A DNA stretch of 44,710 nt. Source: a virus. Taxonomy: Duplodnaviria > Caudoviricetes. Position numbers and translations under genes: made by a program. The notes under the pieces are model-generated. The model saw only the letters and a program-made list of their open reading frames with translations. It was not told the DNA's origin and did no database searches. The stretch is from positions 1-44,710 of the IMG/VR virus record IMGVR_UViG_3300024254_000012. The stretch is one strand, 5' to 3'. Of the stretch, positions 1-44,710 are shown piece by piece (within the stretch, counting starts at the first letter, position 1; each line of letters starts with the position of its first letter).

Positions 1-428
1 CATCCGCCTTCGCCTCCGAGATCTGGCATCTCGAACTCGATCCGCGGACGAGGCTCGGTGATCGGCGTGACATCGCGAAGCTCGTAGAGACCGAGCTCGA
101 TGGCCGAAGCGCGGCGGAGCTCCGCGCGATCAACGTCCTGGCGCCGCACATCGAGAATCGCGCGGTAGACAGCGACATCAAATAGCTCCTCCGAGAGCTC
201 GCGATCCCAGTCACGGGCGCGCGCCAGATCGAGGTGGCCGTAGCGATCGCGACCGAGCTCGAGGCGCTCCATGAGGACATCGAGCACGCGAAGCTCGTCG
301 TAGCTGCACCGACCAAGTCGGGCAGCGATGCACCGCGCGAGGGCATCGCGAGCCACCGAGGACTCCGGATTGGTGATCGCGCGTGGGCGAGACCCACACG
401 CGAGATCGCTCTCGTCGTTCGTCGTCAC
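1..428 (-). CDS. Putative all-alpha NTP pyrophosphohydrolase (MazG-like) phage protein, runs off the left window edge
   Basis: Not in the ORF track; translated by hand from GTG at 428 (MTTNDESDL...). Contains ERLELGRDRYGHLDL...RDWDRELSEELFDVAVY, an R-x-x-x-G-x-x-x-YG / EExxD-x-x-x-Y pattern typical of MazG-like phage proteins. Confidence 0.5.
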   Translation of the reverse strand, partial: MTTNDESDLACGSRPRAITNPESSVARDALARCIAARLGRCSYDELRVLDVLMERLELGRDRYGHLDLARARDWDRELSEELFDVAVYRAILDVRRQDVDRAELRRASAIELGLYELRDVTPITEPRPRIEFEMPDLGGEGG

Positions 429-443
429 TTGGAATACCACCCG

Positions 444-486
444 TGCGCGACAGCGGAGTCGAACCGCTGCGAGGACCGTCCGCGCG
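444..486 (-). ncRNA. Possible tRNA-like T-loop RNA element (not a full tRNA)
   Basis: Intergenic. Minus strand reads GCGCGGAC...AGCGG-TTCGACT-CCGCT-GTCGCGCA, a perfect T-arm plus an acceptor-like closing stem, with no D or anticodon arm. Confidence 0.3.
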
Positions 487-494
487 CCGCCGCT

Positions 495-1316
495 CTATGC
501 GGACGGGACGTCGGACGATGCCGACGGCTTCGCTTCGACCGGCGGGGGAGCCGGGGCGTGCGCAGCCTGCCACTCTGCGATCCACATCGCGGTCACCTCG
601 GCGACCGGATGGTTGTCTGGCGTCGCGCCCGGACGGATTGCGAGGCACCATCGTTCGGCGGGGCGCGAGCCGTTCGGCCTCAGACCTACGAGGTTGTCGT
701 ATGAGCAGCCGCGGACTTTCGCGATCGTCCCGACCAGGCACGCGCAATCGCCTTCGTACGCTGAGCCGTCGATAGTGCCATCGCGCAGCGCAGCGAGCAG
801 GCCAGGAACCTCGGCGGGTGCCTTGTCGAGCACGTCGAAGAGGTCGAGCTTGATGCGCGTGAGACCAGCAGCGAGCAGCTGGCGCGCACCGTCGAGGCTC
901 GCACCGTCGAGGCGCGCACCGTCGAGGCTCGCACCGACGAGGCTCGCACCGTCGAGGCTCGCACCGACGAGGCTCGCACCGTCGAGGCTCGCACCGTCGA
1001 GGCGCGCACCGTAGAGGCTCGCACCGTCGAGGCTCGCACCGACAAGGCTCGCACCGTCGAGGCTCGCACCGTCGAGGCGCGCACCGTCGAGGCTCGCACC
1101 GTCGAGGCGCGCACCGTCGAGGCTCGCACCGTCGAGGCGCGCACCGTCGAGGCTCGCACCGTCGAGGCGCGCACCGTCGAGGCGCGCACCGTCGAGGCTC
1201 GCACCGTAGAGGCTCGCACGTTCCAGAGCTCTCCGGGTGGCACGGATGCGAGTGTCGTCGACGTCGGTTTCGTAAAGAACGGCGCCGGTGATGTAGTGGC
1301 GAATCGTGATGATCAT
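495..1316 (-). CDS. Pentapeptide repeat protein with a globular C-terminal domain
   Basis: 22 tandem A(S/R)L(D/V/Y)G units. Likely start MIITIRHY at 1316. C-terminal domain contains [17 protein letters not shown] and SRPAERW. Confidence 0.9.
888..1217. repeat. 15-bp tandem repeat, 22 copies (e.g. gcaccgtcgaggctc)
   Basis: Directly visible near-identical array that encodes the pentapeptides. Confidence 0.95.
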
Positions 1317-1391
1317 CGGAAGGCTTTCGGGGTGGTGAGGTGGTATGGGCAATGCGGAGCGAAGTCCGCGCGGGGAACGAGGCGATGGAGA

Positions 1392-1595
1392 TCAGGACGG
1401 AGGCGCGGCATCGGCATCGGCAGCGGCAGCGGCAGCGGCAGCGGCAGCGGCAGCGGCACGCCGACGCTTGAGAGATCGGCCGAGCGTCGCCGTGCTCGAT
1501 GTCCCCCAGTGCGATCGTTCCCAGTCCTCGAGCACCGCGCGAGCTTCAGGATCGCTGCGGTTGTCGAGGAGCTCGACCGGGCGATGGAGTGTCAT
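1392..1595 (-). CDS. Small hypothetical protein with a poly-Ala tail
   Basis: MTLHRPVELLDNRSDPEARAVLEDWERSHW... The start overlaps the upstream stop (ATGA) and has a GAGGAG RBS. Confidence 0.55.
   Translation of the reverse strand: MTLHRPVELLDNRSDPEARAVLEDWERSHWGTSSTATLGRSLKRRRAAAAAAAAAAAAADADAAPPS
1406..1458. repeat. Hexanucleotide repeat (cggcag/cggcat)n encoding the Ala run
   Basis: About 9 tandem copies visible. Confidence 0.9.
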
Positions 1596-1723
1596 CGTCG
1601 CGTCTCCTCGAGCGCGACGTCTGCGCTCGCTGCCGTCGAATCCATCACGCGCCAGAAAGCGCGCGTGACAGGAACGCACACCAATGGGCGCGACGAAACG
1701 CAGGGATGAGCGGAGAGGTTCAT
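1592..1723 (-). CDS. Small hypothetical protein (43 aa)
   Basis: MNLSAHPCVSSRPLVCVPVTRAFWRV... Coupled by ATGA overlaps at both ends; below the ORF-track cutoff. Confidence 0.4.
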   Translation of the reverse strand: MNLSAHPCVSSRPLVCVPVTRAFWRVMDSTAASADVALEETRR

Positions 1724-2121
1724 CTCGCCTTCGCTCCCAGCGTGTCGGCGAGAAGTTGCTCGCCCAGCGGCATCGAACGCACGAGCCGCTCGAGGCGGTC
1801 GGCGCGCTCCTTGTCGGTCATCGTGACGCGTGGGAACACGTCGAGATCGAACGTCTCGACCAACGCCGAGCCGAGCTTGGTGGCGAGCGTGGCGTTGTAG
1901 AGCCGGAGTCGCGTGCCGATCGCGATGCAGTCCTCGACTGCGATGTAACGATCCCTGCGATCCAGAGCTCGCCGTAGGTCACCGTGTCGCGCGCCGCAGA
2001 CGCCGGCGGCCACGATGATGCCGCCGATGCACTCGATGCCGTCCGTCAGGTGCCGGTAGACCTTGCGGGACGCGGATTCTACTGCTGCGGTCTCCGCATT
2101 GTCTTGCGATTCCGAGGCCAT
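1720..2121 (-). CDS. Hypothetical regulator in the cII position
   Basis: First co-oriented gene downstream of the cro-like gene. Helical, with an HTH-like segment IIVAAGVCGARHGDLRRALD. The call is largely positional. Confidence 0.45.
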   Translation of the reverse strand: MASESQDNAETAAVESASRKVYRHLTDGIECIGGIIVAAGVCGARHGDLRRALDRRDRYIAVEDCIAIGTRLRLYNATLATKLGSALVETFDLDVFPRVTMTDKERADRLERLVRSMPLGEQLLADTLGAKAR

Positions 2122-2204
2122 CACTATGGTTGCGCTCCATTGCGCGTCGAAAAGGAGCACAAAGCAGCAAAGACTCGATGGCCACGAGGTGCGACGATCT
2201 TCGC

Positions 2205-2672
2205 ATGCGGAACGAGACCAAGCTGGTCGGCATCATGTTTGGTGGCTGCGTCGCCGTATTCGCGATCTTCGAGATCGCCGTCCACATGCTCTCGGCGAAC
2301 AAGGCTGACTCGACCGGCGTACGAGAGCGAGAGATCAGACAGCACGCCGCCGAGAGACCAGAACCGAAGTTCATCCCGAGCAGCGGAGACGCGAACTGGT
2401 GGTGCAGCGATGCGATGACAGGCGATGTGACCTGCGATCGGCTGCGTGAGTCCTGCGATCAGCGACGGCAGAAGACCGAGCTGGTTCGATACCTCGACGC
2501 GCCCTGCATCGGTGCGGCGGCCGTCGCATGCTTCGATGCACGCCGGACCTTGACCGGTGAGACACAAACGACGTGCTTCTCGTCGATCACAGACTGCGAG
2601 AATGCTCGCGACCGGTTCATGTCGACGAATGGACGCGACTGGAATCCGGGCATTGACTGCGAGAAGCGGTGA
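2205..2672 (+). CDS. Membrane-anchored Cys-rich protein (moron-like, antisense to the cro operon)
   Basis: N-terminal hydrophobic segment LVGIMFGGCVAVFAIFEIAV followed by 8 further Cys. Confidence 0.7.
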   Translation: MRNETKLVGIMFGGCVAVFAIFEIAVHMLSANKADSTGVREREIRQHAAERPEPKFIPSSGDANWWCSDAMTGDVTCDRLRESCDQRRQKTELVRYLDAPCIGAAAVACFDARRTLTGETQTTCFSSITDCENARDRFMSTNGRDWNPGIDCEKR

Positions 2673-2674
2673 CG

Positions 2675-2914
2675 TCACGCGGACTTCGCCTTCGGTGCGT
2701 CATGGACTTCAGGAACATGAACGAGCGTGGCTCCGAGCGCGTCGGCGAGCGCCTCGGCCTCCTCGGTCTTCATCGCGATCGGATCGGGCACATCCATGAT
2801 CTTTCGGCGGAGAGAGGAGCGGTCGAGATCGAGCCCGCTGCGCTCGAGCAGCTCATCCATCGTCCACTCCGTCTTCTCGTAGGCGTCACGGAGTTGTTCG
2901 ACGAGCGACTTCAC
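2675..2914 (-). CDS. Cro-like HTH protein
   Basis: 79 aa from GTG at 2914. HTH-like TMDELLERSGLDLDRSSLRRKI and AEALADALG; divergent from the cI-like gene. Confidence 0.75.
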   Translation of the reverse strand: MKSLVEQLRDAYEKTEWTMDELLERSGLDLDRSSLRRKIMDVPDPIAMKTEEAEALADALGATLVHVPEVHDAPKAKSA

Positions 2915-2921
2915 AACATTC

Positions 2922-2938
2922 TGGGTACAGCATGCCCA
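2922..2938. promoter_or_regulatory. Operator (OR-like 1) TGGGTA-cagca-TGCCCA
   Basis: 17-bp palindrome, one of four copies; overlaps the leftward promoter. Confidence 0.8.
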
Positions 2939-2950
2939 TTTCCAAGTCAA
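2922..2950 (-). promoter_or_regulatory. Leftward (PR-like) promoter for cro
   Basis: Minus strand TTGACT-N17-TACCCA, 7 nt before the GTG start. The -10 match is weak. Confidence 0.5.
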
Positions 2951-2954
2951 GGAC

Positions 2955-2971
2955 TGGGCACGCTATACCCG
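2955..2971. promoter_or_regulatory. Operator (OR-like 2) TGGGCA-cgcta-TACCCG
   Basis: Second copy of the palindrome, between cro and cI. Confidence 0.75.
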
Positions 2972-2995
2972 GACGTTAGTCGATAACCTAGTGAT

Positions 2996-3487
2996 ATGGC
3001 TCAGGAGAAGAAGCTTCGCGGAAAGCCGATCGTCTTGCCGTTGTGGTGGCTGGCCGAGTTGCGCACCAAGTTTTCCGAAGCGAAGGAGCGCGGCGACACC
3101 AACAAAGTGAAGCTTGCGGCAGAGCTGACGACCCTCGCCGGCCGCCGCGACCCTTGGGATCACAAAGCAGTCGAGCGATTTCTCAACGGCAAGACGGTCA
3201 CCGTCGAGATGATGTGGGCGTTCCTCGATTACTTCCCTTCGCTGGTGCAGCCCGTGTTCTGGGCTTCAAGCGAGGGTGAAGCGAAGCGACTCCTCGACCT
3301 GATCAGTCGAGGAAACGCCAATCCGGATTGGAAGCAGAGATATCGAGAACTAGAAGCGAAGTTGCTCGAGCTCGCGGAGCCTGTTCGAGATCAGACCAGC
3401 GCAGTAGCTTCGCTGCATGAACAAGCGACCAGAAGTCGAAAGCCGGGCAGTGGAGGCGGAGAGCGCGTGGGACGAGGCCGGTCGTAG
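2996..3487 (+). CDS. CI-like immunity repressor (XRE-type HTH, no S24 peptidase domain)
   Basis: KVKLAAELT...WDHKAVERFLNGK helix-turn-helix, flanked by operator pairs. TAACCT lies 6 nt before the ATG, suggesting a leaderless mRNA. Confidence 0.7.
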   Translation: MAQEKKLRGKPIVLPLWWLAELRTKFSEAKERGDTNKVKLAAELTTLAGRRDPWDHKAVERFLNGKTVTVEMMWAFLDYFPSLVQPVFWASSEGEAKRLLDLISRGNANPDWKQRYRELEAKLLELAEPVRDQTSAVASLHEQATRSRKPGSGGGERVGRGRS

Positions 3488-3638
3488 TCTTCTCAGGCAC
3501 GATCCCGAGAAGTTCGAACAGATTCTGTCCATCACTCGAGCGTTCGTGGCGCTCTTTGAACGCGGTGTTGAGGACAACGCAGTCTTCGTCTCGCGTATGG
3601 AGCAAATTTCCAAGAGACGGCCGAAGGTTACGGCGTAG
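3417..3638 (+). CDS. Small hypothetical protein following the repressor
   Basis: 73-aa ORF that overlaps the cI 3' end and stops exactly before operator 3. Confidence 0.5.
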   Translation: MNKRPEVESRAVEAESAWDEAGRSLLRHDPEKFEQILSITRAFVALFERGVEDNAVFVSRMEQISKRRPKVTA

Positions 3639-3655
3639 AGGGCATTGCATGCCCA
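3639..3655. promoter_or_regulatory. Operator (OL-like) AGGGCA-ttgca-TGCCCA
   Basis: Third palindrome copy. Confidence 0.75.
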
Positions 3656-3662
3656 AATTACG

Positions 3663-3691
3663 TTGACATGGACCACTAGAATGGGCATGCT
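3663..3691 (+). promoter_or_regulatory. Rightward (PL-like) sigma70-type promoter
   Basis: TTGACA-N17-CATGCT, 6 nt before the ATG at 3698. Confidence 0.75.
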
Positions 3692-3698
3692 GTGCCCA
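3682..3698. promoter_or_regulatory. Operator (OL-like) TGGGCA-tgctg-TGCCCA
   Basis: Perfect half-site palindrome covering the -10 element and the start site. Confidence 0.85.
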
Positions 3699-4108
3699 TG
3701 GTCGCAGCCACCACCACCCCGCTCCTCGCTCCCTGCTCCACCTGCGGCGAAGTCCCGCGCACCGCCCGCGCCGAGCTCGCCCTCGACCACCAGCGTCACG
3801 AGCTGACGCGGCTCCGCGACGAGGTGTCACGGCTCAGCCGCGAGCTGTACGACGCCAACGTGGGCCGTGCCGCTGCGGTCCGCGGCGAGGCTCGAGCGCT
3901 GGCCGAGCGCGATGCGGCCCGTGCCGAGGCTCCCGCCGTCGACAGCGTCAAGCTGACGCGCGCCATCGAATCCTCCCTCTGCGGCCAGCTGCGCAAACTG
4001 ACGCACCAGGACCCGCTGGTATCGACGTCGAAGGTGGTCGCCGACGTGGCGCGGAACATCGCCCAGGCCGCGTTGCTGGCGATCGAGACGGACAGGGAGG
4101 CGGTTTAG
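3698..4108 (+). CDS. Hypothetical early protein (CxxC plus coiled coil)
   Basis: First gene after the PL-like promoter; CSTC followed by heptad-rich helices. Confidence 0.7.
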   Translation: MVAATTTPLLAPCSTCGEVPRTARAELALDHQRHELTRLRDEVSRLSRELYDANVGRAAAVRGEARALAERDAARAEAPAVDSVKLTRAIESSLCGQLRKLTHQDPLVSTSKVVADVARNIAQAALLAIETDREAV

Positions 4109-4110
4109 CC

Positions 4111-4494
4111 ATGGCGACCATCACGCGCCACATCGGCGTTCAGCCTGTTGCTGATAGCGCGCCAGCCGTGTTTGCGCTGCTCGATGCCAGCCTGGCGCTC
4201 CGTCGTATCGGGCTCTCGCCAATGTGTTCGCTGTTCATGATCGACGCCGCGGACTACGTCGATATCGAATTTGCGGTGCTCTTGTGGACCTCGGCCCACG
4301 CCGGCAAGGTCGAGCACGTCACGCACAGCGACGGAAAGATCAGCGTCCTGCGAATCTACGTCGATGGCTTCGATGTTCTAACGCTCCACATCCCGGCGTC
4401 GATCGTCGAGGAACGTGAGCGGCCGAAGCTGTCGCATGCACGTACCGACATCGACGCGGATCAATGCTGGACGCCCTCGGATGGTGCCGCGTGA
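4111..4494 (+). CDS. Hypothetical protein
   Basis: GGAGG RBS and tight operon packing. Confidence 0.7.
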   Translation: MATITRHIGVQPVADSAPAVFALLDASLALRRIGLSPMCSLFMIDAADYVDIEFAVLLWTSAHAGKVEHVTHSDGKISVLRIYVDGFDVLTLHIPASIVEERERPKLSHARTDIDADQCWTPSDGAA

Positions 4495-4661
4495 TCGCCA
4501 TCGGCGTCATCCTCATCGCGGTCGTGTTCCTCGGCCTGATGTCGGCGTGGGCGAACGGGATCGAGCGGACGATCCCCGACGACGTTCCGCGGGCGACCGC
4601 CACGCGTCGCCAGCGCCGAGCGTGGGCTCGCGAACGTCGGCAAGCCGGGTGGCGCCCGTGA
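4491..4661 (+). CDS. Small single-TM membrane protein
   Basis: GTGA overlap; MIAIGVILIAVVFLGLMSAW followed by an Arg-rich tail. Confidence 0.6.
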   Translation: MIAIGVILIAVVFLGLMSAWANGIERTIPDDVPRATATRRQRRAWARERRQAGWRP

Positions 4662-4894
4662 TCGGCTTTCGCATCGGCGGTGAATTCCTCACCAGCTACC
4701 AGCGTCGCCGCGCGATCGCGGACCGTCGCGCGAAGCTCCGCGCCGCGGCTCATTGCATCAACGGTCCTCTCGAAGATCGTCCCGGTCGCAAGGCTGGTGT
4801 CGTGCACGGACCGGTCGTCGGCGACAGCGGAAAGTGCCAGCGCTGCCTTGATGCGTGGGCGAAGACGGCGCACCGCGAGACGAGGGCCGCGTGA
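4658..4894 (+). CDS. Small hypothetical protein (Cys/His, possibly Zn-binding)
   Basis: GTGA overlaps; HCING...HG...CQRC. Confidence 0.55.
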   Translation: MIGFRIGGEFLTSYQRRRAIADRRAKLRAAAHCINGPLEDRPGRKAGVVHGPVVGDSGKCQRCLDAWAKTAHRETRAA

Positions 4895-5055
4895 CACCGT
4901 CTCGCGAAGTTCTCGCTGTCGAGCTTGCCGCTCGCAACGACCGCTGCGGTCACGTCGACGGCGATCGCATCTGCCTCCGCCCTGCTGCGCACCGGACCGA
5001 CCTCGCCAGCACGCACACGTACGAGCCGATCTCGCGCGTGATCCCGTTCTCCTGA
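4891..5055 (+). CDS. Small hypothetical protein
   Basis: GTGA overlap; C...C...H...H pattern. Confidence 0.5.
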   Translation: MTPSREVLAVELAARNDRCGHVDGDRICLRPAAHRTDLASTHTYEPISRVIPFS

Positions 5056-5105
5056 TTTCGAGCGCACCCGTAAGCCGCTCACCAACCACCACCGAAGGAT
5101 CAGTC

Positions 5106-5606
5106 ATGCACTACAAGAAGATGTTCGACGACAAGGAGCACCTCTACGCATTCGACCTCGACGGCCGCGAGGTCACGGTTCAGATCGACAAGTGCTTCGC
5201 GGGCGAGCTCGCCGGCGAGAAAGGCCGCAAGTCGAAGAAGCCGATGCTGAAGTTCGTGGGCAAGGAGAAGAAGCTCGCGATCAACAAGACGAACGGCAAG
5301 ACCATCGCGTCGCTGTACGGCACCGACACGGACGGCTGGGCCGGGAAGTGGATCACGATCTACCCGACCACCACGGACTTCGGCGGCGAGACCGTCGACT
5401 GCATCCGCATCCGACCGCAGGTCCCGCAGGGCAAGATCGGATCGGCGCCTGCGAAGAACGGCAACGGCAACGGCAACAAGCCACGTCAGGCCGCGCAGCA
5501 GCTCGAGGATGGCATCCGCGAGAAGCTGGCCGAGACCGGTGTCGAGGAGCTGAGCGACGAGGACAAGCGCGCGATCGAGGCTGCCGAAGCCGCGGAGAGC
5601 GCCTGA
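5106..5606 (+). CDS. Putative ssDNA-binding/annealing protein partnering the exonuclease
   Basis: AAGGA RBS. Beta-rich Lys/aromatic core (LAINKTNGKTIASLYG...WAGKWITIYP...IRIRP) with an acidic tail; TGATG-coupled to the exonuclease. The CDS is clear; the function is inferred. Confidence 0.55.
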   Translation: MHYKKMFDDKEHLYAFDLDGREVTVQIDKCFAGELAGEKGRKSKKPMLKFVGKEKKLAINKTNGKTIASLYGTDTDGWAGKWITIYPTTTDFGGETVDCIRIRPQVPQGKIGSAPAKNGNGNGNKPRQAAQQLEDGIREKLAETGVEELSDEDKRAIEAAEAAESA

Positions 5607-6442
5607 TGCTCGCCGTGGCTGACAACGACGATGTCGAGCTCGATGCTGTTACCGAGACGAAGGCGTCGATCGATCCGCTCACCGTTCCGGTCCGGTTCAG
5701 CCGGCTCAAAGCGATGTCGCGATCGCCGCGTCATTACCTGCACGAGGTCCAGGAGGATCGCGACGATTCGCTCGCGATGCGGATCGGTCGTGGCGTGCAC
5801 GCGATGCTGCTCGGCCTGCCGGTCGTGAAGTTCACGGGCAAGCAGCGCCGCGGCAAGGAGTGGGAGACCTTCAAGGCGCTGCAGCGGCGCGGCGAGGAGA
5901 TCCTCAACGCCAAGGAGTGGGCGCAGGCGGCAGGCATGGCCGAGGCGGTCCACGCGCATCGTCAGGCATCGGAGCTGCTGTTCGCGGCCGGCGTCGAGCT
6001 CGAGCGGACCATCGAGTGGGAGATGAACGGCCGCAAGTGCACGTCGCGGCCCGACGCTCGGCGCGGCAACGATCTGCTCGTCGACCTCAAGAGCACGCGG
6101 TGCAGCGAACCCCGCAAGTTCAGCCGCGACGCCCAGTTCATGGGCTACCACGCGCAGTTCTCGTTCTACGGCGAGGCGATCCGAACCGTGACAGGCTCCG
6201 CGCCACGCGAGAACTACGTCGTCGCGGTCGAGAGCAAGGCGCCTTACGTCGTCACCGTGCTCGATGTTCCCGCGCGCACGATCGCCGAGGGCGAGAAGTG
6301 CTGGCGCGCGTGGTGGGAGCGGCTGGCGGTGTGCGAAGCCGCGAACGAATGGCCCGGCTATACCAAGGCGATCGAGACGTTCGATGTCGACGACAGCGGA
6401 GATCTGAAGCTGCTGATCGACGGAGAGGACTTCGAGTTCTAG
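5606..6442 (+). CDS. PD-(D/E)xK exonuclease, RecE/exonuclease VIII-like (DUF3799-type)
   Basis: FSRLK...SPRHY, GRGVHAMLL, E...SRPD...VDLKST, YHAQFSFY, VAVESKAPY, WPGY. Confidence 0.88.
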   Translation: MLAVADNDDVELDAVTETKASIDPLTVPVRFSRLKAMSRSPRHYLHEVQEDRDDSLAMRIGRGVHAMLLGLPVVKFTGKQRRGKEWETFKALQRRGEEILNAKEWAQAAGMAEAVHAHRQASELLFAAGVELERTIEWEMNGRKCTSRPDARRGNDLLVDLKSTRCSEPRKFSRDAQFMGYHAQFSFYGEAIRTVTGSAPRENYVVAVESKAPYVVTVLDVPARTIAEGEKCWRAWWERLAVCEAANEWPGYTKAIETFDVDDSGDLKLLIDGEDFEF

Positions 6443-6444
6443 CC

Positions 6445-6834
6445 ATGGTCGCCGCACCCACCCCATCACCTCGTGCCGAGGCGCTCCGCCGTACCTACGT
6501 CGCGGCGTTCCTGGCGCTCGACGATCTCAAGAAGACCGATCCCGCGGGAGCCGCCGAGATCGAGATCGCGCTGGTCTCGCACATCCGCGCCGCGATGCCG
6601 ATGCGGCTGTACGACACGGGACCGGTGGTGAAGATGACGCCGGTTCCGGTTCGGCCCGAGGTCATCACCGAGCGGATCGGCGAGCGCGCGTTCTACGAGC
6701 TCCGTCCGCTCGATGACGATCGCACGCTGCTCTATCTGCACGACGAGCTCGAGCACGACGCCGACGTCGCACTGACACCGACGCAGGTCGAGGCGCTGCG
6801 CGAGCACCTGGCGCAGAGCGGTGGTGGCCGGTGA
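6445..6834 (+). CDS. Hypothetical protein
   Basis: ATG 2 nt after the upstream stop; high-GC3 coding pattern. Confidence 0.65.
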   Translation: MVAAPTPSPRAEALRRTYVAAFLALDDLKKTDPAGAAEIEIALVSHIRAAMPMRLYDTGPVVKMTPVPVRPEVITERIGERAFYELRPLDDDRTLLYLHDELEHDADVALTPTQVEALREHLAQSGGGR

Positions 6835-7001
6835 GCGACGTCGAACGCGAGATGTACCTGCGGGAGATCCGACGTCTCGACGCCGAGCGCACGCGCCTGC
6901 GTGCCGTACTCGAGCAGCTCGACAAGCGGGAGTCGCTGGGCCTGGAACCTCATGCGTTGATCAGAGCAGCGCTCGACCAGCAGGAGTCCGCCAGTGGCTG
7001 A
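6831..7001 (+). CDS. Small coiled-coil protein (56 aa)
   Basis: Hand-translated MSDVEREMYLREIRRLDAERTRLRAVLEQL...; GTGA overlap. Confidence 0.55.
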   Translation: MSDVEREMYLREIRRLDAERTRLRAVLEQLDKRESLGLEPHALIRAALDQQESASG

Positions 7002-8019
7002 CGGCACCGGCATCTCCTGGACGGACGCCACGTGGAATCCAGTGCGTGGCTGCTCTCGCATGAGCGAGGGGTGTCGCAACTGCTATGCGGAGCGCGTCGC
7101 GGCGCGGTTCTCGGATCCGGGTATGCCGTACCACGGGCTCGCGCGGCGCGTGCTCAAGACTGCCGGCGCGTCCCAGCCGCGGTGGACCGGAGACGTTCGC
7201 ATGGTGCACGAGCATCTCGCCGATCCACTGCGGTGGAGGAAGCCACGGCGGATCTTCGTCAACTCGATGTCCGACGTGTTCCACGAGAAACTGACGAACG
7301 AGCAGATCGCCGCCGTGTTCGGCGTGATGGCGGCCGCGCCGCAGCACACGTTCCAGGTGCTGACAAAGCGCGCGAAGCGGATGCGCGAGTGGTTCGAGTG
7401 GATGTCGCTCGAGGAGAACTTCTCGCCGAACGCGACCATGCACGTCGAGGCAGCACCCGACATCGACGATGACGACGACAACACGATCTGTGAGCGCATT
7501 CTCGATGCGGACTGGCCGCTGCCCAACGTCTGGCTAGGCGTCAGCGTCGAGAGCCAGACCGCCGCTGACGAGCGTATCCCCGAGCTGCTCGCCACGCCGG
7601 CGGCGGTTCGCTTCCTGTCGTGCGAGCCGCTTATCGAGCGAGTAAACCTATGTCACCTCGACAACGATGCCGTTGGCGGCGAGTGGTGCCAGGTAAACGG
7701 GCTTACCGGCGAGCAGACCGATATGGGGCGCCCGTGCCCAAGTCTCGTCAACCGCATCGACTGGGTAATCGCCGGATGCGAGTCCGGGCCCGGCGCGCGA
7801 CCATGCGACGTCGACTGGCTTCGTTCGCTGCGCGATCAGTGCACTGCGGCGCACGTACCCTTCTTCCTGAAGCAGGCGGTCGAGCAGGCCGTCGAACGAG
7901 CTGCTTCGATCGATGCCATCGTGATGGGCACCGGATCGAAGCGCAAGGGCTGCGGTCTCATCGAACTGCCCTATCTCGACGGCGTTCAGCACGCCGACTT
8001 CCCGAGGGAGCGAGCATGA
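6994..8019 (+). CDS. DUF5131 / phage Gp37-Gp68 family protein (three-Cys, radical-SAM-like)
   Basis: ISWTDATWNPVRGCSRMSEGCRNCYA, IFVNSMSDVFH, HTFQVLTKR, NVWLGVSVE, RFLSCEPL, WVIAGCESGPGARP, PFFLKQ. Confidence 0.93.
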   Translation: MADGTGISWTDATWNPVRGCSRMSEGCRNCYAERVAARFSDPGMPYHGLARRVLKTAGASQPRWTGDVRMVHEHLADPLRWRKPRRIFVNSMSDVFHEKLTNEQIAAVFGVMAAAPQHTFQVLTKRAKRMREWFEWMSLEENFSPNATMHVEAAPDIDDDDDNTICERILDADWPLPNVWLGVSVESQTAADERIPELLATPAAVRFLSCEPLIERVNLCHLDNDAVGGEWCQVNGLTGEQTDMGRPCPSLVNRIDWVIAGCESGPGARPCDVDWLRSLRDQCTAAHVPFFLKQAVEQAVERAASIDAIVMGTGSKRKGCGLIELPYLDGVQHADFPRERA

Positions 8020-8168
8020 AAGTCACCCGCACCGCCGACGGCTGGCTCGTGTTCAAGGAGGGCAAGCGCGAGGTGATTCGCGTGAAGCTGCCCGAGGGCG
8101 GCATGACACGCGCCGATCTAAAGGCGTTCGAGAAGCACCTCATCGCGCATCTACACGGGGCGAACTGA
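8016..8168 (+). CDS. Small hypothetical protein (50 aa)
   Basis: MKVTRTADGWLVFKEGK...; ATGA overlap and GGAG RBS. Confidence 0.6.
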   Translation: MKVTRTADGWLVFKEGKREVIRVKLPEGGMTRADLKAFEKHLIAHLHGAN

Positions 8169-8449
8169 TGAAGCGCTGTAACCATGCTCGCGGCTTTCTC
8201 GCGCACCGCTCGCTCGCGGTGACGTTTCGGGGCTGCGTCGGCCAGCGCCGCCTCGTCGACGCGAAGATCTGCGTCGAGTGCGGCGAGATGTTCTCTCTCG
8301 GCCCGAGCAACGACGACTCGCCAGAGGTGCAGCTTGAGATCGCCCTGGCTGACCTGATTGCGATCAACTTGGCCCTGTGGGAGCCGGGGCGCGCACACGA
8401 TCAACGAGTCGCGATCGTCGTCGAATACTGGCGAGGAGTATCACCATGA
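8168..8449 (+). CDS. Hypothetical protein (CxH...CxxC)
   Basis: TGATG coupling to the upstream gene. Confidence 0.6.
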   Translation: MKRCNHARGFLAHRSLAVTFRGCVGQRRLVDAKICVECGEMFSLGPSNDDSPEVQLEIALADLIAINLALWEPGRAHDQRVAIVVEYWRGVSP

Positions 8450-8760
8450 AGTTCTACTGCCACCGCACGCCGACGATCATGGACGGGCTCGTGCTGCGCT
8501 GGAACCCGGCCGGCAACCTCGATGCCGAGATCAGCGCGAGCCGCAATGGCGTCGCGATCAGTGGCTACTGGGATTTTCGATCACCGACGATGATCGCGTC
8601 GTTCCGGCTGATCCTCGCCTACGCCGAGGAGGCTCGTCTCGCACTCGGACAGGACAAGACGCCGGCGCGCTACGAGAACGAGATCGACGTCAAGTTTGGC
8701 GACACGCTCGAGGACGTGGTGGCGCGGCACGAGCAGGCGGCGAAGGAGTCGGCGACGTGA
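8446..8760 (+). CDS. Hypothetical protein
   Basis: GAGGAG RBS and ATGA overlap; MKFYCHRTP... Confidence 0.65.
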   Translation: MKFYCHRTPTIMDGLVLRWNPAGNLDAEISASRNGVAISGYWDFRSPTMIASFRLILAYAEEARLALGQDKTPARYENEIDVKFGDTLEDVVARHEQAAKESAT

Positions 8761-9392
8761 TCTCCGCTCTCTTCGTCGAGACGAACGGCTGCTACTACGA
8801 CTTGCCCGACGTCGATCCGTGGGACAAGGCGCGCGATGCGCGGTTGTACGCCGGTCCACACCCCGTGGTGGCGCATCCACCGTGCGAGCGCTGGGGACGT
8901 TACTGGAGCGGAGGTCCATCGGCGCGCGAACGTCGCTTGCTCGGCGATGACGGCGACTGCTTCGCCGCGGCACTGCGTGCGGTGCGGACATGGGGGGGCG
9001 TGCTCGAGCATCCTGAGGCCAGCAAGGCATGGCCGTGGTTCGGTATCCCGGTTCCGCCAAAGACCGGCGGATGGCAGTGGGCCGGCTGGGTTACGCGAGC
9101 TGGTCAATCCTGGACCTGTTGCGTCGAGCAAGGTCACTACGGTCACCCTGCGCGCAAGGCGACGTGGCTCTATGCGATCACCGAACATCGACCGGCCGAC
9201 CTGATTTGGGGCGCGTCGAACGGCGTCCGTCTTGACGAGGGATTCCACTCGAAGGCTGAACGTGACGCGGCTCGCGCGGCGGGTGCGACGCCGATCCGCA
9301 GGTTGTCGAAGGCCGAGAACGTGGCCACGCCGCCGGCGTTTCGTGACGTCCTGATCGGCATCGCGTCTTCGGCTATTCGGAGGGCAGCATGA
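8757..9392 (+). CDS. Short C5-cytosine methyltransferase-like protein
   Basis: VVAHPPC (catalytic PC, motif IV), VLEHP (motif VI-like), QGHYGHPARKATWLY (motif VIII-like), TPPAFRDVL (motif X-like). The SAM-binding FxGxG motif is degenerate (ALFVETNG). Confidence 0.65.
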   Translation: MISALFVETNGCYYDLPDVDPWDKARDARLYAGPHPVVAHPPCERWGRYWSGGPSARERRLLGDDGDCFAAALRAVRTWGGVLEHPEASKAWPWFGIPVPPKTGGWQWAGWVTRAGQSWTCCVEQGHYGHPARKATWLYAITEHRPADLIWGASNGVRLDEGFHSKAERDAARAAGATPIRRLSKAENVATPPAFRDVLIGIASSAIRRAA

Positions 9393-9610
9393 TCGCCGGC
9401 TGCTACGACCTGCACCTCTACTGCGATGGAGTCGGATGCGTAGCCGGTGAGTACGGCTTCCGATCCGAGGGCGAGTTCACCGGAGACGAGACCGGCGCAC
9501 GTGCTCGGGCGCGAGCACGTAAACGCGGCTGGAAGTTGCTGCGAAGTGGCCATGCGCTCTGTCCGTCGTGCGTCAAGCGAGACGCGGCGATCGACCAGGA
9601 GGCCGCATGA
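9389..9610 (+). CDS. Small Zn-finger protein
   Basis: YCDGVGC...ARKRGW...LCPSC. Confidence 0.65.
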   Translation: MIAGCYDLHLYCDGVGCVAGEYGFRSEGEFTGDETGARARARARKRGWKLLRSGHALCPSCVKRDAAIDQEAA

Positions 9611-9801
9611 AAGCGCCGTCCTCCCTCGAGTCTGCGATCTACGCAGCCGCGTTCGTGGTGCTCGTCGAAGTGCACGGCCAGGACGAGGACGTCGCGATCG
9701 CACGCGCGGAGCAGATCGTTCAACTCCACCGAAAGGCCCGAGCGCGACGAGACGGGAAGAAGCGCCGATCTCAAGCTACCAGCCGGGGCGGGCGGCGGTG
9801 A
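9607..9801 (+). CDS. Small hypothetical protein
   Basis: GGAGG RBS; ATGA and GTGA overlaps. Confidence 0.55.
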   Translation: MKAPSSLESAIYAAAFVVLVEVHGQDEDVAIARAEQIVQLHRKARARRDGKKRRSQATSRGGRR

Positions 9802-10472
9802 GCACCTTCGTCAACAACGGACTCGTGACCGACGTCGGCTCGACAGGTACCGCGACGTTCAGTCCGTGTCGTCGATATCGCTACGCATTGACACGCGAGA
9901 TCGAGAAGGGGACGCGGCGTATCTGCACGTTCATCATGCTGAACCCGTCGACCGCGGATGCGTTCACCTTGGATCCGACGATCCGCCGCTGCCTTGGATT
10001 CGCGAAGCGCGAGCACTGCACCGCGCTGTGGGTCGTTAACCTGTTCGCCTGGCGCGCGACCAAGCCGAAAGATCTGGAAGGCGTTGATGACCCATACGGT
10101 CCAGAGAACGAGCATTTCATTCGTAATGCGATTCGCGGCGCGCAGCTTGTCATCGCGGCATGGGGTGCATTCAGGCCGAGGTCGCACGGCAACGCTCACA
10201 ACGTCCCGCGCACGCTCGCATGGTCGGCCAACCGCGAGTTGATGGCGCTCAAGATTAGCAACGGCAATCCTTCGCACCCGCTGTACCTCAAGGCCGACTC
10301 GCCGCTGGTCGTCTATTCGCACTGCGCCCATGTATTCGTCGGCCATGACCGACAGTGCGTGAAGTGCTTGCACGACTGCTCTCCGGCCGGGCTCGCAGCA
10401 CGTGATGCGCGAGCCGTTAGCCTGGACGGTCAGCAGACGCTCCACGAGGCGCTGCATCCGGAGGCGGGGTGA
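9798..10472 (+). CDS. DUF1643 family protein
   Basis: FSPCRRYRYALTR, FIMLNPSTADA..LDPTIRRC, VVNLFAWRAT.P, VIAAWG, PSHPLY. Confidence 0.9.
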   Translation: MSTFVNNGLVTDVGSTGTATFSPCRRYRYALTREIEKGTRRICTFIMLNPSTADAFTLDPTIRRCLGFAKREHCTALWVVNLFAWRATKPKDLEGVDDPYGPENEHFIRNAIRGAQLVIAAWGAFRPRSHGNAHNVPRTLAWSANRELMALKISNGNPSHPLYLKADSPLVVYSHCAHVFVGHDRQCVKCLHDCSPAGLAARDARAVSLDGQQTLHEALHPEAG

Positions 10473-10663
10473 GTCAGACGGCGCAACAGATCCGCGATCT
10501 CGAACGCGTCATCGCCGAGGCAGCGATCGGCATGGAATCCGGCGATCGGATCGGCAGCGTCAAGGTGCATTACTCCGACGGCTCCGCGCGCTGGCTTGTC
10601 GATGTCGTTGCGGATCTCGCCGTCCTCTATTCGCTTCGGGATTCCAGGCGGCGCAAGCGATGA
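10469..10663 (+). CDS. Small hypothetical protein
   Basis: GGAGG RBS; overlaps at both ends. Confidence 0.6.
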   Translation: MSQTAQQIRDLERVIAEAAIGMESGDRIGSVKVHYSDGSARWLVDVVADLAVLYSLRDSRRRKR

Positions 10664-11286
10664 CGGACGTCGAGCTCGCCCAGGCGCTCGCTCTTGGCGC
10701 GTGCAAGTTCACGCCAGGATCGACCGCGAAGCGCTTCGTCGCCCAGATGGCCGGCTACGCGAGAAGCAATCCCAGCTACGAGATGTCGTCCAAAGCTGCC
10801 GCCTTCCTCGACCGACTCGCGCATCAGTACCGCAAGCAGATCGGGCGCTGCATGTCCGTCGTGTGCGCTACGTGCCAGCCCCCAATCGATCACGCCACCG
10901 CGATGGTGATGATCGATGCGCTGATCGAGCGCCGTCACGACTTCGATGATGATGCGCGACTGAGCGTCTGGCCGCGGAGCGCGCTCGCTCGCTACAACAC
11001 GATCCACGGCACAACGTTCGCGCATCCGTACGAGTACGCTACCAAGGTTGCAGCGAACAACCGCCGCCGTCACACGCTCGGCGATGTCTACTGCCGGTTC
11101 TGTGGCGAGCAGCTGTTCGCCCAGGTCAAGCAACCGCACAAGCTGATCGCTGGAGACGCCGAGGCGACACGGCATCTAACGATCTGCGCGCTGCAGGTGC
11201 TCGCGGGAATGCGGCAGCCAGCCAAACCGAAGCACCGAGCGTTGCCGATGGAGTTGTTCTGGCAACCGAACTCGTGGCCGTCGTGA
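10660..11286 (+). CDS. Hypothetical protein with Cys clusters
   Basis: ATGA overlap; MTDVELAQALALGACKFTPGSTAKRF...; CATC and CRFC motifs. Confidence 0.65.
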   Translation: MTDVELAQALALGACKFTPGSTAKRFVAQMAGYARSNPSYEMSSKAAAFLDRLAHQYRKQIGRCMSVVCATCQPPIDHATAMVMIDALIERRHDFDDDARLSVWPRSALARYNTIHGTTFAHPYEYATKVAANNRRRHTLGDVYCRFCGEQLFAQVKQPHKLIAGDAEATRHLTICALQVLAGMRQPAKPKHRALPMELFWQPNSWPS

Positions 11287-11564
11287 CGATCGAGGACCTC
11301 ATCCGCTCGATCGTTCGCGACGAGCTCGCGAAGACCAAGCCTGCCAACGACGACCAAACCGGCGAGCATCTGACCGTGGCCGCGTTCGCGCGCCGACTCT
11401 CGATCTCCGAGCGCACGGTCCGCGATGCGATCCGCGAGCGTCGCCTCGAGCACGTGCGCATCGGCCGTTCGGTGCGGATCCCGGCGGTCGCACGCATCGA
11501 GCCACGGGTTGACGAAGCCACCAAGCGAGCCCGGCTCACGCTCCTCGGATCCGGAAGGCGGTAG
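11274..11564 (+). CDS. xis: Excisionase-like HTH protein
   Basis: HLTVAAFARRLSISERTVRDAIRERRLEHVRIGRSVRIP (HTH_17-type), directly upstream of the integrase. Confidence 0.85.
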   Translation: MAVVTIEDLIRSIVRDELAKTKPANDDQTGEHLTVAAFARRLSISERTVRDAIRERRLEHVRIGRSVRIPAVARIEPRVDEATKRARLTLLGSGRR

Positions 11565-11565
11565 C

Positions 11566-12759
11566 ATGCTCGGAATGACCTCGATCATCGCGCGCGGTCG
11601 CGTCCTCTACGCCAAGCTCAAGGCGGTCGACGGCGAGTGGAAGCGCGTCGCGACCCCGTTCTGCAAGGGCGACGAGGAACGCGCGGCCGCGTGGGCCGCC
11701 GATCGTCAGCGCGAGGTCGACCACGAGCGCGCCCGGCTGGCACGGTTCGCTGGTGGTCCGTTGACCGTCTCCGTGTACGCGGACCAGTGGCTCGACGCCC
11801 GCACCACCAAGACCGTAAACGACGATCGGACTCGCATCGAGAAACACGCGCTGCCTCGCATCGGGCATCTGCTGTTGACCGAGGTCAGACCGCGGCACCT
11901 TCGCGAGCTCGTGCTCGAACTCCGCAAGGAGGCCAAGCTCTCGCCGAAGTCGATCCGCGAGGTCGCGTCGATCCTTCACACGATGTTCAAGGACGCGATA
12001 TTCGACGAGCTCATCGTCGCCAACCCGGCCATCTTCAAGCGTGGCGTCCTGCCGAAGAAGCAGGATAAGGATCCGGCGTGGCGCGCGCAGGCCATCTTCA
12101 CGCGCGCCGAGATCGAGCAGATCCTCAGCGACGTGCGGATCCCGGAAGATCGACGCGTCATCTACGCGCTCAAGTTCTTCTGCGGCCGACACACCGAGGT
12201 CCTATCGTCGCCGTGGTCGCGGTACGACGCGACGACCGAGCCGCTCGGCACGCTGCACGTCGTCGAGACCAAGTCCGGCGTGCCTCGCGCCGTCCCCGTG
12301 CATCCGACGCTCGCAAAGATCCTCGCGGCGTGGAAGCTCGGCGGCTGGGAGCGCACGTACGGCAGCGCGCCGACGAGCGAGGATCTAATCGTTCGCACGC
12401 GCCGCGCCGGCAACTGCTATCGGGCGGCCGACACGCAGGTCCGCTTCGTCGAGGACCTAGGCAAGCTGCAGCTCCGTCAGAAGGCGAGTACGCGCAATCG
12501 GCGCGGTCACGACCTGCGTCGCACCTTGATCACGCTCGCGCGATCTGACGGCGCCATCGATTCGCTGCTCCGCTACGTCACGCACGGGCCGCGACCGAGC
12601 GAGATCCTCGACGTGTACTCGAGCCCGCCGTGGGCCGACCTGTGCCGCGAGATCGCGAAGCTGAACGTGCGACTCCTCGAGGGAAAAGTGGTCGAGCTAC
12701 ACGGGGACCTTGGTCCAAGCTTGGTCCAAGGTCCGCAAGATACTGAAGCTGCTAACTAA
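11566..12759 (+). CDS. int: Tyrosine recombinase / phage integrase
   Basis: Catalytic residues CGRHTE (R), TKSG (K), HDLRRT (HxxR), THG (H) and DVY (Y); core-binding region LPRIGHLLLTEVRPRHL. Alternative start at 11575. Confidence 0.93.
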   Translation: MLGMTSIIARGRVLYAKLKAVDGEWKRVATPFCKGDEERAAAWAADRQREVDHERARLARFAGGPLTVSVYADQWLDARTTKTVNDDRTRIEKHALPRIGHLLLTEVRPRHLRELVLELRKEAKLSPKSIREVASILHTMFKDAIFDELIVANPAIFKRGVLPKKQDKDPAWRAQAIFTRAEIEQILSDVRIPEDRRVIYALKFFCGRHTEVLSSPWSRYDATTEPLGTLHVVETKSGVPRAVPVHPTLAKILAAWKLGGWERTYGSAPTSEDLIVRTRRAGNCYRAADTQVRFVEDLGKLQLRQKASTRNRRGHDLRRTLITLARSDGAIDSLLRYVTHGPRPSEILDVYSSPPWADLCREIAKLNVRLLEGKVVELHGDLGPSLVQGPQDTEAAN

Positions 12760-12887
12760 AATGAGCGACCCCGACGGGATTCGAACCCGGCCAAAACGTC
12801 AGACCGTTCCATCTGACGCCATTGATTCATGGAGGTTGCATCGGCGTGATCGGCGCCCAGCGGAACCGACTGGACCACGTTGGACCA
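12709..12887. other. attP region: tRNA 3'-end core (12765-12789) with flanking arm-type repeats
   Basis: Reverse complement of 12765-12789 is CGGG-TTCGAAT-CCCG-T-CGGGGTC-GC (T-arm plus acceptor 3' strand, tRNA-Glu-like). CTTGGTCCAAG occurs twice at 12709-12730 and the inverted TGGACCA twice at 12871-12887. Confidence 0.8.
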
Positions 12888-12917
12888 TAGATCAGACCCA
12901 CGCCCTATCCTCTCGCG

Positions 12918-13105
12918 ATGCCCTGGACGAAAGCCGACGAGCGACAGGCCGAGCGGATGGCCGACTCACTCGCACGCCGCCGCGTGATGCCACCGAAGCT
13001 CGTCCCGCCGCCCGGTTGCCCGGACGACGCTCCACCGCCTCCTGCGCCACGCGAAGCGCTCCGGCAGAACGGCGCGCGTTGGCTCGGTTCGGTCGCCGGC
13101 GCTAG
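12918..13105 (+). CDS. Small Pro-rich protein (about 62 aa; needs one added base near 13067)
   Basis: TATCCT lies 6 nt before the ATG. Restoring CAG(G)AA gives ...EALRQERRALARFGRRR*, which ends tail-to-tail with the endolysin. Confidence 0.4.
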
Positions 13106-13671
13106 CTCTGCGCCCACACGTTCACGTACGGTTGCGGATCGACCGGCCAGTCGCCGACGTTCGACTTCCCATCGGGAAGCCACACCTCGAAGTGCAGGTG
13201 ACGCAGGTGCGGATCGTTGCTCGGATCGCCGCCCATCGTGCCGAGCACGTCGCCGGCCTGGACCTCGTCACCGTGCTGCCAGCCGCGCGCGAACGCGATC
13301 ATGTGCTGGTAGAACGTCAGCATCCCGACACCGCCGACCTTGCCGTGGTCGAGCTCGATGCTGAGCCCGAGCGCGGTGCGCTTCGCCGCCCAGATCTTGC
13401 CCGGGCCGGCGGCGCGCACGAGCGTGCCGGGCCACGTGATCCAGCCCGGGTTGCCGCCGTGCTTCGGGATCGCGACGTCGGTCGCCGGACCCGTCGGATC
13501 GGTCGGCACGCGCGGGAACATCAGGTCGAGACCGAGGTGCGTCGCGTAGTTCAGCGCGCCGCTCGGAAGGTAGCGGTTGCCGCCTTCGAACTCGTGCGAG
13601 ACGACGGGCTTGCGACCGTTCGTGATCGGCACTGGCCAGACCCAGCCAGCGAAGTTGGTTGCGTCGATCAT
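13102..13671 (-). CDS. M23 family peptidase, probable endolysin
   Basis: WVWPVP, HLGLDL (HxxxD), VRAAGPGKI, TFYQHM, VQAGDVLGTMG, HLHFEV (HxH); GGAG RBS. Confidence 0.9.
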   Translation of the reverse strand: MIDATNFAGWVWPVPITNGRKPVVSHEFEGGNRYLPSGALNYATHLGLDLMFPRVPTDPTGPATDVAIPKHGGNPGWITWPGTLVRAAGPGKIWAAKRTALGLSIELDHGKVGGVGMLTFYQHMIAFARGWQHGDEVQAGDVLGTMGGDPSNDPHLRHLHFEVWLPDGKSNVGDWPVDPQPYVNVWAQS

Positions 13672-13895
13672 TCTCCGTATGCCTCCAGTTCGAGCCATTC
13701 GTGAAAGCTGCACGTCGTGGTCGCGCAGCGGAACGCCTCGAGGAGACGTCCGGCACTGATCGTGCCGATGAGCTCGTCGATGCCACCGCACCCCGGACAG
13801 CGCAGCGCCGGGCGGCCACTCGCAGTCTCGAGCGTGTACTCGCCGGGCTCGAGTGCGGCGACCGGACCGAGGTTGCGTGCGAGACGGAGCGCCAA
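13668..13895 (-). CDS. Small Zn-ribbon protein
   Basis: CPGCG...C....CSFH; coupled to the endolysin by ATGA. Confidence 0.55.
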   Translation of the reverse strand: MALRLARNLGPVAALEPGEYTLETASGRPALRCPGCGGIDELIGTISAGRLLEAFRCATTTCSFHEWLELEAYGE

Positions 13896-13964
13896 CTACT
13901 GCGCTCCGAGGAGCCAGCCGACGAAAGCCAGCACGGCAGCGAGTGCGGCGAAGAAGCGGATCAC
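13896..13964 (-). CDS. 22-aa single-TM peptide
   Basis: MIRFFAALAAVLAFVGWLLGAQ exactly fills the gap between neighbours, with a GTGA overlap. Confidence 0.4.
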   Translation of the reverse strand: MIRFFAALAAVLAFVGWLLGAQ

Positions 13965-14650
13965 GACGCGATCGCCGGCGACGAGCGTCGCACGCCTCTG
14001 CTGAGACCGAGCTCGGCAACGCGTCGGCGATACGAGCGCTGCTCGCCGAGCTGCGTCCAGCCCTTGATGGCGTCGTACACCTGCGCGTAGCCGCCCGGGC
14101 GCACCTCGAACGGCTTCGTCTGCAGGCCGAGGTAGTCGAACGTCACGCCCTCGAGGTCCTTGGGCGGTTCGAAGTTCGTCGGCAGATTGAAGTTGCTGAC
14201 GGTCACGCCGTCGATCTTGTAGGTGTCGGCCTCGACCTGGTCGCATGCCTCGAGAGCGGCGATACGGCCGTCGTCGAGCTGCACCAGGCGCCGGAGGTAC
14301 GGGTCGGCGAGAGCTTCGAGGATCTCGTGGCTAGCGCAGCTCGACCACTCGGAGCCATCCTCGAGACACAGCTCGGGGAACACGTAGAGGATCGGACAGC
14401 CGTCCTCGGTCTCGTCGTGATAGCCGAGCGCGCCTTCGATCGTCGGGACCTTGCGGAGCTCGAGCCGCCACTCGCCGGCGACCGATATGGTGACGCCGTG
14501 CACGACCGCGAGCTCGCCGGCGCCCCACCACGGCGCGAAGTCCTCGCGCACCTGCCGCTGCAGCGCAGCCGCGATCTCCTGGATGTCGCCGAGCGGTATG
14601 CCGCAGTCGACGTCGACAATCGCGATCGACGGGTTCTCGAGTCCCTTCAC
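13961..14650 (-). CDS. Putative zinc metallopeptidase-like protein (HExxE)
   Basis: ALGYHD, ASHEILEALADP, LEACDQVE, VSNF; the GTG start overlaps the upstream stop. Confidence 0.65.
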   Translation of the reverse strand: MKGLENPSIAIVDVDCGIPLGDIQEIAAALQRQVREDFAPWWGAGELAVVHGVTISVAGEWRLELRKVPTIEGALGYHDETEDGCPILYVFPELCLEDGSEWSSCASHEILEALADPYLRRLVQLDDGRIAALEACDQVEADTYKIDGVTVSNFNLPTNFEPPKDLEGVTFDYLGLQTKPFEVRPGGYAQVYDAIKGWTQLGEQRSYRRRVAELGLSRGVRRSSPAIAS

Positions 14651-15480
14651 GGTGAGCCCGCCGGCTTGAACTTCCACCCGTGGACCAGAATCGTCTCTCG
14701 CGCAGCTACGCCCAGCCGGTCGGGCTGCGCGGTCGATGCGCTACCCGATCCGGTCGTGGGAGCGGGGTGCTTCGCTTCGATCGCAGCCACTGAACACGCA
14801 ACGATGGGCGCGCCGTACTTGACGATCAGCGCTTCGAGCGCCGCGGAATCGCCACCGCTCGCGATCGTGGCCAGCGCGCCGCCAACGTCGATTGCGATCG
14901 CGACGACCGAGGTACCGGCCGTTGCGGCGCTCCCCTCGGCTTTCGCGCAGTCGATCACGTCCGTCACGACGGTGCCCGCGTCTTTCTTGATCGTCGACCA
15001 ACACGCGACGCCGGCGAGCGCGAGCACCGAAATGAACGTCATCAGCGGGCGCGACACGAAACCACCCTGCGCCGCCTTCGCCAACGACGGCGAGCTCGGT
15101 GCCGTGGGGCTCACGAGCTTGAACACCGCGGTAGCAAACACCGCGATAACGCCGGTCCAGTCGCCGTTGCCGAAGTGGGCATTGAGGACGGACGCGAAGA
15201 CGCCGAGTGCCGCGACGATGGCCGCGAGCGCTCGACCCTGGGCGATCCAGTGTGTCGAGTTGTTCTGCGCGAGGAACCACGAGACGCCTCCGTAGACGAT
15301 CAACATCCCGCCCCAGATCGGGCCGCACTGCGTGAACAGCGACAGCGCGCCATTCACCGACGTCGTTGCGGTCGTTACCGGATCGGCGACCGCTTGGGCG
15401 TGCGCGACGGCAGTGAGCGCCAGAAGCATGATGCCAGCGACGATGTAGCGGATCGGATTCGTTCTCTTCTTCATGGTCAT
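14647..15480 (-). CDS. Multi-TM membrane protein of the lysis cassette (holin/spanin candidate)
   Basis: Signal peptide (AHA|Q), three hydrophobic helices, then QGGF plus a hydrophobic stretch and LAGVAC. Confidence 0.6.
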   Translation of the reverse strand: MTMKKRTNPIRYIVAGIMLLALTAVAHAQAVADPVTTATTSVNGALSLFTQCGPIWGGMLIVYGGVSWFLAQNNSTHWIAQGRALAAIVAALGVFASVLNAHFGNGDWTGVIAVFATAVFKLVSPTAPSSPSLAKAAQGGFVSRPLMTFISVLALAGVACWSTIKKDAGTVVTDVIDCAKAEGSAATAGTSVVAIAIDVGGALATIASGGDSAALEALIVKYGAPIVACSVAAIEAKHPAPTTGSGSASTAQPDRLGVAARETILVHGWKFKPAGSP

Positions 15481-15899
15481 TCTCCGTCGATGTGGTCTGC
15501 GGACGATTTGGTCTTCTCGGCGTTGCCGTTCGTGTTCCTGGGGACAAGCACCTCGTGGAGGGCGGCGACCTCGAGGCGGGTCTCGCGGCAGAGGTGCACG
15601 AGCTCGCGAGTCAGCTCGGTGTTCGCGAAGTGCCGGGCGGCCGCGCTGGCCTCGATCTGCTCGAGCGTTGACCGGAGGGCGCGGATCGCCGCGGTCAGGT
15701 CCATCACGTCGTGCTTGTCGAGCAGCGCGAGGTCCTCGGCGCGCGGCGTCGGAGTCGGCTTGGAGTGCGGACCCAGGCCGTAATCGTGCTCGCCGGCGAT
15801 GGCCGGGACCGTTCGAGGGATGGTGGTCGACCGCTTCCGACGCGGCCGGACGGTGGCGACGGGGATGGGCGACGGACCGGAGCGACGACGAGACGGCAT
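15477..15899 (-). CDS. Hypothetical protein
   Basis: Coupled at both ends; coiled-coil C-terminal half. Confidence 0.55.
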   Translation of the reverse strand: MPSRRRSGPSPIPVATVRPRRKRSTTIPRTVPAIAGEHDYGLGPHSKPTPTPRAEDLALLDKHDVMDLTAAIRALRSTLEQIEASAAARHFANTELTRELVHLCRETRLEVAALHEVLVPRNTNGNAEKTKSSADHIDGE

Positions 15900-16456
15900 C
15901 AGAGCACACCGAGTCGGTGCAGGATCTCGATGGCGCCGCCGCCGGCGACGAGCTTCCAGCTGGCCGACCAGACGGTGGTCCAGCGCTCGCGTCGCGTCTT
16001 GACGGCATGCGCGTCGACGTCGACCTCGGCGAGCTTCTCGTGCTTTTGCTCTTCGATCTTCGCGAGCTGCTCGGCCGTGCCGATCTCGGTCGTCTGCTTG
16101 TACATCAGCTGCTCGCGCTCGGCGTGGCGCTGGTTGGCCTCCTTGAGCGCCTCTTCGATTCGTGGCAGCGCCTCGAGCTTGGTCTCGACGCGGGCAATGG
16201 CCTCACCATGCTCGATGCGCGTCTCGACGAGCGCATCGACCTTCACCTCGAGCTTGTCGAGGCGAATGCTGTGGGGCCGCTTGCGACGCAGCGCCTGCAG
16301 CTCCTCGCCCTCGTACTGGTCGGTGAAGTCTTCGGCAACCTCGTGCGGAACGGCGAGGCTGACGGGGTTGGTCTTCGGCCGCTGGAAGTCGCGGTTGTCG
16401 CGCGGCAAACCCGGGATCGGCGTCGGAGCTCGGCGCTTGTCTCGCTCGTCGGTCAA
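15899..16456 (-). CDS. Coiled-coil protein with a C-terminal hydrophobic anchor (lysis-region membrane protein)
   Basis: TTGA overlap with the tailspike stop; heptads followed by WTTVWSASWKLVAGGGAIEILHRLGVL. Confidence 0.6.
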   Translation of the reverse strand: MTDERDKRRAPTPIPGLPRDNRDFQRPKTNPVSLAVPHEVAEDFTDQYEGEELQALRRKRPHSIRLDKLEVKVDALVETRIEHGEAIARVETKLEALPRIEEALKEANQRHAEREQLMYKQTTEIGTAEQLAKIEEQKHEKLAEVDVDAHAVKTRRERWTTVWSASWKLVAGGGAIEILHRLGVL

Positions 16457-19314
16457 TGGACCCTCACGAAGAACTTCTCTGTGCCCGCGGCCGCCGAGTG
16501 CGAGAGCACGGCGCACACGCCGGGCACGATGTTCGCGACGTAGCCCACGGGCCCGAGCGCGTGGCTCGTCGAATCGACACCGGTCGCCGAGATGCCGCGC
16601 ACGGTGCTCGCGACCGGCGACCAGATCACCGTCTTGTCCGCGGCCGCGGAGCCGCCCTGGAACCAGGTCAGGAACGATTGCGATCCATCGGACGCCTCAG
16701 CGTTCAGGAGGAGAACGCCAACCGTCTGCAGCATGCGAAGGTCTGGTCCGTCCGTGGTCACCCGAAGCACCGCGAGGTAGCAGGCGTTGCCAGCGGTTCC
16801 GCCTGGCGAGTGAACCACCTCGATCATCAGCTTCGGATTGACGTCGCTGCCCGTGTCAACCCACGGGACATAGTCAGCGGTGAAGTCGACGGTGGCGTTG
16901 ATCAGCGCGATCAGAGAGTCGGCGGTATTGAACTCGCCGGCACCCGGGCTCGTGCGCTTGAAGAAGAATCGATGCGAGATCGTGGTGTCGTTCGAGATCC
17001 GAACCTCATCGCCGTCGGTCCACCGAAACGGCAGCGAGTTGTTCGCGTCGGGCTGGCTTCCCTGCAGGTACTCGGTGCCGTAGAACAATCTCGCGCGCGC
17101 CGTTCCGTCGCCGACCGGAACAATCTGCGACTTCCCTCCACCCGTGACATCCCTGAGCTGACTAGATGTGGTCGAGCCGATACCGTTGTCGTCCTCGACG
17201 TAGAACCCGTCTGTGATGACCAGCCAGCGGTTGTCCTTGCCGTTGGCGTACGGCGTGTGCATGAAGCGATTGCCGCGGTACTCCGAAAATGCGTTGCTAA
17301 CGCCGATGATCGACGACCCGTACATCTGGTTGTCGTTGATGGTCGGGTCACGCGAACCGGCCACCTGAATCCCACCGGTCAGATCGCGAAGGATGTTGTT
17401 CGCGATCTTGGTTCCGAACGTGTTGGTGACGATGATCCCGGCTGCCGGGTACGCGTTGTTGTTCACCGCAGCCGTGAGCGTCAGCTCCGAATTGCTCTGC
17501 GACATGGCGAACGTTGCGAAGCTGGCTACGACCACGCGCGTGGTCGACGACCCGTCGTATGGATACGGATCGAACATCGCGTCCTGTCCGTCGCGCAGGA
17601 CGAGGTTCGGTGTGTTGTGCGCGTCTCCGCGTAGCGCGGTGCCGAGGTTCTGGGCTGCAGTCGTGGCGCTGACGCCGATGGTGACCTCGCCGGTCGAGCT
17701 CGCGGCAGCTCGCCACGTGTATGTCTTCGCGCCGACCGTCACGGTGTGCCCGGCCGTCGGAAGCGTGGTCACGTCGATGATCCCGAACCATGGGTGCAGG
17801 TTCGAGATGACGTTGCCGATGATGTTGACGCCGATGGACTTCGAGAGTTCGGATGCGCGGACCGGCGCGCCCGATAGCACCTCGATCGCGGCCGCCAGGC
17901 TCGTGTGCTCCCAGGTTGACAGGATCGTGTTTGGCCCGATCGTCGAGTCCTTCATCCCGTAGGCGAAGATGCTGATGTCGCAATTCTTGAACGTGTTCCC
18001 GACCACCGTGTAGCCGCTGTTGACCGTGTCGTTGTCCGACCCGATCCACATGCCGCCGGCGCAGTGGTAGAACATGTTCCCGGTGATGACGAAGCCCTGC
18101 CGATTGCCGTAGCGCGATGCGCTCGCGCGGATCTGGACCGCGTAGCATCCGGCCGACGTGTCCGAATTGCGGAACACGTTGTTCGCGATGACGCTTCCGT
18201 CGGTCGCACCCGAGAAGTAGACGAAGTGCGATCGCAGCCCCGGCCTGGTGTCGTTGTCGAATACGTTGTCCGTGATGACGGACCGGTATGGCGTGTCGAC
18301 CGAACCCGTGTTGTTCGTGACGCGGTTGTTCGTGAAGATGAACCGACCCGGATCGGTGCCGTCGCTGCCGAACACGAACGGCACACAATGATCGAACGTG
18401 CAGTCGCGGACGGTCGTGTCCTGCACGGTCCCGAGGAGAAAGACGGCGAATCCGTTGTTCGTCAGGTAGGAGTCGTCGTTGGCGCCCTGGAACCCGATGC
18501 CGCTCATTCGGAAGTTCTTCGCGCCCGGATCGCCGCGCAAACAGATGGTGGTCTGCGATGGCCATACGATCGTCGCGTTGTTCCCGATGATCTGGAGACC
18601 GTCGAACGCGAAGAGCAAACACCAGCTGTGGCTGAGGTCCGCGCCGCCCGCCTGCGTCACCTTGTAGGTGCCGGGCGGAAACCAGACGGGGAGCTTCGAG
18701 ATCGCGGCGGCATCGAGCGCGGCCTGGATTCCTGCCGTGGAATCGCCGACGCCGGTCGGGTCGGCGTCGTAGGGCGCGGCCGTCACGTCGATCACCGTCG
18801 CGACGCCCGACGTTGCAGAAATGGTGACCGCGCCGGTCGGCCCGCTGATCGAGATGTTCGCGCCGGCGACGATCGAGGTGACTCCACTGCCACCGGTGCT
18901 CGTTGATCCAGCGGTCAGGAGCATCTCGGTCGTCGATAGCCCGACTCCGACCTGGACGCCAATCGCTGGCTTGGTCCGCGTGAGCATCCCGCCAGTCGTA
19001 GCGCTCACATAGTACGGGACCGCCTGCAGTCCACCGCTGTCACCGGTGACGAGGTCCCACTGCGCGGTGGTTCCGACAACGACCCCCGTGATCTGCACGC
19101 CGCCGAGCTCGCCGGCGTTGATCGACGGATCGGACACCACGCCGATCGCTGCGCTCGTGCCGAGGACATTCGCCTTGGCACGAGCGAACCCGCCAACGGC
19201 GTCGTTGTAGACGCACGTCCCGAACGACACCGTGCTCAGCTCGTGATTGACGAGTAACGTCGACGGATTCGCCGGTGTTACGAGCGGTGTCGCTGCGCCT
19301 CCGCCGAACCCCAC
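16453..19314 (-). CDS. Tailspike/fibre with a pectate-lyase-3-like right-handed beta-helix (putative depolymerase)
   Basis: VIDVTAAPYDADPTGVGDSTAGIQAALDAA...VWFPPGTYKV followed by many I.NN.F / V.GN.F beta-helix rungs. Confidence 0.85.
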   Translation of the reverse strand: MGFGGGAATPLVTPANPSTLLVNHELSTVSFGTCVYNDAVGGFARAKANVLGTSAAIGVVSDPSINAGELGGVQITGVVVGTTAQWDLVTGDSGGLQAVPYYVSATTGGMLTRTKPAIGVQVGVGLSTTEMLLTAGSTSTGGSGVTSIVAGANISISGPTGAVTISATSGVATVIDVTAAPYDADPTGVGDSTAGIQAALDAAAISKLPVWFPPGTYKVTQAGGADLSHSWCLLFAFDGLQIIGNNATIVWPSQTTICLRGDPGAKNFRMSGIGFQGANDDSYLTNNGFAVFLLGTVQDTTVRDCTFDHCVPFVFGSDGTDPGRFIFTNNRVTNNTGSVDTPYRSVITDNVFDNDTRPGLRSHFVYFSGATDGSVIANNVFRNSDTSAGCYAVQIRASASRYGNRQGFVITGNMFYHCAGGMWIGSDNDTVNSGYTVVGNTFKNCDISIFAYGMKDSTIGPNTILSTWEHTSLAAAIEVLSGAPVRASELSKSIGVNIIGNVISNLHPWFGIIDVTTLPTAGHTVTVGAKTYTWRAAASSTGEVTIGVSATTAAQNLGTALRGDAHNTPNLVLRDGQDAMFDPYPYDGSSTTRVVVASFATFAMSQSNSELTLTAAVNNNAYPAAGIIVTNTFGTKIANNILRDLTGGIQVAGSRDPTINDNQMYGSSIIGVSNAFSEYRGNRFMHTPYANGKDNRWLVITDGFYVEDDNGIGSTTSSQLRDVTGGGKSQIVPVGDGTARARLFYGTEYLQGSQPDANNSLPFRWTDGDEVRISNDTTISHRFFFKRTSPGAGEFNTADSLIALINATVDFTADYVPWVDTGSDVNPKLMIEVVHSPGGTAGNACYLAVLRVTTDGPDLRMLQTVGVLLLNAEASDGSQSFLTWFQGGSAAADKTVIWSPVASTVRGISATGVDSTSHALGPVGYVANIVPGVCAVLSHSAAAGTEKFFVRVH

Positions 19315-19315
19315 G

Positions 19316-20508
19316 TCAGCTCCACGCCACCGTCCACCCGAGGGTGGTCAGCAGGGTCTTGATCTGCGCGTTCGACATCTCGGCCGCCGCGCCGAAGAAT
19401 TCGACGCCGTAGAGAAACCCTGCGCTCGGGGCCGCCCAGGTGCTGGCGTTGTTACCCCCGATGACGCTGCCCTTTCCGACGTGGGCGCCGAGCGTGTTCG
19501 TGATCTTGTCCGCGTCCGTGAAGACGTACGGCACCCCTGCCGTCACGTTCACCTGCACCACCAGCGGATGCACGCCGGTCGTCGCGGTGGCCGCGGCCTG
19601 GCTGGTGACGCCGTTCTGCGCGAGCGCTACCTTCGCCGGGTTCGAGCTCGGCGCGCTCTCGCCGGCGATCTGCGAGCCGTACGCGCCACCGAGCGTAACG
19701 ATGCTTCTCTCCGTTGCGCCGAACGACGCGGGGAGATTGACGTATGCGAGAAAAAGCGCGCTGGTCGTGCTGATGTCCGGTAGTCCGGAATCGGAGCACG
19801 CGAAGTCCAGGGTCGAATTGTCGGTCGTCGTGGTCGCCGTCCGCGTCCAGCCGGAAACGGCCTGCTGATAGCTGCCGCCGGCGTGGCCGTTCGAAACGAG
19901 CGTGAACGCGCCGATGCTGTCGGCGAGGTCGCCTGACGCTTCCTGCATCAACCACAACGCGGATGGGTTGCCGGTGGCGAGCCCGGCGATCGTCATGACA
20001 TGCGTCCACTCGGTAGCGCTCGCGGGCACGCGGATACCGCTGGTCGCATCCTTCGACACGAGCAACACGCTTGCCGCGTCGGGCGTTGCGGTGCTCGTCG
20101 ACGCGTTGCTCGCGGCGCAGGTCGCAGACGTGCTGGCGGTGGCAGTGGCGTTGCCCGTCGTGACGTTGATCGTGATTGTGGGCGCGGCGCCGTGCGCCAT
20201 CGTGGCGCGCGTGCAGGTGACGACCTGACCGACCGAGCTGCAGGCCCAGCCCGAACCCGAGCTCGAGACGTAGGTGAGCGACGCATCGAGCGTGACCGTG
20301 ACGGTGACGCTGGTCGCCGCGGCAGAGCCCGTGGTGGTCGCGACCACAGAAAGCACGAGCGCCGCCAGGGTCATCACCGGCCCGTTGTCAGTGATCGCGA
20401 TCGTCGTGGTCGTCGATGTCGTGCCCGACGACCCGGTGTCATCGGCGAGTGCGCCCACGACAGCGCCGACGACGGCGCCCGCCTTGAGGCCGACGTTCAA
20501 CGAAGCAT
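19316..20508 (-). CDS. Virion fibre/adhesin with DUF11-like Ig and LamG-like domains
   Basis: VTVTVTLDASLTYVSSSGSGWACS...VTCT (DUF11-like) and ALWLMQEASGDLADSIG (LamG-like). Start is either TTG at 20500 or ATG at 20508 with one missing base. Confidence 0.7.
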
Positions 20509-20522
20509 GTGAACGTGCTGGG

Positions 20523-21008
20523 TCATGCTTGCTTGCCGTGGGGGTGGACGCGGATGAACCCTCCAGTCGTCGTGACGATCTTCATGCGCGCGCGGCGGCT
20601 GTTCGCGTTTGCGATCTCGAACATCGCCCCACCAGCTGTGCCGCCCGCGATCGCGAGCGTCATGTTCGTGACGGTCCCGCCCGTTGTCACCGGCACGTAT
20701 GCCGAACTCGGGTCCTCCGTGAGCCAATTCCCAGCAGTGGAATCGACCAGGGAGACATCAGCGGAGCCGCTCGAGTCCGTGTACGGAGCGCTCTCGCTCT
20801 TGTACGCCGGCAGGTTCGACGTCTGGTAGTTCACGCTCGTCGCCACGATCGTCGCGTCCCACGTGACGTGAACCGAGACGTGATCGGCGTCCGGAATGCC
20901 GACGTCGACGTAGTACGTGCCGACGTCGAGCTTGAATCCGGACCCGATCTCGTACGGCACCTTCGTACCGTCGGACTTCACAGCGATCAGAGGGGACTTG
21001 ACGAACAT
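20523..21008 (-). CDS. Hypothetical virion protein (beta-rich)
   Basis: AGGAG RBS; Thr/Gly/Val-rich; lies between the ejection and fibre genes. Confidence 0.7.
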   Translation of the reverse strand: MFVKSPLIAVKSDGTKVPYEIGSGFKLDVGTYYVDVGIPDADHVSVHVTWDATIVATSVNYQTSNLPAYKSESAPYTDSSGSADVSLVDSTAGNWLTEDPSSAYVPVTTGGTVTNMTLAIAGGTAGGAMFEIANANSRRARMKIVTTTGGFIRVHPHGKQA

Positions 21009-21012
21009 GACG

Positions 21013-23841
21013 CTAGCTCCTATCGAGCCGGGTGAGAGTACGATCCCCGACCGACATCGACGATGTCAAGGTCGGATGCGGAGGCGCAACGCCGGTGCTC
21101 GGCGCCATCGGCTGCGCACTGCCGGCCTGCAGATACGCGGCGTGATCGGGTCGCAGGGTCGCGTCCATCGGAATCCCGGTCAGCGACGAGACGGCGATCC
21201 GCCGCATGTACGGCAAGGGCGCGTCGGCCTTCGACAGCTTGTCGATCAACGTGCGTTGCGCGGCCGCGGCGAGCTGCGGATAGCAGTTCTGGATGCAGTC
21301 GACCTCCGCGGGCCGAGCGACGCCACCGTTGGCGACCCGCTCGTAGATCGCGGGCGGGTCGTGATAGGCGGCGAGGGATGTGCCGAACGTCAGCATCTCG
21401 ACCCTCGACGGAAGGAGCTGCGGCTGGCCCGGCATGGGCGCGCCGTCGGGCTTGGGCGCGATGTTGTACAGGTACGTGAGCCGACGTGTCTCCGCCGCGA
21501 TGATCGCGTTGAGGATTGTCGGATCGCTCGCGTTGATCCGCGCCTTCACGGCCTGCTCGATCGCGCCAGGCTGCATCGCCGCGGACAGCTCTCCGAGTCG
21601 GGCGGTGTAGAGCTTGCCGATGTCCCCTTCGACGGGCTTGCTCGAGTACGGCGACTTCTGGCCGTCGTCGAACAGCTTGTGTCCGAGCGCGGCCGCGGGC
21701 GCCCCGAGTTCGCCAGCCTTCGCGGCGATCCGATCCGAGGTGTTCTCGAGCGCTCGGCCGATCGCCGCGTTGATGCGGTCCTGCGTCTCGACGGCCTTCG
21801 CCGCGATCGTGGTCTCGGCGCTCGCCGCCAGCGAGCCGCCCCACTTGCCGGCGAGCTTCGACACGAGCTTCGCCTTGAGGAACGTCGACAAGATCGGACC
21901 GACGACCGGGATGCCCTTGATGTCGGGGAGCGGCAGTCCGAGCCCGCGCAGCATCTCGTACGCAGCGCCCATGTTGGCCGCGTTCTTCGCGAACCCGCCG
22001 ATCGCCGGCTTGGCACCCGGCATCCGTTCGGCGGGCACGCCGCGCGTGAGCTTGTCGAGGCTCTCGACGGTCTGCGCCGTGGCGCCCGCATTCGAGTTGG
22101 CGGCCTGCTGCTGCGCCGCTCGGAACTGCTGCGCGTGGGCAACGGCGTCGGGTGATGCCTTCTCGCCGAGCGCTTCGGTGAGGTTCGCCTTGGCAGCCTC
22201 GTAGCGCGTGATCTTGGGCGCGAGATCGGCGATGTCCTCGTTGACGTCCTTGGACTTGCCGAGCGCGTTCGCGACGGCGGTATCCGGATCGACGGGCTTC
22301 TCGACGCCCTGGAGGATGCGCTGGCCGAGCGAGAGCGGCTTGCCCGCGTCGAGCGCCGCCTTCGTGCCCTGCAGCTGCGCGAGCAGATCGCCTGCCGCCT
22401 CGGGCGTCTTGGCGAGCGACTGGATCATGTCGGCCCGAGCCTCCGCGAGCTCGCGGATCTGGCTCGTGAGCTTCTGTGACGCGGCCGCCCGGATGTCGAC
22501 GATCGGCTGGCCGGCCTTGTATGCGGCGTAGACGTCGTCCATGGCCCGCGCAGCGGCGCGCCGGCCGGCGTACGTCGCGCGCGCCATCAGCTCGGCACCC
22601 GAGGTCGAGACGTTCGCACCCTGCGCGGTGGCGTCGAGATACGCCCCGTGCGACGCCTTCGCGGCCGCATCGCGCGCGACCTTCTGGACCGCCTTGGGCA
22701 CGTCGGAGGTGCCACCGACGCGGACATCTGCCGGCGTCCGCATCGGGTCCTGTGGGGTCGAGAAGTACGCCTTGATCGTCTCGTCCTCCGGCGTCTTGGG
22801 CTCGAAGTCCTGAGCCCACTCGGAGAGTCGCTGACGTCGTGATGCCGCCGTGGCTGCGTCGTACTCGACGGCACCAGCCGGATACTTCTCGCGCCACGCG
22901 CTCATCAGCTCGCGCGGATCCTTCGGCGGCTGCGCCTTCGGCAGCGTCGTCTCGCCGGTGATCGGATCCACGGGTGGACCGGCGAGCGAGGTCTCTTCGA
23001 CGGTCCGTCCCTTGGCGGCCCGCTCGAGCGCGGCCGCGCGCTCCTGCTCGAGGTCCTGAATGAACTGCTGGGTCTCGCGGTCCGCCTGCGTGGCGGCCTG
23101 CTGGCCGGTTCGCTCGAGGCTCGTCGACGTGTCGACCGAGTCGCTGATCGCACGGCGCGCACCGAACTTCGTGGCCGCGACCGCCTCGGGCGTCAGCTCT
23201 TCGACCGGGAACAAGCGCCGCGCGGCGACGAGCCCGTTGCTCGCGACCGACAGCGCCCCGCCGGCGACGCCGCCGTAGAGCGCGCCCTTACCCATCGCGC
23301 CGAGGAATCCCTCGGCCGACAGGTCACGATCGCCGAGGGCAACATCCGAGATGTAGCCGCCGGCGCTCTGTGCCGCACCCTCGAAGGCACCGGCGGCCGC
23401 GGTGCCGAGGATCCCCGGCGAGCCTTCGGCGATGCGTGAGCCGATGCGGGTTGTGAATCCGGCGGGCGTCAGGCTCGCGAGGCCGGCCTCGTCACCTAAC
23501 AATGCGGGTGCGATCGCGCCAGCGAGCTGTCCAGCGCCCGCTGCGTACGGATGCTCCTCGCGTAGCGCCTGGAGGTCCTGGCCGGCGCCGAGCCCCGACA
23601 GCGCGGCATCGGATAGCCCAAGTGTCGCGCCGCTGAGGGCATTCGCACCGAACGCCGCGACGGTACCGACCGGGCCGCCGTAGGTCTCGTACCTCGCGTC
23701 GACGCGAACACGCTCTGCAGCCGCGTCGGACTGCTCGGGTCGCCATCCGCGCGCGAGCAGCGCACCGGCCTGGCTGGCGGGGGCGGTGATCGTCTGGTCG
23801 TGATCATCGACGAGGTTGACGGTGCCGCTCTCGTCCGGCAT
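21013..23841 (-). CDS. Large internal virion / DNA-ejection protein
   Basis: 942 aa, Ala/Gly-rich with glycine-zipper-like hydrophobic segments; third of three genes after the nozzle, as in T7/P22-type podoviruses. Confidence 0.7.
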   Translation of the reverse strand: MPDESGTVNLVDDHDQTITAPASQAGALLARGWRPEQSDAAAERVRVDARYETYGGPVGTVAAFGANALSGATLGLSDAALSGLGAGQDLQALREEHPYAAGAGQLAGAIAPALLGDEAGLASLTPAGFTTRIGSRIAEGSPGILGTAAAGAFEGAAQSAGGYISDVALGDRDLSAEGFLGAMGKGALYGGVAGGALSVASNGLVAARRLFPVEELTPEAVAATKFGARRAISDSVDTSTSLERTGQQAATQADRETQQFIQDLEQERAAALERAAKGRTVEETSLAGPPVDPITGETTLPKAQPPKDPRELMSAWREKYPAGAVEYDAATAASRRQRLSEWAQDFEPKTPEDETIKAYFSTPQDPMRTPADVRVGGTSDVPKAVQKVARDAAAKASHGAYLDATAQGANVSTSGAELMARATYAGRRAAARAMDDVYAAYKAGQPIVDIRAAASQKLTSQIRELAEARADMIQSLAKTPEAAGDLLAQLQGTKAALDAGKPLSLGQRILQGVEKPVDPDTAVANALGKSKDVNEDIADLAPKITRYEAAKANLTEALGEKASPDAVAHAQQFRAAQQQAANSNAGATAQTVESLDKLTRGVPAERMPGAKPAIGGFAKNAANMGAAYEMLRGLGLPLPDIKGIPVVGPILSTFLKAKLVSKLAGKWGGSLAASAETTIAAKAVETQDRINAAIGRALENTSDRIAAKAGELGAPAAALGHKLFDDGQKSPYSSKPVEGDIGKLYTARLGELSAAMQPGAIEQAVKARINASDPTILNAIIAAETRRLTYLYNIAPKPDGAPMPGQPQLLPSRVEMLTFGTSLAAYHDPPAIYERVANGGVARPAEVDCIQNCYPQLAAAAQRTLIDKLSKADAPLPYMRRIAVSSLTGIPMDATLRPDHAAYLQAGSAQPMAPSTGVAPPHPTLTSSMSVGDRTLTRLDRS

Positions 23842-26258
23842 TACCGCCCGCCCTTCTGTTGGACGAGAAGCACGATCTCTTTCTTGGCCTGCTTGTCGCC
23901 GGCGTCGGCACGGCGAAGGATCTCGCGCTGCGCATCGACTCGTTCGTGGCTTCCCTCCGGGGCGATATGCGCTTGCTGGGCGAGCGAGTCGAGCGGAACC
24001 GACTCGAGCATGCGTTGTGCCGGTGCTGTCTGCGCCGTGCCACCGTACGAGGTGTCGCGTGCGGTCGAGCTCGAGCTCGTGCCGGGATCCTCGGACGGCA
24101 TCGCGCCGCCGGCGCGCACGTTGACCATCGCCTGCGTGGCTGCCGCACGTGCATAGCTGCGGATCGCCGGGCTCTGCGAGCTCTCGGCCGCCTTGTTGAG
24201 GAACTCGGTCGCACGCGCGCGGTCCTTCTCGGACACACGTGGATCCGAGATCGCCTGCGCGAAGCTGTCGAGCTTGGCCTTCTGGGACGGCAGGATCGTC
24301 TCGTCCTTGTCGAACCCCTGCCGGATCTGCTCCGCGCGCCGGTCACGCTCCTGGTAGCCGAGACCCTGCTTGAGCGCATCGGTCGGATCGATGTTGAGTT
24401 CCTTGCCGTAGTCCTCGGCCTTCGGGCGCTTCATCACGCTGTCGAGCGCATCCTCGTCGGGTGCGCGGACCACGTTCATCTTGAGCGGATCGGGGAACGA
24501 CAGATCGTCGCCGGTATAGCCGCCCTTCGCGCGCAGGTGGCTGTTGAGGTCCTTCACCATGTTGCCGCGTGCGCGATCGAGCTCGGGCATGATGCTCTGC
24601 AACACCGAGGTCGGATCGGCGCCGCCGGTGACCTGCTCCTTCATCACCTCCATGATGTTGCCGCGGAAGCCGGTGATGCCCGAAGCCTCGTGCATGCCGA
24701 TCAGTGTGCGCTCGAGCTCCATCGCCTTCGCGCGCGCGTCGGGGCTGAGGTTCGTGAAGTTGCCGCCGTTCTCGGAGCGCAGACGCCGGAGCTCGTCGAG
24801 CGCGTCGATCGCCTGGACGGTGCCGGCGTAGCGAGACCGGATCTCCTTGGCTTCCTCCTTCGGCATGATGTATGGCGCCTTGTCCTGCTGGACGAGGTAG
24901 TCGAACTTCGGCTTCATCGTGCCATCGGGCGCGGTGATCGTACCGGACGGCGCCATCAGTCCCTGGTCGGTGAGTTGCGCGGCGGTCGCGGCACCACCCT
25001 TGGCGCCGAGTTCGGCGACCTTCAGAGCGAAGTCGCGATCGTTCTGCTTGAGCGAGTCCTCGTGTTGCTTCTGGGCGAGCGCGAGATGGCCGTACGCGAC
25101 GCCGAGCGTCGCCCGCTTGTCGGCCTCTTCCTGCGCCTCACGGATCGCGGCGGCCTTGCGCTGCGCCTCGCCCATCGTGATCGACGCAGCCTTCTGCATC
25201 AGGCCGGCCTGCAACTGATCGGCGCGGGCCTTGGCGGCTGGGTTAGCGTATTGCGCTTTGATTAATCCGATCTCGTCGGCGGTCCGGGTGAGTTCGGCCG
25301 CGCGCTGGAACTGCATCGCCTGGCGATCGTCGTCGGTGTTGTGGCGGTACTCGTCGAGGACGCTCTTCGTGCCCTGTGCCGTCTCGCCGAGCGACTTCTT
25401 CTGCGCCCACTGGTCATTGATGCGCTTGTCGATCGAGTCGTTGATGATCTGTAACGCAGTGTTGGGGCCGTGCCTGTGATCGAGGGCATCGCCGATGCCC
25501 GACAGCGCGATCGCGATCAGGCCACCAGTACTGACGCTGCGGTTCGTGTCGACCTTGTAGTCGGCGGCGTCCTTGATCTGCTGCGCGTAGAGCTGCGTGT
25601 ACTTCGCGGTGTTCGCCTGGTCCTGGGCAGCCTTCGCGACGTCGATCGCGTCCTGCTTGGCCTGGCGAGCGCGGGACGCCTGCCGCGCCGATGTCGTCGC
25701 GGTGTTCTGCGCCTGCTCGGCAGCAAGGGCGTCGGTGGCCGATTGGCGCTCTTTGTCGAGTGCCGCACGCTGCTGATCGTCAGCGCGTTGTGCGATGCCC
25801 TCGGGCGTCATGCGAAATGCGGCCTGCGCCTTCGCATGTGCGGCATTCTGCGCAACGTCGCCGACGAACTGCGCTGGCGCGACGCGAGCGTCATCGGGCG
25901 GTGCTGAAGCCTGTCCAGGTTGTGTCACGGGGCCGGTCGTCACAACAACCGGTGGTGTCGCGACCACAGGCACGGGCGGCGTCGTCGCGATCTGATCAGG
26001 TGATGTAATGGGCTCCGACCCGCTGGGAGGCGGTGTCTCGGGCGGTGCGATCGGTGCCAACGGCATCGGCGGCGGCACGAATCCGTTCTGCACGCCCGCA
26101 AGCACCTGCGGAGGCAGGCCGTAGCTCTGCGTCTGGTCGGGCGATGCCGTGATCTGCTCCGGCGGTGGCGCGATCGGGCCACCGGGCGGCATTCCACCGC
26201 CCTGCAGGTAGCCGACGATTGTCGGATCGAGCCCGCCGTATTCCGGGATATCAGCCAC
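23841..26258 (-). CDS. Internal virion / DNA-ejection protein
   Basis: 805 aa; Pro-rich N-terminus, long coiled coil and a GGLIAIALSGIG segment. Confidence 0.7.
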   Translation of the reverse strand: MADIPEYGGLDPTIVGYLQGGGMPPGGPIAPPPEQITASPDQTQSYGLPPQVLAGVQNGFVPPPMPLAPIAPPETPPPSGSEPITSPDQIATTPPVPVVATPPVVVTTGPVTQPGQASAPPDDARVAPAQFVGDVAQNAAHAKAQAAFRMTPEGIAQRADDQQRAALDKERQSATDALAAEQAQNTATTSARQASRARQAKQDAIDVAKAAQDQANTAKYTQLYAQQIKDAADYKVDTNRSVSTGGLIAIALSGIGDALDHRHGPNTALQIINDSIDKRINDQWAQKKSLGETAQGTKSVLDEYRHNTDDDRQAMQFQRAAELTRTADEIGLIKAQYANPAAKARADQLQAGLMQKAASITMGEAQRKAAAIREAQEEADKRATLGVAYGHLALAQKQHEDSLKQNDRDFALKVAELGAKGGAATAAQLTDQGLMAPSGTITAPDGTMKPKFDYLVQQDKAPYIMPKEEAKEIRSRYAGTVQAIDALDELRRLRSENGGNFTNLSPDARAKAMELERTLIGMHEASGITGFRGNIMEVMKEQVTGGADPTSVLQSIMPELDRARGNMVKDLNSHLRAKGGYTGDDLSFPDPLKMNVVRAPDEDALDSVMKRPKAEDYGKELNIDPTDALKQGLGYQERDRRAEQIRQGFDKDETILPSQKAKLDSFAQAISDPRVSEKDRARATEFLNKAAESSQSPAIRSYARAAATQAMVNVRAGGAMPSEDPGTSSSSTARDTSYGGTAQTAPAQRMLESVPLDSLAQQAHIAPEGSHERVDAQREILRRADAGDKQAKKEIVLLVQQKGGR

Positions 26259-27324
26259 GCGCCTCCACCTTGCGCATGCGCTCGTTCAGCCGCGCCGTTG
26301 CCGCGAGCGCCGCAGACACGGCCTTGCTGACGTCGAAGCCGAGGCCCGCTCCGTCCGGCAACTTCACGACCAGCGCCGATCCGGCCTTCGACTTGGCGAG
26401 GTCCTGCGCCATGATGCCGGCGCGTGGGCCCGCACCGTACTTCGCCTCGTCCTTGTAGCGGTACGTCTTCGCGACGAGGCCGTTGAGCATCTCGTCGATG
26501 TCGTCGGCGCCGTCCGCGATGTCCGTCTTGAGGTTCTCATCCGACGCGGCGGCGCCGATCTGACCGGCGGTGCTGAGGAGCTGGCCGGCCATCCCCTGCT
26601 GTCCGAGCGTCGCCTGCATCGCGCCGGTCTGCGCCTGCAGCTGCTGAGAGTTCAGGCCGGTGAGCGCGCCGAGGTTCTGCCCGTACATGCTCGAGAGCGC
26701 GCCAAGGTTCTGCCCGTACTGGTTCTGCTGCAGCTGCGCGTTCGTCGTGCCGAGCCCGAGATCCTGCGATCGACCGGTCTGTAGCGCGCCCGTGAGCTGG
26801 CCCTGCGCGGCCTGTTGATCTTGGAGCGCGGCCTGCTGCGACTGACCGGCGCCCGAGAGCCCGATCCCGGCGCTGTTGTTCGCGGCGTTGCGCATCGCGA
26901 GCGCCGCGTTCTGGCCGCCGCGCGCCATCCGCGCCTGTGCCTGCTGCGCCGCGAGCGCGTTGCCGACCTGACGCTGCGCCGCGAGCTCGCCGGCGCCCTG
27001 CTGCTGTCCGCTGGCGATCCGCTGGAGCTGCTGCGCCTGCTGCATCTGCATCGCGCGAAACTGCGCTTGCTGCGACGGATCGACCTGCGCGGCCTGCTGT
27101 CCGAGCATGCCTTGGATCTGCTGACCGGGCTGCATGGGGTTACCCATCGCGGCGTTGATTGCCGCCTGTTGGGGATTCGCTACAGCGTAGTCGGCAGGGT
27201 TCGTCGACTTGCCGAGGCCGCCGAACATCACCGTCTTGAGGCTGCTGCTACCGAACGGGGTTCCGCCGCTCGCTCCGTTGACGAGCTGGAACGGGACCGA
27301 CGGGATGTAATCAGTCCACGACAT
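26251..27324 (-). CDS. Gln-rich pilot/ejection protein with a C-terminal peptidase S74-type autocleaving chaperone domain
   Basis: Q/A/G-rich body followed by SDENLKTDI...YRYK...GIMAQDL and a terminal coiled coil. Confidence 0.8.
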   Translation of the reverse strand: MSWTDYIPSVPFQLVNGASGGTPFGSSSLKTVMFGGLGKSTNPADYAVANPQQAAINAAMGNPMQPGQQIQGMLGQQAAQVDPSQQAQFRAMQMQQAQQLQRIASGQQQGAGELAAQRQVGNALAAQQAQARMARGGQNAALAMRNAANNSAGIGLSGAGQSQQAALQDQQAAQGQLTGALQTGRSQDLGLGTTNAQLQQNQYGQNLGALSSMYGQNLGALTGLNSQQLQAQTGAMQATLGQQGMAGQLLSTAGQIGAAASDENLKTDIADGADDIDEMLNGLVAKTYRYKDEAKYGAGPRAGIMAQDLAKSKAGSALVVKLPDGAGLGFDVSKAVSAALAATARLNERMRKVEARG

Positions 27325-27393
27325 GGCGAACGACCTGCTCGCGCTGGGGGCGCGTGTGCAGGATCGATTCGCTCATGCGGGATGTCGTCATCG

Positions 27394-30300
27394 TCATTGT
27401 GACCTCGCAGCTCCTGGAAGGAATCGCGGCCCGAGGACGCCGCCCACCAACAATAACTCACTCAGCTCGAACGATGCACCGAAGTCGCCGGCGAGCTCGA
27501 GATCCTCGATGCGGAACGAGATGGATTGGCAGCGCTGATTCAAATGGAAGGCCTCTTGGTACACCGTCGCCGACACGCCCACGATCCCGCCGTACGGACC
27601 GTCGCCGTAGTTGCCGTCGCCGTAGTTGTCCGGGGTGTAGACGCTGTTCACGTCCGCGTCGAGCGGCGCCGAGTACGCGGGCTCGTAGTCGAGCCGATAT
27701 CGAAGTCGCAGCGTGTGAGGCGTGAGATACGTGCCGAGCACCTGGGCGTAGAGGATGCGCTGCCAGCTTTGGAGGTAACCGACGAGCTTGATCCACGCGG
27801 TCTCGATCAACATCGGGATGTGCTGGCCCTCGCCGTCCGAGTACGAGCCCGGGGTCTCGGCGAACACCCGCCCGTCAGCGCGCAGGTAGTAGTACGTCCC
27901 CGCGACCACCACGGCGTCGTGGCCCTCGTGGTTCGAAAACTTCGACCACGCGTTTCGGTCGTAGTCGTAGAGCAGCGTCCAGCCACTGTCGGTCAGGAAC
28001 ACGACGTGCGGCCGATCGGGGAGCAGGGTCGACCGCGTGATCGTCTGGCTGTTGTAGGCGAACACCGGATCACCGATGCGGCGAACCGAGAGATCACGGC
28101 CCAGCAGGTAGATGCCCTTGTCGCTCTGGAATACGACGCCGAGCGGCATCTGGCAAACACTCGAGCGCGACTTGCATCCAACGTCGGAGGTCAGGAGCTG
28201 CGCCGGCGTGAACGCGTCGCTGGTTGTCGCGCCACCATCGGCGTCGGGCCCGGGGCCACCGAACGCATAGATCGCGGTCTCCTTGAACACCACGACGTTG
28301 TCGTCCATGAGCGCGATCGCCACGATGTCGCCCCCGAACGGGTCGAGCCGCTGTGACAGCAGTGGCGACATCTCGGCCGCGGTGTCGCTGTCGGCGAGCT
28401 GCTTGGAGTAGTTGACCAGATCACCGTCGAGCGGGTCGGTCCAGAACAGCCGGTACTTTCCGCCGGCGATGACCTCGCCGCCGCTCGCGATCGGATCGTT
28501 CGCGAGCACGCCGCCGTTCGTGTAGAGCGGCTCGAGCGTCTTGGCCGTTGCGTCGCTCATGTTGTCGGTGAACGAAACCGAGTCCACGGTCGGATCGTTG
28601 AGCAGGTAGCCGTTGGGGCTGCCGGCCGTCGTCGGATCGACGCTCGAGACACGAAAAAACTCGATCGCCTGTGGGTCGCCGGTCGCGTTGCCGAGCGAGC
28701 GGAACACGCTGACGCGTACGCGGCGCTTCGAGGTCAGCCGGTACGTCGGGATCGTGAGCACGACGGCGTCGTTGCTTCCGCTGAGCGTGATCATGGTGGC
28801 GACCGAGACCGCGCCGGGGTGGATCAACCCCTGGCCGTCGATCTCCTCGTAGACGAGCTTGTAGTTGTACGCGTTCGTCGTGGTGAGCCCGCCGCCGGTC
28901 GTCTGCGAGGTCTCGATCGTGCCACTCGTCGTATCGGGCGCGCAGTGGAAGTCCGACTCGGCCCACCGGTCGCCGTCGTAGTGCTGGATCAGGGCGCCGG
29001 ACAGATACGTCGCGCCGCCGAGCTCGGTGTAGCGATAGGCGTCGTCGTGATCGAAATCGAGCGTGAACGCTTGGATGCCGGCCTCGCCGAACTGCGTGCC
29101 GCTCGTGCCGCTGAGCTGGATGCGGTAGCCGAGCGCAAGCAGGTGCTGACGGGACGTCGGCCCACCGCCGAGCGGCACGCAAGCAGGGAGTTGTGCGCGC
29201 ACCGGTGCGCCGGTGCTGGCGCCGGGAAGTAGTCGCGCCTGGGCCCGCATCGATGCAGACAGCTGCACGATCGCGACGTACGGGAAGTACAGCACCGGGT
29301 GTGTGATCGCGCAGTAGACGTCGCCGGCGTCGTAGAACGCTCGCGAGCCGAGCACGTGTCCGCGCACGGAGGTGCTCGCGGTGACCGTTCCGCCCGTCGT
29401 CACCGAGCCCGACTGCACGAGATGCGCATCGAGCGTCGACCCGGTTCGCTCGACCGCCCACCACACCGTGGTCGTGCTCGAGAACTCGACCGTGAGGTTG
29501 ATCGGCACTGCGGCGGTGATGCCCGTCGACAACGTGCCGCTGTGGCCGGTCACGTCCGATAGGTTGGTACCGACGTGGAACTGATACCGCGCGTTGGTCG
29601 ACCCGACGCCGCCGGTGTAGCCGTACGCCACGATGATACCGGTGCCGCCGACGGGGCAGTACGAGCAGGCGATCGCGCCGACCGGATTCGTCGTTGCGAT
29701 CGTGCCGACGCTCGGCAGTCCCGTGATCGGTGATCCCAGCACGCCGCTCGCGTCGATGTACCCGAGCCGATAGCCGCCGTTGGTGGCGGAACCCCAGGCG
29801 ATCAGCGCTGGTCCACTCGCGTACGCCAGCGTGAACGTCGGGCAGACGTCGTAGCTCGTCGAGACGTCCGACGTCAGCAGCATCGGCGCGCTTGCCGACT
29901 CGGGTGCCGCCGGATTGACGATCGATAGCCACAGCAGGTTGCCGTTCAGCCACAGCACGTGCAGCACGTTGCCGACCGCGACCACGCGCGGAAACTGGCC
30001 GCTGGCATCGAGCTGCGTGGGTACGAGCAGGATGCGCTGGCTCACCTGCTCGATCACCGAGCACCAGACACCGCCGCGCGAGTCCTCCCACGCCACGACC
30101 TCGATGCCGCCGTTGATAGCGACGTCGGCGACGGTCTGCGCCGTTCCCGTGCGAGCCACCGGCGACCCTGTCGCGACGACGGAGCTGACGGCGCCCTGGT
30201 CGTCCCAGGTGTCCGAGCTCGGCCGGTAGCTGTAGCCGTGGGCGTTCGCGAATAGCATGAGCTCGGTGCCGCGCTTCGCGATGCCCATCGGATTTGCGTA

Positions 30301-30489
30301 CGGTGTTCCGACGCCGTCGACGAGCTTGCCGAGAGCGCGGTAGCCGTTGCGTTTGGAGAGCGTCGAGTTCTTCGTGAACACGCAGTTCTGCAGGTCGAGC
30401 AGCTTCGTGACCGCGACCTGCTTCGCATCGGTCTTCGTGTCCACGCCCTCGGCGAATTGGATCGCCAGCGGCATCTTCTGCAGCGCCAT
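27394..30489 (-). CDS. Tail nozzle / tubular protein B-like (P22 gp10 / T7 gp12 analogue)
   Basis: 1031 aa, beta-rich; LQNCVF...LSKRNG, NVVVFKETAIY, SDVGC, GVVFQSDKGIYLL, LYDY...WS, IETAWI. Confidence 0.8.
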   Translation of the reverse strand: MALQKMPLAIQFAEGVDTKTDAKQVAVTKLLDLQNCVFTKNSTLSKRNGYRALGKLVDGVGTPYANPMGIAKRGTELMLFANAHGYSYRPSSDTWDDQGAVSSVVATGSPVARTGTAQTVADVAINGGIEVVAWEDSRGGVWCSVIEQVSQRILLVPTQLDASGQFPRVVAVGNVLHVLWLNGNLLWLSIVNPAAPESASAPMLLTSDVSTSYDVCPTFTLAYASGPALIAWGSATNGGYRLGYIDASGVLGSPITGLPSVGTIATTNPVGAIACSYCPVGGTGIIVAYGYTGGVGSTNARYQFHVGTNLSDVTGHSGTLSTGITAAVPINLTVEFSSTTTVWWAVERTGSTLDAHLVQSGSVTTGGTVTASTSVRGHVLGSRAFYDAGDVYCAITHPVLYFPYVAIVQLSASMRAQARLLPGASTGAPVRAQLPACVPLGGGPTSRQHLLALGYRIQLSGTSGTQFGEAGIQAFTLDFDHDDAYRYTELGGATYLSGALIQHYDGDRWAESDFHCAPDTTSGTIETSQTTGGGLTTTNAYNYKLVYEEIDGQGLIHPGAVSVATMITLSGSNDAVVLTIPTYRLTSKRRVRVSVFRSLGNATGDPQAIEFFRVSSVDPTTAGSPNGYLLNDPTVDSVSFTDNMSDATAKTLEPLYTNGGVLANDPIASGGEVIAGGKYRLFWTDPLDGDLVNYSKQLADSDTAAEMSPLLSQRLDPFGGDIVAIALMDDNVVVFKETAIYAFGGPGPDADGGATTSDAFTPAQLLTSDVGCKSRSSVCQMPLGVVFQSDKGIYLLGRDLSVRRIGDPVFAYNSQTITRSTLLPDRPHVVFLTDSGWTLLYDYDRNAWSKFSNHEGHDAVVVAGTYYYLRADGRVFAETPGSYSDGEGQHIPMLIETAWIKLVGYLQSWQRILYAQVLGTYLTPHTLRLRYRLDYEPAYSAPLDADVNSVYTPDNYGDGNYGDGPYGGIVGVSATVYQEAFHLNQRCQSISFRIEDLELAGDFGASFELSELLLVGGVLGPRFLPGAARSQ

Positions 30490-31583
30490 TACGGCACATC
30501 CGTGCTGACATCACCCCAGACCACCGAGGTGGCGCCGCTGCCATCGGTCGTCACCTTCAGCCACAGCGTTCCGGTGAGGACCGTCGGCGATGTGGGACCG
30601 AAGAGCAGGCTCGTGGCGTTGCTCGCCGTCGACGACCCCGCGAGCTCTGAGAACACGCCGGCGCTGCTCTGCTGAGCGAGCGCGTAGGTGGGCGTGCCGG
30701 AGATCGCGTGCATGACGAGCCCGACGCTGATGAGACGCTCGTTGTCGAACATTTCGCACAACGGGAAGTAGCAGACGGTCGAGTTCGGCACGTTCGCGCC
30801 GGCGGTACCACCGGTCGTCGAGACGGTTCCGGAGGTCACGTTCGCGAGCGCGCCGATGACCGGGCAGCGCCGCGAGAACGCGCCACGCTGCACGTAGCCG
30901 GTGCCCGAGAGCACAAGGTTGCAGTTCGCTGGCAGCGGCACCGACGCCTGCGGCACCGAGAGCACGCCGCCCGTGCTCATCATGACAACCGAGGCCGCGG
31001 CGGGCACCGCAGCTGGGAACGTCACCGAATAGCTCGCACCGAGCGCACTCGGGCTCTTGAGCGTCACCTTGTTCGTGATGCTCGCGGCCTTCTGGTACAG
31101 GTCGATGTCCGCGGTCGCTAGCCCCGACCAGGGCCGCGGCGAACCCTCGGACTGAAGCAGGTAGCGCTTGGTCGCGTCGTCGAACGACAGGAGCGCGCCG
31201 ACCGACGAGTAATCGCCGCCGATGCCGCCGACGATCGCCACGTTGAGCGTCGCCCCTGCCGTGATCTGCACGTTCGTGCCGCTCGCGTTGCGGAAGTAGA
31301 GGTTGTGGTCTGCGCTGTTGACGAAGATCGCATCGCTGTACGCGGCCACCGCGGCCGCGGCGACCTCGGCGAACGTGAACGCCTTGGCGCCGGTGACCGA
31401 GAACCCCTGCCACGGAACGTCGGCGTTGATGTTGAGCGCGCCGCTGACGATCGGCACGCCCGAGCCGGTGAGGTGCGTGTGGCCATCGATCCGGCCGAAG
31501 ATCGTGTCCAAAATGACGTCCCAAACGCCAGGACTCGCCCCATCCGTCGGAAGGACGAGCGCCATATTGGGAGTCGTGGTCAT
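30489..31583 (-). CDS. Tail fibre-like virion protein
   Basis: MTTTPNMALVLP...W......IDGHTH..GSG, an N-terminus typical of fibre attachment regions; GGAG RBS. Confidence 0.65.
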   Translation of the reverse strand: MTTTPNMALVLPTDGASPGVWDVILDTIFGRIDGHTHLTGSGVPIVSGALNINADVPWQGFSVTGAKAFTFAEVAAAAVAAYSDAIFVNSADHNLYFRNASGTNVQITAGATLNVAIVGGIGGDYSSVGALLSFDDATKRYLLQSEGSPRPWSGLATADIDLYQKAASITNKVTLKSPSALGASYSVTFPAAVPAAASVVMMSTGGVLSVPQASVPLPANCNLVLSGTGYVQRGAFSRRCPVIGALANVTSGTVSTTGGTAGANVPNSTVCYFPLCEMFDNERLISVGLVMHAISGTPTYALAQQSSAGVFSELAGSSTASNATSLLFGPTSPTVLTGTLWLKVTTDGSGATSVVWGDVSTDVP

Positions 31584-31585
31584 GG

Positions 31586-31930
31586 CTAGGCGAACTCCAG
31601 CGTCGCGTTGGTCTGGGTAGTGCCGACGGTGGTGATCGTTGCCTGCTTGTCGTCCGCGGCCGTCAGCGCCCACGCGAACGACGCGTCAGCAACGGTCGGC
31701 GTGACCGTGCACGCGGTCGGGACGCGCCCGAGCCCGTGGTTGACGACGTTGTCGCCCGCGACGAGCGTGGCCGTCGCCTTCGACCTCGCGCGCTGGTTGC
31801 GCTCGAGCTGGTCAATACCCGCCGCGAGACGCTGATGCGACTGCGCGATGGCGGCCGGATCGCCGTCGACGAGGCTGGACGTCAGCATCGTGTTGCGCAC
31901 CGGCGCGGGCTTTCCACGACGAACCGCCAT
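31586..31930 (-). CDS. Small virion protein
   Basis: VVNHGLGRVP motif common in small tail proteins; coupled to the adaptor gene. Confidence 0.65.
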   Translation of the reverse strand: MAVRRGKPAPVRNTMLTSSLVDGDPAAIAQSHQRLAAGIDQLERNQRARSKATATLVAGDNVVNHGLGRVPTACTVTPTVADASFAWALTAADDKQATITTVGTTQTNATLEFA

Positions 31931-32610
31931 CAGTAGTCGTCCTCGTAGGGGTCATCGCCGGTGCGGCGTCCGAGGTAGAACGGCTCGCCGGCGTCATGGT
32001 CGCCGGCGGTGCGCAGTTGACCGGCGAGCTGCAAGATCTTCGCTTCGATCTCCTGCGTCGGCAGGTCCTGTCGCTGATACGCATCGCGCAGCGCAATGTG
32101 CAGCACGAGCTTCTGCTCGACCGGCGTATCGAACGTCACGACGTCGGTGTCGTTCGTCAGCTGTGGCGCCTGCGGGATGTAGAACACGCGCAGCGTCTCG
32201 ACGGCTTGCGGAACCGGAACGAGCGTGACCTGCGCGAGCGAGAGCCGGTACTTGTAGCGCTTGGCCGTGAGGATGTACTCGCGATGCGTGTCGTCGACCG
32301 CGATCGGATAGAGCCGGCCCCACCGCGCCTGCGGATCGGTCGCGACACCCGAGATCAAGATCTCGACCTTGCGCAGCTTGTAGAAGTCGGCCGGAAGCAC
32401 GTACGCCGCCGTGCCGGCCACCGTCACGAACGTCGGCGAGACGATGGTGTAGTAGTCGTCCCAGCGTTCGACGATGATGTTGTAGCTCTCCTCGAGAGCG
32501 TCGTTGAGGAGCTCGTTGGCGACCGCCGGCGTGATGTCGCCCGACCTCTCGTAGCCGCCGCGGACGAGGAACGACGTACGCAGCTGCAGGAGCGTGCGGA
32601 CGTAGCTCAC
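31930..32610 (-). CDS. Head-tail adaptor (tail tubular protein A-like)
   Basis: MSYVRTLLQLR...ELLNDAL, YVLPADFYKLRKV, LVPVP....LRVFYIP; positioned before the nozzle. Confidence 0.8.
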   Translation of the reverse strand: MSYVRTLLQLRTSFLVRGGYERSGDITPAVANELLNDALEESYNIIVERWDDYYTIVSPTFVTVAGTAAYVLPADFYKLRKVEILISGVATDPQARWGRLYPIAVDDTHREYILTAKRYKYRLSLAQVTLVPVPQAVETLRVFYIPQAPQLTNDTDVVTFDTPVEQKLVLHIALRDAYQRQDLPTQEIEAKILQLAGQLRTAGDHDAGEPFYLGRRTGDDPYEDDY

Positions 32611-33086
32611 GCGGGCCCTATCTCGGCGTTGACGAGGTCGGGCCGCATGACGACAAGAAGCGCGGTGCGCAGGTTCTCGGGCGTCAACTCGGTCGGCAGA
32701 CCGTCCCGAATGCACTTGTCCTGATCGGGGTTGGCGTGCGGATCGATCGGCCGCGTCGTGAGGTCGCCGATTGTCACGAGCTCGAGCAGCTCGTGCATCA
32801 GGTAGCCGGTCCATGCCGCGGCGACCCACATGCGCGCGAGGCGCATGCCTGGGAAGTAATGCAGCCGGACGGTAGAAACGTTGAGCGGCCGCATCTCGCG
32901 ATCTGGGTTCGTCGTGTCGTGCGCGACGTCCAGGCGAAAGAGCAGCCGCGGTGGAGTGTCGGCCGAAAGCTCGAGCTCGACCGTGCTCCGCGGATCGGGG
33001 TGTCGGATGATCAGATCGCGCAACGCGCCCTCCCACTTGGCAGCGAGAGGGCACGTCGCGAGATCGCCTTTCACCGACAGCCGCAT
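32607..33086 (-). CDS. Hypothetical protein with an HExxE...DPH motif
   Basis: MHELLELVTIG...PIDPH; coupled to the adaptor by GTGA. Confidence 0.65.
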   Translation of the reverse strand: MRLSVKGDLATCPLAAKWEGALRDLIIRHPDPRSTVELELSADTPPRLLFRLDVAHDTTNPDREMRPLNVSTVRLHYFPGMRLARMWVAAAWTGYLMHELLELVTIGDLTTRPIDPHANPDQDKCIRDGLPTELTPENLRTALLVVMRPDLVNAEIGPA

Positions 33087-33090
33087 GGGA

Positions 33091-33522
33091 TCAGGGCTTC
33101 GTGGTGTCGTAGCCCTTCAGCGAGATCACGATCAGGTCGTTCACGCCTGGATCGGTCAGTGTCCCGGCCGGGGTGTAGATCCGCAACGTAACCACGCGAG
33201 TCGCGGGCACGATGCTCGAGATGATCGCGTAGAGCGCTGTGGTCGGTGAACCACCGCCGCTCATCACCGTCACTCCAACGGGCACAACGCTCGCCAACTG
33301 GTGGGCGTACGTGACCGTGATGATCCCGGTGCTGGAGTGCGTCGGTGCTCCGGCCGTAGACTTGTCGACCCCGTTCGCGCCGAGAGGGAACGTCGACACC
33401 GCCGCGGACACGGGTCCATCGGCAGGAATCGTGGGCGCGCTCGACGTGTTCCCAAGCACCGCCACGTCGAAGAAGACGGTGCTGTGTGGGATCGCCTTGG
33501 CTGGATTGGCTCCTCGGTTCAT
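33091..33522 (-). CDS. Small virion structural protein
   Basis: AAGGAG RBS; beta-rich sequence (STGIITVTY). Confidence 0.7.
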   Translation of the reverse strand: MNRGANPAKAIPHSTVFFDVAVLGNTSSAPTIPADGPVSAAVSTFPLGANGVDKSTAGAPTHSSTGIITVTYAHQLASVVPVGVTVMSGGGSPTTALYAIISSIVPATRVVTLRIYTPAGTLTDPGVNDLIVISLKGYDTTKP

Positions 33523-33530
33523 GTGGCTCC

Positions 33531-34322
33531 TTACGAGAGCGTCGCGGTTCCGGACCCCGCGGTGAAGACCACCGCCTGCCACGCCGCCCCGCCGTCCCAG
33601 AACAGGTCGAGCGTGGTCGTGGTGTCGGTGATGTTGGCGTACGACGTCGCTGCAGCGCCGGCCGCGGTCTTGTAGGCACCGGCGAGATCACCGACCGGCA
33701 GAATGGCCGCGGTGGTCACGTCGATGTGGAGCTGCTGCCCCGGGAACCGCCCGTTGGGCAGCGCGTGGGTCAGCGTGCCGTGAACCGTGCCGGTGACCGA
33801 AAGGTCCCATGCGCGGTTCATGACCATCCCGGTCGTGGTCGTAGTTCCCACGACGACCGTGGTGCGTCCTGCCGGTGTCAACCGGACGATGTGCCAGGCC
33901 GAACCGGTCCACTGGAGGTGGAGCCGTTGCCCCTTCGCGTTGAACACGAACGTGGCGTTGACGCCCCCACCGGCCGTATCCATGGTCGCGACCGTCAACG
34001 TCCCGATGGGCGTTGATGCGGCCGTGATCTCCTCGAAGATGTGCTCCTGCCCGGTCACGGTGCCGTCGGCGAGCGAGTACGCCTTCGTCCCCGTCGTGGA
34101 CAGTTGGGTGAAGAGCGTGGTCAGCGTTGCGGCCCCGCTCGTGATGATCTCGACCGGCGTGCCGGTGCTGGGCGCGCCGATGGTGTCGAGCGCCGCAGCG
34201 TGCTCGTTGAGGTTGGCGATCGTCTGCGTGATGAACGCATTGTTCGGATCACTGACGATGGCCACCGGCGGCGTGCTCGCCTGCGGCTTGAAGATGTTCG
34301 TATCGATCGTTGCGCGGGTCAC
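33531..34322 (-). CDS. Head decoration / head-fibre-like protein
   Basis: GTG overlaps the capsid stop. Thr-rich, with two similar modules (LADGTVTGQ...LQWTGSAW and LPNGRFPGQ...LFWDGGAAW). Confidence 0.65.
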   Translation of the reverse strand: MTRATIDTNIFKPQASTPPVAIVSDPNNAFITQTIANLNEHAAALDTIGAPSTGTPVEIITSGAATLTTLFTQLSTTGTKAYSLADGTVTGQEHIFEEITAASTPIGTLTVATMDTAGGGVNATFVFNAKGQRLHLQWTGSAWHIVRLTPAGRTTVVVGTTTTTGMVMNRAWDLSVTGTVHGTLTHALPNGRFPGQQLHIDVTTAAILPVGDLAGAYKTAAGAAATSYANITDTTTTLDLFWDGGAAWQAVVFTAGSGTATLS

Positions 34323-35565
34323 GGCAGGATCCCCACGACGTTCCAGCCCGGGCCCTTGTTGGACACGTTGGCGTACTCGCCGATGCGCGCCTCGATGGCG
34401 TCGGCGTTCTCCGAGACCTTCAGGATCGACCCGGTTCGCTTCTGCAGGAACATCGGCGCGGTGCCGGCCGAGAACAGCGTCCACGTGTCGAGCTGGAGCC
34501 CGTACGTGTGCTTCTGCGGGCAGACGCGGTCGGTGACGATGGTGACGTCGCGCCCGTTGAGCGAGACGTTCCAGCCCTTGTAGCCGACCTCGGCGTCGCC
34601 GTCGTAGTCTTGGGCCTTGATGATGACCCACTTGCCTTCGAGCTGCTTCGTCAGGTCCGCCGTCGCCAGCGGGTGCATGACGATCACGTCGAGCATGGCG
34701 CCGAACTGATCGGCCTTCGCCATCATGTCGATCAGGACCTCGTGGACGGGCGCGCCCGAATTCGAGGCGTCGACGCGGAGGCCGCCGAGCATCTCGGGCT
34801 CGATCGAGCGGTCCTGGCCGTAAAACGTGGTCGCGCCGGGCGCCGCATCGGGCACCCAGTCGCTGAACCCGGAGATCGCCGCGCCGAAGTCGCCGGCGAG
34901 GACAGGTAGTCGTTCTGGGCGATCGTCGTGATTCCCGTCGACAGGTTCGCGGTGAACGTGATCGTACCCGCCGAGCGCTGGACGCTCGCGACCGTGAGAG
35001 ACCCGGTCTCGAGCGAACCGCTCGTGCCATCGGTCGTCGCTGCCTTCGCGACGTCGCCCTTGACCCACGCCCACGCGTCGGACGGATCCTTGAGCGTCGC
35101 GACCGTGGTCGCGAGGTTCGAGTTGGTGATCTGGCCCGCCGCGCCGCCGCTGTTGCGGAACAGGCGGAAGTTGAGGTAGTTCGCTTCGGCCTCGATGCCG
35201 CGATCGAGCTCGTCGATCATGTCCTCGAACGCGTCCTCGGCGCCGGTCTCGGTCGCCTCGAGAAGCTCGGTCTGCATCTTCGCGAGCCGGTAGTGGCTCT
35301 TGCGCGTGACCGTGAACACGCCGAAACCGGACGCGTTGTTGGTCGCCGCCATCGCGGTGCCGAAGTCAGACGAACCACCGCCCGGATACGAGATCCGGAT
35401 CGGCTGCGTCCATGAACGACCGCCGCCGGTCGTGGTGGTGCGCTTGTTCTTCTTGCTCAGCAGCCCGAACGTGGTGTTCTGCTGCGACGCGAGGTTGAGG
35501 AGGGGACCGGCCGCGTAGTGCTGCTTGAGCACTGCGTCGGCAGTTGTCAGGGTATCGCCAGCCAT
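34319..35565 (-). CDS. Major capsid protein (about 415 aa; one base missing near 34903 splits it into two ORFs)
   Basis: Follows the scaffold and has an AAGGA RBS. ORF 34732-35565 (…AQNDYL) joins ORF 34319-35074 (VLAGDFGAAISG…). The span is 1247 nt, one short of a multiple of 3. Confidence 0.85.
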
Positions 35566-35713
35566 GGTGAACGGATTCCTTGTCGTCTTTCGACGACGAT
35601 TCAGAGGGACGTACGGAACGTCGCGTCTGAGTGCGGAACCGCTACCTGGGCGGATCGACCTGGTGCGCTCTTAGCTTGACAATCACGCTATTCGATTGGC
35701 GGCGTGAACGCAA
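35566..35713 (-). promoter_or_regulatory. Capsid promoter and structured 5' leader
   Basis: TTGCGT (35713-35708)-N17-TAGCGT (35690-35685). Hairpins at 35601-35630 and GTCGTC-GAAA-GACGAC (35582-35597) sit next to the RBS. Confidence 0.55.
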
Positions 35714-35719
35714 GCGGGT

Positions 35720-37063
35720 CTATTCCTGCTTGCCCGCGATCATCGTGCGGAACGCCGCCTTGGTCGCTTCGACGTGCTTGTCGCGACTCCACTTGTTCGG
35801 CGACTGCGGGACGGTGGGCGCCTTCGGCGGAACCGGTGGAGCGGGTGGCGTCGTCACCGGTTTCGCTGCGGGTGGTGCGGGTGGCTTCGCGGCCACCGGA
35901 TCGGCGCCGAGCAGCGGCTTCCGCTTGTCGTAGTACTTCCGCGCGCTCTCGGCGAGGTAGTCGTTCGCGCGCTGACTCGCCTCCTGCCACGACAGCTGGG
36001 TTCCGTCCTTGGTGACCGCTGCGCGGATCACGTCAACGATGATTTTCCCGGGCTCGTCTTCGGCCGCGAGCCATGGATATGCCTTCGCCGTCGCAGAGAC
36101 CGCCGGCTTGCCCTCGGCATCGTTCGCCGGCGCGAACTGCTGCGACAGCACGGTCGCCGCCTTCGTCCATTCCTGCTCGACACGCTCGGCCTCGGCCTTC
36201 TCGGTCGCAGCGGCACGCTCCTTCTCGATCTGCGCGGCTGCGGCGGCTTCCTTGCGCGTCTGGATCGTCTTGTGGGTGCGGACGATCTTCTTGGCCTGCG
36301 CCGCGTCGAGCTTCACCCGCACGTTCTCGGGCAGCGGCACACCGAGCACGTCCGACGAGAGCATCGTGATGAAGTCCGAGACCTCGCTCTTGAACTCGTC
36401 GTCGGTGGCGAACTTCTCACCGCGCATCGCCTCGAGCCAGTTGCGATAGGCCGCCGGCGGCGAGTCGATGTACGCCTCGAGCGAGTGTGTGTCGGGCAAC
36501 GACGGCGCTGCTGGTTCGGCTGCCTTGCGCTGCTTCTCGGCCTCGGCCTTCTCGGTAGCACGCTCGGCGGCGATCTGCTCTCGCTCGGCCTTCAGCTGCT
36601 GGACGAGCTGGCGAACCTCGGGATCGAGCGATGGCGCCGGCGGTGTGCCGGCGACTGGCTTGGGCACCTCGGCCGTTGCTGGCCTGGGCGCAACCGGATC
36701 GGCGCCAGCAATCTTCGCGGCCGCCGCATCGGCCGTGGCCGCGAGCTCGGCGACCTTGGCGGCTGGTGCTTCAGGGTCGAGCTCGTCGGCTTCGCTCGGC
36801 GCCGCGGGCGCCGCGGGCTCTTTCTTGCTCGCGAGGATCGCCTCGGCGAACGCCTTGCGCGCCTGCTGTGTGCGCGCGGTCGACCGCGGCTTGTGGAGCA
36901 GCGGCGCGTCTGTGACGGAGCTGCTGTCGATGCCGCCCTGTTTGGCTGCGTCCTTCGGGCTGTCGTCGTCGGTCGGGATCACACCCGGCGCGTCGGCCGG
37001 ACCGGATCCGCTGTCGCCTTCTACGTACTCATCATCGTCCGCCATTACACGGTCTTCGCTCAT
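35720..37063 (-). CDS. Capsid scaffolding protein
   Basis: Acidic, Ala/Pro-rich coiled-coil protein between portal and capsid, with a short basic C-terminal helix. Confidence 0.75.
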   Translation of the reverse strand: MSEDRVMADDDEYVEGDSGSGPADAPGVIPTDDDSPKDAAKQGGIDSSSVTDAPLLHKPRSTARTQQARKAFAEAILASKKEPAAPAAPSEADELDPEAPAAKVAELAATADAAAAKIAGADPVAPRPATAEVPKPVAGTPPAPSLDPEVRQLVQQLKAEREQIAAERATEKAEAEKQRKAAEPAAPSLPDTHSLEAYIDSPPAAYRNWLEAMRGEKFATDDEFKSEVSDFITMLSSDVLGVPLPENVRVKLDAAQAKKIVRTHKTIQTRKEAAAAAQIEKERAAATEKAEAERVEQEWTKAATVLSQQFAPANDAEGKPAVSATAKAYPWLAAEDEPGKIIVDVIRAAVTKDGTQLSWQEASQRANDYLAESARKYYDKRKPLLGADPVAAKPPAPPAAKPVTTPPAPPVPPKAPTVPQSPNKWSRDKHVEATKAAFRTMIAGKQE

Positions 37064-37254
37064 GGGGTCACCTGTTCCTGGTCCTGGTTGAATTCGGCCG
37101 CGTCGTGCTCGATCACCTGATCACGACGCCACGGCTTCGGGATCGCGTTGGCGACGCAAAGCCAGAGGTTCTTGTCTTGCTCGACCGCGTAGACGCGTCG
37201 GCCGGCACAGCGCGGGCACGCGTCACCGAGACGAAAGCGGGAGACGTCGATCAC
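37060..37254 (-). CDS. Small hypothetical protein (CPRC)
   Basis: MIDVSRFRLGDACPRCAG...; coupled to the scaffold by ATGA. Confidence 0.5.
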   Translation of the reverse strand: MIDVSRFRLGDACPRCAGRRVYAVEQDKNLWLCVANAIPKPWRRDQVIEHDAAEFNQDQEQVTP

Positions 37255-37264
37255 GGCGCTCGAT

Positions 37265-40012
37265 TCATTTGGTGGCGATGACCGTTGGAGAAAGCGGTTG
37301 GATCGATCGTCTGGGCTCGTACTCTCGGAGCTCGGCGTCGTCCACGATCCCTGGATCGGTCCCCATCGGAGCCGGCACAACTGCCCGGCCTTGGGCATAC
37401 AACGGAGGCTGCGGTGCGACGTAGGGTCCGGCAGGCTGCGGCGGTACGAGCCGATCCAAGAGATGCGGTTGTCGTGCGTCCATCGATCGGATCTGGTCGG
37501 CCAACAGCATCCCAGGACCGCCGCTCGGAAGGAGCGGTGGCGGTGCTGCAGCGAACTGCGCCTGACGCATCCGCGTCACCGGACCCAGCGGATCGCCCGC
37601 GTTGACGCTCGAGATCGCATCGACGCCGCCGGGCATCGCGACCGGAGGAGCTCCGTACGGAGCGGCCGCCGCCATCGGCGCGTGGAGTCCTTGTTCGAAT
37701 CCTTGCTGGAAGCCCGCCGGGAACTGCACGGGCGCGCCACCGGACGCCTCGTACTGGTGCGCGGCCGCGATCACCGACTTGCTGTTCGGATCGCTGTGCG
37801 CCAGGTAGAAGTCGGCGTGTCGATTCGCGAGCTCGGGCGAGTACCCGTACTTGCTCTGGAGGTAGTTCGCCACCGTGCCGTGCGCCTGACCGATCGGCAC
37901 CACGACCTCGGGGCCCTTCTCGCCGATCAGCGCCACGGTCGGCTTGCTCACCACGCCGCCGTCGCCGAACGCCGGCATGCCGCCTGGTCCCGCGCCCTGC
38001 GGTGGCGCTCCTGGTGGTGCCCCGCCTGGACCCGGCGGTGGCCCACCGTCGGGCCCGAGCAGCTGCGCTGCGTTGCCCTGCGCGACGATGTTGTTCTGCT
38101 GCGCGCCGGCGAGCGACGGTGCTCCTGCCTTCGCGATCGCGTCGATCCGTTTGCACTCGGCGATGAAGTCGCGGAAGCGCTGGCAGATGACGTCGCTGGC
38201 CTTCTTCGACTTTGCTTCCTCGAGCTCGCCGAGCGCCAGGAGCTTGCCGAGCGCCACGTTCATCTCCGGATCCGGCATGCACTCGATGAGCGGCACCTTC
38301 GGATTCGACAGGTCCGACAGGCACTGCTCGATGCGGTGCACCGGTCCGAGGATCCCGCGGTTAGCCCGCGCGATGTCGGGCTCCTCGAACATCGCCGCGG
38401 AGAGCGACGGGTCAGGGATGAGGCCAGCCTTCGCCGCCTCGTTGACCTCGTTGAGCTTGCCGCCGCGGGCGCCGGTGATGAAGTTCTCGGGCTCGAGCGT
38501 CAAGTGGTAGTCGCCGCCATCGACGTCGACGTCGGGCCACTCGTTCTCGCGGATCCACGCGGCGAGCTCGTCCTTCTTGATCGCCGGGGGCTGCTCGTCG
38601 AACATCTTCTCGAGCTTGCCGTTCGCCTCGTCGTGCATCATCCGCGCGCCGTCGACGTGACGGAGGCCGACCTGCACGCGCCACTGCTGGTAGCCGCTCT
38701 CGACGTGCGCGAATCGATCGGACTGCTGATCGTCCATCGTGTCGAGCGCCTTGCCGCTCGGCGTACCGGGCAGGCTCGCCTTGGCCTGCGATGCCCAGCT
38801 CGAGATGCCGCTGGTCGCGTCCATCACCTCGAGCATCTGGAACGCGATGCTCCACGCCTGCTTGCTGACCGGATCGGCGGCGATGTACCGGGGCTCGGCT
38901 CCGTCGTGTTCGATCACCGCGGGGTGCCGCGCCTTCAGGTGGTGCTTGTTCGCGCCGCCCTGGCGGGGCTGGAAAACCTTGAGCTGACTGCCGTAGTGAA
39001 TCGCCTCGCGCGCATCCGAGAGGATGTCGTTAACCCAGCCTTGCGCCTCGGACTGCTCGTAAACGAGGCCCGTTCCGCGGCCGACACCGCGCGTCGGCGG
39101 CGACCAGTACACCGGCACGAGCGGATCGCGCGGGCACGTCCATGGCGCGCGCGCGATCGTCTTGTTGCGCAGGCACACGATCCACTGGCCGTCCTTCGCC
39201 GTCGGCGAGCTCGGCGGGTGCCAGCTCTCCGCGACCTCGACCATGTCGGCGAGGTTCGGGCCGACGTACGTGTAGCTCATCCACGCGTCGACGCGATTGA
39301 ACTGCGGCGCCGCGAGGATCGCCTCCTTCATCGCGGGGAACCTGGCGATCAGCGTGTCACGGCTTTCGGGCCGGACATGCGCGCGCTGGGTCAGCAGGCT
39401 GTAGAGCGCCTCGCGGTGATCGTAGACGACCTCATAGGCCGGGACGCGGCGGAACTCGGTGTCGCCGCCCACCCGCTCGATCTTGCCGTACGCGGTGCCC
39501 CGGATGATGAAGTCGCGGACGACGAGCGGCGCCGCGAGCTCCATATCGCCAGAGCCCATCTTGCGCCGCAGCACCCGCGACTGCTCGCGCGCGAACCGCG
39601 CCTCGGTGTAGTCGGCGTCGTCGGCGCTGATCACCGGCATCGAGCGGACCTTGGTCAGCCGCGCCGTGCCGGTGTCGACGAGCGCCTTGATCTTGTTGAT
39701 CGGGTTGCGACCGCCGATGCCGCCGGTCCAGCGGCCGTTCGCGTTGAGTCGGCCGGCGGCGCTGATCGGCGTGTCACTGTAGATCGCCTCGGACACCAGG
39801 TCGCCGATCGCGTCGCCCGACCACGTCGTGCGCTGGCGATCGACCCACTGCCACAGCGTCGCGCGAGCCGCGTCACCACCGCCTTGCGCCAGGGCGAGCC
39901 ACCATTTGAGGTACTTGACCTCGTCGCGCTGTCGCGCCCGCTTGGGCTTGACCTCGTCGTAGTCGCGGACGTTTCCGCCGCTGCGAGCGTCGACGACCTT
40001 ACGGCGTGCCAC
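37265..40012 (-). CDS. Portal protein with a long C-terminal extension
   Basis: Lies between terL and scaffold; NKIKALVDT..ARL, RDFIIRGTAYGKI, VEVAESWH, GRGTGL, SGISSW....SG.AL. The start is uncertain (40012 or 40021). Confidence 0.85.
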   Translation of the reverse strand: MARRKVVDARSGGNVRDYDEVKPKRARQRDEVKYLKWWLALAQGGGDAARATLWQWVDRQRTTWSGDAIGDLVSEAIYSDTPISAAGRLNANGRWTGGIGGRNPINKIKALVDTGTARLTKVRSMPVISADDADYTEARFAREQSRVLRRKMGSGDMELAAPLVVRDFIIRGTAYGKIERVGGDTEFRRVPAYEVVYDHREALYSLLTQRAHVRPESRDTLIARFPAMKEAILAAPQFNRVDAWMSYTYVGPNLADMVEVAESWHPPSSPTAKDGQWIVCLRNKTIARAPWTCPRDPLVPVYWSPPTRGVGRGTGLVYEQSEAQGWVNDILSDAREAIHYGSQLKVFQPRQGGANKHHLKARHPAVIEHDGAEPRYIAADPVSKQAWSIAFQMLEVMDATSGISSWASQAKASLPGTPSGKALDTMDDQQSDRFAHVESGYQQWRVQVGLRHVDGARMMHDEANGKLEKMFDEQPPAIKKDELAAWIRENEWPDVDVDGGDYHLTLEPENFITGARGGKLNEVNEAAKAGLIPDPSLSAAMFEEPDIARANRGILGPVHRIEQCLSDLSNPKVPLIECMPDPEMNVALGKLLALGELEEAKSKKASDVICQRFRDFIAECKRIDAIAKAGAPSLAGAQQNNIVAQGNAAQLLGPDGGPPPGPGGAPPGAPPQGAGPGGMPAFGDGGVVSKPTVALIGEKGPEVVVPIGQAHGTVANYLQSKYGYSPELANRHADFYLAHSDPNSKSVIAAAHQYEASGGAPVQFPAGFQQGFEQGLHAPMAAAAPYGAPPVAMPGGVDAISSVNAGDPLGPVTRMRQAQFAAAPPPLLPSGGPGMLLADQIRSMDARQPHLLDRLVPPQPAGPYVAPQPPLYAQGRAVVPAPMGTDPGIVDDAELREYEPRRSIQPLSPTVIATK

Positions 40013-40087
40013 GACCAGCACCGGCGGGGTGCTGGGTCGACGAGATCGAACGAATCACGATGCGGAGCGTGGTCCCTGGCATTGGCA

Positions 40088-40360
40088 TCAATTCCCCTCC
40101 GGGTTGACGTCACCGCGCGCGACCCGTTCGACGTACGCGTCGAGCAGCGCGCCCTCTTCGAGCGTCACGCCGAGGAGGTTGCGAACACAGACCTCGGCAT
40201 CCTGCCCGTTCGTGAACGAGCCGTAGCACTTACCATTGGCCCACACGTCGAATCGGTGCATGCCGAAGTACTGCCGCACGTGAAAGTTTCGCGTGCGTAG
40301 CTCGATGCCGATGTCGATTGGGCTCCGCATCGCTTGCATCCTAGTCGACTGCTCAGCCAT
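40088..40360 (-). CDS. Hypothetical protein
   Basis: Overlaps the upstream gene by 8 nt; 90 aa. Confidence 0.55.
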   Translation of the reverse strand: MAEQSTRMQAMRSPIDIGIELRTRNFHVRQYFGMHRFDVWANGKCYGSFTNGQDAEVCVRNLLGVTLEEGALLDAYVERVARGDVNPEGN

Positions 40361-40607
40361 CGAGCAACGCTTCCTCTGGAACCGTCTCGCTCGGCTTGGC
40401 CGTGGGCTGCTTGAGCAGCTCGGCGCCGAACTTCTCATACATGGTCGGACGCGGCTCCGCGGGCTTGCGCTGCTCAGCCGCGGCGATGTCGGCCTTCGTG
40501 TCGATCACGCCGTCGAGCGTGACGTCGCCGACGGTGAGCGTCGTGTACGCGATGCCCTCCTTGCGGAGCATCAGGATGAAGTCCTGAAGCTGTTTGACGG
40601 TCACCAC
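40353..40607 (-). CDS. Small hypothetical protein upstream of the portal
   Basis: MVTVKQLQDFILMLRKEGIAYTTLTVGDV...; clear coding pattern. Confidence 0.65.
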   Translation of the reverse strand: MVTVKQLQDFILMLRKEGIAYTTLTVGDVTLDGVIDTKADIAAAEQRKPAEPRPTMYEKFGAELLKQPTAKPSETVPEEALLDG

Positions 40608-40842
40608 GTGATCTTTCTGTAGAGGTCATCTCGGCTGATCGTGAAGCTGGCGGTCGGTCTGGCCGGTGGCTGGTCCACTGGTGCCTCGACGATCCAGTAG
40701 TTATCGGTGTCGTACTTGCCTCGCGACGCGATGCAGTTCGCTTTTGTAGCCTCAGCGTTCATGGCGCTCGTGAACACCCCGACCAGCTCCTCGCCGGGCA
40801 ACAGGCGTTGCCGTCTTCGCGGAAGAGCAGCCAGACGATCAT
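40601..40842 (-). CDS. Small hypothetical protein (one base missing near 40797)
   Basis: MIVWLLFREDGNACC joins PGEELVGVFTS if CCC is read as CCCC; ATGA-coupled start. Confidence 0.55.
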
Positions 40843-41225
40843 CGTGGCACCAGAAGCGGATGTGGTCGACTCGCCAAATCGGGCGCGATCTCGTCGCTCA
40901 GTTTGTCGTGATCGGATTCGATGGGCGGCCGGGCCGCCTTTTCGGCAAGCCACGCGACAACGTCGGGCCGACTGCGCGTCGTTTCGAGCATCTCGCCGCA
41001 GATCGAACAGCAGTCGTGATCGAGCCACACCCACGGCACGCCGTAGTCGTTGCGGCAGTCGGCGTCCGTGTTGTCGAGGTGCGCTCCGATGTCGACGTGC
41101 GGGCAGGTCTCGCGCTCCCATTCGTTCTCGCGCTTCGTGTCAACCACGTACTGCTTGATGCGCGTTCCGGGTAGCGGATAGAAGTCCTTGAGCATGGCGT
41201 TCACGCTGGTGATTGTAGCCGTCAC
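40839..41225 (-). CDS. Protein with a major-capsid-like N-terminal arm and a Cys/His domain
   Basis: GTG overlaps the terL stop (GAGG RBS). MTATITSVNAMLKDFYP resembles capsid MAGDTLTTADAVLKQHYA; later CPH...CSICG. Confidence 0.65.
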   Translation of the reverse strand: MTATITSVNAMLKDFYPLPGTRIKQYVVDTKRENEWERETCPHVDIGAHLDNTDADCRNDYGVPWVWLDHDCCSICGEMLETTRSRPDVVAWLAEKAARPPIESDHDKLSDEIAPDLASRPHPLLVPR

Positions 41226-42853
41226 GCGACACCTCGCCGACGCCACGGCTGCTCGAGATCCTCGTCCAGCTCCGCCTCGAGCTCGGCGGCCTCGCGTGCG
41301 TATGCAGCTGGCGTTCCCGCCGCGGGCGGCAGCTCCTCCGGTCGAAACCGGAAGTGGTACGCACGCCGATGCCCGTAGAGCCCGGCATCGCAGCAATCGT
41401 TCGCGAGGGTCGGATCCTCGACCATGCGACCCGAGCCGTCGACGATGGTCGCCCACTGCAGCTCGCGCATCTCGGCGATCAACGGCGATCCGGATCGGAA
41501 CTTCACGCGGCGCGCGAGCACGTCGGCGTTGAACACGTTGATCGCGGTCTGCTTGTGCTGCTTCTCGGCTTCGACGATCGGCAGGCCGTAGCGATCGACC
41601 CACTCCTTGCTCCAGCCCTTGACCACCTGCTTGCCGATGCCGCCGGCGTCCGCGTCGATCGTGCCGACGGCGACATGCGCACGGATCGCCTTGAGCGCCT
41701 CGTTCTGGGCATCGCTGTCGAGCCCCGACTTCTTCCACGAGCAGACCTCGTAGAGCACCGGATCGTGCGGGTGCCACGACCACAGGACCTCGGCGAACGG
41801 ATCGTTGTAGCCGAGGTCGCACGCGAGCGCGAACAGCCCGTCGCGCCAGTCGTAGGGTAGATCCGCCAGCGCCGCGACGACGTCGACGAAGCCGTCCGGG
41901 CGAGCTCGGTGTGGCGCGTAGAACAGCTCGGCGTCGGTGAGCTTGTTGACCGCGTAGACGAAGTTGGAGTCTTCGCCGACCCACTCGGCGAACGCGGACC
42001 GCCGCATGATCGGCGAATCGAGCGGCGCGACCTCGGGGCCGCCGAGCAGCTCCTGGAGCCCGAGCACACCGGTCAGGTGCCGCGCTCCGAGGATCGCCTG
42101 AGGCATCTCGAACGGCTCGTGCGGCCCGCTGACGATCGCGTCGTGAACGCCCCACACCGTGAACCACTGGCCGTCGATGAGCTTGGCGCGACCCCAGAAC
42201 GGGTTGTCGAGCATCGTCCAGCGCTGGACCTGCCAGCCCTTCGTCTTCGAGTCCGTGCGCGTCACGTCGTAGAACAGCCCCGACATCTTGCGCTCGGCCG
42301 TGCCGGTCATCAGGAACTCGCCCTCGTAGTCGAGCAGCGCGGGCAGCATGGTCTCGACGATCGTGGTCGTGAACTTCGACGGGATCCGCTGCGCCTCGTC
42401 CCAACGCACGCGGTTCCACGGCATGCCGAGCGCCTTGCGGATCGCCGCGTCGTCGTCGACGCCGATCAGGAAGATCCAGCTGTTGATCGCGGGGAACCGG
42501 ATCGTCAGCTCGGACTCGTTAACGACCGCCATCCCGCTGTCGATCCAGCCGCGATCGCGGACGAGCGACATCATCCCGTCGCCGCGCGCGCCGTGCCACG
42601 CGAGTCGCTTGGACTCGGCCCGGGTCTCGTTGACGTAGAGGAACCGGCCGTCCTGGGTCTGTGCGGCGTGCTCGACGTCGCTCTCGTTGCCACCGCGCGT
42701 CTTGCCGGCGCGGCGCGAGCACAGCGCGGCTCGGAGCGACTTCTTGCGCGGCCGGTAGAAGTCGCGCTGCGCGTCGAAGTGGTGCGCTGTCAGCGACGCC
42801 AGGGACGCGCGTCCTGTGCGCCGGCGATAGTGCGCTTCGACGGCGGGGTTCAC
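41222..42853 (-). CDS. terL: Terminase large subunit
   Basis: Walker A CSRRAGKT, Walker B RWDEAQ, coupling motif TGT, nuclease residues ACDLGYND and NDCCDAGLY. Confidence 0.92.
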   Translation of the reverse strand: MNPAVEAHYRRRTGRASLASLTAHHFDAQRDFYRPRKKSLRAALCSRRAGKTRGGNESDVEHAAQTQDGRFLYVNETRAESKRLAWHGARGDGMMSLVRDRGWIDSGMAVVNESELTIRFPAINSWIFLIGVDDDAAIRKALGMPWNRVRWDEAQRIPSKFTTTIVETMLPALLDYEGEFLMTGTAERKMSGLFYDVTRTDSKTKGWQVQRWTMLDNPFWGRAKLIDGQWFTVWGVHDAIVSGPHEPFEMPQAILGARHLTGVLGLQELLGGPEVAPLDSPIMRRSAFAEWVGEDSNFVYAVNKLTDAELFYAPHRARPDGFVDVVAALADLPYDWRDGLFALACDLGYNDPFAEVLWSWHPHDPVLYEVCSWKKSGLDSDAQNEALKAIRAHVAVGTIDADAGGIGKQVVKGWSKEWVDRYGLPIVEAEKQHKQTAINVFNADVLARRVKFRSGSPLIAEMRELQWATIVDGSGRMVEDPTLANDCCDAGLYGHRRAYHFRFRPEELPPAAGTPAAYAREAAELEAELDEDLEQPWRRRGVA

Positions 42854-43257
42854 CGTCGCGCCTCGAGCACCCGCAGATCATTCGCCGCGTCGCTGACCGC
42901 ATGCCAATCACGCCGCCGCACTGCGGAGAGCAGGTAGGTGACGAGGGCGGCGTGATCATCTTCGAGATCGTCTCGGGCCTCGATGCAAACGTTGTCACCT
43001 TGGCACCCGGCAACGATCGCTGATGTCACGTCAGCATCGCAGTGAAGAACGCCGGTCTCGGCATCTACGCGCGTCAGTCCAAGCGATCCGTACCGAAGCG
43101 AGCCGTCGGGCGCAGCGAGCCGAATCGTGTCGCCCGCCTTGTAGTCTTGGGCGATCTCGGCGTTAGTCAGGAGCGCGATCGCGTTGCCATGGATCGCCGC
43201 GACCGTCGAGTGAAACGGTGAAGTGATCGTCCTCGGACTGTGTGCGCAGCAGCCCAT
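42850..43257 (-). CDS. Protein with a stand-alone copy of the major capsid central (insertion-like) domain
   Basis: Manual alignment with the capsid segment encoded at 34903-35100 gives 19 identities over 63 aa with one 3-aa gap. Confidence 0.7.
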   Translation of the reverse strand: MGCCAHSPRTITSPFHSTVAAIHGNAIALLTNAEIAQDYKAGDTIRLAAPDGSLRYGSLGLTRVDAETGVLHCDADVTSAIVAGCQGDNVCIEARDDLEDDHAALVTYLLSAVRRRDWHAVSDAANDLRVLEARR

Positions 43258-43258
43258 G

Positions 43259-43513
43259 CTACTTCGTCGCTTCCTCGCTGAGCCGCTTGATCGCGTCCGT
43301 GTACGCCTGCTGAGCGGCGCGGAACTCGACGTCAGCGGCCTTGACGCGGACGGCAGCGGCGCGGAACTCGACCAGGGCGTCGAGCTCGGAGCCGATGGGG
43401 GGCGCATCGCTACGGCGCTTGAGCACAAATGACGACGCCACCCTCGGATCCATCGGATCGAGGATGTCCGCCATGCTGGCATCGCTTGCCATGACGGATG
43501 GCGTGCCGGTCAC
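43259..43513 (-). CDS. Small hypothetical protein (C-terminal coiled coil)
   Basis: GTGA overlap; tight packing. Confidence 0.55.
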   Translation of the reverse strand: MTGTPSVMASDASMADILDPMDPRVASSFVLKRRSDAPPIGSELDALVEFRAAAVRVKAADVEFRAAQQAYTDAIKRLSEEATK

Positions 43514-43779
43514 GGCCGCACCGCGGGATCGATGTTGCGCCGCACCGGCTCGGCCTTCACGGCCACGTCGGGGATCCGCACTTTGTACGATATCGCCAGC
43601 GCCGACACCTCGCGCCGCACGCCATCGGCGGACGTCAGCCAGACGTCTCCGTTCTTCTGCTCCTCGCACTTGAGCAGCGGGAACTTCTCGATCGACCAGT
43701 GCGAGATCGACGACGGGTAGTTGGTGACGCCCGAGACCACGGTGACGCCGGGGAGGAAGTAGACCGCGCGGAGCTGCAT
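43510..43779 (-). CDS. Hypothetical protein
   Basis: MQLRAVYFLPGV...; ATG 2 nt after the upstream stop. Confidence 0.65.
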   Translation of the reverse strand: MQLRAVYFLPGVTVVSGVTNYPSSISHWSIEKFPLLKCEEQKNGDVWLTSADGVRREVSALAISYKVRIPDVAVKAEPVRRNIDPAVRP

Positions 43780-43781
43780 GG

Positions 43782-44168
43782 CTAGCTCTTCCCTTCGGGA
43801 TCTGCCGCCGTGTGAATCGCGAGAGCGTCGTTCGCGTCGATGTCGTAGTAGGTCTTGCCGCCGTCGTTCGAGAAGCACGACGACGAGCGCCGGTTCTGCC
43901 AGACCGGCGGATCGCCCTTGGGAGTCATGTCGGCGACGTCCACCCACTCGGCGGGGTCGCTCGTGATCGGCGTCAGTGGCTTGAACCGGAGCAGCTTCTC
44001 GAGGATCGACACGGTCATGGCCGCGGACATGCCGCTGTGGCCTTCCTCCGCGAAGACCTTGACGACCTTCATCACGCCCTCGCCGAGCATGCCCCCGTAG
44101 TCGCTGTCCTTGTCGAAGAGGCCGGCGCGGCGGAGCTCGGTCTCGGCGTGGGTGACGAGATTGCTCAT
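43782..44168 (-). CDS. Conserved-looking phage hypothetical protein
   Basis: MSNLVTHAETELRRAG...FAEEGHSGMSA...PLTPIT...EW...WQNRR.S..F; GAGG RBS. Confidence 0.8.
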   Translation of the reverse strand: MSNLVTHAETELRRAGLFDKDSDYGGMLGEGVMKVVKVFAEEGHSGMSAAMTVSILEKLLRFKPLTPITSDPAEWVDVADMTPKGDPPVWQNRRSSSCFSNDGGKTYYDIDANDALAIHTAADPEGKS

Positions 44169-44170
44169 CG

Positions 44171-44680
44171 CTAGTCCGCCTCCCTCTCGGCGGCGTCGAG
44201 GGCATCCATGCGCTCGAGCGTGTCGCCGGCGGTGTCGATGATGCCCTGCTTGCGCGCGCGCTCGACCGCGTCTTTCTGCGCGACCGCGCCGTCGCTGATC
44301 GCGTGGCTGCCGGGCTGCATCCGTAGGAGCTTGCCGTCGAGCCCGGTGAGCAGCGACTGCTCGGGCAGATTGAGCATGACGCCGAGCACGTACTGCTCGT
44401 TGAGCAAGCGCAACACCTTCTCGTTGCCGTTCTCGTCATCGAGCGGAAACTCGACGCCCTGGTTCTTGGCGAACGCGACGATATCGCCAACCTTGAGCGC
44501 GACCGGGATCAACCGGCCGTCCGCGGCGTAGCGGCCGGGGCCGACCTCGAGGACCTTGGCGTAGCGATACGGCGTCGACGCCTTCGCGACCTGGGGGATG
44601 AGCAGGCCGCCCTTGGAGACTTCGCCGAGGGCGAACTCCTCGACGACGAGGTTGTTGTGGAGCGGAACGATGCGAGTCAC
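44171..44680 (-). CDS. groES: Phage-encoded GroES/Cpn10 co-chaperonin with a C-terminal extension
   Basis: IVPLHNNLVV, SKGGLLIP mobile loop, AKVLEVGPG, LKVGDIVAF, LLNEQYVLGV. Confidence 0.9.
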   Translation of the reverse strand: MTRIVPLHNNLVVEEFALGEVSKGGLLIPQVAKASTPYRYAKVLEVGPGRYAADGRLIPVALKVGDIVAFAKNQGVEFPLDDENGNEKVLRLLNEQYVLGVMLNLPEQSLLTGLDGKLLRMQPGSHAISDGAVAQKDAVERARKQGIIDTAGDTLERMDALDAAEREAD

Positions 44681-44710
44681 GGTGTCACCTGGCTTCCTGG
44701 TTATGAGTGC

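Follow-up and report, generated by a model that had tools for sequence, protein, structure and literature searches.

A phage cannot easily alter its capsid proteins, and several bacterial immune systems recognise them. SaPIbov5 Ccm, reportedly a satellite capsid homologue that acts on the helper phage, is a capsid-derived protein whose coding sequence lies outside the capsid gene. Other familiar cases touch on single aspects of the locus described here: the mobile Ig-like domains of phage virion proteins are small surface domains that move between unrelated virion proteins, and T4 gp31 is a phage co-chaperonin encoded near head genes. In P22, according to the available text of PMC9965877, an HK97-type coat protein contains a beta-barrel insertion domain, located in the A-domain at residues 222-345, and an N-terminal helix, the N-arm, whose residues D14, E15 and E18 bind the C-terminal helices of the scaffold. 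Small proteins that interfere with virion assembly include Tab, which is constitutively expressed from a prophage (PMC10884400, in part), and Rcm and CpmB, which compete with scaffold (PMC12409344, in part). On the side of defence, the accessible portions of two papers describe that staphylococcal Thoeris senses capsid protein (PMC12578639) and that Tad3 binds ThsB and blocks its catalytic site (PMC13728456); a capsid-piece decoy is not described in these portions. Our literature search covered mainly the main texts of open papers, and in it we found no such capsid-piece family described, and nothing on phage capsid mimics directed against bacterial immunity or on partial major-capsid paralogues.

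The window, that is, the whole stretch of 44,710 nucleotides analysed here, derives from a virus of the Caudoviricetes (IMG/VR record IMGVR_UViG_3300024254_000012). All genes given with coordinates below lie on its minus strand. The terminase large subunit gene terL (41222..42853; PHROG 2, E 2.6e-19) shares 4-base overlaps with two small genes, UP (42850..43257, 135 aa) and DOWN (40839..41225, 128 aa), as an earlier sequence-only reading had correctly placed them. UP contains a homologue of the capsid insertion barrel followed by a hairpin, and DOWN a homologue of the capsid N-arm helix followed by a Cys/His domain. In contrast to Ccm, the capsid-like pieces are 15-85 residues long, are fused to unrelated domains and lie in the phage's own late operon; a Ccm-type homologue was rejected because neither protein, with one piece each, has a near full-length capsid fold, and a satellite origin was ruled out since the window encodes its own virion genes (terL, portal, scaffold-like, capsid, adaptor and tail proteins). 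The phage looks temperate, as it carries an integrase domain (11.4-12.8 kb). UP and DOWN overlap their late-operon neighbours with no intergenic room, and their position precedes the capsid gene in the operon. No sigma-70-like site was found in 39900-44710, a weak test in G+C-rich DNA, and together with the overlaps this makes expression in the lysogen unlikely.

The major capsid gene from which the pieces come (34319..35565; ~415 aa in relatives) is read in two frames in the window due to one missing base near 34901. This frameshift is absent from another assembly, possibly of the same sample, and relatives read through, so we rejected a broken capsid as a biological feature and regard the lesion as probably an assembly slip. 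The capsid appears distantly SU10_MCP-like, as four of eight distant capsids matched PF17236 (SU10 major capsid protein; E 1e-5 to 9e-3, one above the cut-off) and none of eight close capsids did. Its layout parallels that of the P22-type coat, an HK97-type protein that likewise combines an inserted beta-barrel with a helix at the N-terminus. Here, however, the barrel sits at residues ~142-225 and both parts also occur as separate genes, whereas in P22 they belong to the coat protein (PMC9965877, in part).

In UP, residues ~17-94 are the homologue of the capsid insertion domain, a beta-barrel of ~80 residues (capsid ~142-225), and residues 98-134 form a helical hairpin that is also found without the barrel in many phages. 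The barrel match was evident in pairwise BLASTP (E 2e-4), in hhalign (99.0%, E 4.5e-18, 82 columns) and in reciprocal profile searches, which were significant in both directions; a UP profile search of 1.84 billion proteins added 140 new hits, 80 of them full capsids. Fold prediction gave six strands in residues 17-94 (mean pLDDT 82), and structure matches of the barrel included the capsids 9in6 (Z 7.7, rmsd 3.0, 81 aligned) and 7qof (Z 6.9, rmsd 2.6, 73 aligned), which tie with non-capsid barrels; the fold is generic and is also matched by ATPase barrels, FlgT, tail tube and EF-Tu. The best row of the ESM Atlas search by structure with the UP barrel was a 435-aa viral protein (TM 0.73), and the search by features returned unnamed clusters only, at 0.90 or lower. 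At least 10 homologues share the barrel-plus-hairpin architecture, with 5 more in a further search, whereas the six genome loci found with UP all match the hairpin only. Neither UP nor DOWN belongs to a family in Pfam, PHROGs or PADLOC. The sequence-only reading had likened the pieces to this phage's own capsid, but UP is no closer to it than to other capsids: 121 of 200 others outscored the own capsid. This result, the separate grouping of free barrels described below and the lack of a significant BLASTN match to the own capsid gene (best E 0.03) led us to reject UP as a recent paralogue of that capsid, and DOWN, too, is not a copy of it.

DOWN carries a different piece. Its residues ~3-17 correspond to the N-arm helix of the capsid (~5-19 there), and they are followed by a domain of ~100 aa with conserved C41, H49, C57, C73 and C76 that likely binds metal, judging from these residues. 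The match is a family-level one: untrimmed hhalign of the DOWN family against the capsid gave 71.6% (E 3.5e-5), and with a capsid-only PSSM the window's DOWN scored 20.3, a value that 2 of 1608 coding-like segments and one reversed control attain. Pairwise BLASTP against the capsid returned nothing, hhalign against a shallow 8-sequence capsid alignment gave 4%, the six-frame scan was not significant (iE 2.8), and BLASTN against the own capsid gene found no significant likeness (best E 0.46), nor any at the 5' end. At the end of the N-arm, K/R-D-x-Y/F is present in 45 of the 46 family members (K-x-x-Y in the capsid), with an invariant Asp adjoining a conserved Lys. Helix 5-15 of DOWN is predicted within a unit that folds with high confidence (pLDDT 94.7). 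The family C-terminus appears to resemble capsid ~28-39 in most members, more weakly than the N-arm: the best PSSM site for this stretch falls in the last 30 residues in 36/46, and hhalign gave 62% with alignments trimmed after the motif was seen. The window's copy keeps only a four-residue remnant of it, too short to score. This layout may reflect an inserted domain that separates two parts of the capsid N-terminus. A borrowed capsid translation start was set aside as the whole explanation, since 5' DNA likeness is absent and another group of small ORFs (class 2) carries the N-arm internally. Searches with the DOWN model gave no clear fold match (best Foldseek PDB E 2.2, BFVD E 0.57, VIA Z 3.1), which does not amount to a new fold, and relatives of DOWN, as of the capsid, were absent from GTDB genomes and GenBank phages. 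The 45 homologues of DOWN keep the Cys/His residues invariant, 42 of the 46 family members are 120-160 aa long, and pN (0.35) below pS (0.60) shows purifying selection.

Among the 31 records compared, UP and DOWN co-occur in this genome only, and the two families move independently of each other. In the closest relatives no DOWN lies between terL and portal, and G006, which is 94% complete, has neither gene. The capsid-piece pattern is wider than the sequence-only reading saw: relatives carry further capsid-piece genes, 17 of 18 of them within 6.5 kb of terL. Sequence of the capsid N-terminus turns up again in at least three ORF architectures that are unrelated to each other, and a number of different small proteins have the N-arm at their N-terminus or close to it; the class-2 ORFs match it with 93.8% (E 1.7e-7, 54 columns), five non-DOWN small ORFs are among the PSSM top 12 for the N-arm, and one ORF has the C-terminal strand of the capsid as well (iE 0.006). 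Among the N-arm ORFs of relatives, some that occur only once may be debris. When ten other core proteins were tiled, with profiles shallower than the capsid's, no comparable fragment ORFs appeared, nor were pieces of this kind seen for terL, portal or scaffold. For the barrel, a search at 50%-identity clusters found 41 small non-capsid proteins, and a viral scan with one free barrel as query found no locus. In a tree of 78 columns with long branches, whose members were found with the UP family profile, 38 free barrels make up a single old group that is separate from every capsid (support 100/99). Free barrels are fused to unrelated partners, such as the hairpin and a dGTP diphosphohydrolase N-terminal domain, and the partner in P0271 was read as a terminase-small-subunit-like protein. 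The barrel is also inserted, in up to three copies, in apparent virion proteins, and five such copies nest among capsids. In moving among tailspike-like and head/neck-like proteins it resembles the mobile Ig-like domains, from which it differs in its fold and in that most non-capsid copies are small stand-alone or apparently non-virion proteins.

The same operon encodes a homologue of Tad3, of the type I Thoeris inhibitor family (43782..44168; PF25185, E 3.8e-39, 133.6 bits vs a cut-off of 27; solved Tad3, PDB 9b7d, E 1.2e-6). It adjoins a Cpn10/GroES gene with a ~65-residue C-terminal extension (44171..44680; PF00166, E 6e-15), and two small genes matching no known family in Pfam or PHROGs (43510-43779 and 43259-43513) lie between the Tad3 gene and UP. 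Tad3 itself is not capsid-derived, unlike UP and DOWN, as far as the available text of PMC13728456 goes. The Tad3 homologue was not seen in the other 30 of the 31 records, and no other named anti-defence family was found in 150 of 171 neighbouring ORFs of relatives. GroES had been placed four genes upstream of terL; in fact four genes separate the two, and one of them encodes the Tad3 homologue, which had been missed. GroES is present in 9 records, with or without capsid-piece genes: G006 and G011 have it and no fragment gene, whereas G001, G003, G004, G005 and G013, some of them fragmentary records, have DOWN and no GroES hit. A link between GroES and the fragment genes was rejected on this independent occurrence. 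The window's GroES matches ordinary Cpn10 chains: all its 18 PDB matches carry chaperonin-10-type names, and gp31 is not named among them. Taken together, the profile and synteny comparisons that the sequence-only reading had proposed bear out its central claim of capsid-derived segments fused to unrelated domains, with significant similarity for UP and family-level similarity for DOWN, and speak against its two-gene-plus-GroES system: neither the bracketing of terL nor the proximity of GroES is conserved in relatives, and we rejected the idea of UP, terL and DOWN as a conserved unit. The two resemblances hold up, but not as parts of one module.

As the best explanation, we tentatively propose that UP and DOWN are independent conserved accessory families built from capsid parts that may serve late in the lytic phase as decoys for capsid sensors. 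They would be expressed shortly before the capsid and would bind a host capsid-sensing immune protein without triggering it, which would benefit the phage on defended hosts. Binding without activation has a precedent, as a capsid mutant binds ThsB1 and ThsB2 is not recruited (PMC12578639, in part). Consistent with decoys are the barrel homology in both directions and the family-level N-arm homology, the recurrence of the capsid N-terminus in other architectures with no counterpart seen, with shallower profiles, from ten other core proteins, the faster divergence of free barrels than of capsid barrels (mean identity 0.26 vs 0.39), the movement of DOWN between phages with very distant capsids (Mantel p about 0.19), and the Tad3 homologue in the operon. 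In 8 pairs the N-arm also follows the type of the cognate capsid (permutation p 0.003); three of these come from one capsid clade, however, and a Mantel test showed no significant association between N-arm and capsid (p about 0.14). A tuned decoy might be expected to be closer to its own capsid than to others, which UP is not, the 38 free barrels stand apart as one old group, Tad3 occurs in a single record, and the neighbouring ORFs of relatives that were searched yielded no other named anti-defence family. The Gol peptide is reportedly a capsid piece that triggers its sensor. In the sources available in part, capsid pieces and small phage proteins trigger sensors more often than they block them (e.g., Gp54/CapRel), and the surfaces sensed by Thoeris are the E-loop and P-loop rather than the barrel or N-arm (PMC12578639).

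Exaptation without mimicry is a doubtful but serious alternative, in which a single capture from a capsid gene, within a recombination hot spot, gave rise to the separate barrel and N-terminal helix, and these would now be stable folds or structural parts of proteins with no capsid-related task. The old free-barrel group has a cysteine motif of its own (15/38 vs 0/200 capsids), its partners are unrelated and its fold generic, the DOWN helix lies inside a confidently folded unit, and the terL region gathers unrelated accessory genes, as the neighbouring ORFs of relatives show. This reading fits poorly with a capsid N-terminal sequence in at least three unrelated architectures and with no similar terL, portal or scaffold pieces having been seen. 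The N-arm, moreover, keeps the capsid column pattern even though no part of DOWN is under weaker constraint (pN 0.44 vs 0.35).

It is unlikely that the proteins are scaffold-binding tags or assembly modulators, whose N-arm copies would dock onto the scaffold of the phage itself or into an N-arm site left empty; cargo could in this way be carried into the procapsid or nucleation tuned, and a free barrel could act on the shell as a decoration or a chaperone. The N-arm at or near the start of several small proteins and the barrels in apparent virion proteins, five of them nesting among capsids, would suit such a role, as would the invariant Asp beside a conserved Lys in view of the scaffold-binding N-arm helix of P22 (PMC9965877, in part), a likeness by position only. 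These genes are optional, however, and DOWN crosses between phages of very different capsids.

Dominant-negative inhibition of head assembly in competing relatives or satellites is very unlikely. A satellite capsid homologue is said to redirect assembly, the phage looks temperate, and pieces that resemble the own capsid only imperfectly would leave the phage itself unharmed. Prophage-borne assembly blockers exist, but Tab is constitutively expressed (PMC10884400, in part), against which the late-operon geometry here argues, and in the available texts Tab, Rcm and CpmB resemble scaffold or nothing, whereas UP and DOWN resemble capsid (PMC10884400, PMC12409344). Neutral recombination debris of the capsid gene, suggested by the frameshift that splits the gene directly after DOWN, by third-position G+C of UP (0.71) and DOWN (0.79) below that of core genes (0.84-0.96) and by the one-off N-arm ORFs, is highly improbable and largely refuted for both genes, which are neither unique to this genome nor decaying, given the many homologues of each, the invariant residues and pN below pS in DOWN, and no DNA-level likeness to the own capsid gene.

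Even without a decoy function, dozens of 'hypothetical' phage proteins gain an origin, and the capsid insertion domain is seen living as an independent, fast-evolving family; small soluble proteins would suffice to test this origin, the barrel family and the possible split of the N-terminus. If UP and DOWN are decoys, they would represent a counter-defence route that we did not find described in the literature searched, and the pieces would be ready baits for capsid sensors. More speculatively, the free barrels, the N-arms with a metal-binding insert and the N-arms behind a basic helix could form a changing arsenal of pattern decoys near terL throughout a clade of uncultured phages, self-mimics of the most conserved phage signal that would soak up capsid-sensing receptors just before capsid synthesis. 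Each fragment would then mark a capsid surface that is read by bacterial sensors.

The window is an entire 44,710-base virus record. The phage has G+C-rich DNA, encodes an integrase domain and carries its late operon on the minus strand. In operon order, GroES (44171-44680) is directly followed by a Tad3 homologue (43782-44168); after a pair of small genes come the 135-residue gene UP (42850-43257), terL (41222-42853) and the 128-residue gene DOWN (40839-41225). Three more small genes separate DOWN from portal, behind which lie a scaffold-like gene, the major capsid gene (34319-35565), and an SU10-type adaptor with tail genes. The names portal, scaffold and capsid rest on position, size, gene order kept in relatives and weak SU10_MCP matches of four of eight distant capsids; searching GenBank phages and GTDB genomes with the capsid returned zero relatives. 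No sigma-70-like site was found in the late-operon region.

The capsid gene is read in two frames here and in a single frame in five close relatives. At the break, a contig from X1, another assembly and possibly of the same sample, contains one additional base; the rest of 33500-44710 is identical. Since the relatives and this contig read through in one frame, the break is probably an assembly slip. The gene after DOWN (40601-40842, minus) is also split across two frames, both matching an intact 88-residue protein at L005:612-878; because the X1 contig has the same sequence, the split probably either exists in the phage or is an error common to both assemblies. The portal frame overruns the relatives' end by ~240 residues (918 versus ~660-680; 37265-38050, minus) and contains a 35-residue stretch matching tape-measure/endolysin PHROGs; it may be another captured structural-gene piece or a read-through fusion. 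Elsewhere lie a pentapeptide-repeat protein (495-1352, minus), DUF5131 (6994-8019, plus), DUF1643 (9447-10472, plus) and an M23 peptidase (13102-14019, minus).

The sequence-only reading held that both genes touching terL carry pieces resembling the phage's own capsid. Both similarities hold, but UP is not a recent copy of that capsid. The N-terminal part of UP matches the inserted capsid beta-barrel (~142-225) over 82 columns (hhalign 99.0%, E 4.5e-18, against 116 capsids); judged by sequence, UP is a free capsid barrel. In its predicted model (mean pLDDT 82), residues 17-94 form six strands and residues 98-134 two helices. The barrel fold is generic: comparable scores go to ATPase and EF-Tu barrels, to a tail tube and to the insertions of two solved capsids. 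A word-index search found 20 other proteins, 10 with the two-part build and 10 related to UP through the C-terminal hairpin only. The hairpin (42850-42960, minus; L016-L100) is a very common small phage module in no Pfam family, occurring alone or behind many unrelated N-terminal parts; 159 viral loci match it, and nearly all of the 80 kept span only residues ~95-135.

A profile of 11 UP-family barrels and zero capsids, searched against 1.84 billion proteins, matched 159 at E<=0.001. Among the 150 listed, 140 were new: 80 full capsids (aligned at residues ~135-250), 4 capsid fragments, 41 non-capsid proteins of at most 300 residues (31 of at most 170), 8 longer non-capsid proteins, one resembling an unrelated repeat protein, and 7 instances of repeat noise. 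A fresh copy of the own capsid was rejected for UP, as 121 of 200 other capsids outscore it and the free barrels separate in a tree. In this tree of 78 columns (one of 123 rows dropped as too short), with long branches and an unsettled bootstrap, a 100/99 branch sets apart all 38 free barrels, themselves drawn from a profile of their own family. Free barrels are also more diverse (mean identity 0.26 versus 0.39 for capsid barrels). Capsid-like barrels are further inserted, up to three in tandem, in P0192, P0193, P0226, P0211, P0213, P0248, P0258 and P0272, proteins similar to the products of genes that follow the capsid gene, of a neck-region gene and of a tailspike gene; the five tested copies, inserted in virion-like proteins, nest among capsid barrels, which suggests repeated recent transfer. 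In P0271 and P0244 a free barrel precedes, respectively, what we read as a terminase-small-subunit-like protein and a dATP/dGTP diphosphohydrolase N-terminal domain (PF18909).

In DOWN, the first ~15 residues match the capsid N-arm column for column (untrimmed profile comparison 71.6%, E 3.5e-5); pairwise BLASTP missed this likeness, and a six-frame HMM scan left it below significance (iE 2.8). We scored a 14-column PSSM from 186 capsids on 1608 coding-like segments of 31 records. The top 12 comprised six DOWN homologues, five other small ORFs and one terL N-terminus; eight real versus two reversed segments reached at least 16, and the window's DOWN, scored separately, reached 20.3. Above the control 95th percentile were 34 of 46 family members. 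The last ~12 residues of the family resemble the next capsid motif (~28-39): 36 of 46 members have its best site within their final 30 residues, and 18-19 score above the control 99th percentile (hhalign 62%, with alignments trimmed after the motif had been seen); the window's copy stops too early for this score. The economical reading is that DOWN would derive from the 5' end of a capsid gene, interrupted behind the first helix by an insert of ~100 codons. The confident predicted model (pLDDT 94.7) places that helix at 5-15. The N-arm resembles the cognate capsid beyond chance (permutation p 0.003; eight records with both genes, three from one capsid clade), and Mantel tests against the capsid were not significant for N-arm (p about 0.14) or body (p about 0.19).

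The proposal that the fragments and GroES form one module did not survive comparison with relatives. Among the 31 records, DOWN and a free barrel occur together only in the window, G007 and G008 having a free barrel without DOWN. GroES, an ordinary Cpn10 with a tail in the window, occurs independently: nine records have it, two of which lack fragment genes altogether, and five DOWN records have no GroES match. Its C-terminal extension of ~65 residues (44171-44380, minus) is also present in G006 and shorter in more distant relatives. In three relatives, the gene ahead of GroES is GNAT acetyltransferase-like. Nor is synteny around terL kept: DOWN is missing between terL and portal in the four closest relatives having the region, G006 (94% complete) has neither gene, and over nine loci DOWN varies in place: it may precede GroES or terL, follow terL at a distance of one gene, sit on the opposite strand, or be 20 kb away.

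Searching the small ORFs of relatives with capsid profiles widened the pattern. In one class, found at eight loci near GroES/terL (L007:9108-9533, L010:11365-11607, L116:231-470, L109:5073-5417, L179-L181, L184), four of them new, a basic, tryptophan-rich segment precedes ~40-55 residues of the capsid N-terminus (93.8%, E 1.7e-7); others are one-off N-arm fusions. Two ORFs are patchworks, G012:7587-8204 (N-arm and last capsid strand) and G007:53072-54214 (barrel, with the next capsid segment weakly matched behind it). Such genes occur in five of the seven long records from the capsid scan (G006-G012), of which G009 and G010 were originally found via DOWN. Fragment genes lie within 6.5 kb of terL in 17 of 18 cases (15 records; 4.7 expected), a distance chosen after the fact in a region that gathers accessory genes generally. 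When ten other core proteins were tiled, 52 non-member matches appeared versus 42 in reversed controls, judged by eye to be chance or distant full-length orthologues; as their profiles held 5-20 sequences each versus 150 for the capsid, this suggests, short of proof, that fragment genes are specific to the capsid among core proteins.

UP and DOWN are observed to be homologous to capsid pieces, conserved, mobile and tightly overlapped with their late-operon neighbours ahead of the capsid gene; how they work is inferred. We place most weight, tentatively, on the reading that they are non-activating decoys for putative capsid sensors of the host. The genes behave as cargo of an arms race would, their operon also holds the Tad3-family anti-Thoeris homologue, and in staphylococcal Thoeris a capsid variant can bind the first sensor without recruiting the second (PMC12578639). 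Both proteins would be produced late in lytic growth, shortly ahead of the capsid, and would act by presenting a capsid surface. However, UP shows no particular likeness to its own capsid, the loops sensed in that Thoeris differ from these pieces, and among neighbouring ORFs of relatives, 150 of 171 of which were covered, no other named anti-defence family turned up. No counterpart of the Tad3 homologue itself was found in the other 30 records. Re-use of the folds without mimicry is nearly as probable as the decoy reading, and a scaffold-binding tag or assembly modulator, for which the P22 N-arm offers an analogy (PMC9965877), somewhat less so. Interference with competing phages seems improbable. 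Debris, which would be unique and decaying, is very improbable given 45 DOWN homologues (identity 42-65%; 120-160 residues in 42 of 46 members), invariant H49, C73 and C76, C41 and C57 in 43 of 46, and pN 0.35 versus pS 0.60 in the body (0.44 versus 0.60 in the first 13 codons; 10 DNA sequences).

Known systems for comparison include T4 gp31, the Gol peptide and Ig-like domain shuffling, and mobile virion domains are already known as a kind. Ccm is a repurposed capsid homologue; UP and DOWN lack the features of it that were tested, and likewise those of a recent self-paralogue. CpmB and Rcm are scaffold mimics (PMC12409344), whereas UP and DOWN are built from capsid pieces; Tab is an assembly blocker (PMC10884400), and the comparison literature also includes PMC13728456 and bioRxiv 10.64898/2026.06.04.730250. 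In the literature covered, we found no account of accessory genes assembled from pieces of a capsid. UP and DOWN need not have one common function, and capsid-piece genes are a clade-wide habit, not a fixed module.
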